A stretch of 61,908 nucleotides of DNA from Bacilli bacterium (GTDB lineage: Bacteria; Bacillota_I; Bacilli_A; RF39; UBA660). Below, in pieces: positions 1 to 61,908 of the stretch. Made by a program: the position numbers and the translations under genes. The DNA lies in the NCBI GenBank assembly GCA_051872635.1, contig JBJEEA010000014.1, forward strand, positions 1,944 to 63,851. The letters are read 5' to 3'. Positions within the stretch are counted from its first letter, which is position 1; each line of letters opens with the position of its first letter. The notes beneath the pieces were generated by a model. That model searched no databases. It was not told the origin of the DNA and worked only from the letters and a program-made list of their open reading frames with translations.

Positions 1-411
1 GAAAAAATCATCTATGAAGTAACAGAAGGTGCTAATCAAAAATACACAATCACTAAAAATACTGAAGCTAAATTTAGAATAGATGCTAATTATGATTTGT
101 TTGATGGAGAAGTGTATATTGATAATGTATTAGTAGATTCTGAAAACTATACTTCTGAAAGTGGTAGTACAGTTATAACATTTAAACAAAGTTATATTGA
201 TACATTATCAGAAGGAGAACATACTTTAAAAGTTGTTTTCTCAGATGGTGGAGAAGCAACTACTAAATTCACTGTAGCAAGTGTTATTCCAGAAATTGAT
301 AATCCAAAAACAGGGGATAATGTTATATTCTATGTAGTAACTGGCATCCTATCTTTATTGGGATTAGCTGGAGCTGGAGCATTTGTTATTAGAAGAAAAC
401 AAACAAATTAA
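1..411 (+). CDS. Sortase-anchored surface protein, C-terminal part (Ig/X2-like domain + NPKTG sorting signal); 5' truncated by window
   Basis: Frame 1 is open from base 1 (EKIIYEVTEG...); NPKTG followed by a hydrophobic helix and RRK tail. Confidence 0.8.
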   Translation, partial: EKIIYEVTEGANQKYTITKNTEAKFRIDANYDLFDGEVYIDNVLVDSENYTSESGSTVITFKQSYIDTLSEGEHTLKVVFSDGGEATTKFTVASVIPEIDNPKTGDNVIFYVVTGILSLLGLAGAGAFVIRRKQTN

Positions 412-415
412 AAAT

Positions 416-445
416 GGGTTAGAGTTTTCTCTAACTCCTTTTTTT
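416..445 (+). terminator. Rho-independent terminator
   Basis: gggttagag-tttt-ctctaactc hairpin plus T-run. Confidence 0.7.
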
Positions 446-465
446 GTAAAAGAAAGGATGATAAT

Positions 466-951
466 GTGAATAAGAAAAAAAGTAAATTAAAATTCAAGAA
501 AAAACAAATTATCATTATTTCAAGTATTCTTTTAGTGATTATAGTATTTGCTATAATAATGATTACTAAAACTCCTAATGTGGGTAGTATTAAAAATGGC
601 AAAGCTAATTATATTGACAGAATTGTAAATGTTACTAAAAGTGAAGATAATATTGTCATAGAGTTTAAAAACAATGAAGAACTAATTGATAATTGCATTA
701 TGACTAAAGAAATTTATGATAAATTTAAAGCAAATGATCCTTTATATAATATAAGTATTAAAGACTATGCTAATTTATCTACTATTAGTTCAAAGGAAAG
801 TTATAACATAAATAAAGCGATTCAATTAAAATTAGTTTCAGAAGACACTAGCTATACTGAATTTTTTGCAATGACTTGTGGCTTTAAAAATAAAAAGGAA
901 CTTATGAAATACACAAAAGCAGTAATAAAATTATCAAATAAAGAAAAGTAA
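466..951 (+). CDS. Hypothetical protein with N-terminal membrane anchor
   Basis: RBS aaagga, GTG start, Lys-rich N-terminus then one TM helix. Confidence 0.7.
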   Translation: MNKKKSKLKFKKKQIIIISSILLVIIVFAIIMITKTPNVGSIKNGKANYIDRIVNVTKSEDNIVIEFKNNEELIDNCIMTKEIYDKFKANDPLYNISIKDYANLSTISSKESYNINKAIQLKLVSEDTSYTEFFAMTCGFKNKKELMKYTKAVIKLSNKEK

Positions 952-970
952 AATAATCAATTTAAGAATT

Positions 971-997
971 AGGTAGTGTTTTCACTACCTTATTTTT
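971..997 (+). terminator. Terminator between convergent genes
   Basis: aggtagtg-tttt-cactacct hairpin plus T-rich tail. Confidence 0.65.
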
Positions 998-1045
998 AAT
1001 TAATATTAGCAATCCTATTTTTTAAAATAAAAAAGATTCAATTAT

Positions 1046-1492
1046 CTAATTTTTTGAATCTTTTATTTTTCCACATATCCAATCAATAGATACTTTATAG
1101 TATTTAGCAAACTCTATCAATGGATAAGTATGAATTAAAATTTTTCCCATTTCATATTTTGAATAATTAGATTGATCTACTTTAATTATTTCAGAAATTT
1201 TATCTTGGGTATCATTATTTTCCATTCTAATAGTCTTTAAATTGTTTCCTATAATTTTTTTATCAATATTATCGTTAATAGTATCATATTTCTTAATATT
1301 TGTAAGACCGCATATATAATCTAAACTAATGCCATAATAATTACAAAAATCATTTAATTTCGTCAATGGAATAATATCAATACCATTTTCCCAACCGGCA
1401 TATGTTGATCTTGTTGTCTTTAAACTTTGGGCAACTTCTTTTTGTGTATTATCAAAGTATTCTCTAATCTCTTTCATTCTTTCATATATCAT
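1046..1492 (-). CDS. Tandem double XRE/HTH_3 transcriptional regulator
   Basis: Two HTH_3 repeats (TQKEVAQSL..STYAGWENG; TQDKISEII..SNYSKYEMG); ATG at 1492 has RBS gaggtg. Confidence 0.85.
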   Translation of the reverse strand: MIYERMKEIREYFDNTQKEVAQSLKTTRSTYAGWENGIDIIPLTKLNDFCNYYGISLDYICGLTNIKKYDTINDNIDKKIIGNNLKTIRMENNDTQDKISEIIKVDQSNYSKYEMGKILIHTYPLIEFAKYYKVSIDWICGKIKDSKN

Positions 1493-1599
1493 AAGTACCA
1501 CCTCATAATATAATTTTCTCAAATAAAAAAATAATATTAAAAAAGTGTCGGGACATTACCTAAAAATATGATATACTTATTAAGAAAGGAGCGATTATT

Positions 1600-1908
1600 G
1601 TGTATAAACTTGATTTTGAAGATTATATTACTATTATTTTTAAGTCTTTATTAATAACTTTAATACATACACCATTAATTATTGGATCAGTCTATCTTAT
1701 TGATATGAATATTAATTTTTCCAATATTATTTGTAGTATTAGTGGAATTCCAAAGGATTTAGCTTTAACAGTTATGAGTCCTGGATTTGGTAATGAAATT
1801 ATTTTTTTGACTACGGTTTTTGAATTTGGTATTATCTTTTATGTAATTAATAAATTTACAAAAACAAAATTATTTAACACTGTTTATGAATTTATTTACT
1901 ATTTATAA
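1600..1908 (+). CDS. Hypothetical small membrane protein
   Basis: RBS aaaggag, two hydrophobic segments; divergent from the XRE gene. Confidence 0.65.
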   Translation: MYKLDFEDYITIIFKSLLITLIHTPLIIGSVYLIDMNINFSNIICSISGIPKDLALTVMSPGFGNEIIFLTTVFEFGIIFYVINKFTKTKLFNTVYEFIYYL

Positions 1909-2003
1909 TTTATGTTATAAATAATAATTTTATGTGATACAATAATTTATATAAAGAACCGTTATTATTAAAATTTATTAATTTTTGAAAAGAGGATGTA
2001 TAT

Positions 2004-2519
2004 ATGATAGATATTAAATTTAAAAATATTTATGAATTATCAAAAGAACTTCAACAAAAATACTATAAACAAGACTATGATAGATTATTGCAAATAGACA
2101 CCAACATTGGTACTTTTAATGAGTTTGTTGAAAATGAGAATACAAAACTAAAAAATATATCTTCTGATAAGAATCAAAATCTAAATGATATTTATATATC
2201 AAAAGATAATATTCAAAAAGATAATATAACTTTTGAATTGTATTTGATTCATTATATGCATACTGATCCAACTATGTTGGATGAAAATTATCATGTACTC
2301 CCTTTAACTGAAAAAGAAGTTTTTGAATATGGTGCCATTGTATCATTAACAGATGACAATGGTTTCTATGATATTAGTGGTGTATTTGGAGGAATAGAAG
2401 ATAATAAAGAAGATGCTATTTTAAAATATAATATATTAAAAGATATGATAGAAAAAAAATCTATAACAGAACTTCTTGATGAAATAGAAGATTCAATTTT
2501 GCAACAATTAAATGGTTAA
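2004..2519 (+). CDS. Hypothetical protein
   Basis: RBS agagga, 171-aa ORF. Confidence 0.7.
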   Translation: MIDIKFKNIYELSKELQQKYYKQDYDRLLQIDTNIGTFNEFVENENTKLKNISSDKNQNLNDIYISKDNIQKDNITFELYLIHYMHTDPTMLDENYHVLPLTEKEVFEYGAIVSLTDDNGFYDISGVFGGIEDNKEDAILKYNILKDMIEKKSITELLDEIEDSILQQLNG

Positions 2520-2540
2520 AAACGCTTAATTTAAGTGTTG

Positions 2541-2613
2541 GCACAAATTGTACACAAAATGACATGAATTGGTCATGAATTGAGCTTGACTTTGTCTTGT
2601 CAAGTGATATAAT
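2541..2613 (+). promoter_or_regulatory. Sigma-A promoter with overlapping palindromic operator and phased upstream repeats
   Basis: TTGACT (2586) -16 bp- TATAAT (2608) with extended TG; palindrome cttgac-N8-gtcaag (2585-2604); cacaaa x2 and catgaattg x2 at 11-bp spacing. Confidence 0.6.
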
Positions 2614-2675
2614 GTAGTAAAATGAATTAATTATGCAAAGAGATTACTTTATTATTCATTTTTATAAAAAAATTA

Positions 2676-2704
2676 TTGACATATTTTCCTAAAAATATTA
2701 GAAT
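2676..2704 (+). promoter_or_regulatory. Sigma-A promoter
   Basis: TTGACA -17 bp- TAGAAT. Confidence 0.6.
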
Positions 2705-2770
2705 AGGTAACAATTAGTTTAAAGTTATTGGTAGTTCTGCTATCTATAACGAATTTATATTTAATTTTTT

Positions 2771-2836
2771 AGGGTAGAAGAAGCAGTATCAATTTCTATT
2801 TTAAGATTAGTTACTGGATTTCTTCTCCCTTTTTTT
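2771..2836 (+). terminator. Long leader hairpin / attenuator-type terminator
   Basis: agggtagaagaagcagta ... tactggatttcttctccct followed by T-run. Confidence 0.55.
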
Positions 2837-2855
2837 AGGGAATGAGGTTGACTGT

Positions 2856-2981
2856 ATGAATTACAATAAAATTGTTTATTCGTCTAAAACTATATTTAGA
2901 AATTATGATTTTGGTGATAATTCACTTGTTTTAAATGCCTCTGAAAAAAATATGTTAAATCTTATTAAGAGAGAAAGTTAG
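2856..2981 (+). CDS. Small 41-aa ORF (MNYNKIVYSSK...LIKRES), not in ORF track
   Basis: RBS gaggt about 7 nt upstream of ATG; open frame to TAG. Confidence 0.45.
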   Translation: MNYNKIVYSSKTIFRNYDFGDNSLVLNASEKNMLNLIKRES

Positions 2982-3010
2982 GGTTTTGCCCCAATTTTCT
3001 CTCTTTTATT
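2968..3010 (+). terminator. Hairpin immediately upstream of the ArpU-like gene RBS
   Basis: aagagagaaagttaggg-tttt-gccccaattttctctctt. Confidence 0.5.
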
Positions 3011-3029
3011 TTAGGAAAGGGTGGTTACT

Positions 3030-3506
3030 ATGGATTTAAAATTAGAACCAAATATTCAAGATGAATTTGCTGACAATTTTACATTAACAAAAGAAGAAAT
3101 GGTAATATATGATATACCTGCTACTTTTGAGAAAGTTGTTGAAAAATTAAGAGAGTTAAAAATAGCAAGAAATAAGTATATTAATGGATATCATGTACGA
3201 TTAACTCCAAATTATAGACCAAGATTAGAACAATTTACTCAAAATATTTCTGATCCTGTTGGTAAAGCAGTAGAATATAAATTAGATAATGAACAAGAAT
3301 ATAACTTATTTAATATTCAACTAAACAAATTATATTCTATTATGTCAAAAGAAGAAAATGCTTATATAAATGATTGCTTACTATGTGGCAAATCAGAATC
3401 ATCAGTTAAATCTAAATTTGATATTCCTAGAAGAACTTTTGATGTAATAAAGGATAGTGCAATAGTAAGATTTGGAATAGTCTTTAATATAATAGTTTAC
3501 AAATAA
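3030..3506 (+). CDS. ArpU/RinA-family transcriptional activator-like protein
   Basis: LTPNY motif, central helix and sigma-region-4-like C-terminal HTH (IPRRTFDVIKDSAIVRFG); ATG at 3030 has RBS ggaaagg. Confidence 0.6.
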   Translation: MDLKLEPNIQDEFADNFTLTKEEMVIYDIPATFEKVVEKLRELKIARNKYINGYHVRLTPNYRPRLEQFTQNISDPVGKAVEYKLDNEQEYNLFNIQLNKLYSIMSKEENAYINDCLLCGKSESSVKSKFDIPRRTFDVIKDSAIVRFGIVFNIIVYK

Positions 3507-3527
3507 TAAAATTGAAGTAGTAGCCAT

Positions 3528-3551
3528 AGGAGTCGTATTGACTCTTTTTTT
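3528..3551 (+). terminator. Rho-independent terminator
   Basis: ggagtc-gtatt-gactct plus T-run. Confidence 0.6.
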
Positions 3552-3680
3552 GTGCATTAAGTTACGAGTTTATAGGGATCTCGTTAAAAAAACTAATATT
3601 TAAGAAAGGAGTGATAAACTTGAAGTATATTATAAAAGTTAAATTAAAAATACCATAAATACTAATATTTGAAAAATTTT

Positions 3681-3724
3681 AAAAAAACTCTTGCAAAATT
3701 TCATTTTTTAAGTGATAAATAGAA
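3681..3724 (+). promoter_or_regulatory. Conserved ICE promoter element, copy 1 (upstream of transfer region)
   Basis: aaaaaaactcTTGCAAaatttcattttttaagtgataaatagaa; near-identical to 30248-30291. Confidence 0.65.
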
Positions 3725-3794
3725 TAGTAAAAATCTTTTATATTTACCTATTTTTAGCCATTATAAGAGATTTAAGGGTAGGAGTTGATATACT

Positions 3795-4523
3795 ATGAGA
3801 GAAACATTTAAAGGTCGTATTAAATGGATTATTTTGATTAGTGTAGTAGTAGTTGGAATAGGTATTATATTTACATTAGTGTTTAGTGATTCCAATAAAA
3901 ATTATGATACTAAAAGAAATTCAAAAATTACTTCTGATGTTAAAGAAGAATTAAAAGAAAATAAAGTATTAGAAGAACAAAAAATAGAAGAAGATAAGGG
4001 AGAGGAAAGTATTGATGTTGTAGAAAAAGAAACAACTACAAATAACACTCCAAAAACTAATGATAAAAATAGTTCTTCAACTAATTCTAAACCTAATAAT
4101 GTAACATCAAGTAATAAAACTAATACTAACTCAAATCAAACAACGACCAATAACAATAATAGTGTAAATTCTAATACGAATAGTAATTCTAATAATAATA
4201 ATAATATATCAAATAATACTGAACCACCAAAGCAAGATCCACCAATTAATAAACCTAGTGAAGACTTAACTAAAATTGCTAACCCAAATGACTTTTTTTA
4301 TTCAATAACTGGTGGTAATGTTGAGTTTTCAACTAATGCAGGTTGTATGAAAGCAGGAGAAGACATTGCTTTTATAGATGTAGTAGATATTCAGTATTTT
4401 AGATGTTATGAGGTAACTTCAAAAGCAAATACTATAATGGGTTATTACTTAAATATATTTTGTGAGAATGGAAATTGTAATTCAAGATACAAATCAATGA
4501 TTAATATAAACGATTATGATTAA
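3795..4523 (+). CDS. Membrane-anchored extracellular protein with N/S/T-rich linker and Cys-containing C-terminal domain
   Basis: N-terminal TM helix, low-complexity Asn-rich stalk, four Cys in C-terminal domain. Confidence 0.75.
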   Translation: MRETFKGRIKWIILISVVVVGIGIIFTLVFSDSNKNYDTKRNSKITSDVKEELKENKVLEEQKIEEDKGEESIDVVEKETTTNNTPKTNDKNSSSTNSKPNNVTSSNKTNTNSNQTTTNNNNSVNSNTNSNSNNNNNISNNTEPPKQDPPINKPSEDLTKIANPNDFFYSITGGNVEFSTNAGCMKAGEDIAFIDVVDIQYFRCYEVTSKANTIMGYYLNIFCENGNCNSRYKSMININDYD

Positions 4524-4528
4524 TCTAT

Positions 4529-4555
4529 ATGCACCTAGAAAGGTGTATTTTTTTT
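4529..4555 (+). terminator. Intra-operon terminator-like hairpin
   Basis: atgcacct-agaa-aggtgtat plus T-run, about 20 nt before the adhesin start. Confidence 0.55.
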
Positions 4556-4577
4556 ATAAGGAGGAAGATGAATACAA

Positions 4578-7310
4578 ATGAAAATTAATTTAAAGAAATG
4601 TGCATTAGTATTAGCACTAACAATTGGTGCGTTTATTGGTGTTCAAAATGTTCATGCAGCCACATTAACAATGGAAGATTCAGGTTATTTTTATGATAGA
4701 AATAATGCAAGTGGAAATGATAGACACTCATGGTATTGGAGATTATACACTGTAGATGGGCAAGTTGCATATTGTATTGAGCCAGGTACTCCAGAGGGGA
4801 CTTCAATGATAGAAGGAAATTGGTCAAATACAGGTTTATCTGATTCAATAAAAGAAAGAATTACATTAATTGGATATTATGGTTATACTTATCCAGGACA
4901 TCAAACTTTAAAATATCGAGCAGCTACACAAGGAATGATTTGGCAAACAATTATAGGTAGTGGTTATGTAAATTTTTCTACTGAAAGATGGGGAGCAGGA
5001 ACTCAATTAGATATATCAGCAGAAACTGCTGAAATTGAAAGATTAATAGCTACCCATTATACTAGACCAAGTTTTAATGGTGGAACATATAGTTTACAAG
5101 TGGGAGAAACTATTACACTAACTGATACAAATAATGTACTAGGAAATTATGATATTTTAGTAAATGGTGCAGATTATAGTGTAAATGGAAATAATTTAAT
5201 TATAAAACCTACTACAAGTGGAACTATCACAGTAAATTTAAAAAAGAAAATGCCTTATTCATCAAATTATAAAATATTTTATGGAGATGGAGTTCAGAAT
5301 ATGTTTGTTGCAGGTTCGACTGATCCTGTTGTTAGTCAATTTAAAATAAATTCATATTATGGACAAGTTGAGATGAATAAAAAAGATGTTGAAACAGGTT
5401 CTACTGCTCAAGGACAAGCGACATTAAAGAATGCTATATATGGAGTATATAAAACTGATGGATCATTAGTAACAAAAATTACGACTGATGAAAATGGATA
5501 TGCCATAAGTGATTCGGTATTAAGTTATGGAACATATTATTTACAAGAAATAAGTGCTAGTAATGGATATGAAATAAATAATGAAAAGATTTTCTTTGAT
5601 ATTAAGGGAAAGAGTCTAGTTAAAGCCGAAGATTCAAAAGAAACAGTAGTAAAAAATTATATAAGTATATTGAAACAATATGATTTTGTAGATGGTAACA
5701 CTACTTTTTTAAATGCTGAAAAAGGTATAAAATTTGAAATTTATTATCCGAATGGAGAAAAGTTTGATGAAATAATTACTGATAAAAATGGTTATGCAAC
5801 TATTAATCTACCTTATGGAGTATGGAAATTTCATCAAGTAAATTCAACAACAGGATTTGAAAAAATTTATGATTTTTATATTACAGTTGATTATAATTCA
5901 GAAAAAGAACAATATTATAATATTTTAAACAATGCTTTATCTGCTTATTTACAAGTTTTTAAAACTGATGTTGAAACAGGAAAAACAATTGCTTTTGCTG
6001 ATACTACATTTAAAATCTATAACAAAGATACAAAACAATATGTATCTCAATATGTGGGTGGAAAAGTATATAGTGAATTTAAAACTGATAAAGATGGTAA
6101 ATTTATAACTTATCTTAAATTAGTTGCAGGAAATTATACTTTATATGAAATATCTAGTCCAAAAGGTTATTTATTAGATGAAAAAGGGATAGATTTTACT
6201 ATTGGAAATGATACGCATTATTCATATACTACTTATGAACCATTTATTACAGTATACTTTAATAATAGTCCAATAAAAGGACAAATTGAAGTAATAAAGG
6301 ATGGGGAAGTTTTCACAATAGAAGATGGAACTTTTAATTATAATGATAGAATTACATTAGAGGGTATTGTTTATAATATCTATGCTGATGAAGATATTAA
6401 ATCATCAGATGGAACTCATATTTATTATAATAAAGGAGATTTAGTTGGAACAATTACTACTAATAAAGATGGATATGCTATAAGTGAGGAGTTACCATTA
6501 GGAAAATATAAAGTAGTAGAAGTAAGAACAAATGATGAATATTTACTTGATGAAACTGAATATTTTGTAGAGCTAATTGAAAAAGATAATAAAACAGCAA
6601 TTGTTTATAGTTCTATTAAAATGACTAATACTTTAAAAAAGGCAAAGGTGGAAATAACAAAGACTGATCTTATCAATGGAGATGTTATTCCTAATACAAT
6701 TTTAGAAGTATATACTGAAAATGATGAATTGATTTTTACAGGAAAAACTGATAAAGAAGGTAAAATCATTATTGATGGATTGAAATTAGGTAAATATTAT
6801 ATTTTAGAGAAAGAGGCATCATTAGGTTATGTTATAACTAACGAAAAAATCTATTTTGAATTAAAAGATAATGGAGAAATAGTAAAAGCCGAAATGAAGA
6901 ATAAACCTATAACATCAACAGTAGAAATAACAAAAATTGATGTTTCAAATAGTGAGCCATTACCTAATACTATTATTGAAGTTTACAATGATAAAGATGA
7001 ATTAATTTATAGTGGTAAAACAAATGAAGAAGGTAAAATTGTCATTGAAGAATTAAGGTATGGAAAATATTATTTTATAGAAAAAGAAGCACCAGAGGGT
7101 TATCAGTTTAATAGTGAAAAAATGTATTTTGAAGTTCTTGAAGATGGAGAAATTATAAAATGCACTATGACAGATGAAAAAATTGTAATTGAAGTGCCTA
7201 ATACTTTAAAAAATGATTATATACCATTTATCATGTTTGGAATGTCAGTTATAGGAATGGGAGCAGTTGCTTATGGATTCATCAAAAGTAAAAAAGCAAA
7301 GAAAAAATAA
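4578..7310 (+). CDS. Thioester-domain (TED) adhesin with SpaA/CnaB-type repeats, sortase anchored
   Basis: Signal peptide; YCIEPG and TQGMIW thioester motifs; repeated TDxxG..L..G.Y...E..AP.GY pilin-like domains; VPNT + TM + basic tail. Confidence 0.85.
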   Translation: MKINLKKCALVLALTIGAFIGVQNVHAATLTMEDSGYFYDRNNASGNDRHSWYWRLYTVDGQVAYCIEPGTPEGTSMIEGNWSNTGLSDSIKERITLIGYYGYTYPGHQTLKYRAATQGMIWQTIIGSGYVNFSTERWGAGTQLDISAETAEIERLIATHYTRPSFNGGTYSLQVGETITLTDTNNVLGNYDILVNGADYSVNGNNLIIKPTTSGTITVNLKKKMPYSSNYKIFYGDGVQNMFVAGSTDPVVSQFKINSYYGQVEMNKKDVETGSTAQGQATLKNAIYGVYKTDGSLVTKITTDENGYAISDSVLSYGTYYLQEISASNGYEINNEKIFFDIKGKSLVKAEDSKETVVKNYISILKQYDFVDGNTTFLNAEKGIKFEIYYPNGEKFDEIITDKNGYATINLPYGVWKFHQVNSTTGFEKIYDFYITVDYNSEKEQYYNILNNALSAYLQVFKTDVETGKTIAFADTTFKIYNKDTKQYVSQYVGGKVYSEFKTDKDGKFITYLKLVAGNYTLYEISSPKGYLLDEKGIDFTIGNDTHYSYTTYEPFITVYFNNSPIKGQIEVIKDGEVFTIEDGTFNYNDRITLEGIVYNIYADEDIKSSDGTHIYYNKGDLVGTITTNKDGYAISEELPLGKYKVVEVRTNDEYLLDETEYFVELIEKDNKTAIVYSSIKMTNTLKKAKVEITKTDLINGDVIPNTILEVYTENDELIFTGKTDKEGKIIIDGLKLGKYYILEKEASLGYVITNEKIYFELKDNGEIVKAEMKNKPITSTVEITKIDVSNSEPLPNTIIEVYNDKDELIYSGKTNEEGKIVIEELRYGKYYFIEKEAPEGYQFNSEKMYFEVLEDGEIIKCTMTDEKIVIEVPNTLKNDYIPFIMFGMSVIGMGAVAYGFIKSKKAKKK

Positions 7311-7926
7311 AAGATACTCATTAATAATTTGTATGGGTATCTTTTTATTCTTTTTAAGTACATTATATTTTATTTATAATTACTGTCAAAATAGAAAACA
7401 AGATATTCAAGAAAATCAAATGATAGAAGAATTTTTTGAAATTACAAATGAAGATGAAGAAGAAATAGTAATTGAAGAAAATGACAAGGATCAAGAAATT
7501 GTTATTCAAAAGGAAACAGTTAATTATATGGCAATATTAGAAATACCTAAAATAAATTTAAAAATAGGACTATTTGATAAAAATAGTTCTAATAACAATG
7601 TGGATAAAAATATTTACATATTAAATGAAACTACTTTACCAGATGAGCAAATTAATAGTCATATTATTTTAGCTGCTCATTCTGGTAATAGTTATATATC
7701 ATTTTTTAGAAACTTAAAAAAATTAGATATGAAAGACAAAGTTTATTTTTATTATAAAGGTGTTAAATATATCTACGAAGTATCTAATAAATATGAAATT
7801 GAAAAAACAGGAACGACTGAATTAAAGCAAACTAATACATCTGATATTACACTTATTACTTGTATTAGTGGAACTAACAAACAAGTTGTTTATGTGGCAA
7901 CATTGATAGATAAACAAAACTATTAA
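7273..7926 (+). CDS. Sortase
   Basis: N-terminal TM, LEIPKI, ILAAHSG and TLITC catalytic motifs; start codon uncertain. Confidence 0.9.
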   Translation: MDSSKVKKQRKNKRYSLIICMGIFLFFLSTLYFIYNYCQNRKQDIQENQMIEEFFEITNEDEEEIVIEENDKDQEIVIQKETVNYMAILEIPKINLKIGLFDKNSSNNNVDKNIYILNETTLPDEQINSHIILAAHSGNSYISFFRNLKKLDMKDKVYFYYKGVKYIYEVSNKYEIEKTGTTELKQTNTSDITLITCISGTNKQVVYVATLIDKQNY

Positions 7927-7941
7927 AGAAAGGAAAAATTT

Positions 7942-8319
7942 ATGGAGAAGGTTGCAGTATATGCTAGTTTCAAAAATCATAACAGACAATCAATTGATTA
8001 TTTTTTAAGGCAAATATCAGATTGGTGTCTTATGAAAAATTATGATTATACACTCTATTTTGATAAAGTTCAAAATCGATTGGATTTGAATAGAAAAGAA
8101 TTAAATAATTTGAAAGAAGACATTGAAAATAAAGAATATTCAAAAGTAATTATAAAAGACATAACTCAGTTATCAAGAAATACTATTTACAATATAAATT
8201 TTTTACAATTTCTAGAAGATAATAATTGCAAAATAGAAAGTATGGATGGAACTGATTTGAATTTATATAAAAAGATATTTGATAGATTTAACAAAAATAA
8301 GGAGGAAAGAGAAAGATGA
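7942..8319 (+). CDS. Resolvase/serine-recombinase catalytic-domain-like protein, apparently inactive
   Basis: VAVYA.., R.EL..L..DI....KVIIKDITQLSRN pattern; YARVS replaced by YASFK; no DNA-binding domain. Confidence 0.6.
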   Translation: MEKVAVYASFKNHNRQSIDYFLRQISDWCLMKNYDYTLYFDKVQNRLDLNRKELNNLKEDIENKEYSKVIIKDITQLSRNTIYNINFLQFLEDNNCKIESMDGTDLNLYKKIFDRFNKNKEERER

Positions 8320-8729
8320 ATAACGAAGTTGAAAGAGAAGTAAAAAATTCAAAAAATAAATTTGAATTAGAAGGGAATGTTGCTAATATCAATGATATTT
8401 ATACTAATCAAAATGGTAAAAAAATATTAAGATTTGATTTAGCCCAAAATAATAATGGGAATACACAGTTTGTTCCTATTGTATTAAGAGGAGAATTAGT
8501 AAACTCTTATGGTAATGAAATTCAAAAAGGAGATTGGATTTCTGTAAAAGGTAGAATATCTACTTATCAAAAAGATGTTGAAAGAGATGGTAAAACATAT
8601 AAAGATAAAGCAATAGATATTCTTGGTTTTGAAATTACTGATAGAACAAATAATAAAGTTTATACTTCTGATGGTCAAGTTCATGAATTAACAAATAAAG
8701 AAAAAAACCAAACAGAAATGGAAAGATAA
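8316..8729 (+). CDS. ssb: Single-stranded DNA-binding protein
   Basis: OB-fold pattern NKFELEGNV...FVPIVL..IQKGDWISVKGRIST. Confidence 0.8.
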   Translation: MNNEVEREVKNSKNKFELEGNVANINDIYTNQNGKKILRFDLAQNNNGNTQFVPIVLRGELVNSYGNEIQKGDWISVKGRISTYQKDVERDGKTYKDKAIDILGFEITDRTNNKVYTSDGQVHELTNKEKNQTEMER

Positions 8730-8732
8730 ATA

Positions 8733-9236
8733 ATGAAATATCAATATGAATTATTAAATTATTGGAATGACTCTGATGATTTATATGTTAATTACATAGT
8801 AGAAGATTTAGAATCTCATAAGAAAGCAAATGTAATCAATTATTTTAATACTTCTGATATAGGTTGCAATTATAATACTGCATCAATAGAAGTAATAGAA
8901 AGTTCATTATATAAACTTATTAAAAAAAACAATGGTGTAGAATTTAATATGCCAAAGGTAAGTGAATTAAGCCCATTATTAAAATATGTATATGACTGTG
9001 TATGTGATAGTGAATCAAATATGTGTCATATAGACTATAACGATTGGGAAGAATTAAAAGATTATAATGATTTTATCGAAGAAGATATTGCCACATTAAA
9101 GAAAGAAATTGATAAATATAATTTAGACGATTATATTACTATTGACGATGGAGAATATAAAATATGTGGTTATGGTGGATTACAATGTTGCTTTAATGAT
9201 GATAGAGATAAAGGAAGTGATGAACTTGAAAGATGA
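8733..9236 (+). CDS. Hypothetical acidic protein
   Basis: Coupled ORF in the transfer operon, ends DELER. Confidence 0.7.
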   Translation: MKYQYELLNYWNDSDDLYVNYIVEDLESHKKANVINYFNTSDIGCNYNTASIEVIESSLYKLIKKNNGVEFNMPKVSELSPLLKYVYDCVCDSESNMCHIDYNDWEELKDYNDFIEEDIATLKKEIDKYNLDDYITIDDGEYKICGYGGLQCCFNDDRDKGSDELER

Positions 9237-9891
9237 ATTAAAAAAAGGTCAAGCATTCATAGGATTGGATGATAATAAATATTATTTTTTAGGATTTGAT
9301 TATGATGACCAAATATTTTTCACAACATTGGATTTATGGAGTGATAAAGAACAGGGTTATATGTCAAAAAGTAATATATTTATAAAAGAAATTTTAGATG
9401 AAAAATCTGATGTCATAGAAAATTGTACTTGGTATTATCAATCTATGAAAGAATTAGATAATTCATCTATGGAAGAAAAAATTAAAAGATGTTTAGATAT
9501 TATTAAAAATTCAAATACTAATGACTTTGAATTAAGACCTACTGAAATAGGTCCATTAGTTAGAGGACAAGCATATAGTAAGGAATTTAATCAATATTAT
9601 GAAGTTATTGGATTTATTGTTGATAATAATATTTATGTTGATGATAATTTAAAGTCGAAGCAAAAAGGATTTTTTGCAATATATCACTCAAATTGTGAAA
9701 GCACTGTACCATTAATATTTGAAAGAAATTTTAGTGATAAAGATAATTCTTTTGATGGTAAACATTTTGTTGCAGGTAATGATGATAGAGTTGATATAGA
9801 AGATATTATTTGTAATAAAGATTTAGTTGAATCTTATATGAATGATAATTTAATAGAAAGATTAGAAAATAATAAAGAAATGTCAAAATAA
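9220..9891 (+). CDS. Hypothetical protein
   Basis: ATG at 9220 with RBS aagga, overlapping the upstream gene. Confidence 0.7.
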   Translation: MNLKDELKKGQAFIGLDDNKYYFLGFDYDDQIFFTTLDLWSDKEQGYMSKSNIFIKEILDEKSDVIENCTWYYQSMKELDNSSMEEKIKRCLDIIKNSNTNDFELRPTEIGPLVRGQAYSKEFNQYYEVIGFIVDNNIYVDDNLKSKQKGFFAIYHSNCESTVPLIFERNFSDKDNSFDGKHFVAGNDDRVDIEDIICNKDLVESYMNDNLIERLENNKEMSK

Positions 9892-9982
9892 AAAATAACT
9901 GATGTTCTTTGAAAATTAGGTTAATAGCTACACATTCTAAAATGGTGTAGTGTTTATATTTTTAAAGGACAACTCTTTCTTG

Positions 9983-10035
9983 GAACTGTGTAGTTATTAA
10001 TCAATGTTATTGATGATTACACAGTTCTTTTTTTT
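9983..10035 (+). terminator. Strong terminator-like hairpin directly upstream of T4SS genes
   Basis: gaactgtgta ... tacacagttc stem plus 8 T. Confidence 0.7.
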
Positions 10036-10066
10036 ATGGCAAAAAACAAAAGAAAGGGTGAATATA

Positions 10067-10348
10067 ATGAAAAATTTATTTAATGTATTAGCAATACAAC
10101 AATTAGAAGGTGGAACTTATACAGTGGATACAGTATTAAAGGTTATTAAACAAATAACTGATTGGGCATTGGCAGTTGGTATATCACTTGCAGGTGTTGC
10201 TCTTGTTATTAGTTTTATAATGTATGCAGTTGTAGATGTTGACCAAAAACCGAGAGTTAAAACAAGAATATTGCAAACACTACTTGGTATATTTGGAATT
10301 ATTTTAGCAATTTCATTAGTTAATATTATAATTAGATTATTCACATAG
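10067..10348 (+). CDS. VirB2/pilin-like conjugal transfer protein
   Basis: About 93 aa, two TM helices, first gene of the T4SS block; ATG 10067 with RBS gaaagggtg. Confidence 0.65.
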   Translation: MKNLFNVLAIQQLEGGTYTVDTVLKVIKQITDWALAVGISLAGVALVISFIMYAVVDVDQKPRVKTRILQTLLGIFGIILAISLVNIIIRLFT

Positions 10349-10359
10349 GTATATACTTT

Positions 10360-11745
10360 ATGATGACAAAAGTTTTTGATTTATTAAGAAGTCTAGGTTG
10401 GTATGTAATTAGTTTTATATATGATTTAATAGATGGACTTTTACAAATAATAAAAAAATTAAATACTTTTGATATAATCAATTCACTATCTAATAATCAA
10501 ACTTTTAGAAGTTTTTATACAGGAGTTATGGCAATAGCGGTAACATTATTTGCGTTGTTTATTATATGGAAATTTGTAAATAAACTTTTAGATCCAGATG
10601 AAGAAACAACTTTTAAAATGATAATAATGGAAATAGTAAAATGTGGAACGCTCATTATGATGTCCACATTTTTATTTGTTCAAGTATCAAACTTTTCTAT
10701 AACACTTTCAAATTATACAGGTAATATATTCGAAAGCAGTACAAATTCAAAAATGAGTGATTCAATGCTTACAATGTTTATATCGTATAGAGATGGTTAT
10801 AAGAATAGTGATAAATTTAAAGAAGATAAAAGTATAGAACAATTAGTAACAAGTGGTTCTTTTGATAGTGACGAATTATATCTATCAAAGTATGTAACTA
10901 AATCACGAATAATATTATCTGATGAAAAAGATTATAAATATGATGTTAATTGGATTATGGCAATTATAAGTGGAGGATTCTTTTTATATAGTTTATTCTT
11001 TGCAGGAATTATGCTCGGTAGAAGACAAATAGAATTTCTATTTCTATTTTCAATATCTCCGATTGTATTTGCAACAAGTGTTTGTAATAAGCAAAGGAGA
11101 GGGGCAGTAATTGAACAACTTGTATCATTAGCACTTCAAAGTGCTGTTGTTATGTTGATAGTTAGTCTAACAGTTATGGTAATGCAAGAAATTAATACAA
11201 CAACTTTCTTTACTAATACATTTATGAATTTAACAACAAAATCACTTTTATATTTAGGTTGTGCTACATTTATATTAACAGGAAGTCAAGTTATTAATAG
11301 ATTTATTGGTGCAAATGTAAGTGCAGCAAGTGGTAGAGAACAATTAATGTCATTAATGGGTTATGGAAAAATGGCAGGAATTGGAGCTACTCTTGGAGCA
11401 GGAGCAGTAGTAGGAGGAAGTCTTTTAGCAACAGGTGGAGCAATGAAAGCAGGAAAAAGAGTTGGATCAGAGGTTTTATCACAGGCAGGAATTGCACTTG
11501 GAACAATGGGAACTACCGGCGAGGGACAACCTCAAAGTAGAATGCAAAGATTTGCAACTGCTATGGGTAGTAGAATGTATGCAACAGGACAACGAATGGG
11601 AAGAAAAACTGATTCTAATAAATTTAGTGCAAGTGATGCTTTCATTAATGCAGGTGCTAGTAGTTTAAATAATACTGTTCGAAAAGTAATGCCACGAGCA
11701 AGTTATAATACTTCTTATTATAGAAGAAGAAATAATATGATATAG
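10360..11745 (+). CDS. VirB6-like polytopic conjugation membrane protein
   Basis: Multiple TM helices, R..E..FL...SPI motif, Gly/Ala-rich C-terminal tail. Confidence 0.75.
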   Translation: MMTKVFDLLRSLGWYVISFIYDLIDGLLQIIKKLNTFDIINSLSNNQTFRSFYTGVMAIAVTLFALFIIWKFVNKLLDPDEETTFKMIIMEIVKCGTLIMMSTFLFVQVSNFSITLSNYTGNIFESSTNSKMSDSMLTMFISYRDGYKNSDKFKEDKSIEQLVTSGSFDSDELYLSKYVTKSRIILSDEKDYKYDVNWIMAIISGGFFLYSLFFAGIMLGRRQIEFLFLFSISPIVFATSVCNKQRRGAVIEQLVSLALQSAVVMLIVSLTVMVMQEINTTTFFTNTFMNLTTKSLLYLGCATFILTGSQVINRFIGANVSAASGREQLMSLMGYGKMAGIGATLGAGAVVGGSLLATGGAMKAGKRVGSEVLSQAGIALGTMGTTGEGQPQSRMQRFATAMGSRMYATGQRMGRKTDSNKFSASDAFINAGASSLNNTVRKVMPRASYNTSYYRRRNNMI

Positions 11746-11757
11746 GAGGAATGAATT

Positions 11758-12060
11758 ATGTATATAACTGTAAAATCAATAAAAAGAAATTTAGGATTTA
11801 AAGGTATAGAAATATCAGATATTGTTATTGCTTTACCAATAATAATATTATTTATAGTTTTATTTTGTTTTACTCCACTTAAAATACCTGCAATAGTAGG
11901 TTTAATGATAGGAATATTTTGTTTACTTCCTATCAATGTTAGTAAGAAAAATAGAATGTATAAAGTTATGGGACTTATATTTAAATTCTTAATAAAAGAA
12001 AAAATATATGTATATCAAAAGGAAGGAGAGGTGAGCAAAGTTGAAGAAAGAGAAAATTAG
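11758..12060 (+). CDS. VirB3/PrgI-like small membrane protein
   Basis: Two TM helices, directly upstream of and overlapping VirB4. Confidence 0.6.
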   Translation: MYITVKSIKRNLGFKGIEISDIVIALPIIILFIVLFCFTPLKIPAIVGLMIGIFCLLPINVSKKNRMYKVMGLIFKFLIKEKIYVYQKEGEVSKVEEREN

Positions 12061-14551
12061 TAAAGAACAAAAAAGAATAAATAAAGAACATAAAGTTATT
12101 GAGAAATTTATTAAGAAAAAAGATAAAATGAAGAAAAAATATATAACTAAAAGTGTTCTTAAAAGAAAGTTCAAAAATGCTCAAACTTTTAATAATGCAG
12201 AATTTGTAAATGCTGATGGAATTATAAAACTTCGAGATAATAGTTATGCAAGAGTATTTTCAGTAGATGCAATAGATTTATCTTTAACATCAAATACACA
12301 AAAAAATAATTTTTTTAATCAACTTAAATATCTATATCAATTAAAAGACTTAAATTTAAGAATATATAAATTGGATGATAAAATTGATCTTAATGCAAAC
12401 AAAGATTATTATACAAAACTAATAGAAGAATATTCTAACGATGAAGAAAAAGTCAAATTTTTAAAAGAAAGATATGATAGATTAGAATTATTAGAAGAAC
12501 AAAATTTAACAACTACAAGTAGATACTATTTTGTATTAGTAAGTGATAATGATAAAGCACTAGAACATATATCAGAAGAATTAAAAATGCACTGTTATAA
12601 TATGACACCTAGACTTAATGTTCAAACTATAACTAATAAATTAGAAGTATATCAATTTCTTGTTAATCTTTATTTATCTACTGCAAGTATTGAACAATTA
12701 ATGTGGAGTGATTTAGTAGAATTAATCTCTCCATTTTTTGTGCAAGAAAGTATGGGATATATAAAAGCAGATGAAGAAGAAATTCAAGTTGTTACAATAA
12801 AAAAAATACCACCATTTATTGATGAATTGTTTTTTGAAGAACTATTTAATGTTCCAGATACTAGAAGTTGTATTCATATAAAAGATACTATTCCTACTGA
12901 TGAATTAGTCAGAAGATTAGATAGTAATTATGAGTTTTTAATTTCTGAAAGAAGTACAACAAGGAAATTATCTGATGCAACCCAAATGGATACTGAAAGA
13001 GAAAACTTTCAAGCACTTATGACTCAAATAAAAAATGGAGACGAAAAAATAAAAGAAGTAGATTTTATTGTCATAATAAATGGTACTAGAAAACAAAGAG
13101 AAGAAAAGATAAAGGAACTTAAAAAAATAGCAGATGTTTTTCATATAAAATTAGATGCTCCTCGTATGAGGCAAATGGAAGGTTGGCAGTCATTTGATAT
13201 ATCAAAAAATGGATTTGAAGATTACCATAATTATTTACCAAGTTTAACTCTTGCAGCATCTTTTCCATTAACAATTACACATTTTAATGATGAAACAGGA
13301 TATATGATAGGATCAGATATTCATACTGCATTACCTACAATATTTGACTTGTTTCATAAAGATGCGACAAGACCATCAAGTAATTTAGCAATAATAGCAT
13401 CCACAGGAGGAGGTAAAAGTTTTACTTTGAAGAAAATGATTATCAATGAAATTAATCGTGGAAATAAGTGCTTTTTATTTGATGCAGAGGGAGAATATGA
13501 AAAACTGATTAGAAAAAATAAAGGAGAATATATAGATATGTATTCTGCTAGTGGAGGTATAATAAATCCTCTGCAAGTTAGATTTCTTCCAAGTGATAAA
13601 GAAGAAAAAGAAGATAGTGAAGTAAATACAATTAATTATGAAGACTGTCCTCTTGCAAAACATCTTGGATCACTTGAAACATTTATTAAGTGTGCTTTTG
13701 AAGAAATAAAAGAAAGTGAAGTTGTTGTTATGCTTGATATGATAGAAAAATTATATAAAAGATTTGGTATAACAAAGAATACAAAAATATCTAGTTTAGA
13801 AAAATTAGAAAATACAGATTATCCAATATTTTCAGATTTAATTGATTTCTTACCAGATTATCGTAATATGATTACTAATCCAGAACAATTAAAAATAGTT
13901 GATAAACTAGAAATATTATTAGATAGATTTAAAGTAGGAACTGATGCCATGTTATTTAATGGATATACATCAGTAAACCTTGACTCTAATCTAATAGCAT
14001 TTAATGTAAAAGATTTATTGTATAGTAAAAACAAAAGGATTATTACAACTCAATTAGTAAATTTATTAACTTATCTAAATAACATTATTGTAAGAAATAA
14101 GATTGTTAATGATAAGACAAAAAATAAAAAAAGAATTAAGAATATAGCAGTAATTGTTGATGAATTTCATTTGTATTTAAAAAATACTGATAGTGAAGTT
14201 CTTTTAACATTTGAACAAATAGCTCGTAGAATTAGAAAATATCATGGAGCATTTATACCTGCAACACAAAGTATTCATGACTTTTTGGGAGATGATGATA
14301 GTGTTAGAAGTGCTACTGCAATATTTAATAACTGTCAATATCAATTAGTAGGTATGTTAAAAGAAGATGACCTAACTACATATTTAAAATTGTTTTATCA
14401 AAATCCATTGACTGATACACAAAAAGAATTTTTGATGCAAGCAGAAATGGGAGAGTTCTTACTTACTATTAATTCTAAAAATAGAATCAGAGTTAAGATA
14501 CTTGCAACACCTATTGAAGTTGACTTGATGGGAGAAGAACTTAAAGTATGA
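12041..14551 (+). CDS. virB4: VirB4-family conjugation ATPase
   Basis: Walker A ASTGGGKS, FDAEGEY, INPL, Walker B VIVDEFH, ARRIRKY, ATQS. Confidence 0.92.
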   Translation: MKKEKISKEQKRINKEHKVIEKFIKKKDKMKKKYITKSVLKRKFKNAQTFNNAEFVNADGIIKLRDNSYARVFSVDAIDLSLTSNTQKNNFFNQLKYLYQLKDLNLRIYKLDDKIDLNANKDYYTKLIEEYSNDEEKVKFLKERYDRLELLEEQNLTTTSRYYFVLVSDNDKALEHISEELKMHCYNMTPRLNVQTITNKLEVYQFLVNLYLSTASIEQLMWSDLVELISPFFVQESMGYIKADEEEIQVVTIKKIPPFIDELFFEELFNVPDTRSCIHIKDTIPTDELVRRLDSNYEFLISERSTTRKLSDATQMDTERENFQALMTQIKNGDEKIKEVDFIVIINGTRKQREEKIKELKKIADVFHIKLDAPRMRQMEGWQSFDISKNGFEDYHNYLPSLTLAASFPLTITHFNDETGYMIGSDIHTALPTIFDLFHKDATRPSSNLAIIASTGGGKSFTLKKMIINEINRGNKCFLFDAEGEYEKLIRKNKGEYIDMYSASGGIINPLQVRFLPSDKEEKEDSEVNTINYEDCPLAKHLGSLETFIKCAFEEIKESEVVVMLDMIEKLYKRFGITKNTKISSLEKLENTDYPIFSDLIDFLPDYRNMITNPEQLKIVDKLEILLDRFKVGTDAMLFNGYTSVNLDSNLIAFNVKDLLYSKNKRIITTQLVNLLTYLNNIIVRNKIVNDKTKNKKRIKNIAVIVDEFHLYLKNTDSEVLLTFEQIARRIRKYHGAFIPATQSIHDFLGDDDSVRSATAIFNNCQYQLVGMLKEDDLTTYLKLFYQNPLTDTQKEFLMQAEMGEFLLTINSKNRIRVKILATPIEVDLMGEELKV

Positions 14552-14730
14552 AAGCATTAACTATTAAGCAAGTAAGGGATATGTTTAAAAAAATATATTT
14601 TGAAGAATTTGATGATCCTAACGAATCGTTTATGGATTTTTTGTTAGATTTAATTCCAAAGGAAAAATTAATTGAAATTATAAATAAAGGGGAGAATTAT
14701 TATTCTTCTCTTTTCTATAAATATAAATAA
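14548..14730 (+). CDS. Hypothetical 60-aa protein
   Basis: ATGA and TAATG overlaps with both neighbours. Confidence 0.6.
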   Translation: MKALTIKQVRDMFKKIYFEEFDDPNESFMDFLLDLIPKEKLIEIINKGENYYSSLFYKYK

Positions 14731-15659
14731 TGAAGAAGAAAAAGAAAAATATTTTCTTAAAGATTATAGGTGGTAGTAGTATTTTATCAATAGCATTTGC
14801 AATGGTAATTTTAATTTGTGTTCTGATGATTTTTGATTTTTTTGGAACAAAACTCACAAAGGAAAAAGTACAAAATAATGCAGAATTTGCTGATGCTTAT
14901 ACGAGTGCAGTAAATAAATATTTAATGGATGGATATGTGCCACTACAAAGACTTTTATATTTTCATTTGGAAGATACAAGTTTAACATTAGATGCTTTAT
15001 ATACAATGAATCAAAATAAAGAACAAAAAACTGCAAGAGAAATATTGTCAGTATGTGAAGATCAGAGAGTAAAAAATATGGTTGCCTGTACTGAAAGTAA
15101 TATAAATGAAAATAAGGATTATTTAGAAGTAAGTACAGGACATTTTAATTTACCTTTGGATAAAGATTTTACTATAACAAGTTTTTTTAATGAACAAAGA
15201 GTAATTTATGGAGAGACTAATGTTCATAGTGGTTGGGATTTATCTGTACCTGCAAAGACTCCTGTTTATTCAGTATGTAGTGGGACAGTTGATAAAGTAA
15301 CATTCACACAAAACGAGAATATCCCATACGATCAAAGTGGGAATAAAGTTGGTAATCTAATTACAATTAAATGTGATGAAGATTATGATGAAACTTATTA
15401 TGTAGTATTTGCACATCTTTATCCAAATAGTGCAAAAGTAAAAGTTGGAGATAAAGTAAATCATTGGACAGAAATTGCAAGTGTTGGAACGACAGGACAC
15501 TCAACAGGAAATCATTTACATTACCAAGTTGAAAATGCAAATAGAGAAAAAATAGATGGTATGCAATTTATAGATTTTACTTTAAAAAGTCCTAACTATC
15601 ATTTGAAATTAGAAAAGCCAAATAATATTCTAAATGAAAATGATTTTATAATTCAATAA
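14730..15659 (+). CDS. M23 family peptidoglycan endopeptidase (conjugation cell-wall hydrolase)
   Basis: HSGWD, FAHL, VGTTGHSTGNHLHY motifs; N-terminal TM. Confidence 0.9.
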   Translation: MKKKKKNIFLKIIGGSSILSIAFAMVILICVLMIFDFFGTKLTKEKVQNNAEFADAYTSAVNKYLMDGYVPLQRLLYFHLEDTSLTLDALYTMNQNKEQKTAREILSVCEDQRVKNMVACTESNINENKDYLEVSTGHFNLPLDKDFTITSFFNEQRVIYGETNVHSGWDLSVPAKTPVYSVCSGTVDKVTFTQNENIPYDQSGNKVGNLITIKCDEDYDETYYVVFAHLYPNSAKVKVGDKVNHWTEIASVGTTGHSTGNHLHYQVENANREKIDGMQFIDFTLKSPNYHLKLEKPNNILNENDFIIQ

Positions 15660-15699
15660 TACACTTTTAAAAAGTATTGGAAGCACAAAAAAAGAGGTT

Positions 15700-15960
15700 A
15701 TTTTTACAAAGTAGCCACTTTCAAATAAAAGAGTAGCCATACAAATTGTTGATATTAAAGGTATTTTCAATATAGAGTAGCCACTTTCAAATGAAAAAGT
15801 GGTCATTTTTGCAAGTGCAAAAATAGTTATGCCACCCATTTTATCCTAGTAATTATAAAGGATTAAATAGTTTTGGGTGGCATTTACCTTATGCCCATTA
15901 AAAATATGCAATATTTTTATTAAGAAAAATACCTTAAAAATGTAGAAAGTGGCTACTCTT
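15700..15960. promoter_or_regulatory. Putative oriT region with direct and inverted repeats
   Basis: agtagccactttcaaat x2 (about 15710 and 15776), agagtagcca (15730), inverted gaaagtggctactc (15945), atgccaccca/tgggtggcat inverted pair (15829/15874); upstream of the RHH-relaxase operon. Confidence 0.65.
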
Positions 15961-15983
15961 AAAATTAAAATAAGGAGGTTTAT

Positions 15984-16196
15984 ATGGTAAAAGGAACTAA
16001 AAAGTTTTCAATAAGAATGGATGAGAACTTAAAAACAAGAATTGAGTTGTTAGCCATAAAGAATAATTTAAGTTTTACAAAAATGCTTATCTATATTTGT
16101 GAACTAGGTTATCAAACTTATGTAGAAAGATTTGATAAGTATTATGAAGAACAAAATAAAAAATTAGAAAATGAGGGAAAGAATTATTATGAATAA
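15984..16196 (+). CDS. Ribbon-helix-helix protein (relaxosome accessory)
   Basis: KKFSIRMDENLKTRIELLA..NNLSF RHH pattern; RBS aggagg. Confidence 0.7.
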   Translation: MVKGTKKFSIRMDENLKTRIELLAIKNNLSFTKMLIYICELGYQTYVERFDKYYEEQNKKLENEGKNYYE

Positions 16197-16629
16197 GATT
16201 AGAGTTTATAATGAAGAAGAAATTAAAATATTATTAAGTAATCCTAATGTTGAGAGAATAAGAAATAAAAGTCAAATAGTTTATAAGAATAGTTTTAAAT
16301 TGTGGGCGGTTAAAGAAAAGTTATCTGATACTTCAAAAACTGCAAGACAAATTTTTGTTGCAGGTGGTTTTGATATGAATATATTAGATGATAGAACTCC
16401 ACAAAAAAGATTATGTTCTTGGGTAAAGAAATATAAAAAGTTTGGAGAAGATTATTTTACTGATAAAAATAAATATTCATATAAGGCAATTCAAAAAACT
16501 AAATATATATTTTTAAGTAAAACATTTAACGATCCAAATTTTCTTGCTTTCATAATTGAGAAAAAAGATAATGGAACTTTTGATTATAGAGTTATTAGGA
16601 AGATGAAAGATGAAAAAACTAACAGTTAG
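16189..16629 (+). CDS. HTH protein resembling IS3-family OrfA N-terminal domain
   Basis: EEEIKILLSNPNV..IVY..SFK...ARQIF..GFD....W.KKY..FG pattern; ATG 16189 with RBS gaggg. Confidence 0.55.
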   Translation: MNKIRVYNEEEIKILLSNPNVERIRNKSQIVYKNSFKLWAVKEKLSDTSKTARQIFVAGGFDMNILDDRTPQKRLCSWVKKYKKFGEDYFTDKNKYSYKAIQKTKYIFLSKTFNDPNFLAFIIEKKDNGTFDYRVIRKMKDEKTNS

Positions 16630-16939
16630 AGTTGAAGATTATATTTATGATAGATTATTTCTTGTAGCAAAAGATAATTCTACTTCTACTAATAAAATTA
16701 TTAATGCAATTATTGAAAAGTATATTAATGAGCCAAGAGAGATAAATTATTTAAAAGAAATAAATGAGAAGTTGCAAGAGCTAGTTGAACTTGAAGATAA
16801 AATTGCAAAAAGACAATATAAACATTTTAGATTATCACAACAACACTTTGCTAACTTTGGTTATTTATCTAATGCAGACATTAAAGAAGATAAATGTCTT
16901 AATGAGATTTTAAATAATAAGGACAATTTCAATGAGTAA
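16610..16939 (+). CDS. MobC-like RHH relaxosome protein
   Basis: KKLTVRV...YDRL..VA....STNKII RHH pattern; overlaps the relaxase start. Confidence 0.65.
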   Translation: MKKLTVRVEDYIYDRLFLVAKDNSTSTNKIINAIIEKYINEPREINYLKEINEKLQELVELEDKIAKRQYKHFRLSQQHFANFGYLSNADIKEDKCLNEILNNKDNFNE

Positions 16940-18296
16940 GAAAAGTCCGAAAGTAGTTTTTAAAAGTAAATATTGTTTAGCTCTTAACTCACGAGATACT
17001 AAAAATAAATCTTTAAATTATAAAGAAGATAGATTAAAAGATATAGATGATATGGTTGATTACTTTTCTAATGAAAAGAAAAAGACAGTAGGTATGTTTG
17101 AATATTATATGGGACATACAAGAAAAGAAAAATATAATCTTATATTAGAAGATGGTAGTAGTGCCACTAAAAAAGATATTGCAGAAATTAAAACTAAATA
17201 TAAAAAGTATATAGAAAATTCTAATTTGTGGAAAGGTATTTTAAGTTTTAAAAGAGAATATTTAGATGAAAACATTGATATTAAAACTTTGGAACAAAAA
17301 ATAGCAAAAGAAGTAATGCCACAATTTTTAAAGTATTGTGGTTTTAAAGATATAAAAAATATGAGTTATGTTTTTTCGATTCATACAAACAGAAAACATC
17401 AACCTCATATACATTTTGCTTTTGTAGAAAAGAAACCGAATTTTATATGTGCTAATAATAAAATAGGATATAGAAGAAAAGGTAAAATTAGTATTGATGA
17501 ACAAAACTATTTAAAAAGATTAGTTGAACTTGCCATTGAAAGAGAAAAGTATTATACACCACTTTTAAAAAAGACTAATGAAGATATTGATTATTTAAAA
17601 TCATATTTTAATCCAAAAGAAAGAAACTTTACTTTAAGAAATGTTAGTGAGATATATATTGAGGAAGATATTTTAAAACTTGGAGAGTTAGTAAAACAAT
17701 ATAGGGAACATAATAATCAAACTTCTAAAAAAATAAAATATAATTCAATTAAGAATGATGAACTTGGCAAAGAAATTAAATCTTTAACAAGAAAAATTAA
17801 AAAATATTTGTTTAGTGATGATACATCTATTTTGTATGCTAGTAAGAAAGATATAAATAAAGATTTAGAAAAATTAAATGATTACTTTGATGAATTAAAT
17901 AGAAATAATAATATTGAAGAACTAACGGCTAATAATATTATCGTTAATAAAAAGCAAGAATATATAGATAATTATATTTATAATTCAATAGTAAATCATT
18001 CATTATATAAATATGAGCATATATCAATGGTTGTAAAAAATAAAAATAATATTGATAAGATTACTTTTGAAGATTTAATACAAGAAGTTGCTTATCAAAA
18101 TAGTAAAAGAAATAAATACTCTGATAAGCAAAGAAGAAAAATTGTATTAGATAATTATTTTAAGGGTAATAGTAATATGACAAAATTTCCTAGTAAGCAT
18201 AAAATGGAAAAAGCATTAAAGAATATTAATTATGAAATGGAAAAAGCATCGCAAGAATTTAGTAAATTATTTAATTATGATGTTAAAGATAAATGA
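16932..18296 (+). CDS. MobL (MobP2)-type relaxase
   Basis: SPKVVFKSKY, MVDY, LWKGILSF, IHTNRKHQPHIHF HUH motif, RRKG. Confidence 0.85.
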   Translation: MSKKSPKVVFKSKYCLALNSRDTKNKSLNYKEDRLKDIDDMVDYFSNEKKKTVGMFEYYMGHTRKEKYNLILEDGSSATKKDIAEIKTKYKKYIENSNLWKGILSFKREYLDENIDIKTLEQKIAKEVMPQFLKYCGFKDIKNMSYVFSIHTNRKHQPHIHFAFVEKKPNFICANNKIGYRRKGKISIDEQNYLKRLVELAIEREKYYTPLLKKTNEDIDYLKSYFNPKERNFTLRNVSEIYIEEDILKLGELVKQYREHNNQTSKKIKYNSIKNDELGKEIKSLTRKIKKYLFSDDTSILYASKKDINKDLEKLNDYFDELNRNNNIEELTANNIIVNKKQEYIDNYIYNSIVNHSLYKYEHISMVVKNKNNIDKITFEDLIQEVAYQNSKRNKYSDKQRRKIVLDNYFKGNSNMTKFPSKHKMEKALKNINYEMEKASQEFSKLFNYDVKDK

Positions 18297-18325
18297 TTAT
18301 AAAATTAATTTGTTCGATTGTTTTA

Positions 18326-18346
18326 TGAACAAATGTTTGATATAAT
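18326..18346 (+). promoter_or_regulatory. LexA (Cheo-type) SOS box overlapping an extended -10
   Basis: tGAACaaatGTTTg (consensus CGAAC-N4-GTTYG) next to TGaTATAAT. Confidence 0.7.
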
Positions 18347-18366
18347 GTTTAAAAATGGAGGTTGAA

Positions 18367-19866
18367 ATGAAAAAAGTTTATATGTGTATAGATTTAAAAA
18401 GTTTTTATGCCTCTGTTGAATGTATTGAAAGAGGTTTAGATCCTTTAAATACTAATTTAGTGGTTGCAGATGAAAGTAGAACAGAAAAAACTGTTTGTCT
18501 TGCAATAACACCAAGTTTAAAACAATATGGTCTAGGAGGTAGAGCAAGACTTTTTGAAGTCATTCAAAAAGTTAAAAGTATTAACTATGAAAGAAGAAAG
18601 AATAATAATTATAAAAAATTTAATTCGAAATCATTTTTTGATAGTGAACTAAAAAAAGATAGAACATTGGAATTAGATTTTATAATTGCTCCACCTCAAA
18701 TGAAAAAATACATGAAATATAGTACCAATATTTATAAAATATATTTAAAATATTTAGCACCAGAAGATATTTTTGTTTATTCAATAGATGAAGTTTTTTG
18801 TGATATAACTACTTATTTAAGTATGTATCAGATGACAGCAAAAGAATTAGTTTCTAAAATAATAAAAGATGTTTATGATACAACTGGAATAACTGCAACT
18901 GCCGGAATAGGAACTAATATGTATTTGGCAAAAGTATGTATGGACATAGTTGCTAAACATGCAGAACCTAATGAAATTGGTGTTAGAATTGCAGAACTAA
19001 ACGAGATGTCATATAGAAAATTATTATGGAATCATAAGCCATTAACATCATTTTGGAGAGTTGGCAAAGGTATAGCAGATAAATTAGAAAAGAATGGATT
19101 ATATACTATGGGAGATGTTGCAAGATGTTCTTTAAATAACGAAAATTTATTATATAAATTATTTGGAGTAAATGCAGAATTATTAATTGATCATGCTTGG
19201 GGTTGGGAACCGACAACAATAAAAGAAGTTAAAGCATATAAACCCGAAAGAAATAGCATATCTTCTGGACAAGTTTTACATTGTCCATATAAATATGAAA
19301 AAGCTAAATTAATTGTTAGAGAAATGATAGACTTATTATCATTAGATTTAACTGATAAGCATTTAGTTACAAAGCAATTAGTATTAGATATAGGTTATGA
19401 CATTGAAAATTTAAACAATCCTTTAATCAAAAAATTGTATAATGGAGAAATAACAATAGATAATTATGGAAGAGAAGTTCCTAAACATTCTCATGGAACG
19501 ATAAATTTGGATTACAATACTTCTTCATCAAAAGTCCTATCAAAAAAATGTATTGAATTATATGATAGAATAGTAAATAAAAATTTATTAATTAGAAAAA
19601 TAAATATTACTGCTTGTAATATAATTGATGAAGATATAGTAAAAAAAGAAGTAGTCCATGAGCAATTAAATCTTTTTTCATCAAGTGATGATTCTGAACA
19701 GGAAATTGAAGATAAAAAAAGACAAAAAGAAGATAATAAATTACAACATGTTTTATTAGATATTAAAAATAAATATGGAAAAAACTCTATCTTAAAAGGT
19801 ATGAACTTAGAAGAAGGTGGAACAACAATTGATAGAAATAATCAGGTTGGAGGTCATAAAGGATAA
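18367..19866 (+). CDS. Y-family DNA polymerase (UmuC/UvrX/ImpB type)
   Basis: CIDLKSFYASVEC, YSIDEVF, GIGTN.YLAK, W.VG.G motifs. Confidence 0.92.
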   Translation: MKKVYMCIDLKSFYASVECIERGLDPLNTNLVVADESRTEKTVCLAITPSLKQYGLGGRARLFEVIQKVKSINYERRKNNNYKKFNSKSFFDSELKKDRTLELDFIIAPPQMKKYMKYSTNIYKIYLKYLAPEDIFVYSIDEVFCDITTYLSMYQMTAKELVSKIIKDVYDTTGITATAGIGTNMYLAKVCMDIVAKHAEPNEIGVRIAELNEMSYRKLLWNHKPLTSFWRVGKGIADKLEKNGLYTMGDVARCSLNNENLLYKLFGVNAELLIDHAWGWEPTTIKEVKAYKPERNSISSGQVLHCPYKYEKAKLIVREMIDLLSLDLTDKHLVTKQLVLDIGYDIENLNNPLIKKLYNGEITIDNYGREVPKHSHGTINLDYNTSSSKVLSKKCIELYDRIVNKNLLIRKINITACNIIDEDIVKKEVVHEQLNLFSSSDDSEQEIEDKKRQKEDNKLQHVLLDIKNKYGKNSILKGMNLEEGGTTIDRNNQVGGHKG

Positions 19867-20273
19867 TGGATAAATATGACGATATAATTAATCTTTCTCA
19901 TTATGAGCCAAAATATCATCCTAGAATGAGTATGTATAAAAGGTCGGCACAATTCGCTCCTTTTTCAGCGTTAGTTGGGTATGATGAACAAGTTCGGGAA
20001 TGTTCAAGATTAACCGACAAAAGATTGGAAATGGATGATGATTCAAAAGAAATAATAAATAATAAATTAAACAAGATAAATGAGTTTATAAAAAATAATC
20101 CAGAAGTAGAAATAACATATTTTATACCTGATGAAAAAAAAGCAGGTGGTAAATATGTTACTGAAAATGTAAATGTAAAAAGAATTGATTTTATAAATAG
20201 ATTTATAAAACTTACTGATAATAAAAAAATAGTCTTAGATGACATTATAGAAATAAATATCAAAGATAAGTGA
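19866..20273 (+). CDS. YolD-like protein
   Basis: YDDIINL.H..P.M...RSAQFAPFSALVGY motif; TAATG-coupled to the polymerase. Confidence 0.85.
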   Translation: MDKYDDIINLSHYEPKYHPRMSMYKRSAQFAPFSALVGYDEQVRECSRLTDKRLEMDDDSKEIINNKLNKINEFIKNNPEVEITYFIPDEKKAGGKYVTENVNVKRIDFINRFIKLTDNKKIVLDDIIEINIKDK

Positions 20274-20276
20274 ATT

Positions 20277-20302
20277 AAAATCGTAGAAATACGATTTTTT
20301 TT
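20277..20302 (+). terminator. Rho-independent terminator (same hairpin at 31192)
   Basis: aatcgta-gaaa-tacgatt plus T-run. Confidence 0.7.
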
Positions 20303-20326
20303 AATACAAAGAAAGGAGAATTATTA

Positions 20327-20518
20327 ATGAAAGAAGAAGATGAAATAAAGATTTATCATAAAGTTTGTGATATTTCTAGGATATGTAAAAAATATTTTTA
20401 CGAGAGAAAATATTTGCCAAGTTACGCTTGGTCAATGGATAAAGTTGTTGAATCTATTTATTCAACTTCAAAAGAATTAAAAAAGCAATATGATGAATTA
20501 AAGAAAAATAATAAATAG
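20327..20518 (+). CDS. Hypothetical 63-aa protein
   Basis: RBS aaaggag. Confidence 0.6.
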   Translation: MKEEDEIKIYHKVCDISRICKKYFYERKYLPSYAWSMDKVVESIYSTSKELKKQYDELKKNNK

Positions 20519-20529
20519 GAGGTTTTAAA

Positions 20530-20658
20530 ATGTTATTGATTATATTTGGTGCAATAGGATTATTCTTATTGCTTTTTATTTATTCTGCTTGTGTTGTATC
20601 AAGTAGATGTTCAAGAATGGAGGAAAGCTATGAAAGAAAAATTAGTAAAAGAAATTAA
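20530..20658 (+). CDS. Small 42-aa single-TM protein (MLLIIFGAIG...ACVVSSRCSRMEESYERKISKRN), not in ORF track
   Basis: RBS aggagg, hydrophobic N-half; fills the gap in the operon. Confidence 0.6.
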   Translation: MLLIIFGAIGLFLLLFIYSACVVSSRCSRMEESYERKISKRN

Positions 20659-20893
20659 AAAGGAATTGGAAAAGTCTGATTATTTTTTTGATGGTGAGAT
20701 AGAACAAATAATAACTATCGTTAGAAAAGCATTAAATAAGTATATTCATGATGAAAAAATAATTAGCAGAAAAGATAAACTTTTAAAAGTGATAGAAAAA
20801 TATTTAATAAAGATAAGAGTAATTATAAAAAGAATATCTTTTAAAAAAAGATCAGTAGAGGAGGAAAACGATGAACACATTAGAAATGTATAA
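20630..20893 (+). CDS. Hypothetical protein
   Basis: ATG 20630 with RBS ggagg. Confidence 0.6.
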   Translation: MKEKLVKEIKKELEKSDYFFDGEIEQIITIVRKALNKYIHDEKIISRKDKLLKVIEKYLIKIRVIIKRISFKKRSVEEENDEHIRNV

Positions 20894-21209
20894 AAGATTA
20901 TCAGATGAGGATAAATCTCATTTAACAGTGTATTGTATTTACGATAGCATTTACGATGTTGCAAGAAATAATAATATAGAAATTAGTGATGAACTTGCTA
21001 TGAATATTCAAGAACTTGCTCATGATTTGTATCTTGAAGATGAATATATGAATTTATCTGCATCACAAATTGCTTTCTTTTTAACAGAGTGTTATACAAA
21101 AGATAATACATTTATGGATAAAGTAGAAGATATGGATTACGATGACATATTACAAGCAGTTGAAGATAATAATCATGAATTTTATATTGAAGAAGAAATG
21201 GAAAGGTAG
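20871..21209 (+). CDS. Hypothetical acidic protein
   Basis: RBS gaggagg; ends EEEMER. Confidence 0.7.
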   Translation: MNTLEMYKRLSDEDKSHLTVYCIYDSIYDVARNNNIEISDELAMNIQELAHDLYLEDEYMNLSASQIAFFLTECYTKDNTFMDKVEDMDYDDILQAVEDNNHEFYIEEEMER

Positions 21210-21219
21210 GTAATAAATT

Positions 21220-21495
21220 ATGGATTTTACAAAGTTAAATGTTGAGTTTGCTAATATGCAAAATACTATTACTAAGTATAATAATATTTTGAATGAAATA
21301 AAGAATAGAATTAAAAACAATTTAAGAGATATTAGTAAATATGAAACAAAAATAAAAAATACAAAGAATAATTTAGAAAAAGAGAGTTATAAAATACTAG
21401 TTATTTCATTAAAAAATGAAACTTCATTTTTAGAAAATATTATAAAGGAGGATGAACAAAATGAACGAGAAACAGGGGTTACTAAAACAGTATAA
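21220..21495 (+). CDS. Hypothetical coiled-coil protein
   Basis: In-operon ORF. Confidence 0.6.
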   Translation: MDFTKLNVEFANMQNTITKYNNILNEIKNRIKNNLRDISKYETKIKNTKNNLEKESYKILVISLKNETSFLENIIKEDEQNERETGVTKTV

Positions 21496-21859
21496 TGAAG
21501 AAGAAATTAAGCAATTACTTAAAGATAAAGTAAAAATGGTTTATATTGATAATGGAAGTGAAGAATTTGTAGCAAGATATGATGATTTACCAGACATTAT
21601 CGTAGATGTAAACGAAAAACTTGGACATACTGAAAATTTAAAGGTATATGATTTTGAAAATCCAATTGCATATAAACCGATTTTAACAACAATAGGTTAT
21701 TTTTTAGATAAATGTGATCCAGAGATAAGAAAAGATATAATAGATAGATTAGTTGGATTACAAAAAGGAGAAATTGAAGTAAAAGATTATAAGGTAATTG
21801 ATGAAGATATGTTAGATGATGTAAGAATTGCTATGGAAAAAGAAGAAATGGATAGATAA
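21461..21859 (+). CDS. Hypothetical protein
   Basis: RBS aaggagg; ends EEMDR. Confidence 0.7.
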   Translation: MNEKQGLLKQYNEEEIKQLLKDKVKMVYIDNGSEEFVARYDDLPDIIVDVNEKLGHTENLKVYDFENPIAYKPILTTIGYFLDKCDPEIRKDIIDRLVGLQKGEIEVKDYKVIDEDMLDDVRIAMEKEEMDR

Positions 21860-21861
21860 TT

Positions 21862-23835
21862 ATGTCAATGATATATATAGTTATTTTAGTTTTAGTGGCT
21901 TTAATAATTATATTTTTGTATTTTATTGAGCCACTAATAACTAGGCAAAAAATAAAAGATAATAATGAGCATGGTAGTGCAAGATGGGCTACTAAACAAG
22001 AAATAGAAAAGCATTTTAGAAAAGAGCAAATAAGTCATATTGTAAAAAGTGGATTTCCTGTATATTATTCAAAGGATAATAGATATGTATGGTTTGATAT
22101 GGAAACACCACATTGGATTTATTTAGGTTCCACAGGAAGTGGCAAAAGCGCTACTGCAGTAATTCCTGAATGTAGCTTTATTGCTACTGCTGAAAATAAA
22201 AAAAGTGTTTTTATTACAGATCCAAAAGGAGAAATATTTTCTACAACAAGTAAAATGTTTAAAGACAATGGTTATCATGTGTTTACATTGGATTTTAGAA
22301 ATCCAGAATTTTCTAATCATGCTAATTTATTAGAAACTGCAATTAATGAATATGAATTGTATGATAAAAATGAGAAATTGAGTGAACAGGAAAACGATGA
22401 GAAATTAAAAATTAAGTATAAAAATGAATCAATAACACATTTTGCACAATGTAATCAAATAGTAAATGATATATGTACTATGATTATGTCAGATAAAACT
22501 GCAAAAGAGGCATTTTGGAATAATAGTGCAAGTGATTTGTTATATGGAATCATTTTTTTATTTTTGGAAGATTATGCTGATGGAAAAATTAAAAGAGAAC
22601 AAATTACTTTAACTTCAATGAAAAAATTTCAAAATAGTTCAATGACTGAAAAGAATATTAAAGTATTAAGAAAATATGTGGAGGCAAAACCTTATGGTTA
22701 TAGAAGTAAAGATAAATTAATACCAATTATATCTACTAGTGAAAATACATATAAGAGTATTACTTCAATTTTTAATGAAAGAATGACTTTATTTGATGAT
22801 GTAAATGTAGAAAATATAACATCAAATTCAGATTTTGATTTTGATATTTTAGGAAAAGAGCCATCGGTGTTATATTGTTGCATACCTGATGAATCAAAAA
22901 TATATTATACACTCGTATCGGTAGTAGTTTCCTTAGTATATAAAAGATTAGTATTATTATGTAATATGCAACCAAATAAAAAACTACCTACTGAACTTGT
23001 ATTTTTACTTGACGAGTTTGCAAATACTCCACCACTACAAGACATTGAAACGATAGTATCAGTAGCTAGAAGTAGAGGTATGTATTTTCAATTCTTTTTA
23101 CAAAGTTTTGCCCAACTAGATAATTTGTATGGTAAGGAAGTTAGTCAAATAATTCAAGATAACTGTGGTTTGGCTTATCTTAAAACAAATACACAAGAAA
23201 CTGCGGAAGCAATTAGTTCTAGATTAGGTACTCATGGAGTTGAGACTACTTCATTAAATTATTCAATGAGTTTTTTAAATAATAATGGTAGTAAGGGAAC
23301 AAGTCTTATTTCTAGAAGATTATTAACTGCTGATGAAATTAAACAATTACATTACAAGACAATTATCTTTCCAACAATAGGTTACCCAATTTTTCGTGAT
23401 ACTGTTATTTATCAAAAATTTAGTTGTTATAAAAAAGGTTATGTTGAAAGAAATATAAGACCACTTGAAAGATTAGTTGATACTTACTATACAGTAGAAC
23501 AGTTGAAGTTTGAAGATAAAAATAGTAATCAAGAGCCAAAACTAAATACTTATGAATCACAAATGAAAACAAGGTTAGTATCCATTATAAATGAAGTAAT
23601 AAAAATATTTGGGAAAATAGATTTTAATGTAGAATATACAAAAGAAAATAATAATATAATTGCAGAGTTATATTTAGCACCACCATTATCAATCAATGAT
23701 TTAAAAGGACTTGAAGAATTAAGTAGTAAATTAGATTTTGGATATAATGCCATATCTGATAAAGAAAAAGTTAATAGAAAAAATAGAAACTCTTTAATAG
23801 AGATTTTTTTAAATGATAGAGAAAAAGAAATGTGA
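21862..23835 (+). CDS. virD4: VirD4/TraG type IV coupling protein
   Basis: HGSARWA, GSTGSGKS, TDPKGE, FLLDEFAN, ARSRG, QS.AQL..LYG. Confidence 0.92.
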   Translation: MSMIYIVILVLVALIIIFLYFIEPLITRQKIKDNNEHGSARWATKQEIEKHFRKEQISHIVKSGFPVYYSKDNRYVWFDMETPHWIYLGSTGSGKSATAVIPECSFIATAENKKSVFITDPKGEIFSTTSKMFKDNGYHVFTLDFRNPEFSNHANLLETAINEYELYDKNEKLSEQENDEKLKIKYKNESITHFAQCNQIVNDICTMIMSDKTAKEAFWNNSASDLLYGIIFLFLEDYADGKIKREQITLTSMKKFQNSSMTEKNIKVLRKYVEAKPYGYRSKDKLIPIISTSENTYKSITSIFNERMTLFDDVNVENITSNSDFDFDILGKEPSVLYCCIPDESKIYYTLVSVVVSLVYKRLVLLCNMQPNKKLPTELVFLLDEFANTPPLQDIETIVSVARSRGMYFQFFLQSFAQLDNLYGKEVSQIIQDNCGLAYLKTNTQETAEAISSRLGTHGVETTSLNYSMSFLNNNGSKGTSLISRRLLTADEIKQLHYKTIIFPTIGYPIFRDTVIYQKFSCYKKGYVERNIRPLERLVDTYYTVEQLKFEDKNSNQEPKLNTYESQMKTRLVSIINEVIKIFGKIDFNVEYTKENNNIIAELYLAPPLSINDLKGLEELSSKLDFGYNAISDKEKVNRKNRNSLIEIFLNDREKEM

Positions 23836-23850
23836 AAGAAGGTGTAAAAA

Positions 23851-26800
23851 GTGAATAACAAATTTATAAATGAATACTTTGAAACAAGAGATAATACTTT
23901 ACGAGATATACAAAGTAGTTCATATAATTGGAATAAGTTTATTACTTATTGGTCAAAAATATTAGATAAATATAGCGTTGATAATGTTTTAAATCTGTAT
24001 TCTTATAATTCAAGTGGAAGAACTTTTATGACTTTTGATGAATGGAATAGCGAAGAAGTTGATAGAAGAATAAAACCTAAAAGTAAAGGAATACCAATAA
24101 TTGAAGATGATCATAAAATATATGTATTTGATATTAGACAAACTTATGGAAAAGATTATAAGCTATGGAATTATAATCATTATGTAGATAAGTCAATACT
24201 TAATTATTATCAATTTAGTGTTGACATTATAAATGATGATAATAAAACAATAAATGAAAATTTTTATGATACCTTCTATGAAATATCGTTAAAACAAATA
24301 ATGAATAATTATATGACTATGTCAGAAGAAGAAGTGGAGTTTGTTGCTAAAACAATGACTTCACTTTTTTTATCAAAGTCTAACTTTAATATATATAATC
24401 TTCCGAATTCTTATGAAATGTTAGAAGAAATGGATACAGATGATATTTTAAAATGTATGCAAATTGCTAATAAGGAAACTGCAATTATATATAAAGATTT
24501 TGTAGAAAAAACAAATAGTCTTGAATCAGTTCAAAATTATATTCAAAGTAATGTATTATTTCAGTTTAAAGATGGTAAATATTTTAATGAAGAAGAAAAA
24601 CAAAACTTTTTATCTGGTATAGAAAATAATACTTTCTTTAACAATAAATTTTTAGAAAATATTTATGATAGTTATGTTAATAAGTATGAACATTCATTTA
24701 AAAGAAAAGTTGATAAAGTTGAAAATATTATTAGTTTTGATAAAGATAAAGTTTATATAAATAATGAAGAAGTTAGTGAAGAAGAATTTGATAATGCATT
24801 TGAAGAAATTGAAGAAGAACATTTTAATAATGAAAATAATCTAAATGTTATAAATAAAAATAACTATGTAGAACAAATGTCTCTATTTGCCCCAAGAGAA
24901 GAAGAACTAGCAAGTAAGATTTGCGATATATTTAATTCTTTTGACACTAAATATCAAAATACATTTGAAGTACATAATGTTGAATTACAAAGATGGGAAC
25001 ATATATCAAGTAAAAAAAGAAATCTTACAATATTATTAAAAAGTTCATTAATAGATAGTTTAGCAGATAGAGAAAATAGTTTTACATATTTTAATACTGA
25101 TAAAACTGATGAAAAGAAACTTAATGAGGGATTATTAAATAATGCTTTTATTCAGTCATTATATAAAGATAAAGATTTTTCAATTTCTTTTACACCAGAT
25201 ATGATACATATATATTGGCATAACTTTGATGACAAGCAATTTGATATGTCTATTCCAAGTACTAAATTAATAAATCAAGATGAAATAGATAGTAAAGAAT
25301 TAGAACAAATAGATAAAGAAGTTTCTAATATTACTGATGATGTAATTGATTATAAAGTAACTACTGCTGAAATAATACCAACTCGTAATGGTATAGAAAC
25401 TAATGTTATAGAAGAACATAGTTATAACAGTAATGGAGAAGAAGTAAAAGAAAAATATCCACCAATTAATTATCATATTAGTGATGATAAAATTGATACA
25501 AGTTTTGGTGCTAAATCAAGATTTGAAGATAATATAAAAGCAATAGAACTCTTAAAAAAATTAGAAAATGAAGATAGAAATGCAACCGAAGAAGAACAAG
25601 AAATTTTATCTCGTTATGTAGGTTGGGGTGGAATTGCTGATGCTTTTGATGAAAGAAAAGAAAATTGGAAAGAGGAAAGAGAGAAATTAAAATTACTCTT
25701 AAATGAAGAAGAATATAAAGCAGCTGCACATTCAACATTATCTTCTTTTTATACTCCAAATATAGCAATAGATGGGATTTATAAAGCATTAAAACAATTT
25801 GGATTTGAAAAAGGAAATGTTTTAGAGCCAAGTTGTGGTATTGGTAATTTTTTTGGAAGACTTCCTAGTGAGTTTGATAAATCTAAATTATATGGTGTCG
25901 AGTTAGATAGTATAAGTGGAAGAATTGCTAAAAAACTTTATCCAAATGCTAAAATAGAAATAACAGGTTATGAAGATTCAAAGGTTGCAGATAATTTATT
26001 TGATATTGCAATTGGTAATGTACCTTTTGGAAGTAATACTGTATATGATAAAAGATATAAAGATAGATTTTTAATTCATGATTACTTTTTTCAAAAAACA
26101 TTAGATAAAGTAAGAGATGGAGGAATTATTGCTTTTATTACTACTGATGGGACACTTGATAAGAAAGATACAAGAGTAAGAGAATACATTGCAAAAAGAG
26201 CAGAATTTTTAGGAGCAATAAGATTACCTAACAATACATTTACAGGAAACGCAAATGCCAAAGTTACATCTGATATTATTTTTTTGAAAAAGAGAGATGA
26301 ATTAAAGTTAGATATAAGTGATGAAAGTTGGATATATACGAGTGAATATGATGATGGAATTACAATAAACAATTATTATATTGATAATCCAAATATGATG
26401 CTTGGTAAAATGGAAACAACAACTCATTTTGATATGGCGACTTGTATTCCATTTGAAGATAGAGATATAAATGTTTTAATGAATCAAGCAATAGAACATC
26501 TACCAACTAATATATATGAGCAAAGTAGTTTTATAGAAAATAATGATACTAATTATGAAGTATTAGATGCAGATGATAGTCTTAAAAATAATGCTTTTAC
26601 TGTAATAAATAAAGATGGTAAAGACATTATTTATCAAAGGTCATTTTCAAGTTTAGTACCATACAGTATTCAAGATGGCATGACTGCTAAAAGAATTATT
26701 GGTTTGTGTAAAATTAAAGATGCTTTAAGAGAAGTATTTAATATACAACTTCGAGATGGAAGTGATGAAGAATTAAAATTTGCACAAGAAACATTAAGTA

Positions 26801-29800
26801 AAGAATATGATGATTTCAATAAAAGATATGGTTATATTAATGATAGTGTAAATGCACGAGCATTTGATAGTGATCCAGATTATTATTTGCTTACTTCTAT
26901 TGAAAATAAAATTAGTAAGGATGAAGAAGATGATAAACCTAAATATGAAAAGGGAGATGTCTTTACTAAAAGGACAATAAGAAAAAGCAAAACTATTACA
27001 AGTGCTGAAAACGCTGAACAAGCATTAAGGTATTCTCTTAATAATCGTGGTTGTGTTGATTTTGAATATATGAAAACATTATATCCAAAAGAAGATAATG
27101 AAATTATAGAGGAGTTAGATAATTTAATATATCAAGATCCAGCAAAGATAAATGATTTTAATAATGGATGGGTAATTGCTAGTGAATATTTAAGTGGTAA
27201 TGTAAAGCAAAAACTTAATTATGCTAAATCAGTAAATGAAGATAATAAGTTTGATAAAAATATTGAGGCATTAGAAAAAGTACAACCTATACCACTTGAA
27301 TATGATGAAATTAGTGTAAAATTAGGTTCAACTTGGATTCCAGAAGATGTCTATCATGAGTTTTGTTGCGAACTTTTAGATATACCAAAATATAATAGAA
27401 GTTATTTGAAAATAAAATATGCAAAAGAAGTAAATACTTGGTTATTTCAAGCAAGTGGATTATATGGTTATGGTGTAAAAAATACTAATACTTGGGGAAC
27501 TGATAGAGCAGATGCTTTATCAATAATAAAGAATACTCTTAATCTTCAAAGTATAACTATTTATGACAAATTAGAAGATGAAAGACGAGTTGTAAATCCA
27601 ATTGAAACTGCTAATGCAAGAGAAAAACAAGAGGCAATAAAACAAGAATTTAAAGAGTGGATTTGGAAAGATGAAGATAGAAGAAATAGACTTGTTAAAC
27701 TATATAATGAAAATTTTAATTGCATGAGAGAAAGGGAATTTGATGGAAGTCATTTAACATTCGATGGAATGAATCCCAATATAGAATTACGACCTCATCA
27801 AAAAGATGCAGTAGCAAGAGTTTTGTATGGAGGTAATACATTACTTGCTCATGCTGTTGGTGCAGGAAAAACTTATGAATGTATTGCAAGTGCTATGGAA
27901 TTGAAAAGATTGGGAATTGTAAGTAAGCCAATGTTTGTTGTCCCTAATCATTTATTAGGACAATGGGCAAATGAAGTTTTAAAATTGTATCCTACTGCAA
28001 ATATTTTAGTAGCAACTCAAAAAGATTTTGAAAAAACTAGAAGAAAAAAACTAATGGCAAGAATTGCAACAGGAGAATGGGATGCAGTTTTAATTGCTCA
28101 TTCTAGTTTTGGTTTAATTCCAATGAGTAAAGAATATGAAAAGAAACATATTGAAAAAGAAATAGAAGAAGTTGTTAGTGCCATTGAAAGAATAAAAGCA
28201 GAATCAGGTGATGGTTTAAGTGTAAAGAAACTTGAACAAATAAAAACGAGTATGGATACTAAATTAAAAGTATTATTAGATGCACCGAAAGATGATGTTG
28301 TTACATTTGAAGAATTGGGAGTAGATGAACTAATAGTAGATGAGGCACATATGTTTAAAAATCTTCCAATGTTTTCAAAAATAAGAAATGTTGCAGGTAT
28401 AAATAACAGTGAATCTAAAAAAGCAACTGACTTGTTTATGAAGATAAGTTACATATTAGAAAATAATGGTGGTAAAGGTGCAGTATTTGCAACAGGTACT
28501 CCAATTTCAAACTCTATGGGAGAATTATTTGCAATGCAAAAATATCTTCAAATTGATAGATTAAGAGAAATGGGATTAGAACATTTTGATGAGTGGGCTT
28601 CAACATTTGGAGAAGTAGTTAATAGTTTTGAAATTGCACCAGACGGTAGTGGTTTTAGAACAAAAGCAAGATTTGCTCAATTTTTTAATATTCCTGAACT
28701 TATGACTTTATTTAAAGAAGTAGCTGATATTAAAACATCAAAAATGTTGGATTTACCTGTTCCTAAATTAAAAGGTGGAGATTATAAAACAATAGTTGCT
28801 CCTAAAAGTGTTGAATTAGGAGAATATGTAGATAAACTTGCTGAAAGAAGTGAAATAATTAGAAATGGTTGTGATCCACGAATTGATAATATGCTTTTAG
28901 TAACAAACGATGGAAGAAAAGCAGCACTCGATTTAAGAATGATAGATCCGAATATGCCAGACTTACCTAATTCAAAAATTAATTTAGCAGTAGAAAATAT
29001 TTATAGAATATGGTTAGAAAATAAAGAGGACAAGTTAACGCAACTTGTCTTTTGTGATTTATCAACACCAAAGAATGATGGTACTTTCAATGTATATGAT
29101 GACATTAAGAATAAGTTAATTCAAAAAGGAATACCAGAAGATGAAATAGAATTTATTCATAATGCAAAAACTAATCCTCAAAAATTAAAATTATTTGAAG
29201 ATATGAGAAATGGAAATAAAAGAATTTTAATAGGTTCAACTTCTAAAATGGGAGCCGGAATGAATGTTCAAGATAAATTAATTGCTCTCCATCATCTTGA
29301 CTGTCCATGGCGACCAAGTGATATTGAACAAAGAGAAGGAAGAATTTTAAGACAGGGAAATCAAAATGAAGAAGTAGAAATATATAGATATGTAACCGAA
29401 GGTAGTTTTGATGCCTATTCATATCAATTAATTCAAACAAAATCAACTTTTATAAATCAAATAATGGCAAACTCAAATGGTGGTGGAAGAACTGCTGAAG
29501 ATTTGGATAGAGATACACTTACTTATGCAGAAGTTAAAGCACTTGCAAGTGGTAATCCATTGATATTAGAAAAATTTAAAGTTGAAAATGAATTAAAACA
29601 ATTATATTTATCAAAAAGTAGATATGATAGATCACATATTGAACTAGAATCAAAATATAACAGAGAATTGCCAAGACAATTAAAATATCAAAAACAATAT
29701 TTAACAGGTTTAGAAGAAGATATCAAAAAAGTGGAAGATTTATCTGCTGATAATTTTAAGATAATTATAAGAGATCAATTTTTTAATTCTAGAAAAGATG

Positions 29801-30228
29801 CTAGTACAAAATTTTACCAATCGTTATCTTTATTAAAGACAGGAGAAGAAATCAAAATAGGAGAGATAAGTGGATTTGATATAATTGGTACACGAGAAGA
29901 ACTAAGGTTTACTCCTGTTGTTTATATTAAGGGTATTGGTAAATATAAGGTTGAAATAAACAACATGGATGAAATAGGTAATATTTTAAAATTAGAAAAT
30001 ATGCTCAAAAGTTTTGATAATAAAATAAATACTGTTAAAGAGCAAATCGCCTATACTGAAAAACAACTTGTAGATGTAAAGGAAGAACTAGATAAGCCAT
30101 TTGCAAGTCAAGAAAGAATACGAGAATTACAAAAAGAAAAAGCACGAATTGATAGTGAGCTTGATTTAGATAAACAAGAAAACACAAGAGAAATAGAAGA
30201 AAATAATGAAGAAGAAATAGAAAGATAA
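23851..30228 (+). CDS. Large DarB-like protein: ArdC-N-like ssDNA-binding domain + N6-adenine methyltransferase + SNF2 helicase
   Basis: YS..N......F..W....RRIK..SKGI (ArdC-N-like); [19 protein letters not shown] (MTase); [23 protein letters not shown] (SF2). Confidence 0.88.
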
Positions 30229-30247
30229 AAGTTTTTAATTTTTTTGC

Positions 30248-30291
30248 AAAAAAACTCTTGCAAAATTTGCTTTTTTAAGTGATAAATGGAA
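30248..30291 (+). promoter_or_regulatory. Conserved ICE promoter element, copy 2 (upstream of recombinase module)
   Basis: 41 of 44 bases match 3681-3724. Confidence 0.65.
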
Positions 30292-30426
30292 CGAAGAAAA
30301 AAAGTCATTAAATATATCTAATTTAAGCACTGTTAAACTTAGAGTATGGGGTTGAACAGTTATAAGTATAAAAAAATAAAACCTCTTAAAATGGCTTTAA
30401 TTCGTTATTTGAAAGGAGATGCTTTT

Positions 30427-30657
30427 TTGGAACAGAAAATTACATTAAATTATCGGCTATTAGATTGGTTATCATCAGTAATTAAAGATATTATTGAAGA
30501 TACTATAGAAGATGAACCGAACAAAATATCAACATTTATAGCAGTAAACAATATGATTAATCAATTGGATAATGATACTGCAAGTGATGATATATCTAAC
30601 TTAATCAGTGAAACATTAATTAATAAATTATTTGATGAGATTAAAAATAGTATATAA
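30427..30657 (+). CDS. Hypothetical protein
   Basis: TTG start at 30427 with RBS aaaggag, preferred over 30346. Confidence 0.55.
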   Translation: MEQKITLNYRLLDWLSSVIKDIIEDTIEDEPNKISTFIAVNNMINQLDNDTASDDISNLISETLINKLFDEIKNSI

Positions 30658-30671
30658 GGGAGGAATGAATT

Positions 30672-31178
30672 ATGTATATTACAGATACTACTGAAAATGT
30701 TAGAAAATTAATATTAGAATTAGAACAAAAAGATGATTTAAACAAATTAAAGTTTCTTATTTATATATTTGGTTTACTAAACAATGATCAAATAAATGAT
30801 AAGAATGAAGCAAATCCAAATATTATTGAAGACGATAATATAAAGATATTTTCACTCGAATTATTTGGATTGCCAATGAATGCTTGTACTATATTATTAC
30901 AATATTTTGCAATGCTTTATAATAAATTAACAAATACCAAAGATGCTTATGAAGATAATGGAAATGTTTTGGGTATTAAAGTTACTGATGAAGACATTTA
31001 TTTAGCATCACAATTTGAAAAATTGAATTTTAATGAAAAATTAGATTTATTTAGTGAAATTTTTATTAGGTATGATAATGAAACATATTTTAGTCAAAAA
31101 ATAACAATTATTACTCTTGATCCGAAATCAAATGGATTTGATTTTGCTAAAATCATAAAAGATTTTAAAAGTAAGTAG
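30672..31178 (+). CDS. Hypothetical protein
   Basis: RBS gggagg, 168 aa. Confidence 0.7.
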   Translation: MYITDTTENVRKLILELEQKDDLNKLKFLIYIFGLLNNDQINDKNEANPNIIEDDNIKIFSLELFGLPMNACTILLQYFAMLYNKLTNTKDAYEDNGNVLGIKVTDEDIYLASQFEKLNFNEKLDLFSEIFIRYDNETYFSQKITIITLDPKSNGFDFAKIIKDFKSK

Positions 31179-31191
31179 TATTTAAAAAAAT

Positions 31192-31216
31192 AATCGTAGA
31201 AATACGATTTTTTTTT
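31192..31216 (+). terminator. Rho-independent terminator
   Basis: aatcgta-gaaa-tacgatt plus T-run. Confidence 0.7.
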
Positions 31217-31282
31217 GTCTAAAAAAGTAGGTATATAAGATGAAAAAAAATTTAATATCAAGAGTAATAGGAGCAGTTAATT

Positions 31283-31459
31283 ATGAATGTTGTAGTAAAT
31301 AAGAAAATTTTAAATTTAGATGAAACATCAAAAAATAAACTAAATGCAAGGATAATTATTGCTCTATTTAAAAATATGTACAATCAAAATAAGATTACAA
31401 AAAAAGAGTATGATTCTCTAATTTCAAGTGTTAATCGCACATTTAATTTAAATAAATAA
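31283..31459 (+). CDS. Small 58-aa SHOCT-like protein upstream of the recombinase, not in ORF track
   Basis: RBS aggag; ALFKNMYNQNKITKKEYDSL matches the SHOCT pattern L..L...G.IT.EEY. Confidence 0.65.
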   Translation: MNVVVNKKILNLDETSKNKLNARIIIALFKNMYNQNKITKKEYDSLISSVNRTFNLNK

Positions 31460-31498
31460 TTATGATAAAGTTCTATTAAAGAAAGTGGGTGAAATATT

Positions 31499-33328
31499 AT
31501 GGTAAGAAATGTGGCGATATATGCAAGAGTATCTACTGAACATGAGGCACAATTATCTGCTCTTGAAAATCAAGTACAATATTATGATAATATTTTAGCC
31601 CAACATCCAGATTGGAAATTGTATAAAAGATATATAGATGAGGGAATTACAGGAACTTCTGTCAAAAAAAGAACAAACTTCTTAAAAATGTTAAAAGATG
31701 CAGAAAGTGGTCTTTTTGACTTAATAATTACTCGAGAGGTATCAAGATTTGCAAGAAATACTGTAGATACACTTCAAGAAACTAGAAAATTAAAAAAAAT
31801 AGGAGTAGAAGTTTATTTCACTGAAGATAATATATGGACTTTTAATGATGAAGATGGTGAACTAAAACTTACTATAATGGCAACACTTGCCCAGAATGAA
31901 AGTAAAAAAACTTCTCAAAGAGTTAAAGCAGGTCAACAAATTTCTTTTGAAAATGGTGTTTATTATGGAAATGGTAATATTCTTGGATATGATAAAGTAG
32001 GAAATCAAATGATTGTCAATGAAGAACAAGCTAAAATCGTTCGTTTTATTTTCTCATCCTTTCTTAATGGTAAAGGTTCTACAGAAATTAAATATGAATT
32101 AGAAAAGAAGGGATGTCTCACTTCTACAGGGTTAAAGACTTGGAGTGCATCATACATTACAAGAGTTGTAAAAAATCCATTTTATTGTGGTACTATTGTT
32201 TATAGAAAAAGTTTTATTCCAGATTTTCTTGAACAAAAGGCAAAAATAAATAGGGGAGAAGTTGAACAAGTGATTATTGAAGGAAAACACGAACCTCTAA
32301 TTTCAAAAGATGAATTTGAAAGAGTTCAAGAAATTATAAATAAAAGATCTTCTAAAATTAAAGAAAAAAGCAGAGTTGGTCAAGGAATTCCTAAAAGTAT
32401 TTGGACTAAAAAACTCGTATGTAATTGTGGTGCATCATTTAATAAAAAACTATACCATAAAAAGAAAGATGGAACTAAATCTTATTGTTATCAATGTTAC
32501 AATCAAAAGAACTTTGGCTCAAAACAAACTAGATTGAAAAAAGGTCTTGATATTTCAAATGCTTGTGATATTAAATTGGTGCAAGAAGATAAATTGAAAT
32601 TAATGGCAAAAGTTGTATTTGATACTATATGGAATGATAAAGAGCAAATTATAAGCATGGCTAATAAATTAATAGACGAAAATATTAAAGAAGAAAATAA
32701 TAATGAAGAAATTGACATTGAAATTAAAGAAATTAATAAAAAAATAGATAATATTAATAATAAGATTAATAAACTACTAGATTTATATTTAGCAGAATCA
32801 TTATCAAAAGAAATGTATATAAAAAAGAAAGAAGAATTAGATAATACTATCATTAACCTAAATAATAAATTGGAACTTATAGAATCTGAACGAACAATTC
32901 CAAAAAGTACATTAAAAGAAAAAATAGAAGATTTAAAACAATTTATTTCATATAATTTAAGTATCGATATTGATAAACCAGTAGCTGATGAATTAATAGA
33001 TGCATTTGTTGAAAAAATAATTGTGAAAAATGATTGCTTTGAATGGAAATTAAATTGTTTTGATGATATAATTGATATGGATGTAATAAAAACGCAAAAC
33101 AATTTATCAAATAAGGTTTTAGATATGCGTGTCAAAAAAACTACTCCCGAACTTGACTGTAACACAAGCGGCTATACGCGAAAAAGAGAACAATTAGTCC
33201 GTAGTTGTGAACTGTTTTTAACCCGCTTAATCATTACAAATGATGATGCTAGAAGGTATTCTGATAAAATATCGCAATGTAAAAATGTAAGGTTAAAAGA
33301 ACCAATAAAATTAGATATATATTTCTAA
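31499..33328 (+). CDS. Large serine recombinase (integrase)
   Basis: YARVST catalytic Ser, DEGITG, SRFARN, recombinase domain, Zn-ribbon CNCG...YQC...C, coiled coil. Confidence 0.95.
   Translation: MVRNVAIYARVSTEHEAQLSALENQVQYYDNILAQHPDWKLYKRYIDEGITGTSVKKRTNFLKMLKDAESGLFDLIITREVSRFARNTVDTLQETRKLKKIGVEVYFTEDNIWTFNDEDGELKLTIMATLAQNESKKTSQRVKAGQQISFENGVYYGNGNILGYDKVGNQMIVNEEQAKIVRFIFSSFLNGKGSTEIKYELEKKGCLTSTGLKTWSASYITRVVKNPFYCGTIVYRKSFIPDFLEQKAKINRGEVEQVIIEGKHEPLISKDEFERVQEIINKRSSKIKEKSRVGQGIPKSIWTKKLVCNCGASFNKKLYHKKKDGTKSYCYQCYNQKNFGSKQTRLKKGLDISNACDIKLVQEDKLKLMAKVVFDTIWNDKEQIISMANKLIDENIKEENNNEEIDIEIKEINKKIDNINNKINKLLDLYLAESLSKEMYIKKKEELDNTIINLNNKLELIESERTIPKSTLKEKIEDLKQFISYNLSIDIDKPVADELIDAFVEKIIVKNDCFEWKLNCFDDIIDMDVIKTQNNLSNKVLDMRVKKTTPELDCNTSGYTRKREQLVRSCELFLTRLIITNDDARRYSDKISQCKNVRLKEPIKLDIYF
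33145..33241 (+). repeat. att-like direct repeat copy 1 (inside recombinase 3' end)
   Basis: 97-bp imperfect repeat of 40798-40894; 33164-33241 is identical to 40817-40894 (78 bp). Confidence 0.9.
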
Positions 33329-33332
33329 ATTA

Positions 33333-33363
33333 GACTGAGATTTTAAAAATCTTGGTCTTTTTT
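33333..33363 (+). terminator. Terminator after the recombinase
   Basis: agactgagatt-ttaaa-aatcttggtct plus T-run. Confidence 0.65.
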
Positions 33364-33531
33364 GTGAAAAAATATCATTTTTTGCGATGAAAATTTATGG
33401 GTGAAAAATTGCAATCTAATAAAATATAACTCATAAAAAAGATAAAAAGGAAAATTTAATATTAAAATAGAACTAAGCCCCTGTATTTTAGCTCTTTGAC
33501 ATTTAGGTCATATACGAAAGGAGGAATAATA

Positions 33532-34002
33532 ATGAAATACGTATATTTAAAACCTGAATTAGATAATTTATCTCAAGGAGAGAGAATTGCATTTGTAAGA
33601 CAATTTAGAAGACTTACACAAGATAATGTTTCAGAAAAATTAGGATTAACTGGAGAGGCTAAAAGAAGAACCATGACAAGATATGAAAGAGGTGATAGAA
33701 CTCCAAAAAAGGATAGACTTTTAGAAATAGCGAACATTTTAAATGTTAATGTTAATTGCATTAGGGAATATGAATTCACTAAAACTGAGGATATAATATA
33801 TTTTTTACTATGGTTAGAAGAAATATATCCTAAAATGAATATTGATTTTTGCATTTCTGAATATTTCCATGATAGTAGGGATAATATGCTTATAAAATTT
33901 AAAGAAGAATGGGAATATATGAGAAATTTAAGAGAAACACGCGAAATATCATATGAAAAATATATAGAATGGAAATTAAATTATGAAGTAAAGGAAGGAT
34001 AA
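33532..34002 (+). CDS. XRE-family HTH regulator
   Basis: GERIAFVRQFRRLTQDNVSEKLG...TRYERGDRTP; ATG 33532 with RBS aaggagg. Confidence 0.85.
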   Translation: MKYVYLKPELDNLSQGERIAFVRQFRRLTQDNVSEKLGLTGEAKRRTMTRYERGDRTPKKDRLLEIANILNVNVNCIREYEFTKTEDIIYFLLWLEEIYPKMNIDFCISEYFHDSRDNMLIKFKEEWEYMRNLRETREISYEKYIEWKLNYEVKEG

Positions 34003-34006
34003 TAAA

Positions 34007-34869
34007 ATGAAACAAATTGTTAAAATAGATTTAAGAAAAATAGATTCGTTTGAAGATCATCCATTTAGAGTTGAAAACGATGATTCATTAAAAGAATTAA
34101 AAAGCAGTATTAAAGAACACGGATTATTAAATCCATTAGTAGTTAGAGAAAAAGAGCATGGTAGATACTAAATGATATCTGGTCATAGAAGGAAGTTAGT
34201 TTTAGAGTTAAATGGAATAATGAAAGCTAATTGTTATATAGAAGAATTAAATGATGATGAAGCAACAATTTATATGGTAGATTCTAATATTTATAGAAAT
34301 AAAATATTGCCATCTGAAAAAGCTTTTACCTATAAAATGAAATTAGAGGCAATCAAGCACCAAGGTAAAAAAAAGTCACTTCTGCACAATCTGTGCAGAA
34401 GTTAACCTCGGTGGAATTAATAGCTAAAGTAAGTGGAGAATCTAGAGAACAGGTTAGAAGATATATAAGACTTACTTATTTAATACCAGAGTTATTAAAG
34501 TTAGTTGATGATACTGTCTTATATGACAAAAGAAGTATTTTAACCTTAGGAATAACTACAGCCGTTGAATTATCGTATTTAAGTAAAGATGAACAAAAAT
34601 TATTACTTTTTGCAATAGAATATGATGAAATTACTCCAAGTTATGCCCAGGCATTAAAAATTAGAAAATTAAGTGAAAAGAATAAACTAAATTATGATAT
34701 TTTAGAAAAAATATTAGATGAGAAAAAAGGTAATCAAAACGATAGAATAACTTTTAACAAAGAAAAGATAGAATCGGTATTACCGAAAGAATTATTAAAA
34801 AGAGATAAGAGGTATATTGAACAATATATTATTGAGGCAATAAAAAAATATAATGATGTAAAAAAATAA
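34007..34869 (+). pseudogene. parB: ParB/Spo0J-family pseudogene
   Basis: HPF...SIKEHGLLNPLVVR...GRY*MISGHRR: in-frame TAA at 34169-34171 and a frameshift near the A-run at about 34366-34375. Confidence 0.85.
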
Positions 34870-34925
34870 AACGAGTAAATATTATTACAATAGTATTACT
34901 AACCGTTTAATAGAAGTCAGTTTTA

Positions 34926-34934
34926 TGTTATAAT
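34926..34934 (+). promoter_or_regulatory. Extended -10 promoter of the cargo operon
   Basis: TGtTATAAT 21 nt before the HAD gene start. Confidence 0.5.
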
Positions 34935-34955
34935 ATAATCAATTGGAGGCGTTCT

Positions 34956-35450
34956 ATGTATTTATTAGAAGAAATAAAAAAAATAGTAGAAAACAATTCT
35001 AAGAAAATTTCTATCTTTGTAGATATGGATGGAGTGGTAGCAGATTACAGGTTTGGAGAAGGAGAAAATATAAAGAACAATAAACCTGGACTATATTTAA
35101 ATAAGAGACCTATACATACAACAATAAATAATTTAAAAAGGATCAACGATGAAATAGATTGTGAAATGTGTGTATTAAGTTCATGTTTATTTAAAGAACA
35201 AGCAGAGGAAAAAGATTTATGGCTTACCAAATATATGCCATTTATAAAAAAAGAAAATAGAATATTTATTTTATCAGAAAATTTTGAATCAAGAAAAAAA
35301 TTAAAAATAGACAAAATAAAGGAAAAATTGGATTCAAACGAATGTGAATTAGCTATTTTAATCGATGATACACATGATATATTGTTTTTAGCTCTATCAG
35401 AACTAAAAGAAAAAGTAATTCCATTTCATGTTATAACTTTAATTGATTAA
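34956..35450 (+). CDS. HAD-superfamily phosphatase (5'(3')-deoxyribonucleotidase-like)
   Basis: IFVDMDGVVAD motif I, LSS motif II, K..WL, ILIDD motif IV. Confidence 0.8.
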   Translation: MYLLEEIKKIVENNSKKISIFVDMDGVVADYRFGEGENIKNNKPGLYLNKRPIHTTINNLKRINDEIDCEMCVLSSCLFKEQAEEKDLWLTKYMPFIKKENRIFILSENFESRKKLKIDKIKEKLDSNECELAILIDDTHDILFLALSELKEKVIPFHVITLID

Positions 35451-35463
35451 GGAGGGATTTAAG

Positions 35464-36972
35464 ATGAAATATGATGTAATAATAGATTGTTATACAGATG
35501 AACCATCAGGATTAGGCGTACCACCATATTTAAGTGTACATTCTAGGTATATAGCAGGTGCTTTAAAAAATAAAAACATTAACTATTATTATTTAACAAT
35601 TGATGATTTACGTTTTGCAAATGGAGAAAAACATTTTGATAATTCATATAATAAAAGAATAATAAACAAAACAAAAAATGCTAACAATGTTTCAAAAATA
35701 TTAAAAAATGCATCAAATATTTATGTTGTAATGGGATGTTTTGTTAAATATGAGTATGTTTCTGCAGAACCTCCTACTTTTTTAGAAGTAGAAAAGTTAT
35801 TGGATCTTTTCTGTAATAAAGAAACTAATAAATTATTATTTTATTCTCTTGGTGGCAGTGAATTAACAAGAGAAAATATAAGGAAAACAGTACCTAACAA
35901 TTTATTCAATAAAATTATTTTTGGGAATACTTATAATTATTTTATTGATGAAAATGGTAATAAGTTTAAACCAAATTATGATATGTTAAGACAAATAGCT
36001 ATTGATTCATCAAGTGTATTAGAACAAATAGAAAGACCACTAGTAATTGAGATAGAAACTGCTACAGGATGTAATAGAAATCCTGGTTGTACATTTTGTA
36101 TAGAAGGAATGAGAGGTTTGCCATTACAGTTTAGGGAAAAAGAAGATATTATAGACGAAATAAAAAGTTTATATGATGTTGGAGCGTTATACTTTAGATT
36201 AGGAAGGCAACCAAATTTTTATGCCTATAAGAATTGTAATGTAGAAGAAATAGAAAACTTATTTAAAGGAATTTGGAGTGCTTGTCCAAATATTAAAACA
36301 TTACATATAGATAATGTTAGTCCTCATAATGTAAATACTGAAGAAGGAGAAAGAATAACTGAATTAGTAGCTAAATATACTACTGCAGGAAACATTACAC
36401 CATTTGGAATTGAATCATTCGATCCAATAATAAGAGAAAAATGTAATTTAAATGGATCTTTAGATGATGTTCATAAATCAATATCTATAATTAATAAATA
36501 TGGGAAAGAAAGAGGAAAAAACGGATTACCTAAATTACTTCCAGGTATTAATATAATTTATGGATTAGACGGTCAAAATGAAAATACATTAAGATGTAAT
36601 TTAGATAATTTTAATAAAATATTAAATTCTGGAAATTGGGTAAGAAGAGTTTTTGTTAGGAAATTAACTTCTCCTTATGGTGAACAATTTGATAATTATA
36701 GTGAAGAAGATTTAAAAGAATTTAATCTTTGGAGTAAAACAATAGAAAAAGAATTTATCGTTCCAATGCTAAAAGAAGTTTTTCCAATTAGTTTAGAAAT
36801 TAGTGAATTAAGAATGGAAATGTATAAAGATGGTAATTCAATTCTAAGACAAATGGGTACATGTCCAGTAAGAGTTGTAATTTTAAACAAGGAACTAAAA
36901 TTAGATGAATTTTATAAAGTTAAGGTAGTTGGATACATTGGAAATAGAACAATTATTGGAGAAATAATATGA
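35464..36972 (+). CDS. Radical SAM protein with C-terminal TRAM-like domain (COG1031-like)
   Basis: GCNRNPGCTFC cluster motif; IIDCYTDEPSGLGVPPY N-terminus; FRLGRQ, GIESFD, PGINIIYGL. Confidence 0.8.
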   Translation: MKYDVIIDCYTDEPSGLGVPPYLSVHSRYIAGALKNKNINYYYLTIDDLRFANGEKHFDNSYNKRIINKTKNANNVSKILKNASNIYVVMGCFVKYEYVSAEPPTFLEVEKLLDLFCNKETNKLLFYSLGGSELTRENIRKTVPNNLFNKIIFGNTYNYFIDENGNKFKPNYDMLRQIAIDSSSVLEQIERPLVIEIETATGCNRNPGCTFCIEGMRGLPLQFREKEDIIDEIKSLYDVGALYFRLGRQPNFYAYKNCNVEEIENLFKGIWSACPNIKTLHIDNVSPHNVNTEEGERITELVAKYTTAGNITPFGIESFDPIIREKCNLNGSLDDVHKSISIINKYGKERGKNGLPKLLPGINIIYGLDGQNENTLRCNLDNFNKILNSGNWVRRVFVRKLTSPYGEQFDNYSEEDLKEFNLWSKTIEKEFIVPMLKEVFPISLEISELRMEMYKDGNSILRQMGTCPVRVVILNKELKLDEFYKVKVVGYIGNRTIIGEII

Positions 36973-37610
36973 AAAAAATAGGATTATTAGTTCCTAAAAC
37001 TAATTTGACTGTTGAATATGAATTACAAATGCTTTTTAGTAAAGGATATTTTGATATAGAAAAAAGTGTATTTTATATATCTAAACTAGATTATAAAACA
37101 AATTATAAGGAAGATAAAACAAAGTTTCTAGAAGATCTTGCTACAGATATAAATAACAAGAAAAAAGATTTAGAATATTTAGATGTTGATTATAATGCAT
37201 TCTTTTGTACTACTTCAGCATTAGAAAATGGAGTAAAAGAAGTAAACCCAACTATTTCGTTGATTGAGGAATCAAAAATAAGAAATGTTAAAAAATGTTT
37301 ATTAATAACACCATATAATGATAAATTAGGAAAAGAAATAGTAGAAATGTTAGAAGATAATGGAATAAAAGTTGTGAAAAATATAAATTTAGACTTATTA
37401 AATACAGCAGATTATTTTAATTATGGAATAAATAAATTAGAAAAATTAATAAAAGAAAATTATCTAAATAAATATGAAAATATTATTATATCTTGTACAA
37501 ACTTACCTACAATTGGCGTAATAGAGAGCTTAGAGGATAAGTTGAATACACAAATTATTTCAAGCAATTCAAGCTTATTTGCAAAGATTAAAAGAGACAA
37601 TAATATTTAA
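36969..37610 (+). CDS. Maleate cis-trans isomerase / Asp-Glu racemase superfamily protein
   Basis: IGLLVP..N.TVE.E, FCTTS, ITPY, ISCTNL, ISSN; both catalytic Cys present. Confidence 0.8.
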   Translation: MKKIGLLVPKTNLTVEYELQMLFSKGYFDIEKSVFYISKLDYKTNYKEDKTKFLEDLATDINNKKKDLEYLDVDYNAFFCTTSALENGVKEVNPTISLIEESKIRNVKKCLLITPYNDKLGKEIVEMLEDNGIKVVKNINLDLLNTADYFNYGINKLEKLIKENYLNKYENIIISCTNLPTIGVIESLEDKLNTQIISSNSSLFAKIKRDNNI

Positions 37611-37621
37611 AGGAGGTAACC

Positions 37622-38383
37622 ATGACTAGAGAAGAATTTAAAAAGATTATTGATATATGTAGTAATCAGGAAGAAGTCAGAAATTCAGTAAAAAAGAATC
37701 ACAACAATAATTTATGGTGGCCATTAGAAGTAGAAGATTATAGAAAAAGATTATTGATTGCTGGTCTTTCTACTAGGATTTCTTATAATATGATAGATAG
37801 TTATAGAAAAGTAATAAATGATTTAAATAGTTACACTTATGATGAAATCAAAAATATGACGGAAGATGAAATCATTAATATAATCAAAGGATTAGGATTA
37901 TCAAATGCAAGATATAAATATTTGTCATCAATGATTGACTTTATAGAAAAATATGATAATGAAATAAAAATATTATCTAATGATGAATTAATTAAACTAA
38001 TTGCTGATAATGTTAGTGGTGCATCTTACAAAGTAGCACAATGTTGTGTTTTATACATAAGAGGATATTATTCAGGTATAATGCCAGTGGATAGTGGTAT
38101 GAAGGATGTAGAATTACCTTGTTTAGGATTTGAACAATATAAAAATGCATTAGGGCACGATATTTTAAGAAAAGAATTAGAAACACTAGTAAAAGATAAT
38201 AATATGGAGGAAATAATAAAACAAAATGGATATGAAGAACTTAAAGTAGAAAATTATGATAATGCTACATGGTTTTGTCATTTAGTTCTTATTTATTATA
38301 AACGCTATTTTTGCAACAAACATAATCCTGAAAATTGTCCATTAAGAGATTGTGTTGAAGTAAAATGTAAATGTAGGAAATAA
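37622..38383 (+). CDS. HhH-GPD (endonuclease III-like) DNA glycosylase-like protein
   Basis: IKGLGL..AR, VSGASYKVAQC HhH with Lys, MPVD catalytic Asp, Cys-rich C-terminus. Confidence 0.7.
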   Translation: MTREEFKKIIDICSNQEEVRNSVKKNHNNNLWWPLEVEDYRKRLLIAGLSTRISYNMIDSYRKVINDLNSYTYDEIKNMTEDEIINIIKGLGLSNARYKYLSSMIDFIEKYDNEIKILSNDELIKLIADNVSGASYKVAQCCVLYIRGYYSGIMPVDSGMKDVELPCLGFEQYKNALGHDILRKELETLVKDNNMEEIIKQNGYEELKVENYDNATWFCHLVLIYYKRYFCNKHNPENCPLRDCVEVKCKCRK

Positions 38384-38403
38384 TAGTTAAAGGGGGAATT
38401 CTA

Positions 38404-38901
38404 ATGTTAATAATAGAAGGTATAGATGGTGTAGGAAAAACAACTTTAGTTGAATATTTACAAAGTTATGGAATGAAAAAATATCATTTTGATTATGATT
38501 CAAAAAACATGGATTTATTATCAAAATATATGAAAGTTTTATCGTCTGATGATATTGAATTAGTGCTTGACAGATCGTTTATTAGTGAAATGGTTTATGG
38601 ACCGGTTATAAGAAATAAATGTAAATTAAATCTTGAAGATTATACAAAATTATTAATTGCATATAAAAATGCAGGAGCTAAAATTATTTATTTAACAGCT
38701 CCTAAAGATGTTTTATTAAAAAGAAGAAATGATGAAAAAAGTGATTATGAAGTTATCACAAATCATTATGAAGAATTAAATAAAAAATATGATGAAATTA
38801 TGGAATATTCTTCAAAATTTATAGATGTAATTGCTATAAATACTCACGAAGCAAATATTGAACAAGTTAGAAGTCAAGTAAAGAAATTGGTGAGGAAATG
38901 A
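38404..38901 (+). CDS. Thymidylate-kinase-like dNMP kinase
   Basis: IIEGIDGVGKTT P-loop, LDRSFISEMVYG, LLKRR lid. Confidence 0.8.
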   Translation: MLIIEGIDGVGKTTLVEYLQSYGMKKYHFDYDSKNMDLLSKYMKVLSSDDIELVLDRSFISEMVYGPVIRNKCKLNLEDYTKLLIAYKNAGAKIIYLTAPKDVLLKRRNDEKSDYEVITNHYEELNKKYDEIMEYSSKFIDVIAINTHEANIEQVRSQVKKLVRK

Positions 38902-40457
38902 TTGATTTATGTTATATAGGTAATTCTTCCAATGATAAAATCATTATAAATAATGAAATTTACAATACATTAGGAGGAAGTTGTATATATTCAAGCTTTT
39001 CTTCGAGAACTTCTTTTGATGGTAAAATTGCAATAATAAGTAAAGTAGATAGAGACACAAATTTACTATTAAAAGAAAAGCAAATAGAGTTTTATGGAAC
39101 TATCGTTGATAGGATGACAGAGTTTATAATTGATGAATCAAAAACTACCTGCGAATCACAATTTTATAATACAGATATAATTAAATTAGAAACAAAAATA
39201 GATGTCAATCATTTACATATATCATTAAGAAAAGGTGTAGATGTCCAAAGTATTTTAGAAAATAAATTATTGAATTATAATCATCTTTCGATAGATGTAA
39301 TGATACATAGTGTTGTAGATTTTATACCTATAATAGAAAAATATGCTTCAAAAATAGAAATTTTATTTTGCAATATTAATGAGTACAATATAATAAAAAA
39401 ATATGTAAAAGATATACCTTTAGTAATAGTAACAAATGAAAACAAACCTATAATTGCAATAACGCTAACTAATACAATTAGTTATAATGTAATGAACAAC
39501 AATAATATTAAATCTACTACTGGTGCTGGAGATTCTTTTATTGGGGGATTCTTATCAAAATATATAATTAATCAAGATATAGATGAGTCTATTTCACAAG
39601 GAATTTATAATTCTAGCAAATCTATAGAAAATATAGGACCTTTACTATCTATAAAATCATGTATAGATAATACTACCAAATCAAAATTACTTCCTAATAA
39701 TATTATTGTTATAGGTAATTCTTGTGCTGGGAAAACAACATTTATTGATTATTTTAAAAACTACTATAATATATATTCAGATATAGATGATCTAGCGCCA
39801 TTATTAGAGACATTTATGTTAGATGATTTGTTATATCAAAATAGAATAGAAGAATTTAAAAAAATAAAAAACAAACTCAAATATATTAATAATATATGGG
39901 AAGAGTATAATGATAATATAAATTCAATATATCACTATACTAAACCCGCAAAACAGGGTGATGGGCACGATATAATAAGACCTATTCTATGGGATTATAT
40001 AATTCAAATGGCAGTTGTAAACTCAGAAACACACAATATAATTCAATTTTCAAGAGGCAGGGATCGGTTATACGAATTAGAATTTTCTGAAAATGTATAT
40101 TTTCGTAGTATAAAAAGTTTCATAAACGATTTACAAAATAGTGACAATTGTATTATTGTTAATTTAGTTTCTAGTTTAGAAACAAGAAAAAATAGAAACA
40201 GAATAAGATTTGAAAATGGTGGGCATTATGTCTCTGATGATACTATGGACAATGTATATTCAAAAGATATATTTGAATATACAAAAACGGGTGAAAATTT
40301 TGGATATTTATTAGTTGATGGAAGAACTATTCCAGTATATACTATTGCTAATGATAAAACATATAGTGAGATTGAATTAAATGAATTTTTAGAGTATAAT
40401 GTTAATAAGGTAATAGAATATTATAATGATTTTAAGGAGGAAAGAATATGGAATTAA
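38898..40457 (+). CDS. PfkB-family kinase fused to a P-loop nucleotide kinase domain
   Basis: LGGS, FCNINE, STTGAGDSFIGGF (PfkB); IVIGNSCAGKTT and ETRKNRNRIR (second kinase). Confidence 0.8.
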   Translation: MIDLCYIGNSSNDKIIINNEIYNTLGGSCIYSSFSSRTSFDGKIAIISKVDRDTNLLLKEKQIEFYGTIVDRMTEFIIDESKTTCESQFYNTDIIKLETKIDVNHLHISLRKGVDVQSILENKLLNYNHLSIDVMIHSVVDFIPIIEKYASKIEILFCNINEYNIIKKYVKDIPLVIVTNENKPIIAITLTNTISYNVMNNNNIKSTTGAGDSFIGGFLSKYIINQDIDESISQGIYNSSKSIENIGPLLSIKSCIDNTTKSKLLPNNIIVIGNSCAGKTTFIDYFKNYYNIYSDIDDLAPLLETFMLDDLLYQNRIEEFKKIKNKLKYINNIWEEYNDNINSIYHYTKPAKQGDGHDIIRPILWDYIIQMAVVNSETHNIIQFSRGRDRLYELEFSENVYFRSIKSFINDLQNSDNCIIVNLVSSLETRKNRNRIRFENGGHYVSDDTMDNVYSKDIFEYTKTGENFGYLLVDGRTIPVYTIANDKTYSEIELNEFLEYNVNKVIEYYNDFKEERIWN

Positions 40458-40747
40458 AAAAGATTCAAAAAGATATTTGGCAAAACAAATTAAACAAAGG
40501 ATTTAATACAACAGATGTAAATAAAGAATTTTGTTTATTATATGGAGAAGTATCTGAAGCATATGATGCTTGGAAAAAGAAAAAAGATGATTTGAATGAA
40601 GAATTAGCCGATATTGCTATTTACTTAATGGGATTATCTGAAATGCTAGGTTTTGATTTGGCGGACGAAATTGAAAAAAAAGTTTCTAAGAATGAAAAAC
40701 GTGTATATAAAAATATAGATGGGGTTAACGTAAGAATTAGTGATTAA
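40448..40747 (+). CDS. MazG-like nucleotide pyrophosphohydrolase
   Basis: LLYGEVSEA....EELADIAIYL...K..KN.KR. Confidence 0.85.
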   Translation: MELKKIQKDIWQNKLNKGFNTTDVNKEFCLLYGEVSEAYDAWKKKKDDLNEELADIAIYLMGLSEMLGFDLADEIEKKVSKNEKRVYKNIDGVNVRISD

Positions 40748-40797
40748 TATTTAAGTATTGTATAAAAATTCATCTAACTTAAATTTATATTATTGCA

Positions 40798-40894
40798 TCC
40801 CGAACTAAACTGTGGTACAAGCGGCTATACGCGAAAAAGAGAACAATTAGTCCGTAGTTGTGAACTGTTTTTAACCCGCTTAATCATTACAAAT
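40798..40894 (+). repeat. att-like direct repeat copy 2
   Basis: Matches 33145-33241 with 5 mismatches, all left of acaagc. Confidence 0.9.
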
Positions 40895-40957
40895 AATTGA
40901 TTTGAAAAAGTATAATATTATAAAATAATTGGAGTATACTAATAATGGATATACTAA

Positions 40958-40986
40958 TTGACATTTTCGTAAAAATGTAGTATATT
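40958..40986 (+). promoter_or_regulatory. Sigma-A promoter of the type III TA locus
   Basis: TTGACA -17 bp- TATATT. Confidence 0.7.
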
Positions 40987-41005
40987 TATATTGCACTGAA
41001 AAGTG

Positions 41006-41112
41006 TGAAAATGTTTTTCGCTTCTGGATGGTGCGAATAATAAATGATTCCAGGCGACAATGTTTTTCGCTTCCAGGTGGTGCGACTAATAAATGATCCT
41101 GGTTGAAAATGT
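41006..41112 (+). ncRNA. Type III antitoxin RNA (CptI/ToxI-like), about 2.2 repeats of 49 nt
   Basis: aatgt recurs at 41010, 41059, 41108; each unit can form an H-type pseudoknot (tcgc/gcga plus ctgga/tccag or ccagg/cctgg). Confidence 0.85.
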
Positions 41113-41117
41113 AGAAT

Positions 41118-41148
41118 AACTTCATCATATGATGGAGTTTTCTTTTGT
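41118..41148 (+). terminator. Terminator between antitoxin array and toxin
   Basis: aacttcatcat/atgatggagtt inverted repeat plus T-rich tail. Confidence 0.75.
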
Positions 41149-41180
41149 TTTGTGATATATTATATGTGGAGATGATGTAC

Positions 41181-41648
41181 ATGGAAATAAAGACAGGTTA
41201 TTTATATCATATTAAAGATGAATATTTCGATGTTGTAGATGATGATAGTTTAATGCAAAATCATGAGAAAGGTAAAAAAAGACCAACTTATTTTACTATT
41301 AAAGATAAAGATATTTTATGGTTTATACCAATAAGTTCTAAAATAGATAAATATAAGAAAATAATTGATAAGAAGATAGAACGATATGGTTTTTGTAATA
41401 CAATTATAATTAGGAAAATAGCAGATGAGGATGCTGCAATATTACTTCAAAATGCATTCCCAACATTAGAAAAATATATAGATCATGTACATACTGTAGA
41501 TGGTGTTCCATTAAATGTTCCAACCGATTTACAAAATGAAATTAAAAGTTTATTTAAAAATATGATTGGGTTAAAGAAAAGAGGAACTAATTTATTTTTT
41601 ACTGATATAGATAGTTTAAAACAAAAAATGTTAGATGAAATAAAATAA
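41181..41648 (+). CDS. Type III TA endoribonuclease toxin, CptN/ToxN family
   Basis: GYLYHIKDEYF, RP.Y, WFIPISS, LLQNAFP..EKYI; promoter-repeat-terminator-toxin layout. Confidence 0.85.
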   Translation: MEIKTGYLYHIKDEYFDVVDDDSLMQNHEKGKKRPTYFTIKDKDILWFIPISSKIDKYKKIIDKKIERYGFCNTIIIRKIADEDAAILLQNAFPTLEKYIDHVHTVDGVPLNVPTDLQNEIKSLFKNMIGLKKRGTNLFFTDIDSLKQKMLDEIK

Positions 41649-41709
41649 ATAATTAAATATGAGTCATTTTAGTGTTTATGCATATTTGGTACACATTTAA
41701 GTACCTTAT

Positions 41710-41721
41710 TGTGGTACAAGC
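41710..41721 (+). repeat. att-like core copy 3 (probable outer right boundary)
   Basis: tgtggtacaagc identical to 40811-40822; followed by chromosomal-type genes. Confidence 0.6.
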
Positions 41722-41749
41722 CAAATTAAAAGAAAATATGTAATACTTA

Positions 41750-41775
41750 AAAAGAGTACAGAAATGTACTCTTTT
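41750..41775. terminator. Bidirectional terminator
   Basis: aaaagagtaca-gaaa-tgtactctttt. Confidence 0.7.
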
Positions 41776-42013
41776 ATAGTTTATCTATTCCATCTTTTAT
41801 AATATTATTTGCTTTTTGAAGGGTATCTTTATTTATACCTTTCCATTCATCATTAAAGGTATAACTTCCATTAGTACATAGGGTTTGTCCTATTAACATA
41901 ATATAGTTTCCTACAGCACTTTGTTCAGTGGGAGTAAGATTATCAATCAATGCTAAACCTATTAGAAAAGCTGAAGTAGTTAGAGCTCTTCGATCTATTT
42001 GATTATTATTCAT
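41774..42013 (-). CDS. Small hypothetical protein
   Basis: 79 aa; AFLIGLAL..LT..EQ..VGNYIMLIGQTL pattern typical of small Firmicutes proteins. Confidence 0.6.
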   Translation of the reverse strand: MNNNQIDRRALTTSAFLIGLALIDNLTPTEQSAVGNYIMLIGQTLCTNGSYTFNDEWKGINKDTLQKANNIIKDGIDKL

Positions 42014-42176
42014 ATTACATATTATTCTAAAATATAATAAATTAGTAGAAATAATGAAAAATAATAAATTTTAAGTTGACAATTAGGTTATAAAAATGGT
42101 ATACTTAATTTGTTCGAAATTAATAGGTTGGTTATAGTAGTATAAGCTTTAATTAGCAAATTTAATTTTGTTTGTC

Positions 42177-42253
42177 GGACCCTTAGCTCAGTTGGTTAGA
42201 GCATCCGGCTCATAACCGGGCGGTCGCAGGTTCGAGTCCTGCAGGGTCCACCA
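42177..42253 (+). tRNA. tRNA with CAT anticodon, most likely tRNA-Ile2 (lysidine-modified) rather than Met
   Basis: Cloverleaf GGACCCT...AGGGTCC ACCA, loop CTCATAA; resembles Bacilli Ile2. Confidence 0.92.
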
Positions 42254-42266
42254 TTTAATTATCTAT

Positions 42267-42350
42267 GCGGGTGTGGCGAAATTGGCAGACGCACTAGACT
42301 TAGGATCTAGCGGTTTATCCATGGGGGTTCAAGTCCCTTCACCCGCACCA
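42267..42350 (+). tRNA. tRNA-Leu (TAG)
   Basis: GCGGGTG...CACCCGC ACCA, loop CTTAGGA, long variable arm. Confidence 0.95.
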
Positions 42351-42359
42351 AATGATTAT

Positions 42360-42390
42360 TAACCCTTGTCAAATAAGGGTTTTTATTTTT
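42360..42390 (+). terminator. Terminator after the tRNAs
   Basis: aaccctt-gtcaaat-aagggtt plus T-run. Confidence 0.6.
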
Positions 42391-42394
42391 TGGG

Positions 42395-42890
42395 TTTTGT
42401 TTTTGGTCTTGTTTTTCCAACAATGACACCAATTTGTATTGCAAATTTGGATAAAGATGACCATAAATATCTAGTGTTATTGGAATATTTTCATGATCTA
42501 AATATTCACTTATAATTTCTATTGGAATGCTTTTATTAATACACATACTTGCAAATGAGTGTCTAAAATCATGAATTCTAATAACTTTATCTATTCCTGC
42601 AAGTTTACAATTATTGTCACACTTTCGTTTTAAAGTTATTAATTTAATTCTTTAAAATATTCTTTTTTATTCACAATTAAAATACTTTTCTAATATATTA
42701 TAAACGACATTAATTAATTGATTTTGAAGTTTTTGAAGTGGTTAAAAACAAACTTATATTTTCATATCTAGGATTATATGTGACTTTTATATTTATCAAG
42801 TTATTTTTTAAATCAATATTTTCTTACTTGGTACAAGAATTTCACTACGATGCATTCCGGCATAAAACAATATTGTGAAAAAATACTTTT
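42395..42890 (-). pseudogene. Decayed tyrosine recombinase (phage integrase) remnant
   Basis: Minus-strand fragments FFTILFYAGMHRSEIL (about 42830-42885) and IRIHDFRHSFASMCI..ISEYLDH...TLDIYGHL (about 42450-42585), separated by frameshifts. Confidence 0.75.
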
Positions 42891-43111
42891 ATATATATTT
42901 GCTTATATTTTTTTGATATTTAAATAGATAGTAAAATCGGTATAATTTAATATAGATTAAAAAAATTATAATGTTTTAATGCTGTTTTTGATTACTGTAA
43001 TATTATTAAATATTAGTTATTATCAAATTCAACTTAAAGTTTAGTTATTTCAACTTATATTTTATAGATTTGTTAATATGTTTATTTTATAATGTTATTG
43101 AGGTGAGAAAA

Positions 43112-43708
43112 ATGAAAAAGAAATTAATTGTTATTGTTGTTAGTATTGTTGTTATTTTATTAGGAGGTCTTTCTTTATGGCTTTTTTATTTTAATAAAGA
43201 AAGTGATAGCGAGAGATTTGCTGATGAATATAGTTCTGTAACTCGTGATAATGTTTTTGTATATAAGAATATTGATGAAATTATTAAAATATTAGAACAT
43301 GGTACTGGTGTAGTTTATTTAGGCTTTCCTGAATGTCCTTGGTGTGAAGCTTATGTTTTTTATTTGAATGAAGTCGCTAAGGAAAATTATGTAGAAAAAG
43401 TTTATTATTATAATATTTTTGAGGATAGAAAAAACAATACTGAGGGATATAAGAAAATTGTTAATATTTTGTCTGATTATTTACAATATGATGATGATGG
43501 TAATAAGAGAATATATGTACCTGCTGTAATCGGTGTTAATAACGGTAAAATTGTCTTTTTTGATGATGAGACTGCTTGGAATACTAAGGGCTATGAAACG
43601 CCTCAAGAATATTGGAATAATGAAGATCTTTCTGGGCTAAAAAATAGATTATCTAATATGTTTGAACTTACTAGTGATAATGTTTGTACTTCTGGTTGTA
43701 ATGAGTAA
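43112..43708 (+). CDS. Membrane-anchored thioredoxin-fold protein
   Basis: N-terminal TM, YLGFPECPWC, YVP cis-Pro; ATG 43112 with RBS gaggtg. Confidence 0.75.
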   Translation: MKKKLIVIVVSIVVILLGGLSLWLFYFNKESDSERFADEYSSVTRDNVFVYKNIDEIIKILEHGTGVVYLGFPECPWCEAYVFYLNEVAKENYVEKVYYYNIFEDRKNNTEGYKKIVNILSDYLQYDDDGNKRIYVPAVIGVNNGKIVFFDDETAWNTKGYETPQEYWNNEDLSGLKNRLSNMFELTSDNVCTSGCNE

Positions 43709-43756
43709 AATAGTAATTAATTTAAAAATAAAAAGCCTTTGAATAAGGCTTGTATA

Positions 43757-44575
43757 TTATCCCAATGCAACATCTAAGATCATCATTACTGAAAAGCCAA
43801 TTAATGTAAATAGGGCCATTAGGTCTTTTTTCTTATTGGTTTGGCTTTCGGGTATTAATTCTTGAACGACGACATATATCATAGCACCTGCGGCAAAGCT
43901 TAAAAGAAATGGTAATATATGTCTTATTTTTAGAACGAGGAGAGCTCCGATTACTCCGGATATGGGCTCAACAATACCACTTAATTGACCATAAAAGAAA
44001 GCTTTTTTACGACTTAATCCTTCTCTTCTTAAAGGAACTGATACTGCTGTACCTTCAGGAAAGTTTTGAAGACCTATTCCTAGAGCGAGAAGAGAAGCAG
44101 CGGTTAAGTTAGCTCCATTTAAGCCATAAATAATAGAACCAAAAGCAACGCCTACGGCCATGCCTTCAGGAATATTATGAAGAGTTATTGAAAATATTAG
44201 CATTAAACATCTTTTGAAACTACTTGCTTTTTGGTTATCTTTATTTGCTTTTTTAGAAAATTTCTTTTCAAATAAATCGAATATTTTATCACCAAAATAT
44301 AAAAGGACGCCACCACTAAAGAAGCCAATAAAAGTAACTAACCATGCTATCATATTAAGATTATTAGCCATTTCGATAGCAGGAGAGAGTAGTGACCAAA
44401 AAGAAGCTGCAATCATTACACCTGCGGCAAAACCGAGCATGGCATCCATGATATTTTTGTTTAACTTTTTGAATAGGAATACTAGTGCTGCTCCAATAGC
44501 GGTTATGCTCCAGGTAAATATTGTGGCAATAAGAGCTTGCCAAACAGGATTTAGATTAACTAAAAATTTTATCAT
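43757..44575 (-). CDS. ZIP family metal transporter (ZupT/GufA type)
   Basis: LGFAAGVMIAASFWSLL, ITLHNIPEG, LQNFPEG, FAAGAMIYVV. Confidence 0.92.
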   Translation of the reverse strand: MIKFLVNLNPVWQALIATIFTWSITAIGAALVFLFKKLNKNIMDAMLGFAAGVMIAASFWSLLSPAIEMANNLNMIAWLVTFIGFFSGGVLLYFGDKIFDLFEKKFSKKANKDNQKASSFKRCLMLIFSITLHNIPEGMAVGVAFGSIIYGLNGANLTAASLLALGIGLQNFPEGTAVSVPLRREGLSRKKAFFYGQLSGIVEPISGVIGALLVLKIRHILPFLLSFAAGAMIYVVVQELIPESQTNKKKDLMALFTLIGFSVMMILDVALG

Positions 44576-44618
44576 ATTAATAATCATCCTCACATTAATA
44601 GATTATGATATATTAATA

Positions 44619-44912
44619 CTATTGTTTGGGCTTTTGACTTATTGGGTATTTTTTTAGTTTTTTTTTGAAAGAATACATAGTTATTTTAATGAATCTATTA
44701 TCAAGCGTTGGAGTAAATATAATATCGTTAAATCCTTCAAAAATTTCACCATTTAATATTTTTTGAGTAATATATTTCTGATAATAGTAACAAACTAAAT
44801 TTATATCTGTTATTTTACTGAAATTATAATTCCAAAAATATAATTCTTTATTTTTCTTTGTTTCAGTTAATATATATTCTTCATCATTTATTGTAATTGG
44901 GTTATTTTTCAT
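44619..44912 (-). CDS. Hypothetical protein
   Basis: RBS agagga, 97 aa. Confidence 0.55.
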   Translation of the reverse strand: MKNNPITINDEEYILTETKKNKELYFWNYNFSKITDINLVCYYYQKYITQKILNGEIFEGFNDIIFTPTLDNRFIKITMYSFKKKLKKYPISQKPKQ

Positions 44913-45015
44913 TTTTCCTCTTATAAAAAGAAGAGACTATAATTAATAGTCTCTTTATATTTAAAGCTACTTTATCGTAGCTATTAGTATTATATGTAAC
45001 TACTAAATAAATATA

Positions 45016-46110
45016 CTATGTTTTCTTCTTTTTTAATATATTTTTAATAAAAATACTGATAGATATAATAGCATAAATACCAAATAGTGGAGCTAAAATA
45101 TATGGGTATATTTTATATGTGTAATTATTAAACATAGTATTATTACTAAATATGTTATATGATGCAATAACTATGATAATACATAGAATTAGGTTAAATA
45201 ATTTACTATTTTTCTTTTTGATAATATTTCCTTTTATGTAATAGATAATCATTGATAAATTAATAACGGAACATAAAATCCAGTGGAGGGATAGGAAGTT
45301 TTCAATGCGATCGATAAATCCAAATAGTGATATTCTTTTTAGGGATATATATCCTGGATATTGATATAATTCAATCAAATATTTTCCTAATGTACCATTT
45401 GATAAGAAGGATACAAGAAAGATAGTAATAGCGGATATGATATAGCCTATCCATAAATATTTATTTATTTTTTCTTTATCTACTAGATTGTTTTTGGGAA
45501 AAATAAGAAGGGTATAGATAGGACTTAGAGTAATTAACATATTTATTATGCCTCCTAGAAGGGGCTTTTTTAGACCAAATTCTAAAATGGGTTTTAAGTT
45601 TTCTAGTTGAAATTCTTGACTTAGATAGATAAAACTAAAAATAAAGAAGGCAAAAACAATAATTATGAAAATACTACTTACTCTAGTTATGGTTTCAAAA
45701 CCTTTATTTACTCCGTGGAAGATTATAGCTATTGTAATAATTAGAACAAGTAAAAGGGGAGTATCCGATAGGTATTGAGATACGATAAAGTTTCCTAGAT
45801 TAAATAGGACAGTTATGCCTATAACAAAGTATAGTAGTATGATAAGAATATTAATAATATTACCAATCACTTTACCAAAAAGATAAACTGTTTTTTCATA
45901 TATTGGTAAGTCTTTTTCATAATTAAAAATATAGAGAAAAAAGAGTAAGGGAATTATACCAATGATACTACCTATAATAATGCAAAAATAAGAGTCAATG
46001 CTAGCGGTTTTAATAGTTGTGAATAAACTAAGACCGATTGATGAAGATAAAATTATGAGAATAAAAGTATTTACAAACTGAAGACTGTTAATTTTTTCCT
46101 TCATATTCAA
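45016..46110 (-). CDS. Spore germination receptor B subunit (GerAB/GerKB family)
   Basis: About 10 TM helices, G.E.I.R, ENLKP, FIDRIE motif. Confidence 0.8.
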   Translation of the reverse strand: MNMKEKINSLQFVNTFILIILSSSIGLSLFTTIKTASIDSYFCIIIGSIIGIIPLLFFLYIFNYEKDLPIYEKTVYLFGKVIGNIINILIILLYFVIGITVLFNLGNFIVSQYLSDTPLLLVLIITIAIIFHGVNKGFETITRVSSIFIIIVFAFFIFSFIYLSQEFQLENLKPILEFGLKKPLLGGIINMLITLSPIYTLLIFPKNNLVDKEKINKYLWIGYIISAITIFLVSFLSNGTLGKYLIELYQYPGYISLKRISLFGFIDRIENFLSLHWILCSVINLSMIIYYIKGNIIKKKNSKLFNLILCIIIVIASYNIFSNNTMFNNYTYKIYPYILAPLFGIYAIISISIFIKNILKKKKT

Positions 46111-47278
46111 TTCCTCCTAGTGTATTTCCTTTTTCATATAGCTTTAGTTTAGCTTCTACTTCAATATTTAGATTAGGGAAAATATCTTCATACCAGTTTT
46201 GACAGTTTTCTTTGAAGTATTTATGATCTGTTTTATAGTAGAGATCTTGAAAGCCAAAAACATCAGTTTGGTATTCATCTCTTATTTTTTTGAAAGTATT
46301 ATTTATCATATTTTCTATTTTTTTATTTAATTCTTTTTCTAGTGAGTTTATTTCATCAGGTGATTTTAAATTTACGATAGATGCCACTTCGTTAATTCTG
46401 GCAAATCCTTCAACTGTTATAGAAACTTTATTTTCCGCTACTTTTGCTTTTGTTTTGGTTTTAATGCGGTTTGGCTCAAAAACTATATAACCGTCTTCTC
46501 TTTCCATGGTTATGATGGAATCTTTAAGTTCTCCTGTTATTAGGTTAAAAGCTTTAGCTTCATCTTCGGTTAGATATCCTTTTATTTTGTTATCTTTAAA
46601 AACTGCGGTAGTTGATATTTTGACAGTGGTATCTTGTGTGGTTGTTGTTATATTTTCATGTTCTTCTCCTTCTTTTATGCTTCCTTCTACTATCATTGAG
46701 GGAAGAGTGATTTCTAAATATGGGTTTAGATACATATTGGCTAGTTCATTTACTGTATAGGAAGAAGAAATGCCTAAATATTCACTTTGCTTTTCTAAAG
46801 ATTCTAAAATATTTGACGAGGATAGATTGTCTAAGAGAGTTTGAATGGATATTCCTTTAAGACTTTCATTATTTCTAGCTATTATAACTTTGAATTCCGC
46901 TCGCAGTTCTGGATCTCTTATAATAAAGTCTAAAACTTCAGGTAAATGTTCTCTGGCTACTTCTTCACTTAATATGACAATTTGTAAGTGAGAACCATAT
47001 ATTTTTCTTGGAGATTCGACAATTATATTTCTAAATGCTTCTTGAACTGATTTGGCACTACTTTCAAAGTTTACAATTATTGGTTCACCAATGCTTGTTG
47101 TATCTTGCTGTTTAACAGGGTTTACTAATTGGGCAATAATGTTAAAATTATCTTTTTCTTCATCATAGTCAATGCTTACGGCAGTCATGATACCAAGATC
47201 ATTTAATTCTCGGTAGTTATAACAACCACTTAATATTAATGGAACTAAAAGAAGTATTAATAATTTAATTTTTTTCAT
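46088..47278 (-). CDS. Spore germination receptor C subunit, Ger(x)C lipoprotein
   Basis: Lipobox LSGC, YRELNDL, AVFKD, DVFGF. Confidence 0.88.
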   Translation of the reverse strand: MKKIKLLILLLVPLILSGCYNYRELNDLGIMTAVSIDYDEEKDNFNIIAQLVNPVKQQDTTSIGEPIIVNFESSAKSVQEAFRNIIVESPRKIYGSHLQIVILSEEVAREHLPEVLDFIIRDPELRAEFKVIIARNNESLKGISIQTLLDNLSSSNILESLEKQSEYLGISSSYTVNELANMYLNPYLEITLPSMIVEGSIKEGEEHENITTTTQDTTVKISTTAVFKDNKIKGYLTEDEAKAFNLITGELKDSIITMEREDGYIVFEPNRIKTKTKAKVAENKVSITVEGFARINEVASIVNLKSPDEINSLEKELNKKIENMINNTFKKIRDEYQTDVFGFQDLYYKTDHKYFKENCQNWYEDIFPNLNIEVEAKLKLYEKGNTLGGIEYEGKN

Positions 47279-48710
47279 TAGTAACCTCCCTTGTTATATT
47301 ATCGGTTAAAAATTCATTTCTTTTTTTTCTAGATTTTATTGGAAATTTGATGATGCTGTTTTTTAAACCTGCTACTGATAGGGGAGCATAAGGTATCATA
47401 AATGGTTTACCAAAGGAATTTAAAGAACATAGATTAATAGTAAAGAAGATAAAGACAATAAAGACGCCAAACATTCCAACTGTAGTAGCTCCAATCATGA
47501 AAAGAAATCTATACCACTTGATAGCATTTATTATTTCTGGTTCAGTAAATAGTAGGGCACTAATGGCTGTTATGGCTTCGACAATAATCATAACAGGTGA
47601 TACGATACCAGCGTTAACAGCGGCTTCACCTAATATTAGAGCTCCTACTATAGAAAGAGCGGAGTTTGAAACATTGGGAATACGAAGATCACTTTCTCTT
47701 AATATTTCAAAAGATAAAATCATAAGGAGGGCTTCAAAGAAGGCAGGAAATGGTACAGTACTTCTTTGTGAGGCAAAACTCGTTAAAAGTTCTAGAGGGA
47801 GCATTTCTTGATTGAAGGTTGTTATGGCTATATAAATACCTGGGGTCATAACAGTTATAAAAAAAGCAATATATCTTAGAATTCTCGTTAAACTGTTATT
47901 AATACTTTTACTATCCTTATCGTCTTCTGATATAAAGTAGTCATTTAAGAAGACAGGCATGATTAGGGCAAAAGGACAGTTATCAAGAATAATTACAGTT
48001 TTCCCATTCATTAGTGCATCACAGACTTTATCGGGGCGTTCTGTGGTCATAATGGTAGGAAATACTGATTTGACTTCTTTGGTAATTAGATGTTTTAAGG
48101 TTCCAGCATCTGTCATATGGTCTATTTGGATATTATTTAGTTTATTTACTATTTGATCTTTTATTTTTGGATCGGCTATACTATCTATTGTTAAAATACT
48201 TATTTTTGTTTTAGTATAAGTTCCTATTTCTAGGTCTTCGTTCCATAGTTTGTTTGATTTAATTCTCCTCTTAATAAGACCAATATTGGTTTCAATATTT
48301 TCATTAAATGAATCAAATGAACCACGAACAGTACTTTCGGTCATTGGTTTTTCAATACTTCTAAAAAGATTTTTTTTAACTTCAAGAGCTAGGGAATAAT
48401 CATTTTCAATAAGTAAAATGACAAAACCGTTATTTAAGTACTTGCAGATATCGTCATATCCTTTTATTTCTTTTATTTTTATATTACTAATATTATTTTT
48501 TATAACGTCATATAGTAATTCTTTTTCATTATAAATGTTTTCAATATGATCAAGGCTTCGATAAATAAAGTTAGATAGTTTATCTGAATCAGTAAGTGTT
48601 TCATTATAGATAATGTCAATTCTAGTTTTCCTTATATATTTTTCTCTATAGATTATATATGAACTATTATTGGTATCTTGTTTTAATTTTTTAATAATTT
48701 TATTATTCAT
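47265..48710 (-). CDS. Spore germination receptor A subunit (GerAA/GerKA family)
   Basis: RSIEKP.TE..VRG, TERPD, PGIYIA, RS.VPFP, EILRE..LRIP, IVGALILGEAAVNAG. Confidence 0.92.
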   Translation of the reverse strand: MNNKIIKKLKQDTNNSSYIIYREKYIRKTRIDIIYNETLTDSDKLSNFIYRSLDHIENIYNEKELLYDVIKNNISNIKIKEIKGYDDICKYLNNGFVILLIENDYSLALEVKKNLFRSIEKPMTESTVRGSFDSFNENIETNIGLIKRRIKSNKLWNEDLEIGTYTKTKISILTIDSIADPKIKDQIVNKLNNIQIDHMTDAGTLKHLITKEVKSVFPTIMTTERPDKVCDALMNGKTVIILDNCPFALIMPVFLNDYFISEDDKDSKSINNSLTRILRYIAFFITVMTPGIYIAITTFNQEMLPLELLTSFASQRSTVPFPAFFEALLMILSFEILRESDLRIPNVSNSALSIVGALILGEAAVNAGIVSPVMIIVEAITAISALLFTEPEIINAIKWYRFLFMIGATTVGMFGVFIVFIFFTINLCSLNSFGKPFMIPYAPLSVAGLKNSIIKFPIKSRKKRNEFLTDNITREVTNEKN

Positions 48711-48899
48711 AATTATAAGTTCACCTCATAATTATTATGGTTAGAAATAGGAATAATATAATTTTTTTATTTAAAAGCAATTAAGAAATACTGTTATTTA
48801 TTTTATATGTCTACTTTTCATTTCGTTTTTGTAAAATAAGTCTCTATTAATTGACAAAAGTCGTAAAAAAAATTATAATTATACTAGAGGTGGTTTAGT

Positions 48900-50720
48900 G
48901 TGAACTATACTAATAGAGAAGTAGTACGTAGGTTAAAACAATATGATATGTTTTTGAATAGTCTTTCTTTGACAACTGATCCTGTTCAAAGAGAGAGAAT
49001 ATGTGATCAACTGGATAAGATAGAAAAGCAAATTTTACTTGAAACTAATTCGGAATATGAAGAAGAATATATGCTTTTGATGAATCAAAATACTAAATAT
49101 TTTGAAGAAGAGAAAGCAAGACTTAGAAATCTTATATCTTTAATTACTGATAGAAGAAGCTACTTAGAAGAGAGAAAAATAAAACATAAAAATATTACTG
49201 GTTCACTTGTTGAACTTACTACTTTCCTCGGAGAAGATAAACTTACTACACTTAAGAAAAGACTTAAAGTTATTGAAAAATATGAGGATAATAAAGCTAA
49301 ACAAGAAACTCTTATTAAAGAGATGAAAGTATTGGATGTTAAAATAAGTGAAGCTTCTCGTAATGTTAAAGCTAATATGCGATTAAATGAAAGTTTAGAA
49401 CACAAAATGATAAATTTAGTCGAAAAAGCTTTAGATAAATTAAAGTTATATTCATTAACAGAGAGAAAAAGTGAAATAATAAAAAAGTATAATTCACTTA
49501 AATATGCTCTTGATATGGCTAAAGAAAATTTAAAGAGTGCTAAAGAGTTAGGAGATGCTGAAACAATTCTTTCTTGTGATAGCATGTTATCGGAAGTTAC
49601 GGTTGAATACTCTAAATACAATGAAGAATTAAATATTAATAAATTAATAGATATTTATGATAAACAAGTTTCTGGATATGATGAGCTCTTAGAGAAGAGA
49701 ACATGTATAGATGAGATACTTAAAAATATTATTGGAAGTAGCTTATATTTAGAAATTGGTGAAGAGATTAATAAGCAGTTTAATACAATAAAATTAGAAA
49801 AACAAGATATTAAAAATTATGAATCGTTAAAGGAAGAGAGAGAAAAGAAAAATAAGCTTTTATATGAAATCGAGGAAGAAAATAATTCTAAAGATTTTAA
49901 GATAGTCTTAGAGGATCTTATTAAAAATGAAAAGTTATACCGTGAGGAACAGATAAGAGCTGCTAAAAAGAAGGAGTATCAAGAAAGACAAAAAAAATTG
50001 ATTGAAGAGCAAAAAATAGAAGCTTCACGTGTTAGAAGACAGAAACTTATTGAAGAAGCTAGATTAAAAGATCAACAAGAGAGAGCAGAAAAGCTAAAAG
50101 AGCTTCAAGAAAAGACAGTCATTAACCCTAGGAAAATAGATATTAATTCTGCCAAAGATGATAGAAAAATAGAAGAGGTTTCAAAGGTAGAAGATAATAC
50201 TATTTTTGAAAATAGTTTTGATACTGATGAACTTTTTGAGAATACAAAAATAGTTCCAAATAGGCTTGAGGATAATGAAAATAAAGAAAAGATAAATAGT
50301 CAAGGTTCTCTAAAAGATGATAATGTACTTCATGTGAATACTTCTTTAGAGAAAAAAGAAGAAAAGCTAAAAGAGTCACCTATATGGACTCCACCAATAT
50401 GGGAAAATGACATAAAAGAAGAAGAAAAAATGCCAGATATTATGGACTTATTTAAAGAGGAAAGAAAAAATAAAAAGGATATTGATGTAGAAATTAATGA
50501 AGATAATGATGATGTAAGTACAAATATATATGATGTAATAGAAAAAAATAATAATATTATTTGGAAGACAACTGAGACTAAAAATGATGTGAATTCAATA
50601 CCAGTAATTGGAAATAATAATCTTAAACCAGAAATATTAGATAATAAGAAAAAGGAAGATATTGCATTTCCAAATATAGATAATAAGGAAGGTGAAATAT
50701 TATGGAAGGAAACTCTATAA
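48900..50720 (+). CDS. Hypothetical long coiled-coil protein with acidic disordered tail
   Basis: Heptad-rich E/K/L composition; TTGACA-17-TATAAT promoter upstream; no ATPase motif. Confidence 0.75.
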   Translation: MNYTNREVVRRLKQYDMFLNSLSLTTDPVQRERICDQLDKIEKQILLETNSEYEEEYMLLMNQNTKYFEEEKARLRNLISLITDRRSYLEERKIKHKNITGSLVELTTFLGEDKLTTLKKRLKVIEKYEDNKAKQETLIKEMKVLDVKISEASRNVKANMRLNESLEHKMINLVEKALDKLKLYSLTERKSEIIKKYNSLKYALDMAKENLKSAKELGDAETILSCDSMLSEVTVEYSKYNEELNINKLIDIYDKQVSGYDELLEKRTCIDEILKNIIGSSLYLEIGEEINKQFNTIKLEKQDIKNYESLKEEREKKNKLLYEIEEENNSKDFKIVLEDLIKNEKLYREEQIRAAKKKEYQERQKKLIEEQKIEASRVRRQKLIEEARLKDQQERAEKLKELQEKTVINPRKIDINSAKDDRKIEEVSKVEDNTIFENSFDTDELFENTKIVPNRLEDNENKEKINSQGSLKDDNVLHVNTSLEKKEEKLKESPIWTPPIWENDIKEEEKMPDIMDLFKEERKNKKDIDVEINEDNDDVSTNIYDVIEKNNNIIWKTTETKNDVNSIPVIGNNNLKPEILDNKKKEDIAFPNIDNKEGEILWKETL

Positions 50721-52495
50721 AACCTTTTGAAAATTTATGTAAGATTTTTGAAATGAGGATTAAATTAGATAGAGAAAAAGATATTTCAACTTCTTCTTCT
50801 GTTTTTGAAAATTATGAAAAATATTCGAAAAAAATTGATGAAATTTATAATGCAGAATTTACTAAGAATATTAAACCACTTATAACTCCTGCTAGTAGTA
50901 TTGAGAAAGAAGAGGAAAGATTAAATAAACTTATTAAATTACTTGAAGATAGATTGGAAAAAAGACAGTCTTTAGAAGATAGATATTATGAGACAACAGG
51001 TACATATATGTCATCTCTTCAACCAGTTGTGTCGGACTATGAGTTAAAGGAAAATAAAGAAAGATTAGCTTTAATAAGTAGGTATTTAGAAACTAAGAGT
51101 GAAATTACTAATGTTACGGAAGATATAGCTAAACTTAAAAATGAACTTTCAATAAATGAAGAACAAAAAGATAAGTATACAACAAAGAATAAAATTATGG
51201 AAGATGAGTTGTATAGTACATTTACTAGTATTGTTAAAGATGAAGAATATTATCATGAATTAAATGAAGATGATATTGATAATGAATTATCTAAAGTCTT
51301 GGAAAAGGTTTCTGAGACTAAAGAGACCTTAGATGTTACTAAGGATAGTGTAAATAGTCTTACTTCAAATGGCCTTGATGATGATTATGTTACTTATGTA
51401 GAAGATGCTGAAAAAAATTATTATATATGGAAAAATAGAGAATTTACTTTAAGTATTTATGCTCTTGTAGTGAAGCTTGATGATGAATTTGAAGAAATGT
51501 ATGAAAAGAGAAAGAAAATTTTAGGATTTATATATGATAGAGTAAAAGTACGCGAAGAATTAAAAATTGATACTATAGATGAATTTTATGATTTTGAGCG
51601 AAAAGTAGAAGAACAGTTAAACATTCTTGAAGCAGAAAAAGAAGTATTAGAAAATATTAATAATTATATGAATAGGATTAATTTTAAAGAAGAAAAACTA
51701 AATGAACTAGAGGAAATAAATAATTCAGCTGAAGTACTTCCAATACTTAAAGAATACGATCTTATAGATACTTATGAGACGCCTGATGAGCTTGCTATTT
51801 ACGATATTCCTCTTGAAGAAGATAGTGAAGATTCTAGTGCTGAAGGTGAAAATTCAGTTATTAAAGAATTTATTGATCCTTATCGTATTGTAGAGATAAA
51901 AGATTATCCAAAAACTTTAAATATTGGACTTGCTAAGTTAAAAGGGGAAAGTGTGAGAGAAAAGGTTAATAAGAAACTAAATCCTACTATGAAGGTTGTT
52001 TTTGAAGATTTAGCACCAAAGTCAGAAGATGAAAAAGAAGAAGATACTTATGTTCAAGATAAATCTGATATTAACTCTATTGAAAAAGATGACATGGTTA
52101 ATAATAATTCTTCTCAAGAAAATACTTCTAATGATAATGTAATTCCAGTATGGGGAGTACCTTCTGATATTTCTAATAAAATTGATGTAGATAATAATTC
52201 TAATAATTTAAATAATACTCTTTTATGGAATGATATTAAGCCTGTTTTCCCCTCAAATGCTAGTGTTGGTAATAGTTTAGATAATAATTTAGAAAAAGGT
52301 TCAATAGAAATTAATGCTGATAATCAAGTAAAAGGAGAAGATACTAATAAAAGTAGTAGTAATGATAGTACATTCTGGATTCCTGTATCAGATTCCAAAT
52401 TGGAGTCTGATCAATTTCCTAGTATAAATGTACCAATTCAGGGTAATTTTTCTAGTGAAAGTGATAATTTTGGATTTCCTTCAATAAATGGATAA
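50702..52495 (+). CDS. Hypothetical coiled-coil protein, paralog of the upstream gene
   Basis: Shared EE..RL..LI.L..DR.......Y/H...TG..RL..I..Y...K segment. Confidence 0.75.
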   Translation: MEGNSIKPFENLCKIFEMRIKLDREKDISTSSSVFENYEKYSKKIDEIYNAEFTKNIKPLITPASSIEKEEERLNKLIKLLEDRLEKRQSLEDRYYETTGTYMSSLQPVVSDYELKENKERLALISRYLETKSEITNVTEDIAKLKNELSINEEQKDKYTTKNKIMEDELYSTFTSIVKDEEYYHELNEDDIDNELSKVLEKVSETKETLDVTKDSVNSLTSNGLDDDYVTYVEDAEKNYYIWKNREFTLSIYALVVKLDDEFEEMYEKRKKILGFIYDRVKVREELKIDTIDEFYDFERKVEEQLNILEAEKEVLENINNYMNRINFKEEKLNELEEINNSAEVLPILKEYDLIDTYETPDELAIYDIPLEEDSEDSSAEGENSVIKEFIDPYRIVEIKDYPKTLNIGLAKLKGESVREKVNKKLNPTMKVVFEDLAPKSEDEKEEDTYVQDKSDINSIEKDDMVNNNSSQENTSNDNVIPVWGVPSDISNKIDVDNNSNNLNNTLLWNDIKPVFPSNASVGNSLDNNLEKGSIEINADNQVKGEDTNKSSSNDSTFWIPVSDSKLESDQFPSINVPIQGNFSSESDNFGFPSING

Positions 52496-52509
52496 AGGAG
52501 ACTGATAAA

Positions 52510-52749
52510 ATGTTAGATGTTGATAAAGTAATTGTTTTAGAAAATAATGAAGAATATTTAGTTTTAGATAAAGTTGAATATAATGGAATTAATTATTATT
52601 ATATTGCTAAGGTTAATGAAACAGAGACAGATATAGATAATAATTATAAACTAGTAACAGTAGAAGAGGAACTTGGAAATAAGAAAATTTCTGAAGTAAC
52701 TGGGGAAGAAAAACTTAAAGAAATATTACCACTATTTATTAGAGATTAA
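52510..52749 (+). CDS. DUF1292-like small acidic protein
   Basis: VIVLENNEEYLVLDKVEYNGINYYY pattern. Confidence 0.55.
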   Translation: MLDVDKVIVLENNEEYLVLDKVEYNGINYYYIAKVNETETDIDNNYKLVTVEEELGNKKISEVTGEEKLKEILPLFIRD

Positions 52750-52780
52750 AAAAAGGCCTAGATTTATTGTCTGGGCTTTT
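52750..52780. terminator. Bidirectional terminator
   Basis: aaaaaggcctaga-tttattg-tctgggcttttt. Confidence 0.65.
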
Positions 52781-53016
52781 TATTTGAAACGTTTAAGTTC
52801 AAAAGGGCTTCCTATTATATCGTAACCTTGATTTGTTATTTCTTTAACTACATTGTTAAGAAATCTATCATTGTCTAATTTGTCTTCCATTTTTAAAATA
52901 ATTAATACTTCTTTATAAGCACTTAACCAAGATAATCTTTGAGTATTTTTATATACAATTAGATGATTTACTACTTTTTGAACGTCTTTTTTAATGTCTT
53001 CTGGGATTACTATCAT
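52780..53016 (-). CDS. Hypothetical protein
   Basis: RBS aggagg, 78 aa. Confidence 0.65.
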   Translation of the reverse strand: MIVIPEDIKKDVQKVVNHLIVYKNTQRLSWLSAYKEVLIILKMEDKLDNDRFLNNVVKEITNQGYDIIGSPFELKRFK

Positions 53017-53182
53017 TTAAGCCTCCTTTTAGGTAAGTATAATATAATTTTTGAAATTAATATGTAGTCATTTTGATTACATAATGACCTTATATGGTAT
53101 AAATTATAACAAAGATTAAAGAAAATTTACTTATTTACTTATAAATTAAAGTCTGATATAATTAATTAGGATGGTGTGCTGT

Positions 53183-53890
53183 ATGGATTATATTTCTATT
53201 GATAATTTTGAAGGACCGCTTGATTTACTTTTACATTTGGTAAAGGAAGCTAATATTGATATATGTGATATATCAATTGAAGAAATTACGGATAAATATT
53301 TGGATTATATTAATCATGAGGAAAATTTAAATATTAATATTTCTTCCTCTTATCTAGTTATGGCTTCGGAACTTATGTATATTAAATCAAAGTCTTTACT
53401 TCCTAAAAGAGAAAATGAGGAAGAGGAAGAAGAGGAATTAACTAGAGAGAATTTAATTAATAAATTAATAGAATATAAGAAATATAAAAATCTTACGGGT
53501 ACTTTTAGAGATATGGAAGAGGATAGAAGAAAGATATTTATAAAAGGACCTGAGAAATATAATAATTATATGGATACTAAAAAATATGAAGAGGAATCAG
53601 TAGAAACTTTGATAGAGGCCTTTAAGAAATTTTTGGATAGACGAGAACTAGAAAAACCACTTAATACAACTGTTACAATGAAAGAATATTCTATAAATGA
53701 TAGAAAGAAGAGTATTAGGAATATATTAAGGGATAGAAAGAGTGCATATTTAGAAGATTTAATTGAAGAAGATAATAAACCATATTTAGTTGTTACTTTT
53801 TTAGGAATACTTGAGATGGTTAAGGAAAAAGATATTGTTATTAAACAAGATAAAAATTTTGATAGAATTTTAGTAGAATTGAGGAATTGA
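53183..53890 (+). CDS. scpA: Segregation and condensation protein A
   Basis: FEGPLDLLLHL, YLVMASEL.YIKSK.LLP, VVTFL.ILE. Confidence 0.95.
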   Translation: MDYISIDNFEGPLDLLLHLVKEANIDICDISIEEITDKYLDYINHEENLNINISSSYLVMASELMYIKSKSLLPKRENEEEEEEELTRENLINKLIEYKKYKNLTGTFRDMEEDRRKIFIKGPEKYNNYMDTKKYEEESVETLIEAFKKFLDRRELEKPLNTTVTMKEYSINDRKKSIRNILRDRKSAYLEDLIEEDNKPYLVVTFLGILEMVKEKDIVIKQDKNFDRILVELRN

Positions 53891-53891
53891 T

Positions 53892-54455
53892 ATGGAGGAA
53901 ATAGTTGAAGGACTATTATACGTTCAAGGTGATATTGGACTTACTATTGAGGAGATAGAAAAGATATTAGATATTGATGAAGATACCGCTAAAAGGGTAG
54001 TACTTAATTTAAAGAATTATTATGATGATAATAAAAGAGGACTTAGAATTAATTTTTTAGGTAATGCTATTAAACTTACGACAAGGGAAGAACATAGAGA
54101 ATATTATCAGAAACTTATCGAAGGACCTAGAGAGAATACTTTATCTGATGCTGCTCTTGAAACGCTTGCGATAATTGCCTATAATGAACCAATTACAAGA
54201 GGAGAAATTGATAGTCTTAGAGGAGTGGATTCTAGTTATGTTCTTAGAAGGCTTTTGGCTAAGGGACTTGTTAAGGAATGTGGGAGATCGGATTTACCAG
54301 GAAGACCAATTTTATATAAGACTACGGATGATTTTTTAGATTATTTTGGCCTTTCTTCAAAAGATGATTTGCCTAAAATTGAAGTAAATAGTGAAGAAGA
54401 TATACCAATGGACTTATATACATCTATTTATAAGGAGGGGGATAATAATGGATGA
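53892..54455 (+). CDS. scpB: Segregation and condensation protein B
   Basis: [38 protein letters not shown]. Confidence 0.95.
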
Positions 54456-55434
54456 AAGAATTGTTACTAATACTTTATTAGAAGAAGATAAGGATATGTC
54501 AATTAGGCCAACAACTTTAGATGAGTATGTGGGTCAAAGTGAGATTAAGGAGAATCTTCGAGTATTTATAAAGTCTGCTACTATGAGAGGGGAAGCACTT
54601 GATCATATACTATTATATGGACCTCCAGGACTTGGAAAGACAACGCTTGCTTATATTATTGCAGGTGAACTTGGTAGTAATATTAAGACGGCATCGGGTC
54701 CTTCTATTGAAAAGTCAGGGGATCTTGCAGCAATACTATCGACTTTAGAAGAAGGAGATGTCTTATTTATAGATGAGATTCATCGTATACCAAGATTTAT
54801 TGAGGAAATTTTATATCCCGCTATGGAAGATTATTATTTAGATATTGTTGTAGGAAGTGAAGGGTCATCTAGGAATATTAAAATTAATTTACCGCATTTT
54901 ACTTTGGTTGGTGCTACTACTAGAGTAGGTGATTTATCCAGTCCTTTAAGAGATCGTTTTGGTATTATTGCTAAATTAAATTATTATACAGAAGAGGAAT
55001 TATATAAAATTATTAAAAGGACTTCGAGAGTGCTTGATACGCCAATTACTGATGAAGCTGCTAGATGTTTAGCTAGTAGGAGTCGAGGAACGCCTAGAAT
55101 TGCTAATAGATTATTTAAAAGGGTAAGAGATTTTGCTTTAGTTTATGGTGATGGTATTATTAATGAAGAAATTTTATCTCATTCATTAGAACGATTAAAA
55201 GTAGATAAAACAGGTCTTGATGAAACCGATCATAATCTGCTTTTAGCTATTATAGAAAGATTTAATGGAGGTCCTGTTGGTCTTGAAGCTCTAGCCTCTT
55301 CAATAGGAGAGGAGGCTTCGACTATTGAAGATGTTTATGAACCTTATTTACTTCAGCAAGGTTATTTAAAGAGAACAGCTAGAGGTAGAGTGGTTACAGA
55401 TAAAACTTATGAGTATTTAAATATTGAAAAGTAA
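54448..55434 (+). CDS. ruvB: Holliday junction branch migration helicase RuvB
   Basis: [39 protein letters not shown]; ATG 54448 with RBS aggagg. Confidence 0.97.
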
Positions 55435-55509
55435 TATATAATTTGGAAAAATAATTTTTTATGATATAATAAAGGTGTTTGTGGAAATTTTATTAAAAGG
55501 GTGGTTTAA

Positions 55510-57366
55510 ATGGAATTGTTAGAAAAAATAGAAGAAGTAAAAAAAGCTATAAGGAATAATCCTAGTGATTCTTTTAATATTATTAGTGATAATATTCCTA
55601 AATATACTATGTATAGTTATATGCTTGAATGTAATAAAAATAATTTAAATAATTATGCTCTTAGATTTGGAAGAAGAAGATATACATATAGAGAGTTTAT
55701 TGAATTAATAGATAGATATGCTAAAGGATTTAGAAGTATGGGGATAAGCAAAGGAGATAGAGTGGCTTTACTTTTACCTAATTTGCCAGAGTCTACTATT
55801 ATTATTTATGCATTGAATAAAATAGGTGCTATTTCAGATAATATAGACCCTACTAGTAAAACAGATAGAATGAAATATTTTTTAGAAAAAGAAAAAATTA
55901 ATGCTATAGTATGTTTTGATAAAGTATATGAAAAATCGATTAAACCAATTGAAGATTTTGTATATAATGAACTTCATATAGATAAAGTATTAATTACTAA
56001 AATTACTGATTCATTACCTTTATTAGAAAGAACAATTTATAAAATAAAAGAAAGTGATGATGATTTATTAAAGAGGGTTAATAGTTCTTATGGTGATATA
56101 AATATATTAAATATTAATAGGTTTGTTAAAGAATCAAAATATCAAATTTGTTATACTAATCCTTATATCGAGAGTGAAGTAGCTACTATTTGTCATTCTT
56201 CAGGTACAGAAGGTATGCCAAAAACTATCCCATCTACTAATGAAAATATTAATTTTATTGCCTTTCAGCATCAAATATCTGATATAGATTATAGTAGAGT
56301 AAAAACTTTTTTACATGTATTACCAGGATTTGCTCAATTTGGTTTTTCTGATTCTATGCATCTTGGACACTGCTTAGGATTAGAAATGATTGAAATACCT
56401 GTTTTTTCACAAGATTCTATTATAGATATTTTATTAAAAACAAAAGCTAATTGTTTATTTGGAGTTGCTTCTTTTTGGATTAGATTGATAGAAGATGATA
56501 AATATAAAGATGTTGATTTATCATTTCTAGAGGAAGCTGTATATGGAGGAAGTAGTCTTACGATGTCTCAAGTAGCTAATATAAATAGATTTTTAGTATC
56601 TCATGGTTCTAGATGTCTTTTAAGAGTAGGATATGGAATGAGTGAGTTTAATGGAACTTGTATATTAGAAGATCCGTTTATATCTACTCCTGGTAGTTGT
56701 GGTAAAGATTTATTAGGTGGAACTGGTCTAATTATAAATCCTGATACTATGAAGAAAGTTCCTATAGGAGAAGTAGGACATTTATTTTATCGTAAAGGAA
56801 GTATGCCGGTATGTGAATTTGATGGTGAAATACTTCATGACCCTATATTAATAGATGGTAAGAAGTATATAGATACTGGTGATATAATGAAAAAAAATAG
56901 TAGTGGTGAATACTTCTTTGAAGGAAGAGCAAGTGGTATGATATCTAGATATGATGGATATAAAATATATCCAAATGCTTTAGAAAATGCTATTACATCT
57001 TCTAATTTGATTAAAGATTGTATGGCAACGGAATATTATGAAAAAGAAGTTTATGGTACTATGCCTATTGTATATATAATTCCTAGTGAAAATTTCGATA
57101 TGAATAATATAAAAGATAATATTTCTGATATTATAAATAATTATATATTAAATAATAAGAAAATGACTTATCGTGATATTCCAAGGAAGTGGAAAATAGT
57201 GGATAGTCTACCACTTACATCTGCATTAAAAAAAGATTATAAAAAAATTAAAAGTAATGGTATAGATGGAAGTGAAATAACTATTATATGTCATGAAACA
57301 AATATTGGACTTGATTATTTTGATGTAATTATTCCTAATAAAGATAAGGTTTTGGTAAAGAAATAA
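55510..57366 (+). CDS. Adenylate-forming enzyme (acyl-CoA synthetase/AMP-binding family), copy 1
   Basis: HSSGTEGMPK, GYGMSE, TGD, GR, GYKIYP, LP.T...K. Confidence 0.88.
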   Translation: MELLEKIEEVKKAIRNNPSDSFNIISDNIPKYTMYSYMLECNKNNLNNYALRFGRRRYTYREFIELIDRYAKGFRSMGISKGDRVALLLPNLPESTIIIYALNKIGAISDNIDPTSKTDRMKYFLEKEKINAIVCFDKVYEKSIKPIEDFVYNELHIDKVLITKITDSLPLLERTIYKIKESDDDLLKRVNSSYGDINILNINRFVKESKYQICYTNPYIESEVATICHSSGTEGMPKTIPSTNENINFIAFQHQISDIDYSRVKTFLHVLPGFAQFGFSDSMHLGHCLGLEMIEIPVFSQDSIIDILLKTKANCLFGVASFWIRLIEDDKYKDVDLSFLEEAVYGGSSLTMSQVANINRFLVSHGSRCLLRVGYGMSEFNGTCILEDPFISTPGSCGKDLLGGTGLIINPDTMKKVPIGEVGHLFYRKGSMPVCEFDGEILHDPILIDGKKYIDTGDIMKKNSSGEYFFEGRASGMISRYDGYKIYPNALENAITSSNLIKDCMATEYYEKEVYGTMPIVYIIPSENFDMNNIKDNISDIINNYILNNKKMTYRDIPRKWKIVDSLPLTSALKKDYKKIKSNGIDGSEITIICHETNIGLDYFDVIIPNKDKVLVKK

Positions 57367-57382
57367 AAAGGTAAGGTATAAA

Positions 57383-59149
57383 ATGAATTTTAATTTAGGT
57401 TTAACATTTTCAGGGGTAGTATATATAATATTGATAATAATTATATACTTTAAAAGAAAAAGAATAAAAACAAGAGAAAACATAATATATAGCTTATTAC
57501 TAATAACAACATTAATAGAGTTGTTATTAGGATTATGTAGTTATATATTTATCATAAATATTGATATGCTACCTTATGTAACTAGAATTATTAATATATT
57601 ATATTTAATTTCATTAGATAGTTGGATATTGTTTTTTATGTTATATGTGGTTTCTATATCTTCTGATTTTAAATCTAAAAAATTATATAAAATATTTTGG
57701 TTAATATATATATTAATAGCATTATTAATTTCAGTATTTCCTATAAAATTCTATTATAAGAATAATATTATGTATACAAGTGGAATTGCTGTTAATTTTA
57801 CTTATTTAGTAGCGATTATTTCTATTATGATAATAGTTGTTCATTCACTAATAAATATTAAAAAATTGAATAATAAAAAATATATTCCTATGTTTGTATT
57901 TTTACTAATAGGAGGAATAGCTTTATTTGTTCAAATAAAATTTCCAAAATTATTCTTAGTAAGTCCTTTAGAAGTATTAGTAGCGATAGTAATGTACTTT
58001 ACCATAGAAAATCCTGATGTAAAAATGCTTGAAGAAGTACATAAAGCTAAAGAAATAAGTGATAATGCTAATGAAGAGAAGACAATGTTCTTATATAATA
58101 TGACTGGGGCTATTAGAGATATAACTAAAGATATCGATTATTCCGCTAATGATATTTTGGATGAAACGGATAATAAAAAGGTTGATATTGAAGTAATAAA
58201 AACTGATGCTAGAGATATAATTGGTAGTACTGCTAAATTTACGACAATGACTAATGAAGTATTTGATATTTCTAGTATCGATAGTGCAGATGTTAAGATA
58301 TATAATAATAAATATAATATTAAATTAATACTAAAAGAATTAATTCAAATGTATAAAAATAAGGCTCAAGATAAAGGCTTGGAATTTATAACTAATATTG
58401 CTAGTGATATTCCCGAATATTTATATGGTGATAGTATAGGAATTAAGAAAGTTTTAATGATAATATTAGATAATAGTATTAAATATACAAATAAAGGTTA
58501 TATAGAATTTGATGTTAATGTTATCATTACAAATGATATAGCGAGATTAATAATGACTATTGAAGATTCTGGTATTGGTATGAGTCCTGAAGAAGTAAAT
58601 AAAGCTTTTATCAAAAAAGAAAATGTTAATAATGGTTTATATGATGCCAAAATATTAATTACATTAATGAATGGTACTATTATACCAAGTAGTACTTATG
58701 GTAAAGGAACGACAATGAAAATAGTACTAGATCAAAGATATGAAAATGAGAAAAATGATTTAAATAAATATGAAAGTATTTATGATAAAAAGAAGATACT
58801 TTTAGTAGATGATAATGAAAATAGTGAAAAATTATTTGAAAAAATATTTTCTAGTATTAATATTGAAATGGATTGGGTAAGACTTGGCAAAGAGGGATTA
58901 GATAAAATAAGAAATAAAGAAAAGTATGATCTTATATTACTAGATGAAGAGATGGAACCACTATATGGACATGAAGTAATGAAAAAATTTAGGGAGATAA
59001 ATAATTTTAATACTAAAGTAATATTACTTACTAAAACTAATAAGTATGAATATGATGATGAATATTTAAAAGAAGGGTTCACAGATTATTTGATAAAGAA
59101 TGGTAAAAAAGATTTGATATTAGACAAAGTAAATAAGTATTTACAATAA
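57383..59149 (+). CDS. Membrane hybrid sensor histidine kinase/receiver with degenerate H-box
   Basis: About 7 TM; FLYNMTGAIR where FLxNMSHEIR is expected; N-box DNSIKYT, G1 DSGIG; REC LLVDD..LLD. Confidence 0.8.
   Translation: MNFNLGLTFSGVVYIILIIIIYFKRKRIKTRENIIYSLLLITTLIELLLGLCSYIFIINIDMLPYVTRIINILYLISLDSWILFFMLYVVSISSDFKSKKLYKIFWLIYILIALLISVFPIKFYYKNNIMYTSGIAVNFTYLVAIISIMIIVVHSLINIKKLNNKKYIPMFVFLLIGGIALFVQIKFPKLFLVSPLEVLVAIVMYFTIENPDVKMLEEVHKAKEISDNANEEKTMFLYNMTGAIRDITKDIDYSANDILDETDNKKVDIEVIKTDARDIIGSTAKFTTMTNEVFDISSIDSADVKIYNNKYNIKLILKELIQMYKNKAQDKGLEFITNIASDIPEYLYGDSIGIKKVLMIILDNSIKYTNKGYIEFDVNVIITNDIARLIMTIEDSGIGMSPEEVNKAFIKKENVNNGLYDAKILITLMNGTIIPSSTYGKGTTMKIVLDQRYENEKNDLNKYESIYDKKKILLVDDNENSEKLFEKIFSSINIEMDWVRLGKEGLDKIRNKEKYDLILLDEEMEPLYGHEVMKKFREINNFNTKVILLTKTNKYEYDDEYLKEGFTDYLIKNGKKDLILDKVNKYLQ
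58007..58061 (+). repeat. 55-bp exact repeat with 61854-61908
   Basis: gaaaatcctgatgtaaaaatgcttgaagaagtacataaagctaaagaaataagtg occurs at both sites. Confidence 0.9.
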
Positions 59150-59195
59150 ATAAATTTTTATGATATAATCAATTTGATTTGGGGGAATTAAAATT

Positions 59196-61190
59196 ATGAA
59201 TAAATTAACAGGATATCCGCATATTGATAGACCATGGATGAAATATTATGATGAAAGTATTGTCAATATGGAAGAACCTAAAACTAATTTGACTGAATAT
59301 TTAAAAATAAAAACAGATGGTAATAGATCACTATTAGCTCATACATATTATGGTAAAGATATGACGTTAGATGAATTTTTTTATAAAGTTGATATTGCAT
59401 CAAAAGTTTTGACAGAATTAGGTGTAAAAAAGGGTGAAATAGTAATGAATATGCTTCCTAATATACCTGAAGCTGCTCAAATATGGCTTGGATGTGCTCA
59501 AATTGGTGCTATAGCGGATTTTATTGATCCAAGACCAGATAGTATGGATATAATGGCTAATGCTCAAAAAGTATTAGAAGTAATTAAATATGAAAAAGCT
59601 AAATATATAGTAGCTTTGGATAGATGTTATCTTGCAATGTTAAAACCAATAGAACAAGAATTGAAAGAATTAGGAATTGAAAAAATTGTTATTATATCCG
59701 CTAGTGATTCTATGAATTTAGTGGGAAAGATTGATTATTTGAAAGATGTTCTTAAATATAATGAATTAAAAAATATAAGAAATGATAGTTTAAATGTTAA
59801 AAAATTGAGATCTTATGAAGTATTATTGAGTAGAATAAGTAGTATGCAAAAAGAAGAAAGAATGTTTAAAGATGCTATTAATAGTAGTATATTAAAAGTA
59901 CTTAGATATAGTGATTTAGTAGGCGAATGTAAATATACAAAATTTCAAATTGATACTGCTATTAATACAGTTAATTATATCGGTCATACTTCTGGTACTA
60001 GTGGTGCAAGGCCAAAACCAATACCCGCTACTAATAAAAACGGTATTTCAGCATTAGAACAATTAGTGAAAGGTAATGCAAGTTTTAATAAAGGTGATAA
60101 TGCTTTGCATGTTCTTCCATATTTTGCACCATTTGGAGCTTATGATAATTATTTGTTCAATATTGTATGTTGTGCTAATAATATTGATGTACCGGAATTT
60201 GAAATAAATGAATTTGGATATTTAATAAAGAAATATCATCCTAATATTGTTATGGGAACTCCTGCTTGGTTAGCGGCACTTCCAGATTATAGTTATTTAA
60301 CTGATGAAGATTTATCATGTATACATACAATTATTTATGGTGGAGATTCTATGTCTCCTTCTGATGAAGAGAAGGTTAATAAATGGCTTAAAGCTCATGG
60401 TAGTAATGCTGAAATAGAAAAAGGTTATGGTATGAGTGAATTTCTTGGCTGTGGTTCTTATGCTCAAGATAGCTATAATAAACTTGGATCAATAGGAATA
60501 CCATTACCTAATACTATTTATTCAATTGTTGATCCTAATATTGATGATAGATTAGTTCCACTAAAATTTAATGAAGGCGAAGAGAGATTAAAAGGAGAAC
60601 TTGTAGTTTCATCTGATGCTGTAACTGATGGAAAGCTTCATGGCGACATTATTGTTCCAAGATATGAAATGAATGATAAAAGTTATATTAGAACTAGAGA
60701 TTTAGTAGAAATGGATAGAGATGGTATTTTTTATCATGAATCAAGAAAAGATAGATCGTTTACTAGATTTGATGGATATAAAATAAAACCGTATGAAATA
60801 GAAAGTATAATTGAGAAAAATGCTATGGTAAAATATGCAAAATTAGTAGAATATTTTGACGATAGACAAAGAGGAATTATGCCTATATGCCATTTGGTAT
60901 TAAATGATAATAGTTTAACTGCAGAAGAACAAATAGAAGTTGTTAGAGATATTGTCTATAATAATATAATTGGTAATCCGACAATGTCGTCAAGGCAAAT
61001 TCCTTCTAAATTTAAAATAAGAATGGAAATGCCACTTACTAAAAATAGTAAAATTGATTTTAATGCTTTAAAAAATGAACCGTTAGATGGTAGTGAAATA
61101 AATGTAGATGTAAGTGAAACTAATTTAACTGTTGATCATATTCAAATATATAGAGGTAGTAGAAATATTAAAATAAAAATAAAAAAATAA
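59196..61190 (+). CDS. Adenylate-forming enzyme (acyl-CoA synthetase/AMP-binding family), copy 2
   Basis: HTSGTSGARPK, GYGMSE, TRD, GYKIKP, MPLTKNSK. Confidence 0.88.
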   Translation: MNKLTGYPHIDRPWMKYYDESIVNMEEPKTNLTEYLKIKTDGNRSLLAHTYYGKDMTLDEFFYKVDIASKVLTELGVKKGEIVMNMLPNIPEAAQIWLGCAQIGAIADFIDPRPDSMDIMANAQKVLEVIKYEKAKYIVALDRCYLAMLKPIEQELKELGIEKIVIISASDSMNLVGKIDYLKDVLKYNELKNIRNDSLNVKKLRSYEVLLSRISSMQKEERMFKDAINSSILKVLRYSDLVGECKYTKFQIDTAINTVNYIGHTSGTSGARPKPIPATNKNGISALEQLVKGNASFNKGDNALHVLPYFAPFGAYDNYLFNIVCCANNIDVPEFEINEFGYLIKKYHPNIVMGTPAWLAALPDYSYLTDEDLSCIHTIIYGGDSMSPSDEEKVNKWLKAHGSNAEIEKGYGMSEFLGCGSYAQDSYNKLGSIGIPLPNTIYSIVDPNIDDRLVPLKFNEGEERLKGELVVSSDAVTDGKLHGDIIVPRYEMNDKSYIRTRDLVEMDRDGIFYHESRKDRSFTRFDGYKIKPYEIESIIEKNAMVKYAKLVEYFDDRQRGIMPICHLVLNDNSLTAEEQIEVVRDIVYNNIIGNPTMSSRQIPSKFKIRMEMPLTKNSKIDFNALKNEPLDGSEINVDVSETNLTVDHIQIYRGSRNIKIKIKK

Positions 61191-61208
61191 GAATAGGATA
61201 GGGATATT

Positions 61209-61908
61209 ATGCAAAATGTACAGGGATTTTTATTAATAAATATATATGCTTTATTATTAATATTAGCAATTAGTATAATTTTCTTTGGTAAAAAAAGATT
61301 AAGACAAGTAGAAGATGAATTATATAAAAAATTTTTAATAACTAATATATTTATATCTGTTAGTGGATTATTACTTGGATTTGTTGTTAGTCCATTATTT
61401 CCTTATAATGAAATAATAATATCTATATTTAATAAATTATATTTAATAAGCCTTGCATTTTGGATATATATATTAACTTTTTATATTGCATTTATATCAT
61501 TAAAAAATGGTAATATAAAAATATATAATAAGGTATTTGATATTATAAGTATTATAAGTGTATTATTAATATTAGTTCTTCCTATAAATGTAAGTATTAC
61601 TTCTACAGGTGGAGCGGTTGCTGTTGGACCATCTGTTACGTTTACATATATTATGTTTGGTATAGGCTTTCTTTTTCAATTAGGATGTTTGGCTTCAAAT
61701 TATAAGAATCTTAAAAATAAAAAATATATTCCGTTATATTTATTAATATTATTTGGAAGTATTATTTTAATAATTCAAATAATTAATCCTTCATTAAATT
61801 ATATAATAAATCCTACTCTTATTTTTATAGCATTTATTATGTATCATACTATTGAAAATCCTGATGTAAAAATGCTTGAAGAAGTACATAAAGCTAAAGA
61901 AATAAGTG
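61209..61908 (+). CDS. Second membrane sensor (paralog of 57383-59149), 3' truncated by window end
   Basis: ATG 61209, about 7 TM, NKKYIP, TIENPDVKMLEEVHKAKEIS shared with copy 1. Confidence 0.8.
   Translation, partial: MQNVQGFLLINIYALLLILAISIIFFGKKRLRQVEDELYKKFLITNIFISVSGLLLGFVVSPLFPYNEIIISIFNKLYLISLAFWIYILTFYIAFISLKNGNIKIYNKVFDIISIISVLLILVLPINVSITSTGGAVAVGPSVTFTYIMFGIGFLFQLGCLASNYKNLKNKKYIPLYLLILFGSIILIIQIINPSLNYIINPTLIFIAFIMYHTIENPDVKMLEEVHKAKEIS

Follow-up and report, generated by a model that had tools for sequence, protein, structure and literature searches.

A composite island at the 3′ end of ppdK in an uncultured member of the Bacilli, very probably built by the serine integrase of an ICE

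Gene content of the locus

The window analysed here is the whole stretch of 61,908 nucleotides taken from one contig (C14) of a metagenome-assembled genome (MAG) of the Bacilli; the ICE part, the two cassettes, and sites 1 to 3 described below lie on the + strand. Its first part (1..33166), recognized by Pfam matches, is the right-hand 33 kb of an ICE, the left-hand part of which is found on a second contig of this MAG, C24, that carries attL and HTH, ParB and HTH_36 genes. The whole ICE would measure at least 44 kb. Its genes encode an LPXTG/SpaA adhesin, a sortase, an SSB, a VirB4-like ATPase, an M23 hydrolase, a Y-family polymerase, a T4 coupling protein, and a SNF2 helicase of 2125 aa. The coupling protein matches PF02534 (T4SS-DNA_transf, 8.9e-54), and a protein of 836 aa has the DUF87/TraG P-loop, so that the coupling protein and the VirB4-type ATPase expected of an ICE are both present; further Pfam matches are Peptidase_M23, Sortase, and SpaA. 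Neither the window nor C24 gave a Pfam match to a relaxase family, and several large ORFs had no family assignment.

The ICE ends in the gene of a recombinase, Int (31499..33328; 609 aa as assembled), with the Pfam domains Resolvase (PF00239, 4.9e-28, residues 5-154) and Recombinase (PF07508, 3.6e-24, residues 175-283). Residues R10, V11, and S12, as well as Cys 308, 310, 333, and 356, are invariant among 64 homologues, and the AF2 model contains long helices at 363-487; the cysteines and helices may mark a zinc ribbon with an embedded coiled coil. The best NCBIfam match is CcrB, at 151 bits against a cut-off of 900; CcrC scores 108 bits (cut-off 900) and CcrA 46 bits (cut-off 700). Judged by its sequence, Int is a large serine recombinase (LSR), and the junctions described below place its target at the 3′ end of ppdK.

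Two units that lack recombinase and T4SS genes in the Pfam and NCBIfam comparisons follow the ICE. The first, element 2 (33167..40819, 7653 bp), was delimited by Pfam and NCBIfam matches, homology to the left end of the ICE, and solitary copies elsewhere. It comprises a right arm termed X with a coding tail, an HTH gene (33496-34002), a ParB gene broken or split by an in-frame stop (34007-34171, 34172-34405, and 34393-34869), an operon of seven nucleotide/DNA-processing genes (34956-40747), and an end of the left-arm type. Its left 1.7 kb (tail, HTH, and ParB) is 71% identical in nucleotides to the left end of the ICE. The second, element 3 (40820..41718, 899 bp), was mapped with NCBIfam, TRF, and promoter and terminator prediction, and consists of X, a truncated tail, a strong promoter-like site of its own (40958-40986, 11/12), the cptI repeats (41005-41112, a 49-nt unit repeated 2.2 times according to TRF), a terminator directly upstream of cptN (41118-41139), cptN itself (ORF 41145-41648, with 41181 as the likely start), and a degenerate left arm. 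Across the boundary between the two elements, the order reads MazG - X - cptI. The CptN toxin matches the equivalog NF047359 at 7.3e-48 (162 bits, cut-off 90) and, with toxin, tandem repeats, and terminator in place, the predicted module is a type III toxin-antitoxin of the cptIN family; the cptI repeats had no Rfam family match. The cassettes had been called defence-like in an earlier reading of the sequence alone, which is established for cptIN alone; for the seven-gene operon, PADLOC returned a single weak match (VakA, 6.4e-07) on the kinase. The cptIN module is 91% identical in two other genomes (G013 and G003), in which it lies between an intact ppdK and a 79-aa gene with no surrounding att site; therefore it is not always found within an att-bounded unit.

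Direct repeats and attachment sites

The boundaries of element 2 coincide with a direct repeat of 100 nt (33145-33244 and 40798-40897; 94% identity, spacing 7653), which contains an identical run of 78 nt from ACAAGC onward and is unique to these two positions across the 1.25-Mb assembly. The 17-mer ACAAGCGGCTATACGCG has two matches in the window with up to three mismatches, against 0.00 expected, and TGTRRYACAAGC has exactly three (33158, 40811, and 41710), all on the + strand, against 0.04 expected; three matches were reached in 0 of 100 shuffles. The three sites in direct orientation are real and non-random. As the sequence-only reading had noted, the first two share 78 bp to the right and the similarity TCCCGAACT..ACTGT to the left, and the units between the sites measure 7653 bp and 899 bp (its 7.65-kb and 0.9-kb cassettes). 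That the third site shares just the 12-bp core is also true in the source genome, where the 12-mer is the sole sequence in common with site 2. In contigs from two other metagenome runs (X1 and X2), however, more of the left arm of site 3 is present, and it resembles the one at site 2. The array had been placed behind a serine integrase; the integrase is present, but the first repeat copy lies inside its ORF.

Site 1 (33142..33241) is an attP-like junction, defined by the repeat comparison and by the inverted repeat that its arm forms with the arm on C24. It is composed of the left arm of the ICE, ACTCCCGAACTTGA... (33142-33164), the core CAAGC (33165-33169), and X, the right arm of element 2 (72 nt); the crossover dinucleotide is predicted to be CA at 33165-33166. 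In site 2 (40798..40897), the left arm of element 2, TCCCGAACTAAACTGTGGTA, and the core (40818-40822) are followed by a second copy of X, and the tail frame stops after ...ITNN. Site 3 (41710..41743) retains a residual left arm, TGTGGTA, and the core (41717-41721), to which a displaced native 3′ end of ppdK is joined. The attL on C24 and sites 1, 2, and 3 have the core in common and share the + orientation.

The same reading had likened the array to an integron. The likeness lies in cassettes that have one orientation behind one recombinase gene and are common to several genomes, and it is an analogy, not membership. A true integron-like platform, in which promoterless cassettes are captured at one site and served by a common promoter, is very improbable and is contradicted on its defining features: the enzyme is a serine recombinase and not an IntI tyrosine recombinase, and the sites are LSR-type half-site junctions instead of folded attC sites. 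Moreover, terminators stand between the units (33332-33358 and 41118-41139), which are individually provided with a promoter-like site (element 3) or an HTH regulator (element 2), and the ppdK cassettes also occur in genomes without such an integrase.

The target gene ppdK

The attL of the source genome (G000) consists of ppdK, CAAGC, and element DNA. The ppdK gene on C24 (879 aa, PPDK_N and PEP-utilizers domains) is homologous to that of relatives exactly up to CAAGC, beyond which ICE-type DNA begins, and attB corresponds to the last ppdK codons (...GCT GCT GCT CAA GC...). Similar attL junctions at ppdK are present in G016, G005, and G020. The ICE left end had been predicted as host DNA joined to X; host ppdK is indeed joined to element DNA at the core, but the arm differs from the 78-bp X. 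The empty-site junction predicted for relatives was found in G012, G013, and G008, whose intact ppdK ends read ...gctCAAGCtaaattaaaag. These ends match the sequence to the right of site 3 (QAKLKENM*, 41717-41743), and because this right side is the displaced native ppdK end, site 3 is attR. The ppdK terminator (41750-41775) lies 3′ of it, and the conserved chromosomal flank (41774..42350) contains the 79-aa gene on the minus strand (41774-42013), tRNA-Met (42177-42253), and tRNA-Leu (42267-42350). The replacement ppdK ends are in frame and include QAAIKFGSQK*, QAAIREKENN*, and others. The three sites are thus serine-integrase att junctions delimiting two separately acquired int-less units behind the ICE, which supports the proposed tandem accretion.

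Related elements and arrays in other genomes

A pattern scan of the species genomes gave 10 loci. In 7 of the 10, the right end and the left arm of element 2 meet a ppdK-type end at CAAGC; the seven ends all differ, and six of them read as native and one (L093) as the arm of another element. Complete solitary copies of element 2, with attL and attR, occur at ppdK in other species: G113 (7.0 kb), G114 (6.96 kb), and G115 (6.1 kb). Over 5.9 kb, the cargo of these copies has 93-95% identity to that of element 2, and their best Int match has 34% identity and is located elsewhere in the genome. Within the genus, G018 has a solitary int-less element of 8.66 kb with attL and attR, the same HTH/ParB module, and a different cargo. 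In G026, Int, a site A, a mini-element of 1186 bp with WYL and NADAR genes, and a site B follow one another on a single contig, and L093 has an attP-like right side, also on a single contig.

These arrays bear on whether the assembly can be trusted, since the order was read from a MAG contig across a 78-nt exact repeat, with attL on a separate contig (C24 and not C14). A chimeric joining of different strains at the repeat of 78-100 nt, so that no single chromosome would hold the three units, might be suspected in a MAG of 55 contigs: in other metagenomes, contigs end where X begins or ends (33172 and 40844), and the same Int has another right-hand partner in another MAG. Nevertheless, every junction has unique flanks on both sides within about 120 nt, therefore ordinary reads can span it, joining the pieces in any other way would again give att junctions of this system, and like arrays stand on the single contigs of G026 and L093. 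An artefact is accordingly regarded as very improbable.

A fossil array is possible, though on the unlikely side: past integrations would have left internal sites that are no longer substrates and small units that are fixed remnants. Consistent with this are the decayed left arm of site 3, the in-frame stop in the ParB of element 2, and the asymmetry of X relative to the left arm. Likewise, among the joints listed in the assembled contigs of four public runs (0.28-0.40 of words; sides of 20-44 letters), none was att-to-att, that is, an excision joint. Against it, Int is intact, including its catalytic residues, and the copies of element 2 have clean attL and attR. In addition, the ppdK DNA of the species that share element 2 is only 76-85% identical, against 93-95% for the cargo, which argues for recent transfer of element 2. 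The system may still be active at present.

An attP within the integrase gene

The 609-aa Int is itself a product of the junction, with residues 1-556 encoded by ICE DNA and residues 557-609 by the neighbouring element. The Int of another MAG (P0002) is 99% identical up to ..CNTS (core codons ACA AGC), beyond which another partner begins. The arm inside int and the arm on C24 form a perfect inverted repeat of 14 nt (19 of 33 positions are symmetric overall), a symmetry reached in 0 of 20000 shuffles. The attP reconstructed from them is about 50 bp long, with 14-nt perfect inverted arms, an 18-nt spacer, and CA at the centre; its identity with attB is the core CAAGC. For comparison, X and the left arm of element 2 are symmetric at 8 of 33 positions, and because of this asymmetry a circle of element 2 may have a junction that departs from a canonical attP.

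Since attP lies inside int, Int loses on integration a C-terminal module of about 40 aa that is conserved in the family. This module is encoded at the other end of the element and, in some int-less cassettes, at their left end. In the source genome, the neighbouring cassette restores the module through the tail segment (33167..33328, 53 codons in the Int frame), in which the tail motif kept across the family is found. The first 10 codons of this segment, read in the +1 frame, give the surrogate ppdK end QAAIREKENN*, and the intrinsic terminator lies 3′ of it.

As a rather unlikely proposal, Int may be state-dependent, with attP set between the catalytic/DNA-binding body and a conserved C-terminal beta-alpha-beta module. 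The full protein would then be made only from the excised circle or with a module-bearing unit at the right, while from a lone integrated copy Int would be truncated and end in a junk tail. Directionality could be set in this way, or excision licensed, with no need for a separate directionality factor. The module is retained, under coding-type constraint, at the left end of some int-less cassettes, which, on landing beside an Int-bearing element, would re-arm the integrase and promote their own mobilization.

Proposed origin and mobility

The sequences directly show the target and its junctions, the empty sites in relatives, the occurrence of solitary copies in other species, and the place of attP within int. 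It is highly probable that the locus is a composite island formed by repeated site-specific integration at one attB in the last ppdK codons, carried out by the LSR of the ICE. The assembled order would be ppdK-5′, the ICE (at least 44 kb), the 7.65-kb int-less element, the 0.9-kb cptIN mini-element, and the ppdK-3′ remnant. The right arm of each element, read in the ppdK frame, supplies a short replacement C-terminus and a stop, by which ppdK stays intact, and the junction of ppdK and right arm probably stays usable as a landing site. Judged by its left arm, which has decayed the furthest, the cptIN mini-element would be the oldest, followed by the 7.65-kb element, with the ICE arriving last and nearest to ppdK. 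Because they have no recombinase, the small units would be CIME-like hitchers that move solely through Int provided in cis or in trans. By one route, a larger unit would be excised (attL x site 2 or site 3) and transferred by conjugation with the ICE; by another, the ICE alone would be excised (attL x site 1) and the cassette would stay at ppdK, which is the state in other species. Element 3 may be immobile in the source genome, where little remains of the left arm of site 3.

Relation to known systems

The array represents a fully mapped case of cargo collection at one chromosomal site by a serine integrase in small-genome gut Bacilli, in which the target, all four junctions, the empty site, and solitary cassettes have been identified. 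The cargo includes a toxin-antitoxin pair and a seven-gene nucleotide/DNA-processing operon, and the case shows that int-less units can travel widely and stay well conserved instead of being debris of local origin. The LSR gene is split by its own attP, so that recombination swaps its conserved tail for sequence of the partner. Should the tail affect activity, recombinase function would be coupled to integration state in a new way, with relevance to LSR genome-engineering tools.

The nearest known systems appear to be the SCC composite islands, ICESt-type CIME accretion, and the ssrA islands of Dehalococcoides. In staphylococci, SCC and SCCmec elements carry Ccr large serine recombinases, and recombinase-less pseudo-SCC units are known. 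The likeness, which draws on this background and on the part of PMC3146451 that describes SCC, consists in LSR insertion at the 3′ end of a single-copy housekeeping gene that is not destroyed and in tandem units, some of them recombinase-less, split by short direct repeats; in addition, CcrB is the best NCBIfam match of Int. However, SCC uses rlmH (orfX) as target instead of ppdK and CcrA with CcrB instead of one recombinase that falls below the Ccr cut-offs (CcrB, 151 against 900), whereas here the driver is conjugative and attP lies inside the recombinase gene. Membership of SCC was rejected, as Int is not a Ccr equivalog and the target is not rlmH.

In Streptococcus thermophilus, ICESt1 and ICESt3 form tandem accretions with CIMEs. 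According to the available part of PMC5704250, the likeness extends to integration, decay to an int-less att-flanked unit, arrival of a newcomer in the att site next to the target gene, and possible cis-mobilization of the int-less unit. Two features of ICE-CIME arrays are found here, direct-orientation att sites beside the target and int-less, transfer-less units with both att ends. Tyrosine integrases and longer identity segments are described in that part of PMC5704250, unlike the LSR and 5-nt shared core seen here, where at least one int-less unit is widely spread and well conserved instead of a local remnant. In Dehalococcoides, as far as the consulted sections of PMC3146451 describe them, tandem LSR islands also lie downstream of one essential single-copy gene, with the CcrB-like serine recombinase DsiB and a ParB-domain gene within a conserved module, and 15 islands without an integration module are proposed as cis-mobilizable elements. 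They differ in the target (ssrA, with a 20-bp repeat), in an integration module at attL on the reverse strand, and in that no conjugation genes are reported in those sections.

Two further cases share single features. Phage Mx8 has attP in the integrase coding sequence, so that integration gives intP a new 3′ end (PMC6070905, in the portion available); there the enzyme is the tyrosine recombinase of a myxophage and not the LSR of an ICE, and here integration takes away a module that the family conserves and that int-less cassettes retain as well. The PvCTn-like conjugative transposons of Bacteroidota use the same ppdK Ala-Gln-Ala-Ala codons and regenerate the ppdK stop upon integration (PMC11005914). 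They belong to another phylum and have another integrase family; the available text of PMC11005914 does not contain the word 'serine' and describes no tandem cassette array. Taken with the family found here in uncultured Bacilli MAGs, that portion of PMC11005914 suggests that the 3′ end of ppdK is a convergent landing site.

Three att Sites and the ppdK Target

The sequence-only reading had described a direct repeat and three related sites behind a serine integrase, and this initial observation is confirmed. The repeat comprises 100 nt (33145–33244 and 40798–40897, spacing 7653) with 94% identity; all but one of the six mismatches fall in the first 19 nt, and 78 nt are identical between the copies, counted from ACAAGC on. 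In the window, which has a G+C content of ~25%, a 17-mer of the repeat gives 2 matches (0.00 expected), and the third site also stands, as TGTRRYACAAGC, a degenerate 12-mer, is matched exactly three times, always on the + strand, versus 0.04 expected. The 100-nt repeat has only these two copies in the whole assembly of this genome, G000 (1.25 Mb, 55 contigs). The first copy sits within the 3′ part of a 609-aa ORF (31499–33328) whose product, a large serine recombinase, contains Resolvase and Recombinase domains and is the integrase (Int) of the conjugative element (ICE). Sites 1, 2, and 3 (33158, 40811, and 41710; core CAAGC) bound two units without an integrase, element 2 (7653 bp) and element 3 (899 bp).

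The DNA to the right of site 3 corresponds to the end of ppdK (pyruvate phosphate dikinase) in the relatives G012, G013, and G008, where the gene finishes as ...GCT GCT GCT CAA GCT AAA TTA AAA GAA ACT ATG TAA. Site 3 of the window has the sequence tgtggtaCAAGC; the ppdK codons (QAKLKENM*) come next, and then a terminator. The remainder of ppdK is found on another contig of G000, C24, on which the match to the G012 gene stops exactly at CAAGC; the DNA beyond is foreign and reads QAAIKFGSQK* in the ppdK frame. After this arm, C24 carries an HTH gene, an intact 296-aa ParB, an HTH_36 protein, a two-component pair, and a surface protein running off the contig, and C14, the contig of the window, begins within a surface-protein ORF. 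This split of ppdK, with the match ending at CAAGC on C24 and the missing end at site 3, places attL on C24 and attR at site 3, and makes sites 1 and 2 internal junctions. The empty site that had been predicted was correct in its right half, while the expectation that the left end of the ICE would carry the 78-nt repeat with its right arm (72 nt, termed X) failed, as the ICE has its own, different arm on C24.

The attP reconstructed from the int arm (left of site 1) and the C24 arm shows a perfect 14-nt inverted repeat with an 18-nt spacer, centered on the CA of CAAGC, a symmetry reached by none of 20000 shuffles. Inverted arms around a central dinucleotide are the expected anatomy of a serine-integrase attP, and the symmetry assigns C24 and C14 to a single element, ≥44 kb long. 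In this metagenome assembly, it is the logic of the sequence, as opposed to spanning reads, that supports the linkage of both contigs and the order of the units across the 78-nt repeat. The 100-nt repeat was also considered as a simple target duplication produced by an element inserting into int, which is indistinguishable from accretion; this explanation was superseded once ppdK was recognized as attB.

Element 2 as a Travelling Unit

A pattern scan with the left arm and core, using one genome per species, retrieved 10 loci. In seven of them, the arm is preceded on its left by the end of the element 2 MazG-like gene, and to the right of CAAGC these seven have seven different ppdK-type ends, interpreted as native in six and as the arm of another element in one (L093). 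Loci L096, L097, and L099 contain the same arm type behind other sequence, which in L097 is an Int gene 68% identical to that of the window. A scan of metagenome contigs with the ICE left arm and core gave 0 matches.

The search with the whole element covered five of those genomes (G113–G117). The 5.9-kb operon was found with identities of 93, 93, and 95% in G113 (contig C2), G114 (C1), and G115 (C35), respectively (L103–L105), and direct reading revealed in each a complete solitary element with attL and attR (7.0, 6.96, and 6.1 kb, respectively); in G116 and G117, no more than the final 0.94 kb and 0.38 kb of the operon remain, respectively. The left junction of G115 had been taken as attP-like from a tblastn match starting at Int residue 545, and direct reading identified it as ppdK / X. 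An attL of the same type is present in G118. The best Int match in G113–G117 is 34% identical and lies elsewhere in the genome. The ppdK DNA is 75–86% identical to that of G000 in other genera of the family, and 79–89% in the three genomes of the same genus that were read. An operon at 93–95% identity, versus ppdK at 75–89%, indicates recent movement between species within an int-less, att-bounded unit. The left parts of the units vary, being devoid of HTH/ParB in G115 and ~70% identical in G113 and G114, which points to mosaics.

A different arrangement is seen at L106 (G116, contig C1) and L110/L098 (G121), where ppdK seems intact and keeps its native end. That end recurs ~1.2 kb (G116) or ~6 kb (G121) farther on, attached to an element left arm, so the right arm of the element there equals the host end.

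An Integrase Gene Split by attP

The Int gene has no stop codon ahead of the crossover, and in each of five places (element 2, the C24 arm of the ICE, and the solitary G113, G114, and G115 elements) its frame is open for precisely 53 codons to the right of the core. The left arm of G118 has the same 53-codon tail. This tail has no start codon of its own and is followed by a terminator. Over codons 16–53, pairs of the five sequences differ on average by 0.31, 0.15, and 0.40 at the first, second, and third codon positions, the pattern of a translated frame. The dN/dS ratio of the ICE and element 2 tails alone is 0.74, which is weak as a single pair; the coding status of the tail is consequently based on the five sequences and the protein family, not on pairwise dN/dS. 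The first ~10 codons right of the core (33167–33196 in the window, and the arms of C24, G113–G115, and G118) serve in two reading frames, according to the junction: as the replacement C-terminus of ppdK at attL, and as an Int linker in attP or in tandem.

A family search with the whole Int yielded 121 proteins, query included, in which the motif was called by regexes and the rest by eye. The contiguous C-terminal motif ..LTRIxITxDD....LKEPIxVDIYL, which aligns with the tail, is present in 85 of the 121. Among the 36 proteins without a regex match, three have a divergent tail (by eye), ~25 end at most 24 residues past a T-S or T-G pair aligned with the core codons ACA AGC (by eye), and eight end otherwise. 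Among these endings, TSCN* corresponds to the ppdK reading QAAI. P0002, an Int homologue from another MAG, is identical at 562 of 568 residues, the same up to the core-encoded residues and then different; the same element is hence also present joined at the identical point to another right-hand partner. According to the alignment, an extra segment of ~33 residues in Int (~537–570) houses the att site and is absent from tail-bearing homologues. In the AF2 model of Int (64 sequences; mean pLDDT 72), residues 522–569 are below 50, and the tail is modeled as strand, helix, and strand, with block pLDDT values of 79–87.

On these comparisons, integration strips a conserved module from Int in this clade, and the circle or a tail-bearing right neighbor restores it; the 609-aa Int of the window exists only through the tail supplied by element 2. 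Recombination between sites 1 and 2 would give an Int ending in ...ITNN*. The module is not essential across the family, since the G026-type Ints (535–544 aa) are natively devoid of it, and the G018 and G016 arms do not keep the Int frame open. In G120, which has a second ICE of the clade with attP inside int (Int 68% identical), neither the left end nor a match to the 53-aa tail query was found, a negative of little weight, as the assembly covers just part of ppdK. A functional meaning of the tail exchange is something that we infer.

Independent Copies and Related Arrays

Homologues of the left-end HTH gene occur in 7 of the 29 genus genomes (G000 included), in four of which (G018, G016, G005, and G020) the arrangement ppdK / CAAGC / element arm lies upstream of it. 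In G018, an 8,659-bp element stands alone between attL and attR, with an HTH/ParB module 63–78% identical to that of element 2 and different cargo (a 657-aa protein, a 528-aa AAA protein, and a 966-aa protein); the search for Int in this genome gave no match at E 1e-30. The elements of G005 and G020 (~6 kb) encode an Int of 542–544 aa, 56% identical. In G026, that Int is followed by an attP-like site A, a 1186-bp unit, and a site B joined to a native-type ppdK end. This mini-element (L036 8105–9131, contig C13 of G026) encodes a WYL-HTH regulator and a NADAR protein, and is a second two-gene unit behind a related integrase. It is important to note that kin genomes are not independent samples and that all sequences derive from metagenome assemblies.

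Proposed Mechanism and Comparison with Known Systems

Int would recombine attP with the ppdK site at the CA, the crossover point being deduced from the symmetry, and every right arm gives ppdK a restored C-terminus. The right arms are similar to the ends that ppdK natively has in other genera (e.g., the G005 arm is close to the native L065 end); in this sense, the ppdK / right arm junction plausibly acts as a new attB, with newcomers entering on the ppdK side. The order of arrival would be the cptIN unit (element 3), element 2, and finally the ICE, which fits the decay gradient. If the ICE alone were excised (attL × site 1), ppdK / X–element 2 would remain, the solitary state of other species; with attL and site 2 or site 3 as its ends, an excised circle would be conjugative and include the cassettes. 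X is not symmetric to the left arm of element 2 (8 of 33 positions), versus a moderate symmetry for the G113 arms (16 of 33), which favors the G113 type over the X type as a candidate for autonomous integration of a circle. Excision circles or deletion joints were sought in four public runs, all assembled contigs with under half of the words; the listed joints had sides of 20–44 letters and none linked att sites, which speaks neither for nor against activity.

In the available excerpts of the cited papers, ICESt-type elements are the established case of tandem accretion involving int-less units that can be mobilised in cis (reviewed in PMC5704250); the ssrA islands of Dehalococcoides are tandem islands driven by a large serine recombinase, some of them without an integration module, and are compared with SCC (PMC3146451); the ppdK 3′ end is a known attB of the PvCTn elements of Bacteroidota, in which the stop is regenerated too (PMC11005914); and phage Mx8, with a tyrosine integrase, has attP inside the integrase gene (PMC6070905). 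A non-exhaustive literature search found no paper on a large serine recombinase gene split by its own attP, returning one unrelated synthetic-biology paper, and none on ppdK-targeting elements of this recombinase type, ppdK appearing as an att site in Bacteroidota work only. Overall, the earlier proposal of tandem accretion is supported, and its integron-like label is rejected as membership and holds as analogy only.

Origin of Element 3

The cptIN module of element 3 is 91% identical to the copies of G013 and G003, which lie between an intact ppdK and the 79-aa gene of the right flank, without an att site. In the window, it has X at the left and a decayed arm at the right; contigs of two public metagenome runs (X1 and X2) have a fuller arm at the same place, close to the site 2 arm. 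The tail frame of element 3 ends after ...ITNN. Our reading is that element 3 would be a deletion derivative of an X-type element. Fragments similar to the cptI repeat and terminator, without cptN, are found in L042 (G008; reverse-complement ~2130–1960), just behind ppdK, and in L099, right of the att core, which suggests decayed cptIN modules at the ppdK locus in other genomes.

Gene Content of the Units

The first 31 kb of the window, upstream of the sites, belong to the conjugative element; their products include a coupling protein, a VirB4-like ATPase, an M23 hydrolase, a pilin-like protein, a sortase, a SpaA adhesin, a Y-family polymerase, and a 2125-aa SNF2 protein. Pfam recognized no relaxase in the window or C24. 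A 125-aa ORF of the ICE (7942–8319) matches part of the resolvase catalytic domain (PF00239, 2e-07), and could be a small serine recombinase or a piece of one.

Element 2, between sites 1 and 2, starts with an HTH gene and a ParB gene broken into three ORFs. Its ParB (34007–34869) and that of the G018 element (L087, reverse-complement 2039–2886) share the same frame-change point (132 aa + ~155 aa), unlike the ICE ParB on C24, a single 296-aa ORF; the element 2 copy has an additional in-frame stop (34169–34171). An old lesion could account for this common point, or the two parts could be separate genes. The operon (34956–40747) consists of seven co-oriented genes, whose products are HAD 5′-nucleotidase-like, a 509-aa radical SAM protein, Asp/Glu-racemase-like, a weak HhH-GPD match, dNMP-kinase-like, a 519-aa PfkB-containing protein, and MazG-like. 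Some Atlas neighbors of the radical SAM protein carry HhH domains. Searches with Pfam, NCBIfam, PADLOC, and PHROGs, and one Atlas look-up, returned generic families only and no named system; the operon may process nucleotides or DNA bases.

Element 3, between sites 2 and 3, is a type III toxin–antitoxin module with a promoter-like site (11/12), 2.2 copies of a 49-nt repeat, a terminator, and the gene of the CptN toxin (NF047359, 162 bits versus a cut-off of 90). The right flank, 3′ of site 3, contains a 79-aa gene, tRNA-Met, tRNA-Leu, a ZIP transporter gene, and gerA-type genes. A 79-aa ORF on the minus strand that overlaps tRNA-Leu (42307–42546) has a weak match to the tyrosine integrase C-terminus (E 0.008, below the cut-off), and may be either a relic of an older tRNA-targeting island or a product of chance.
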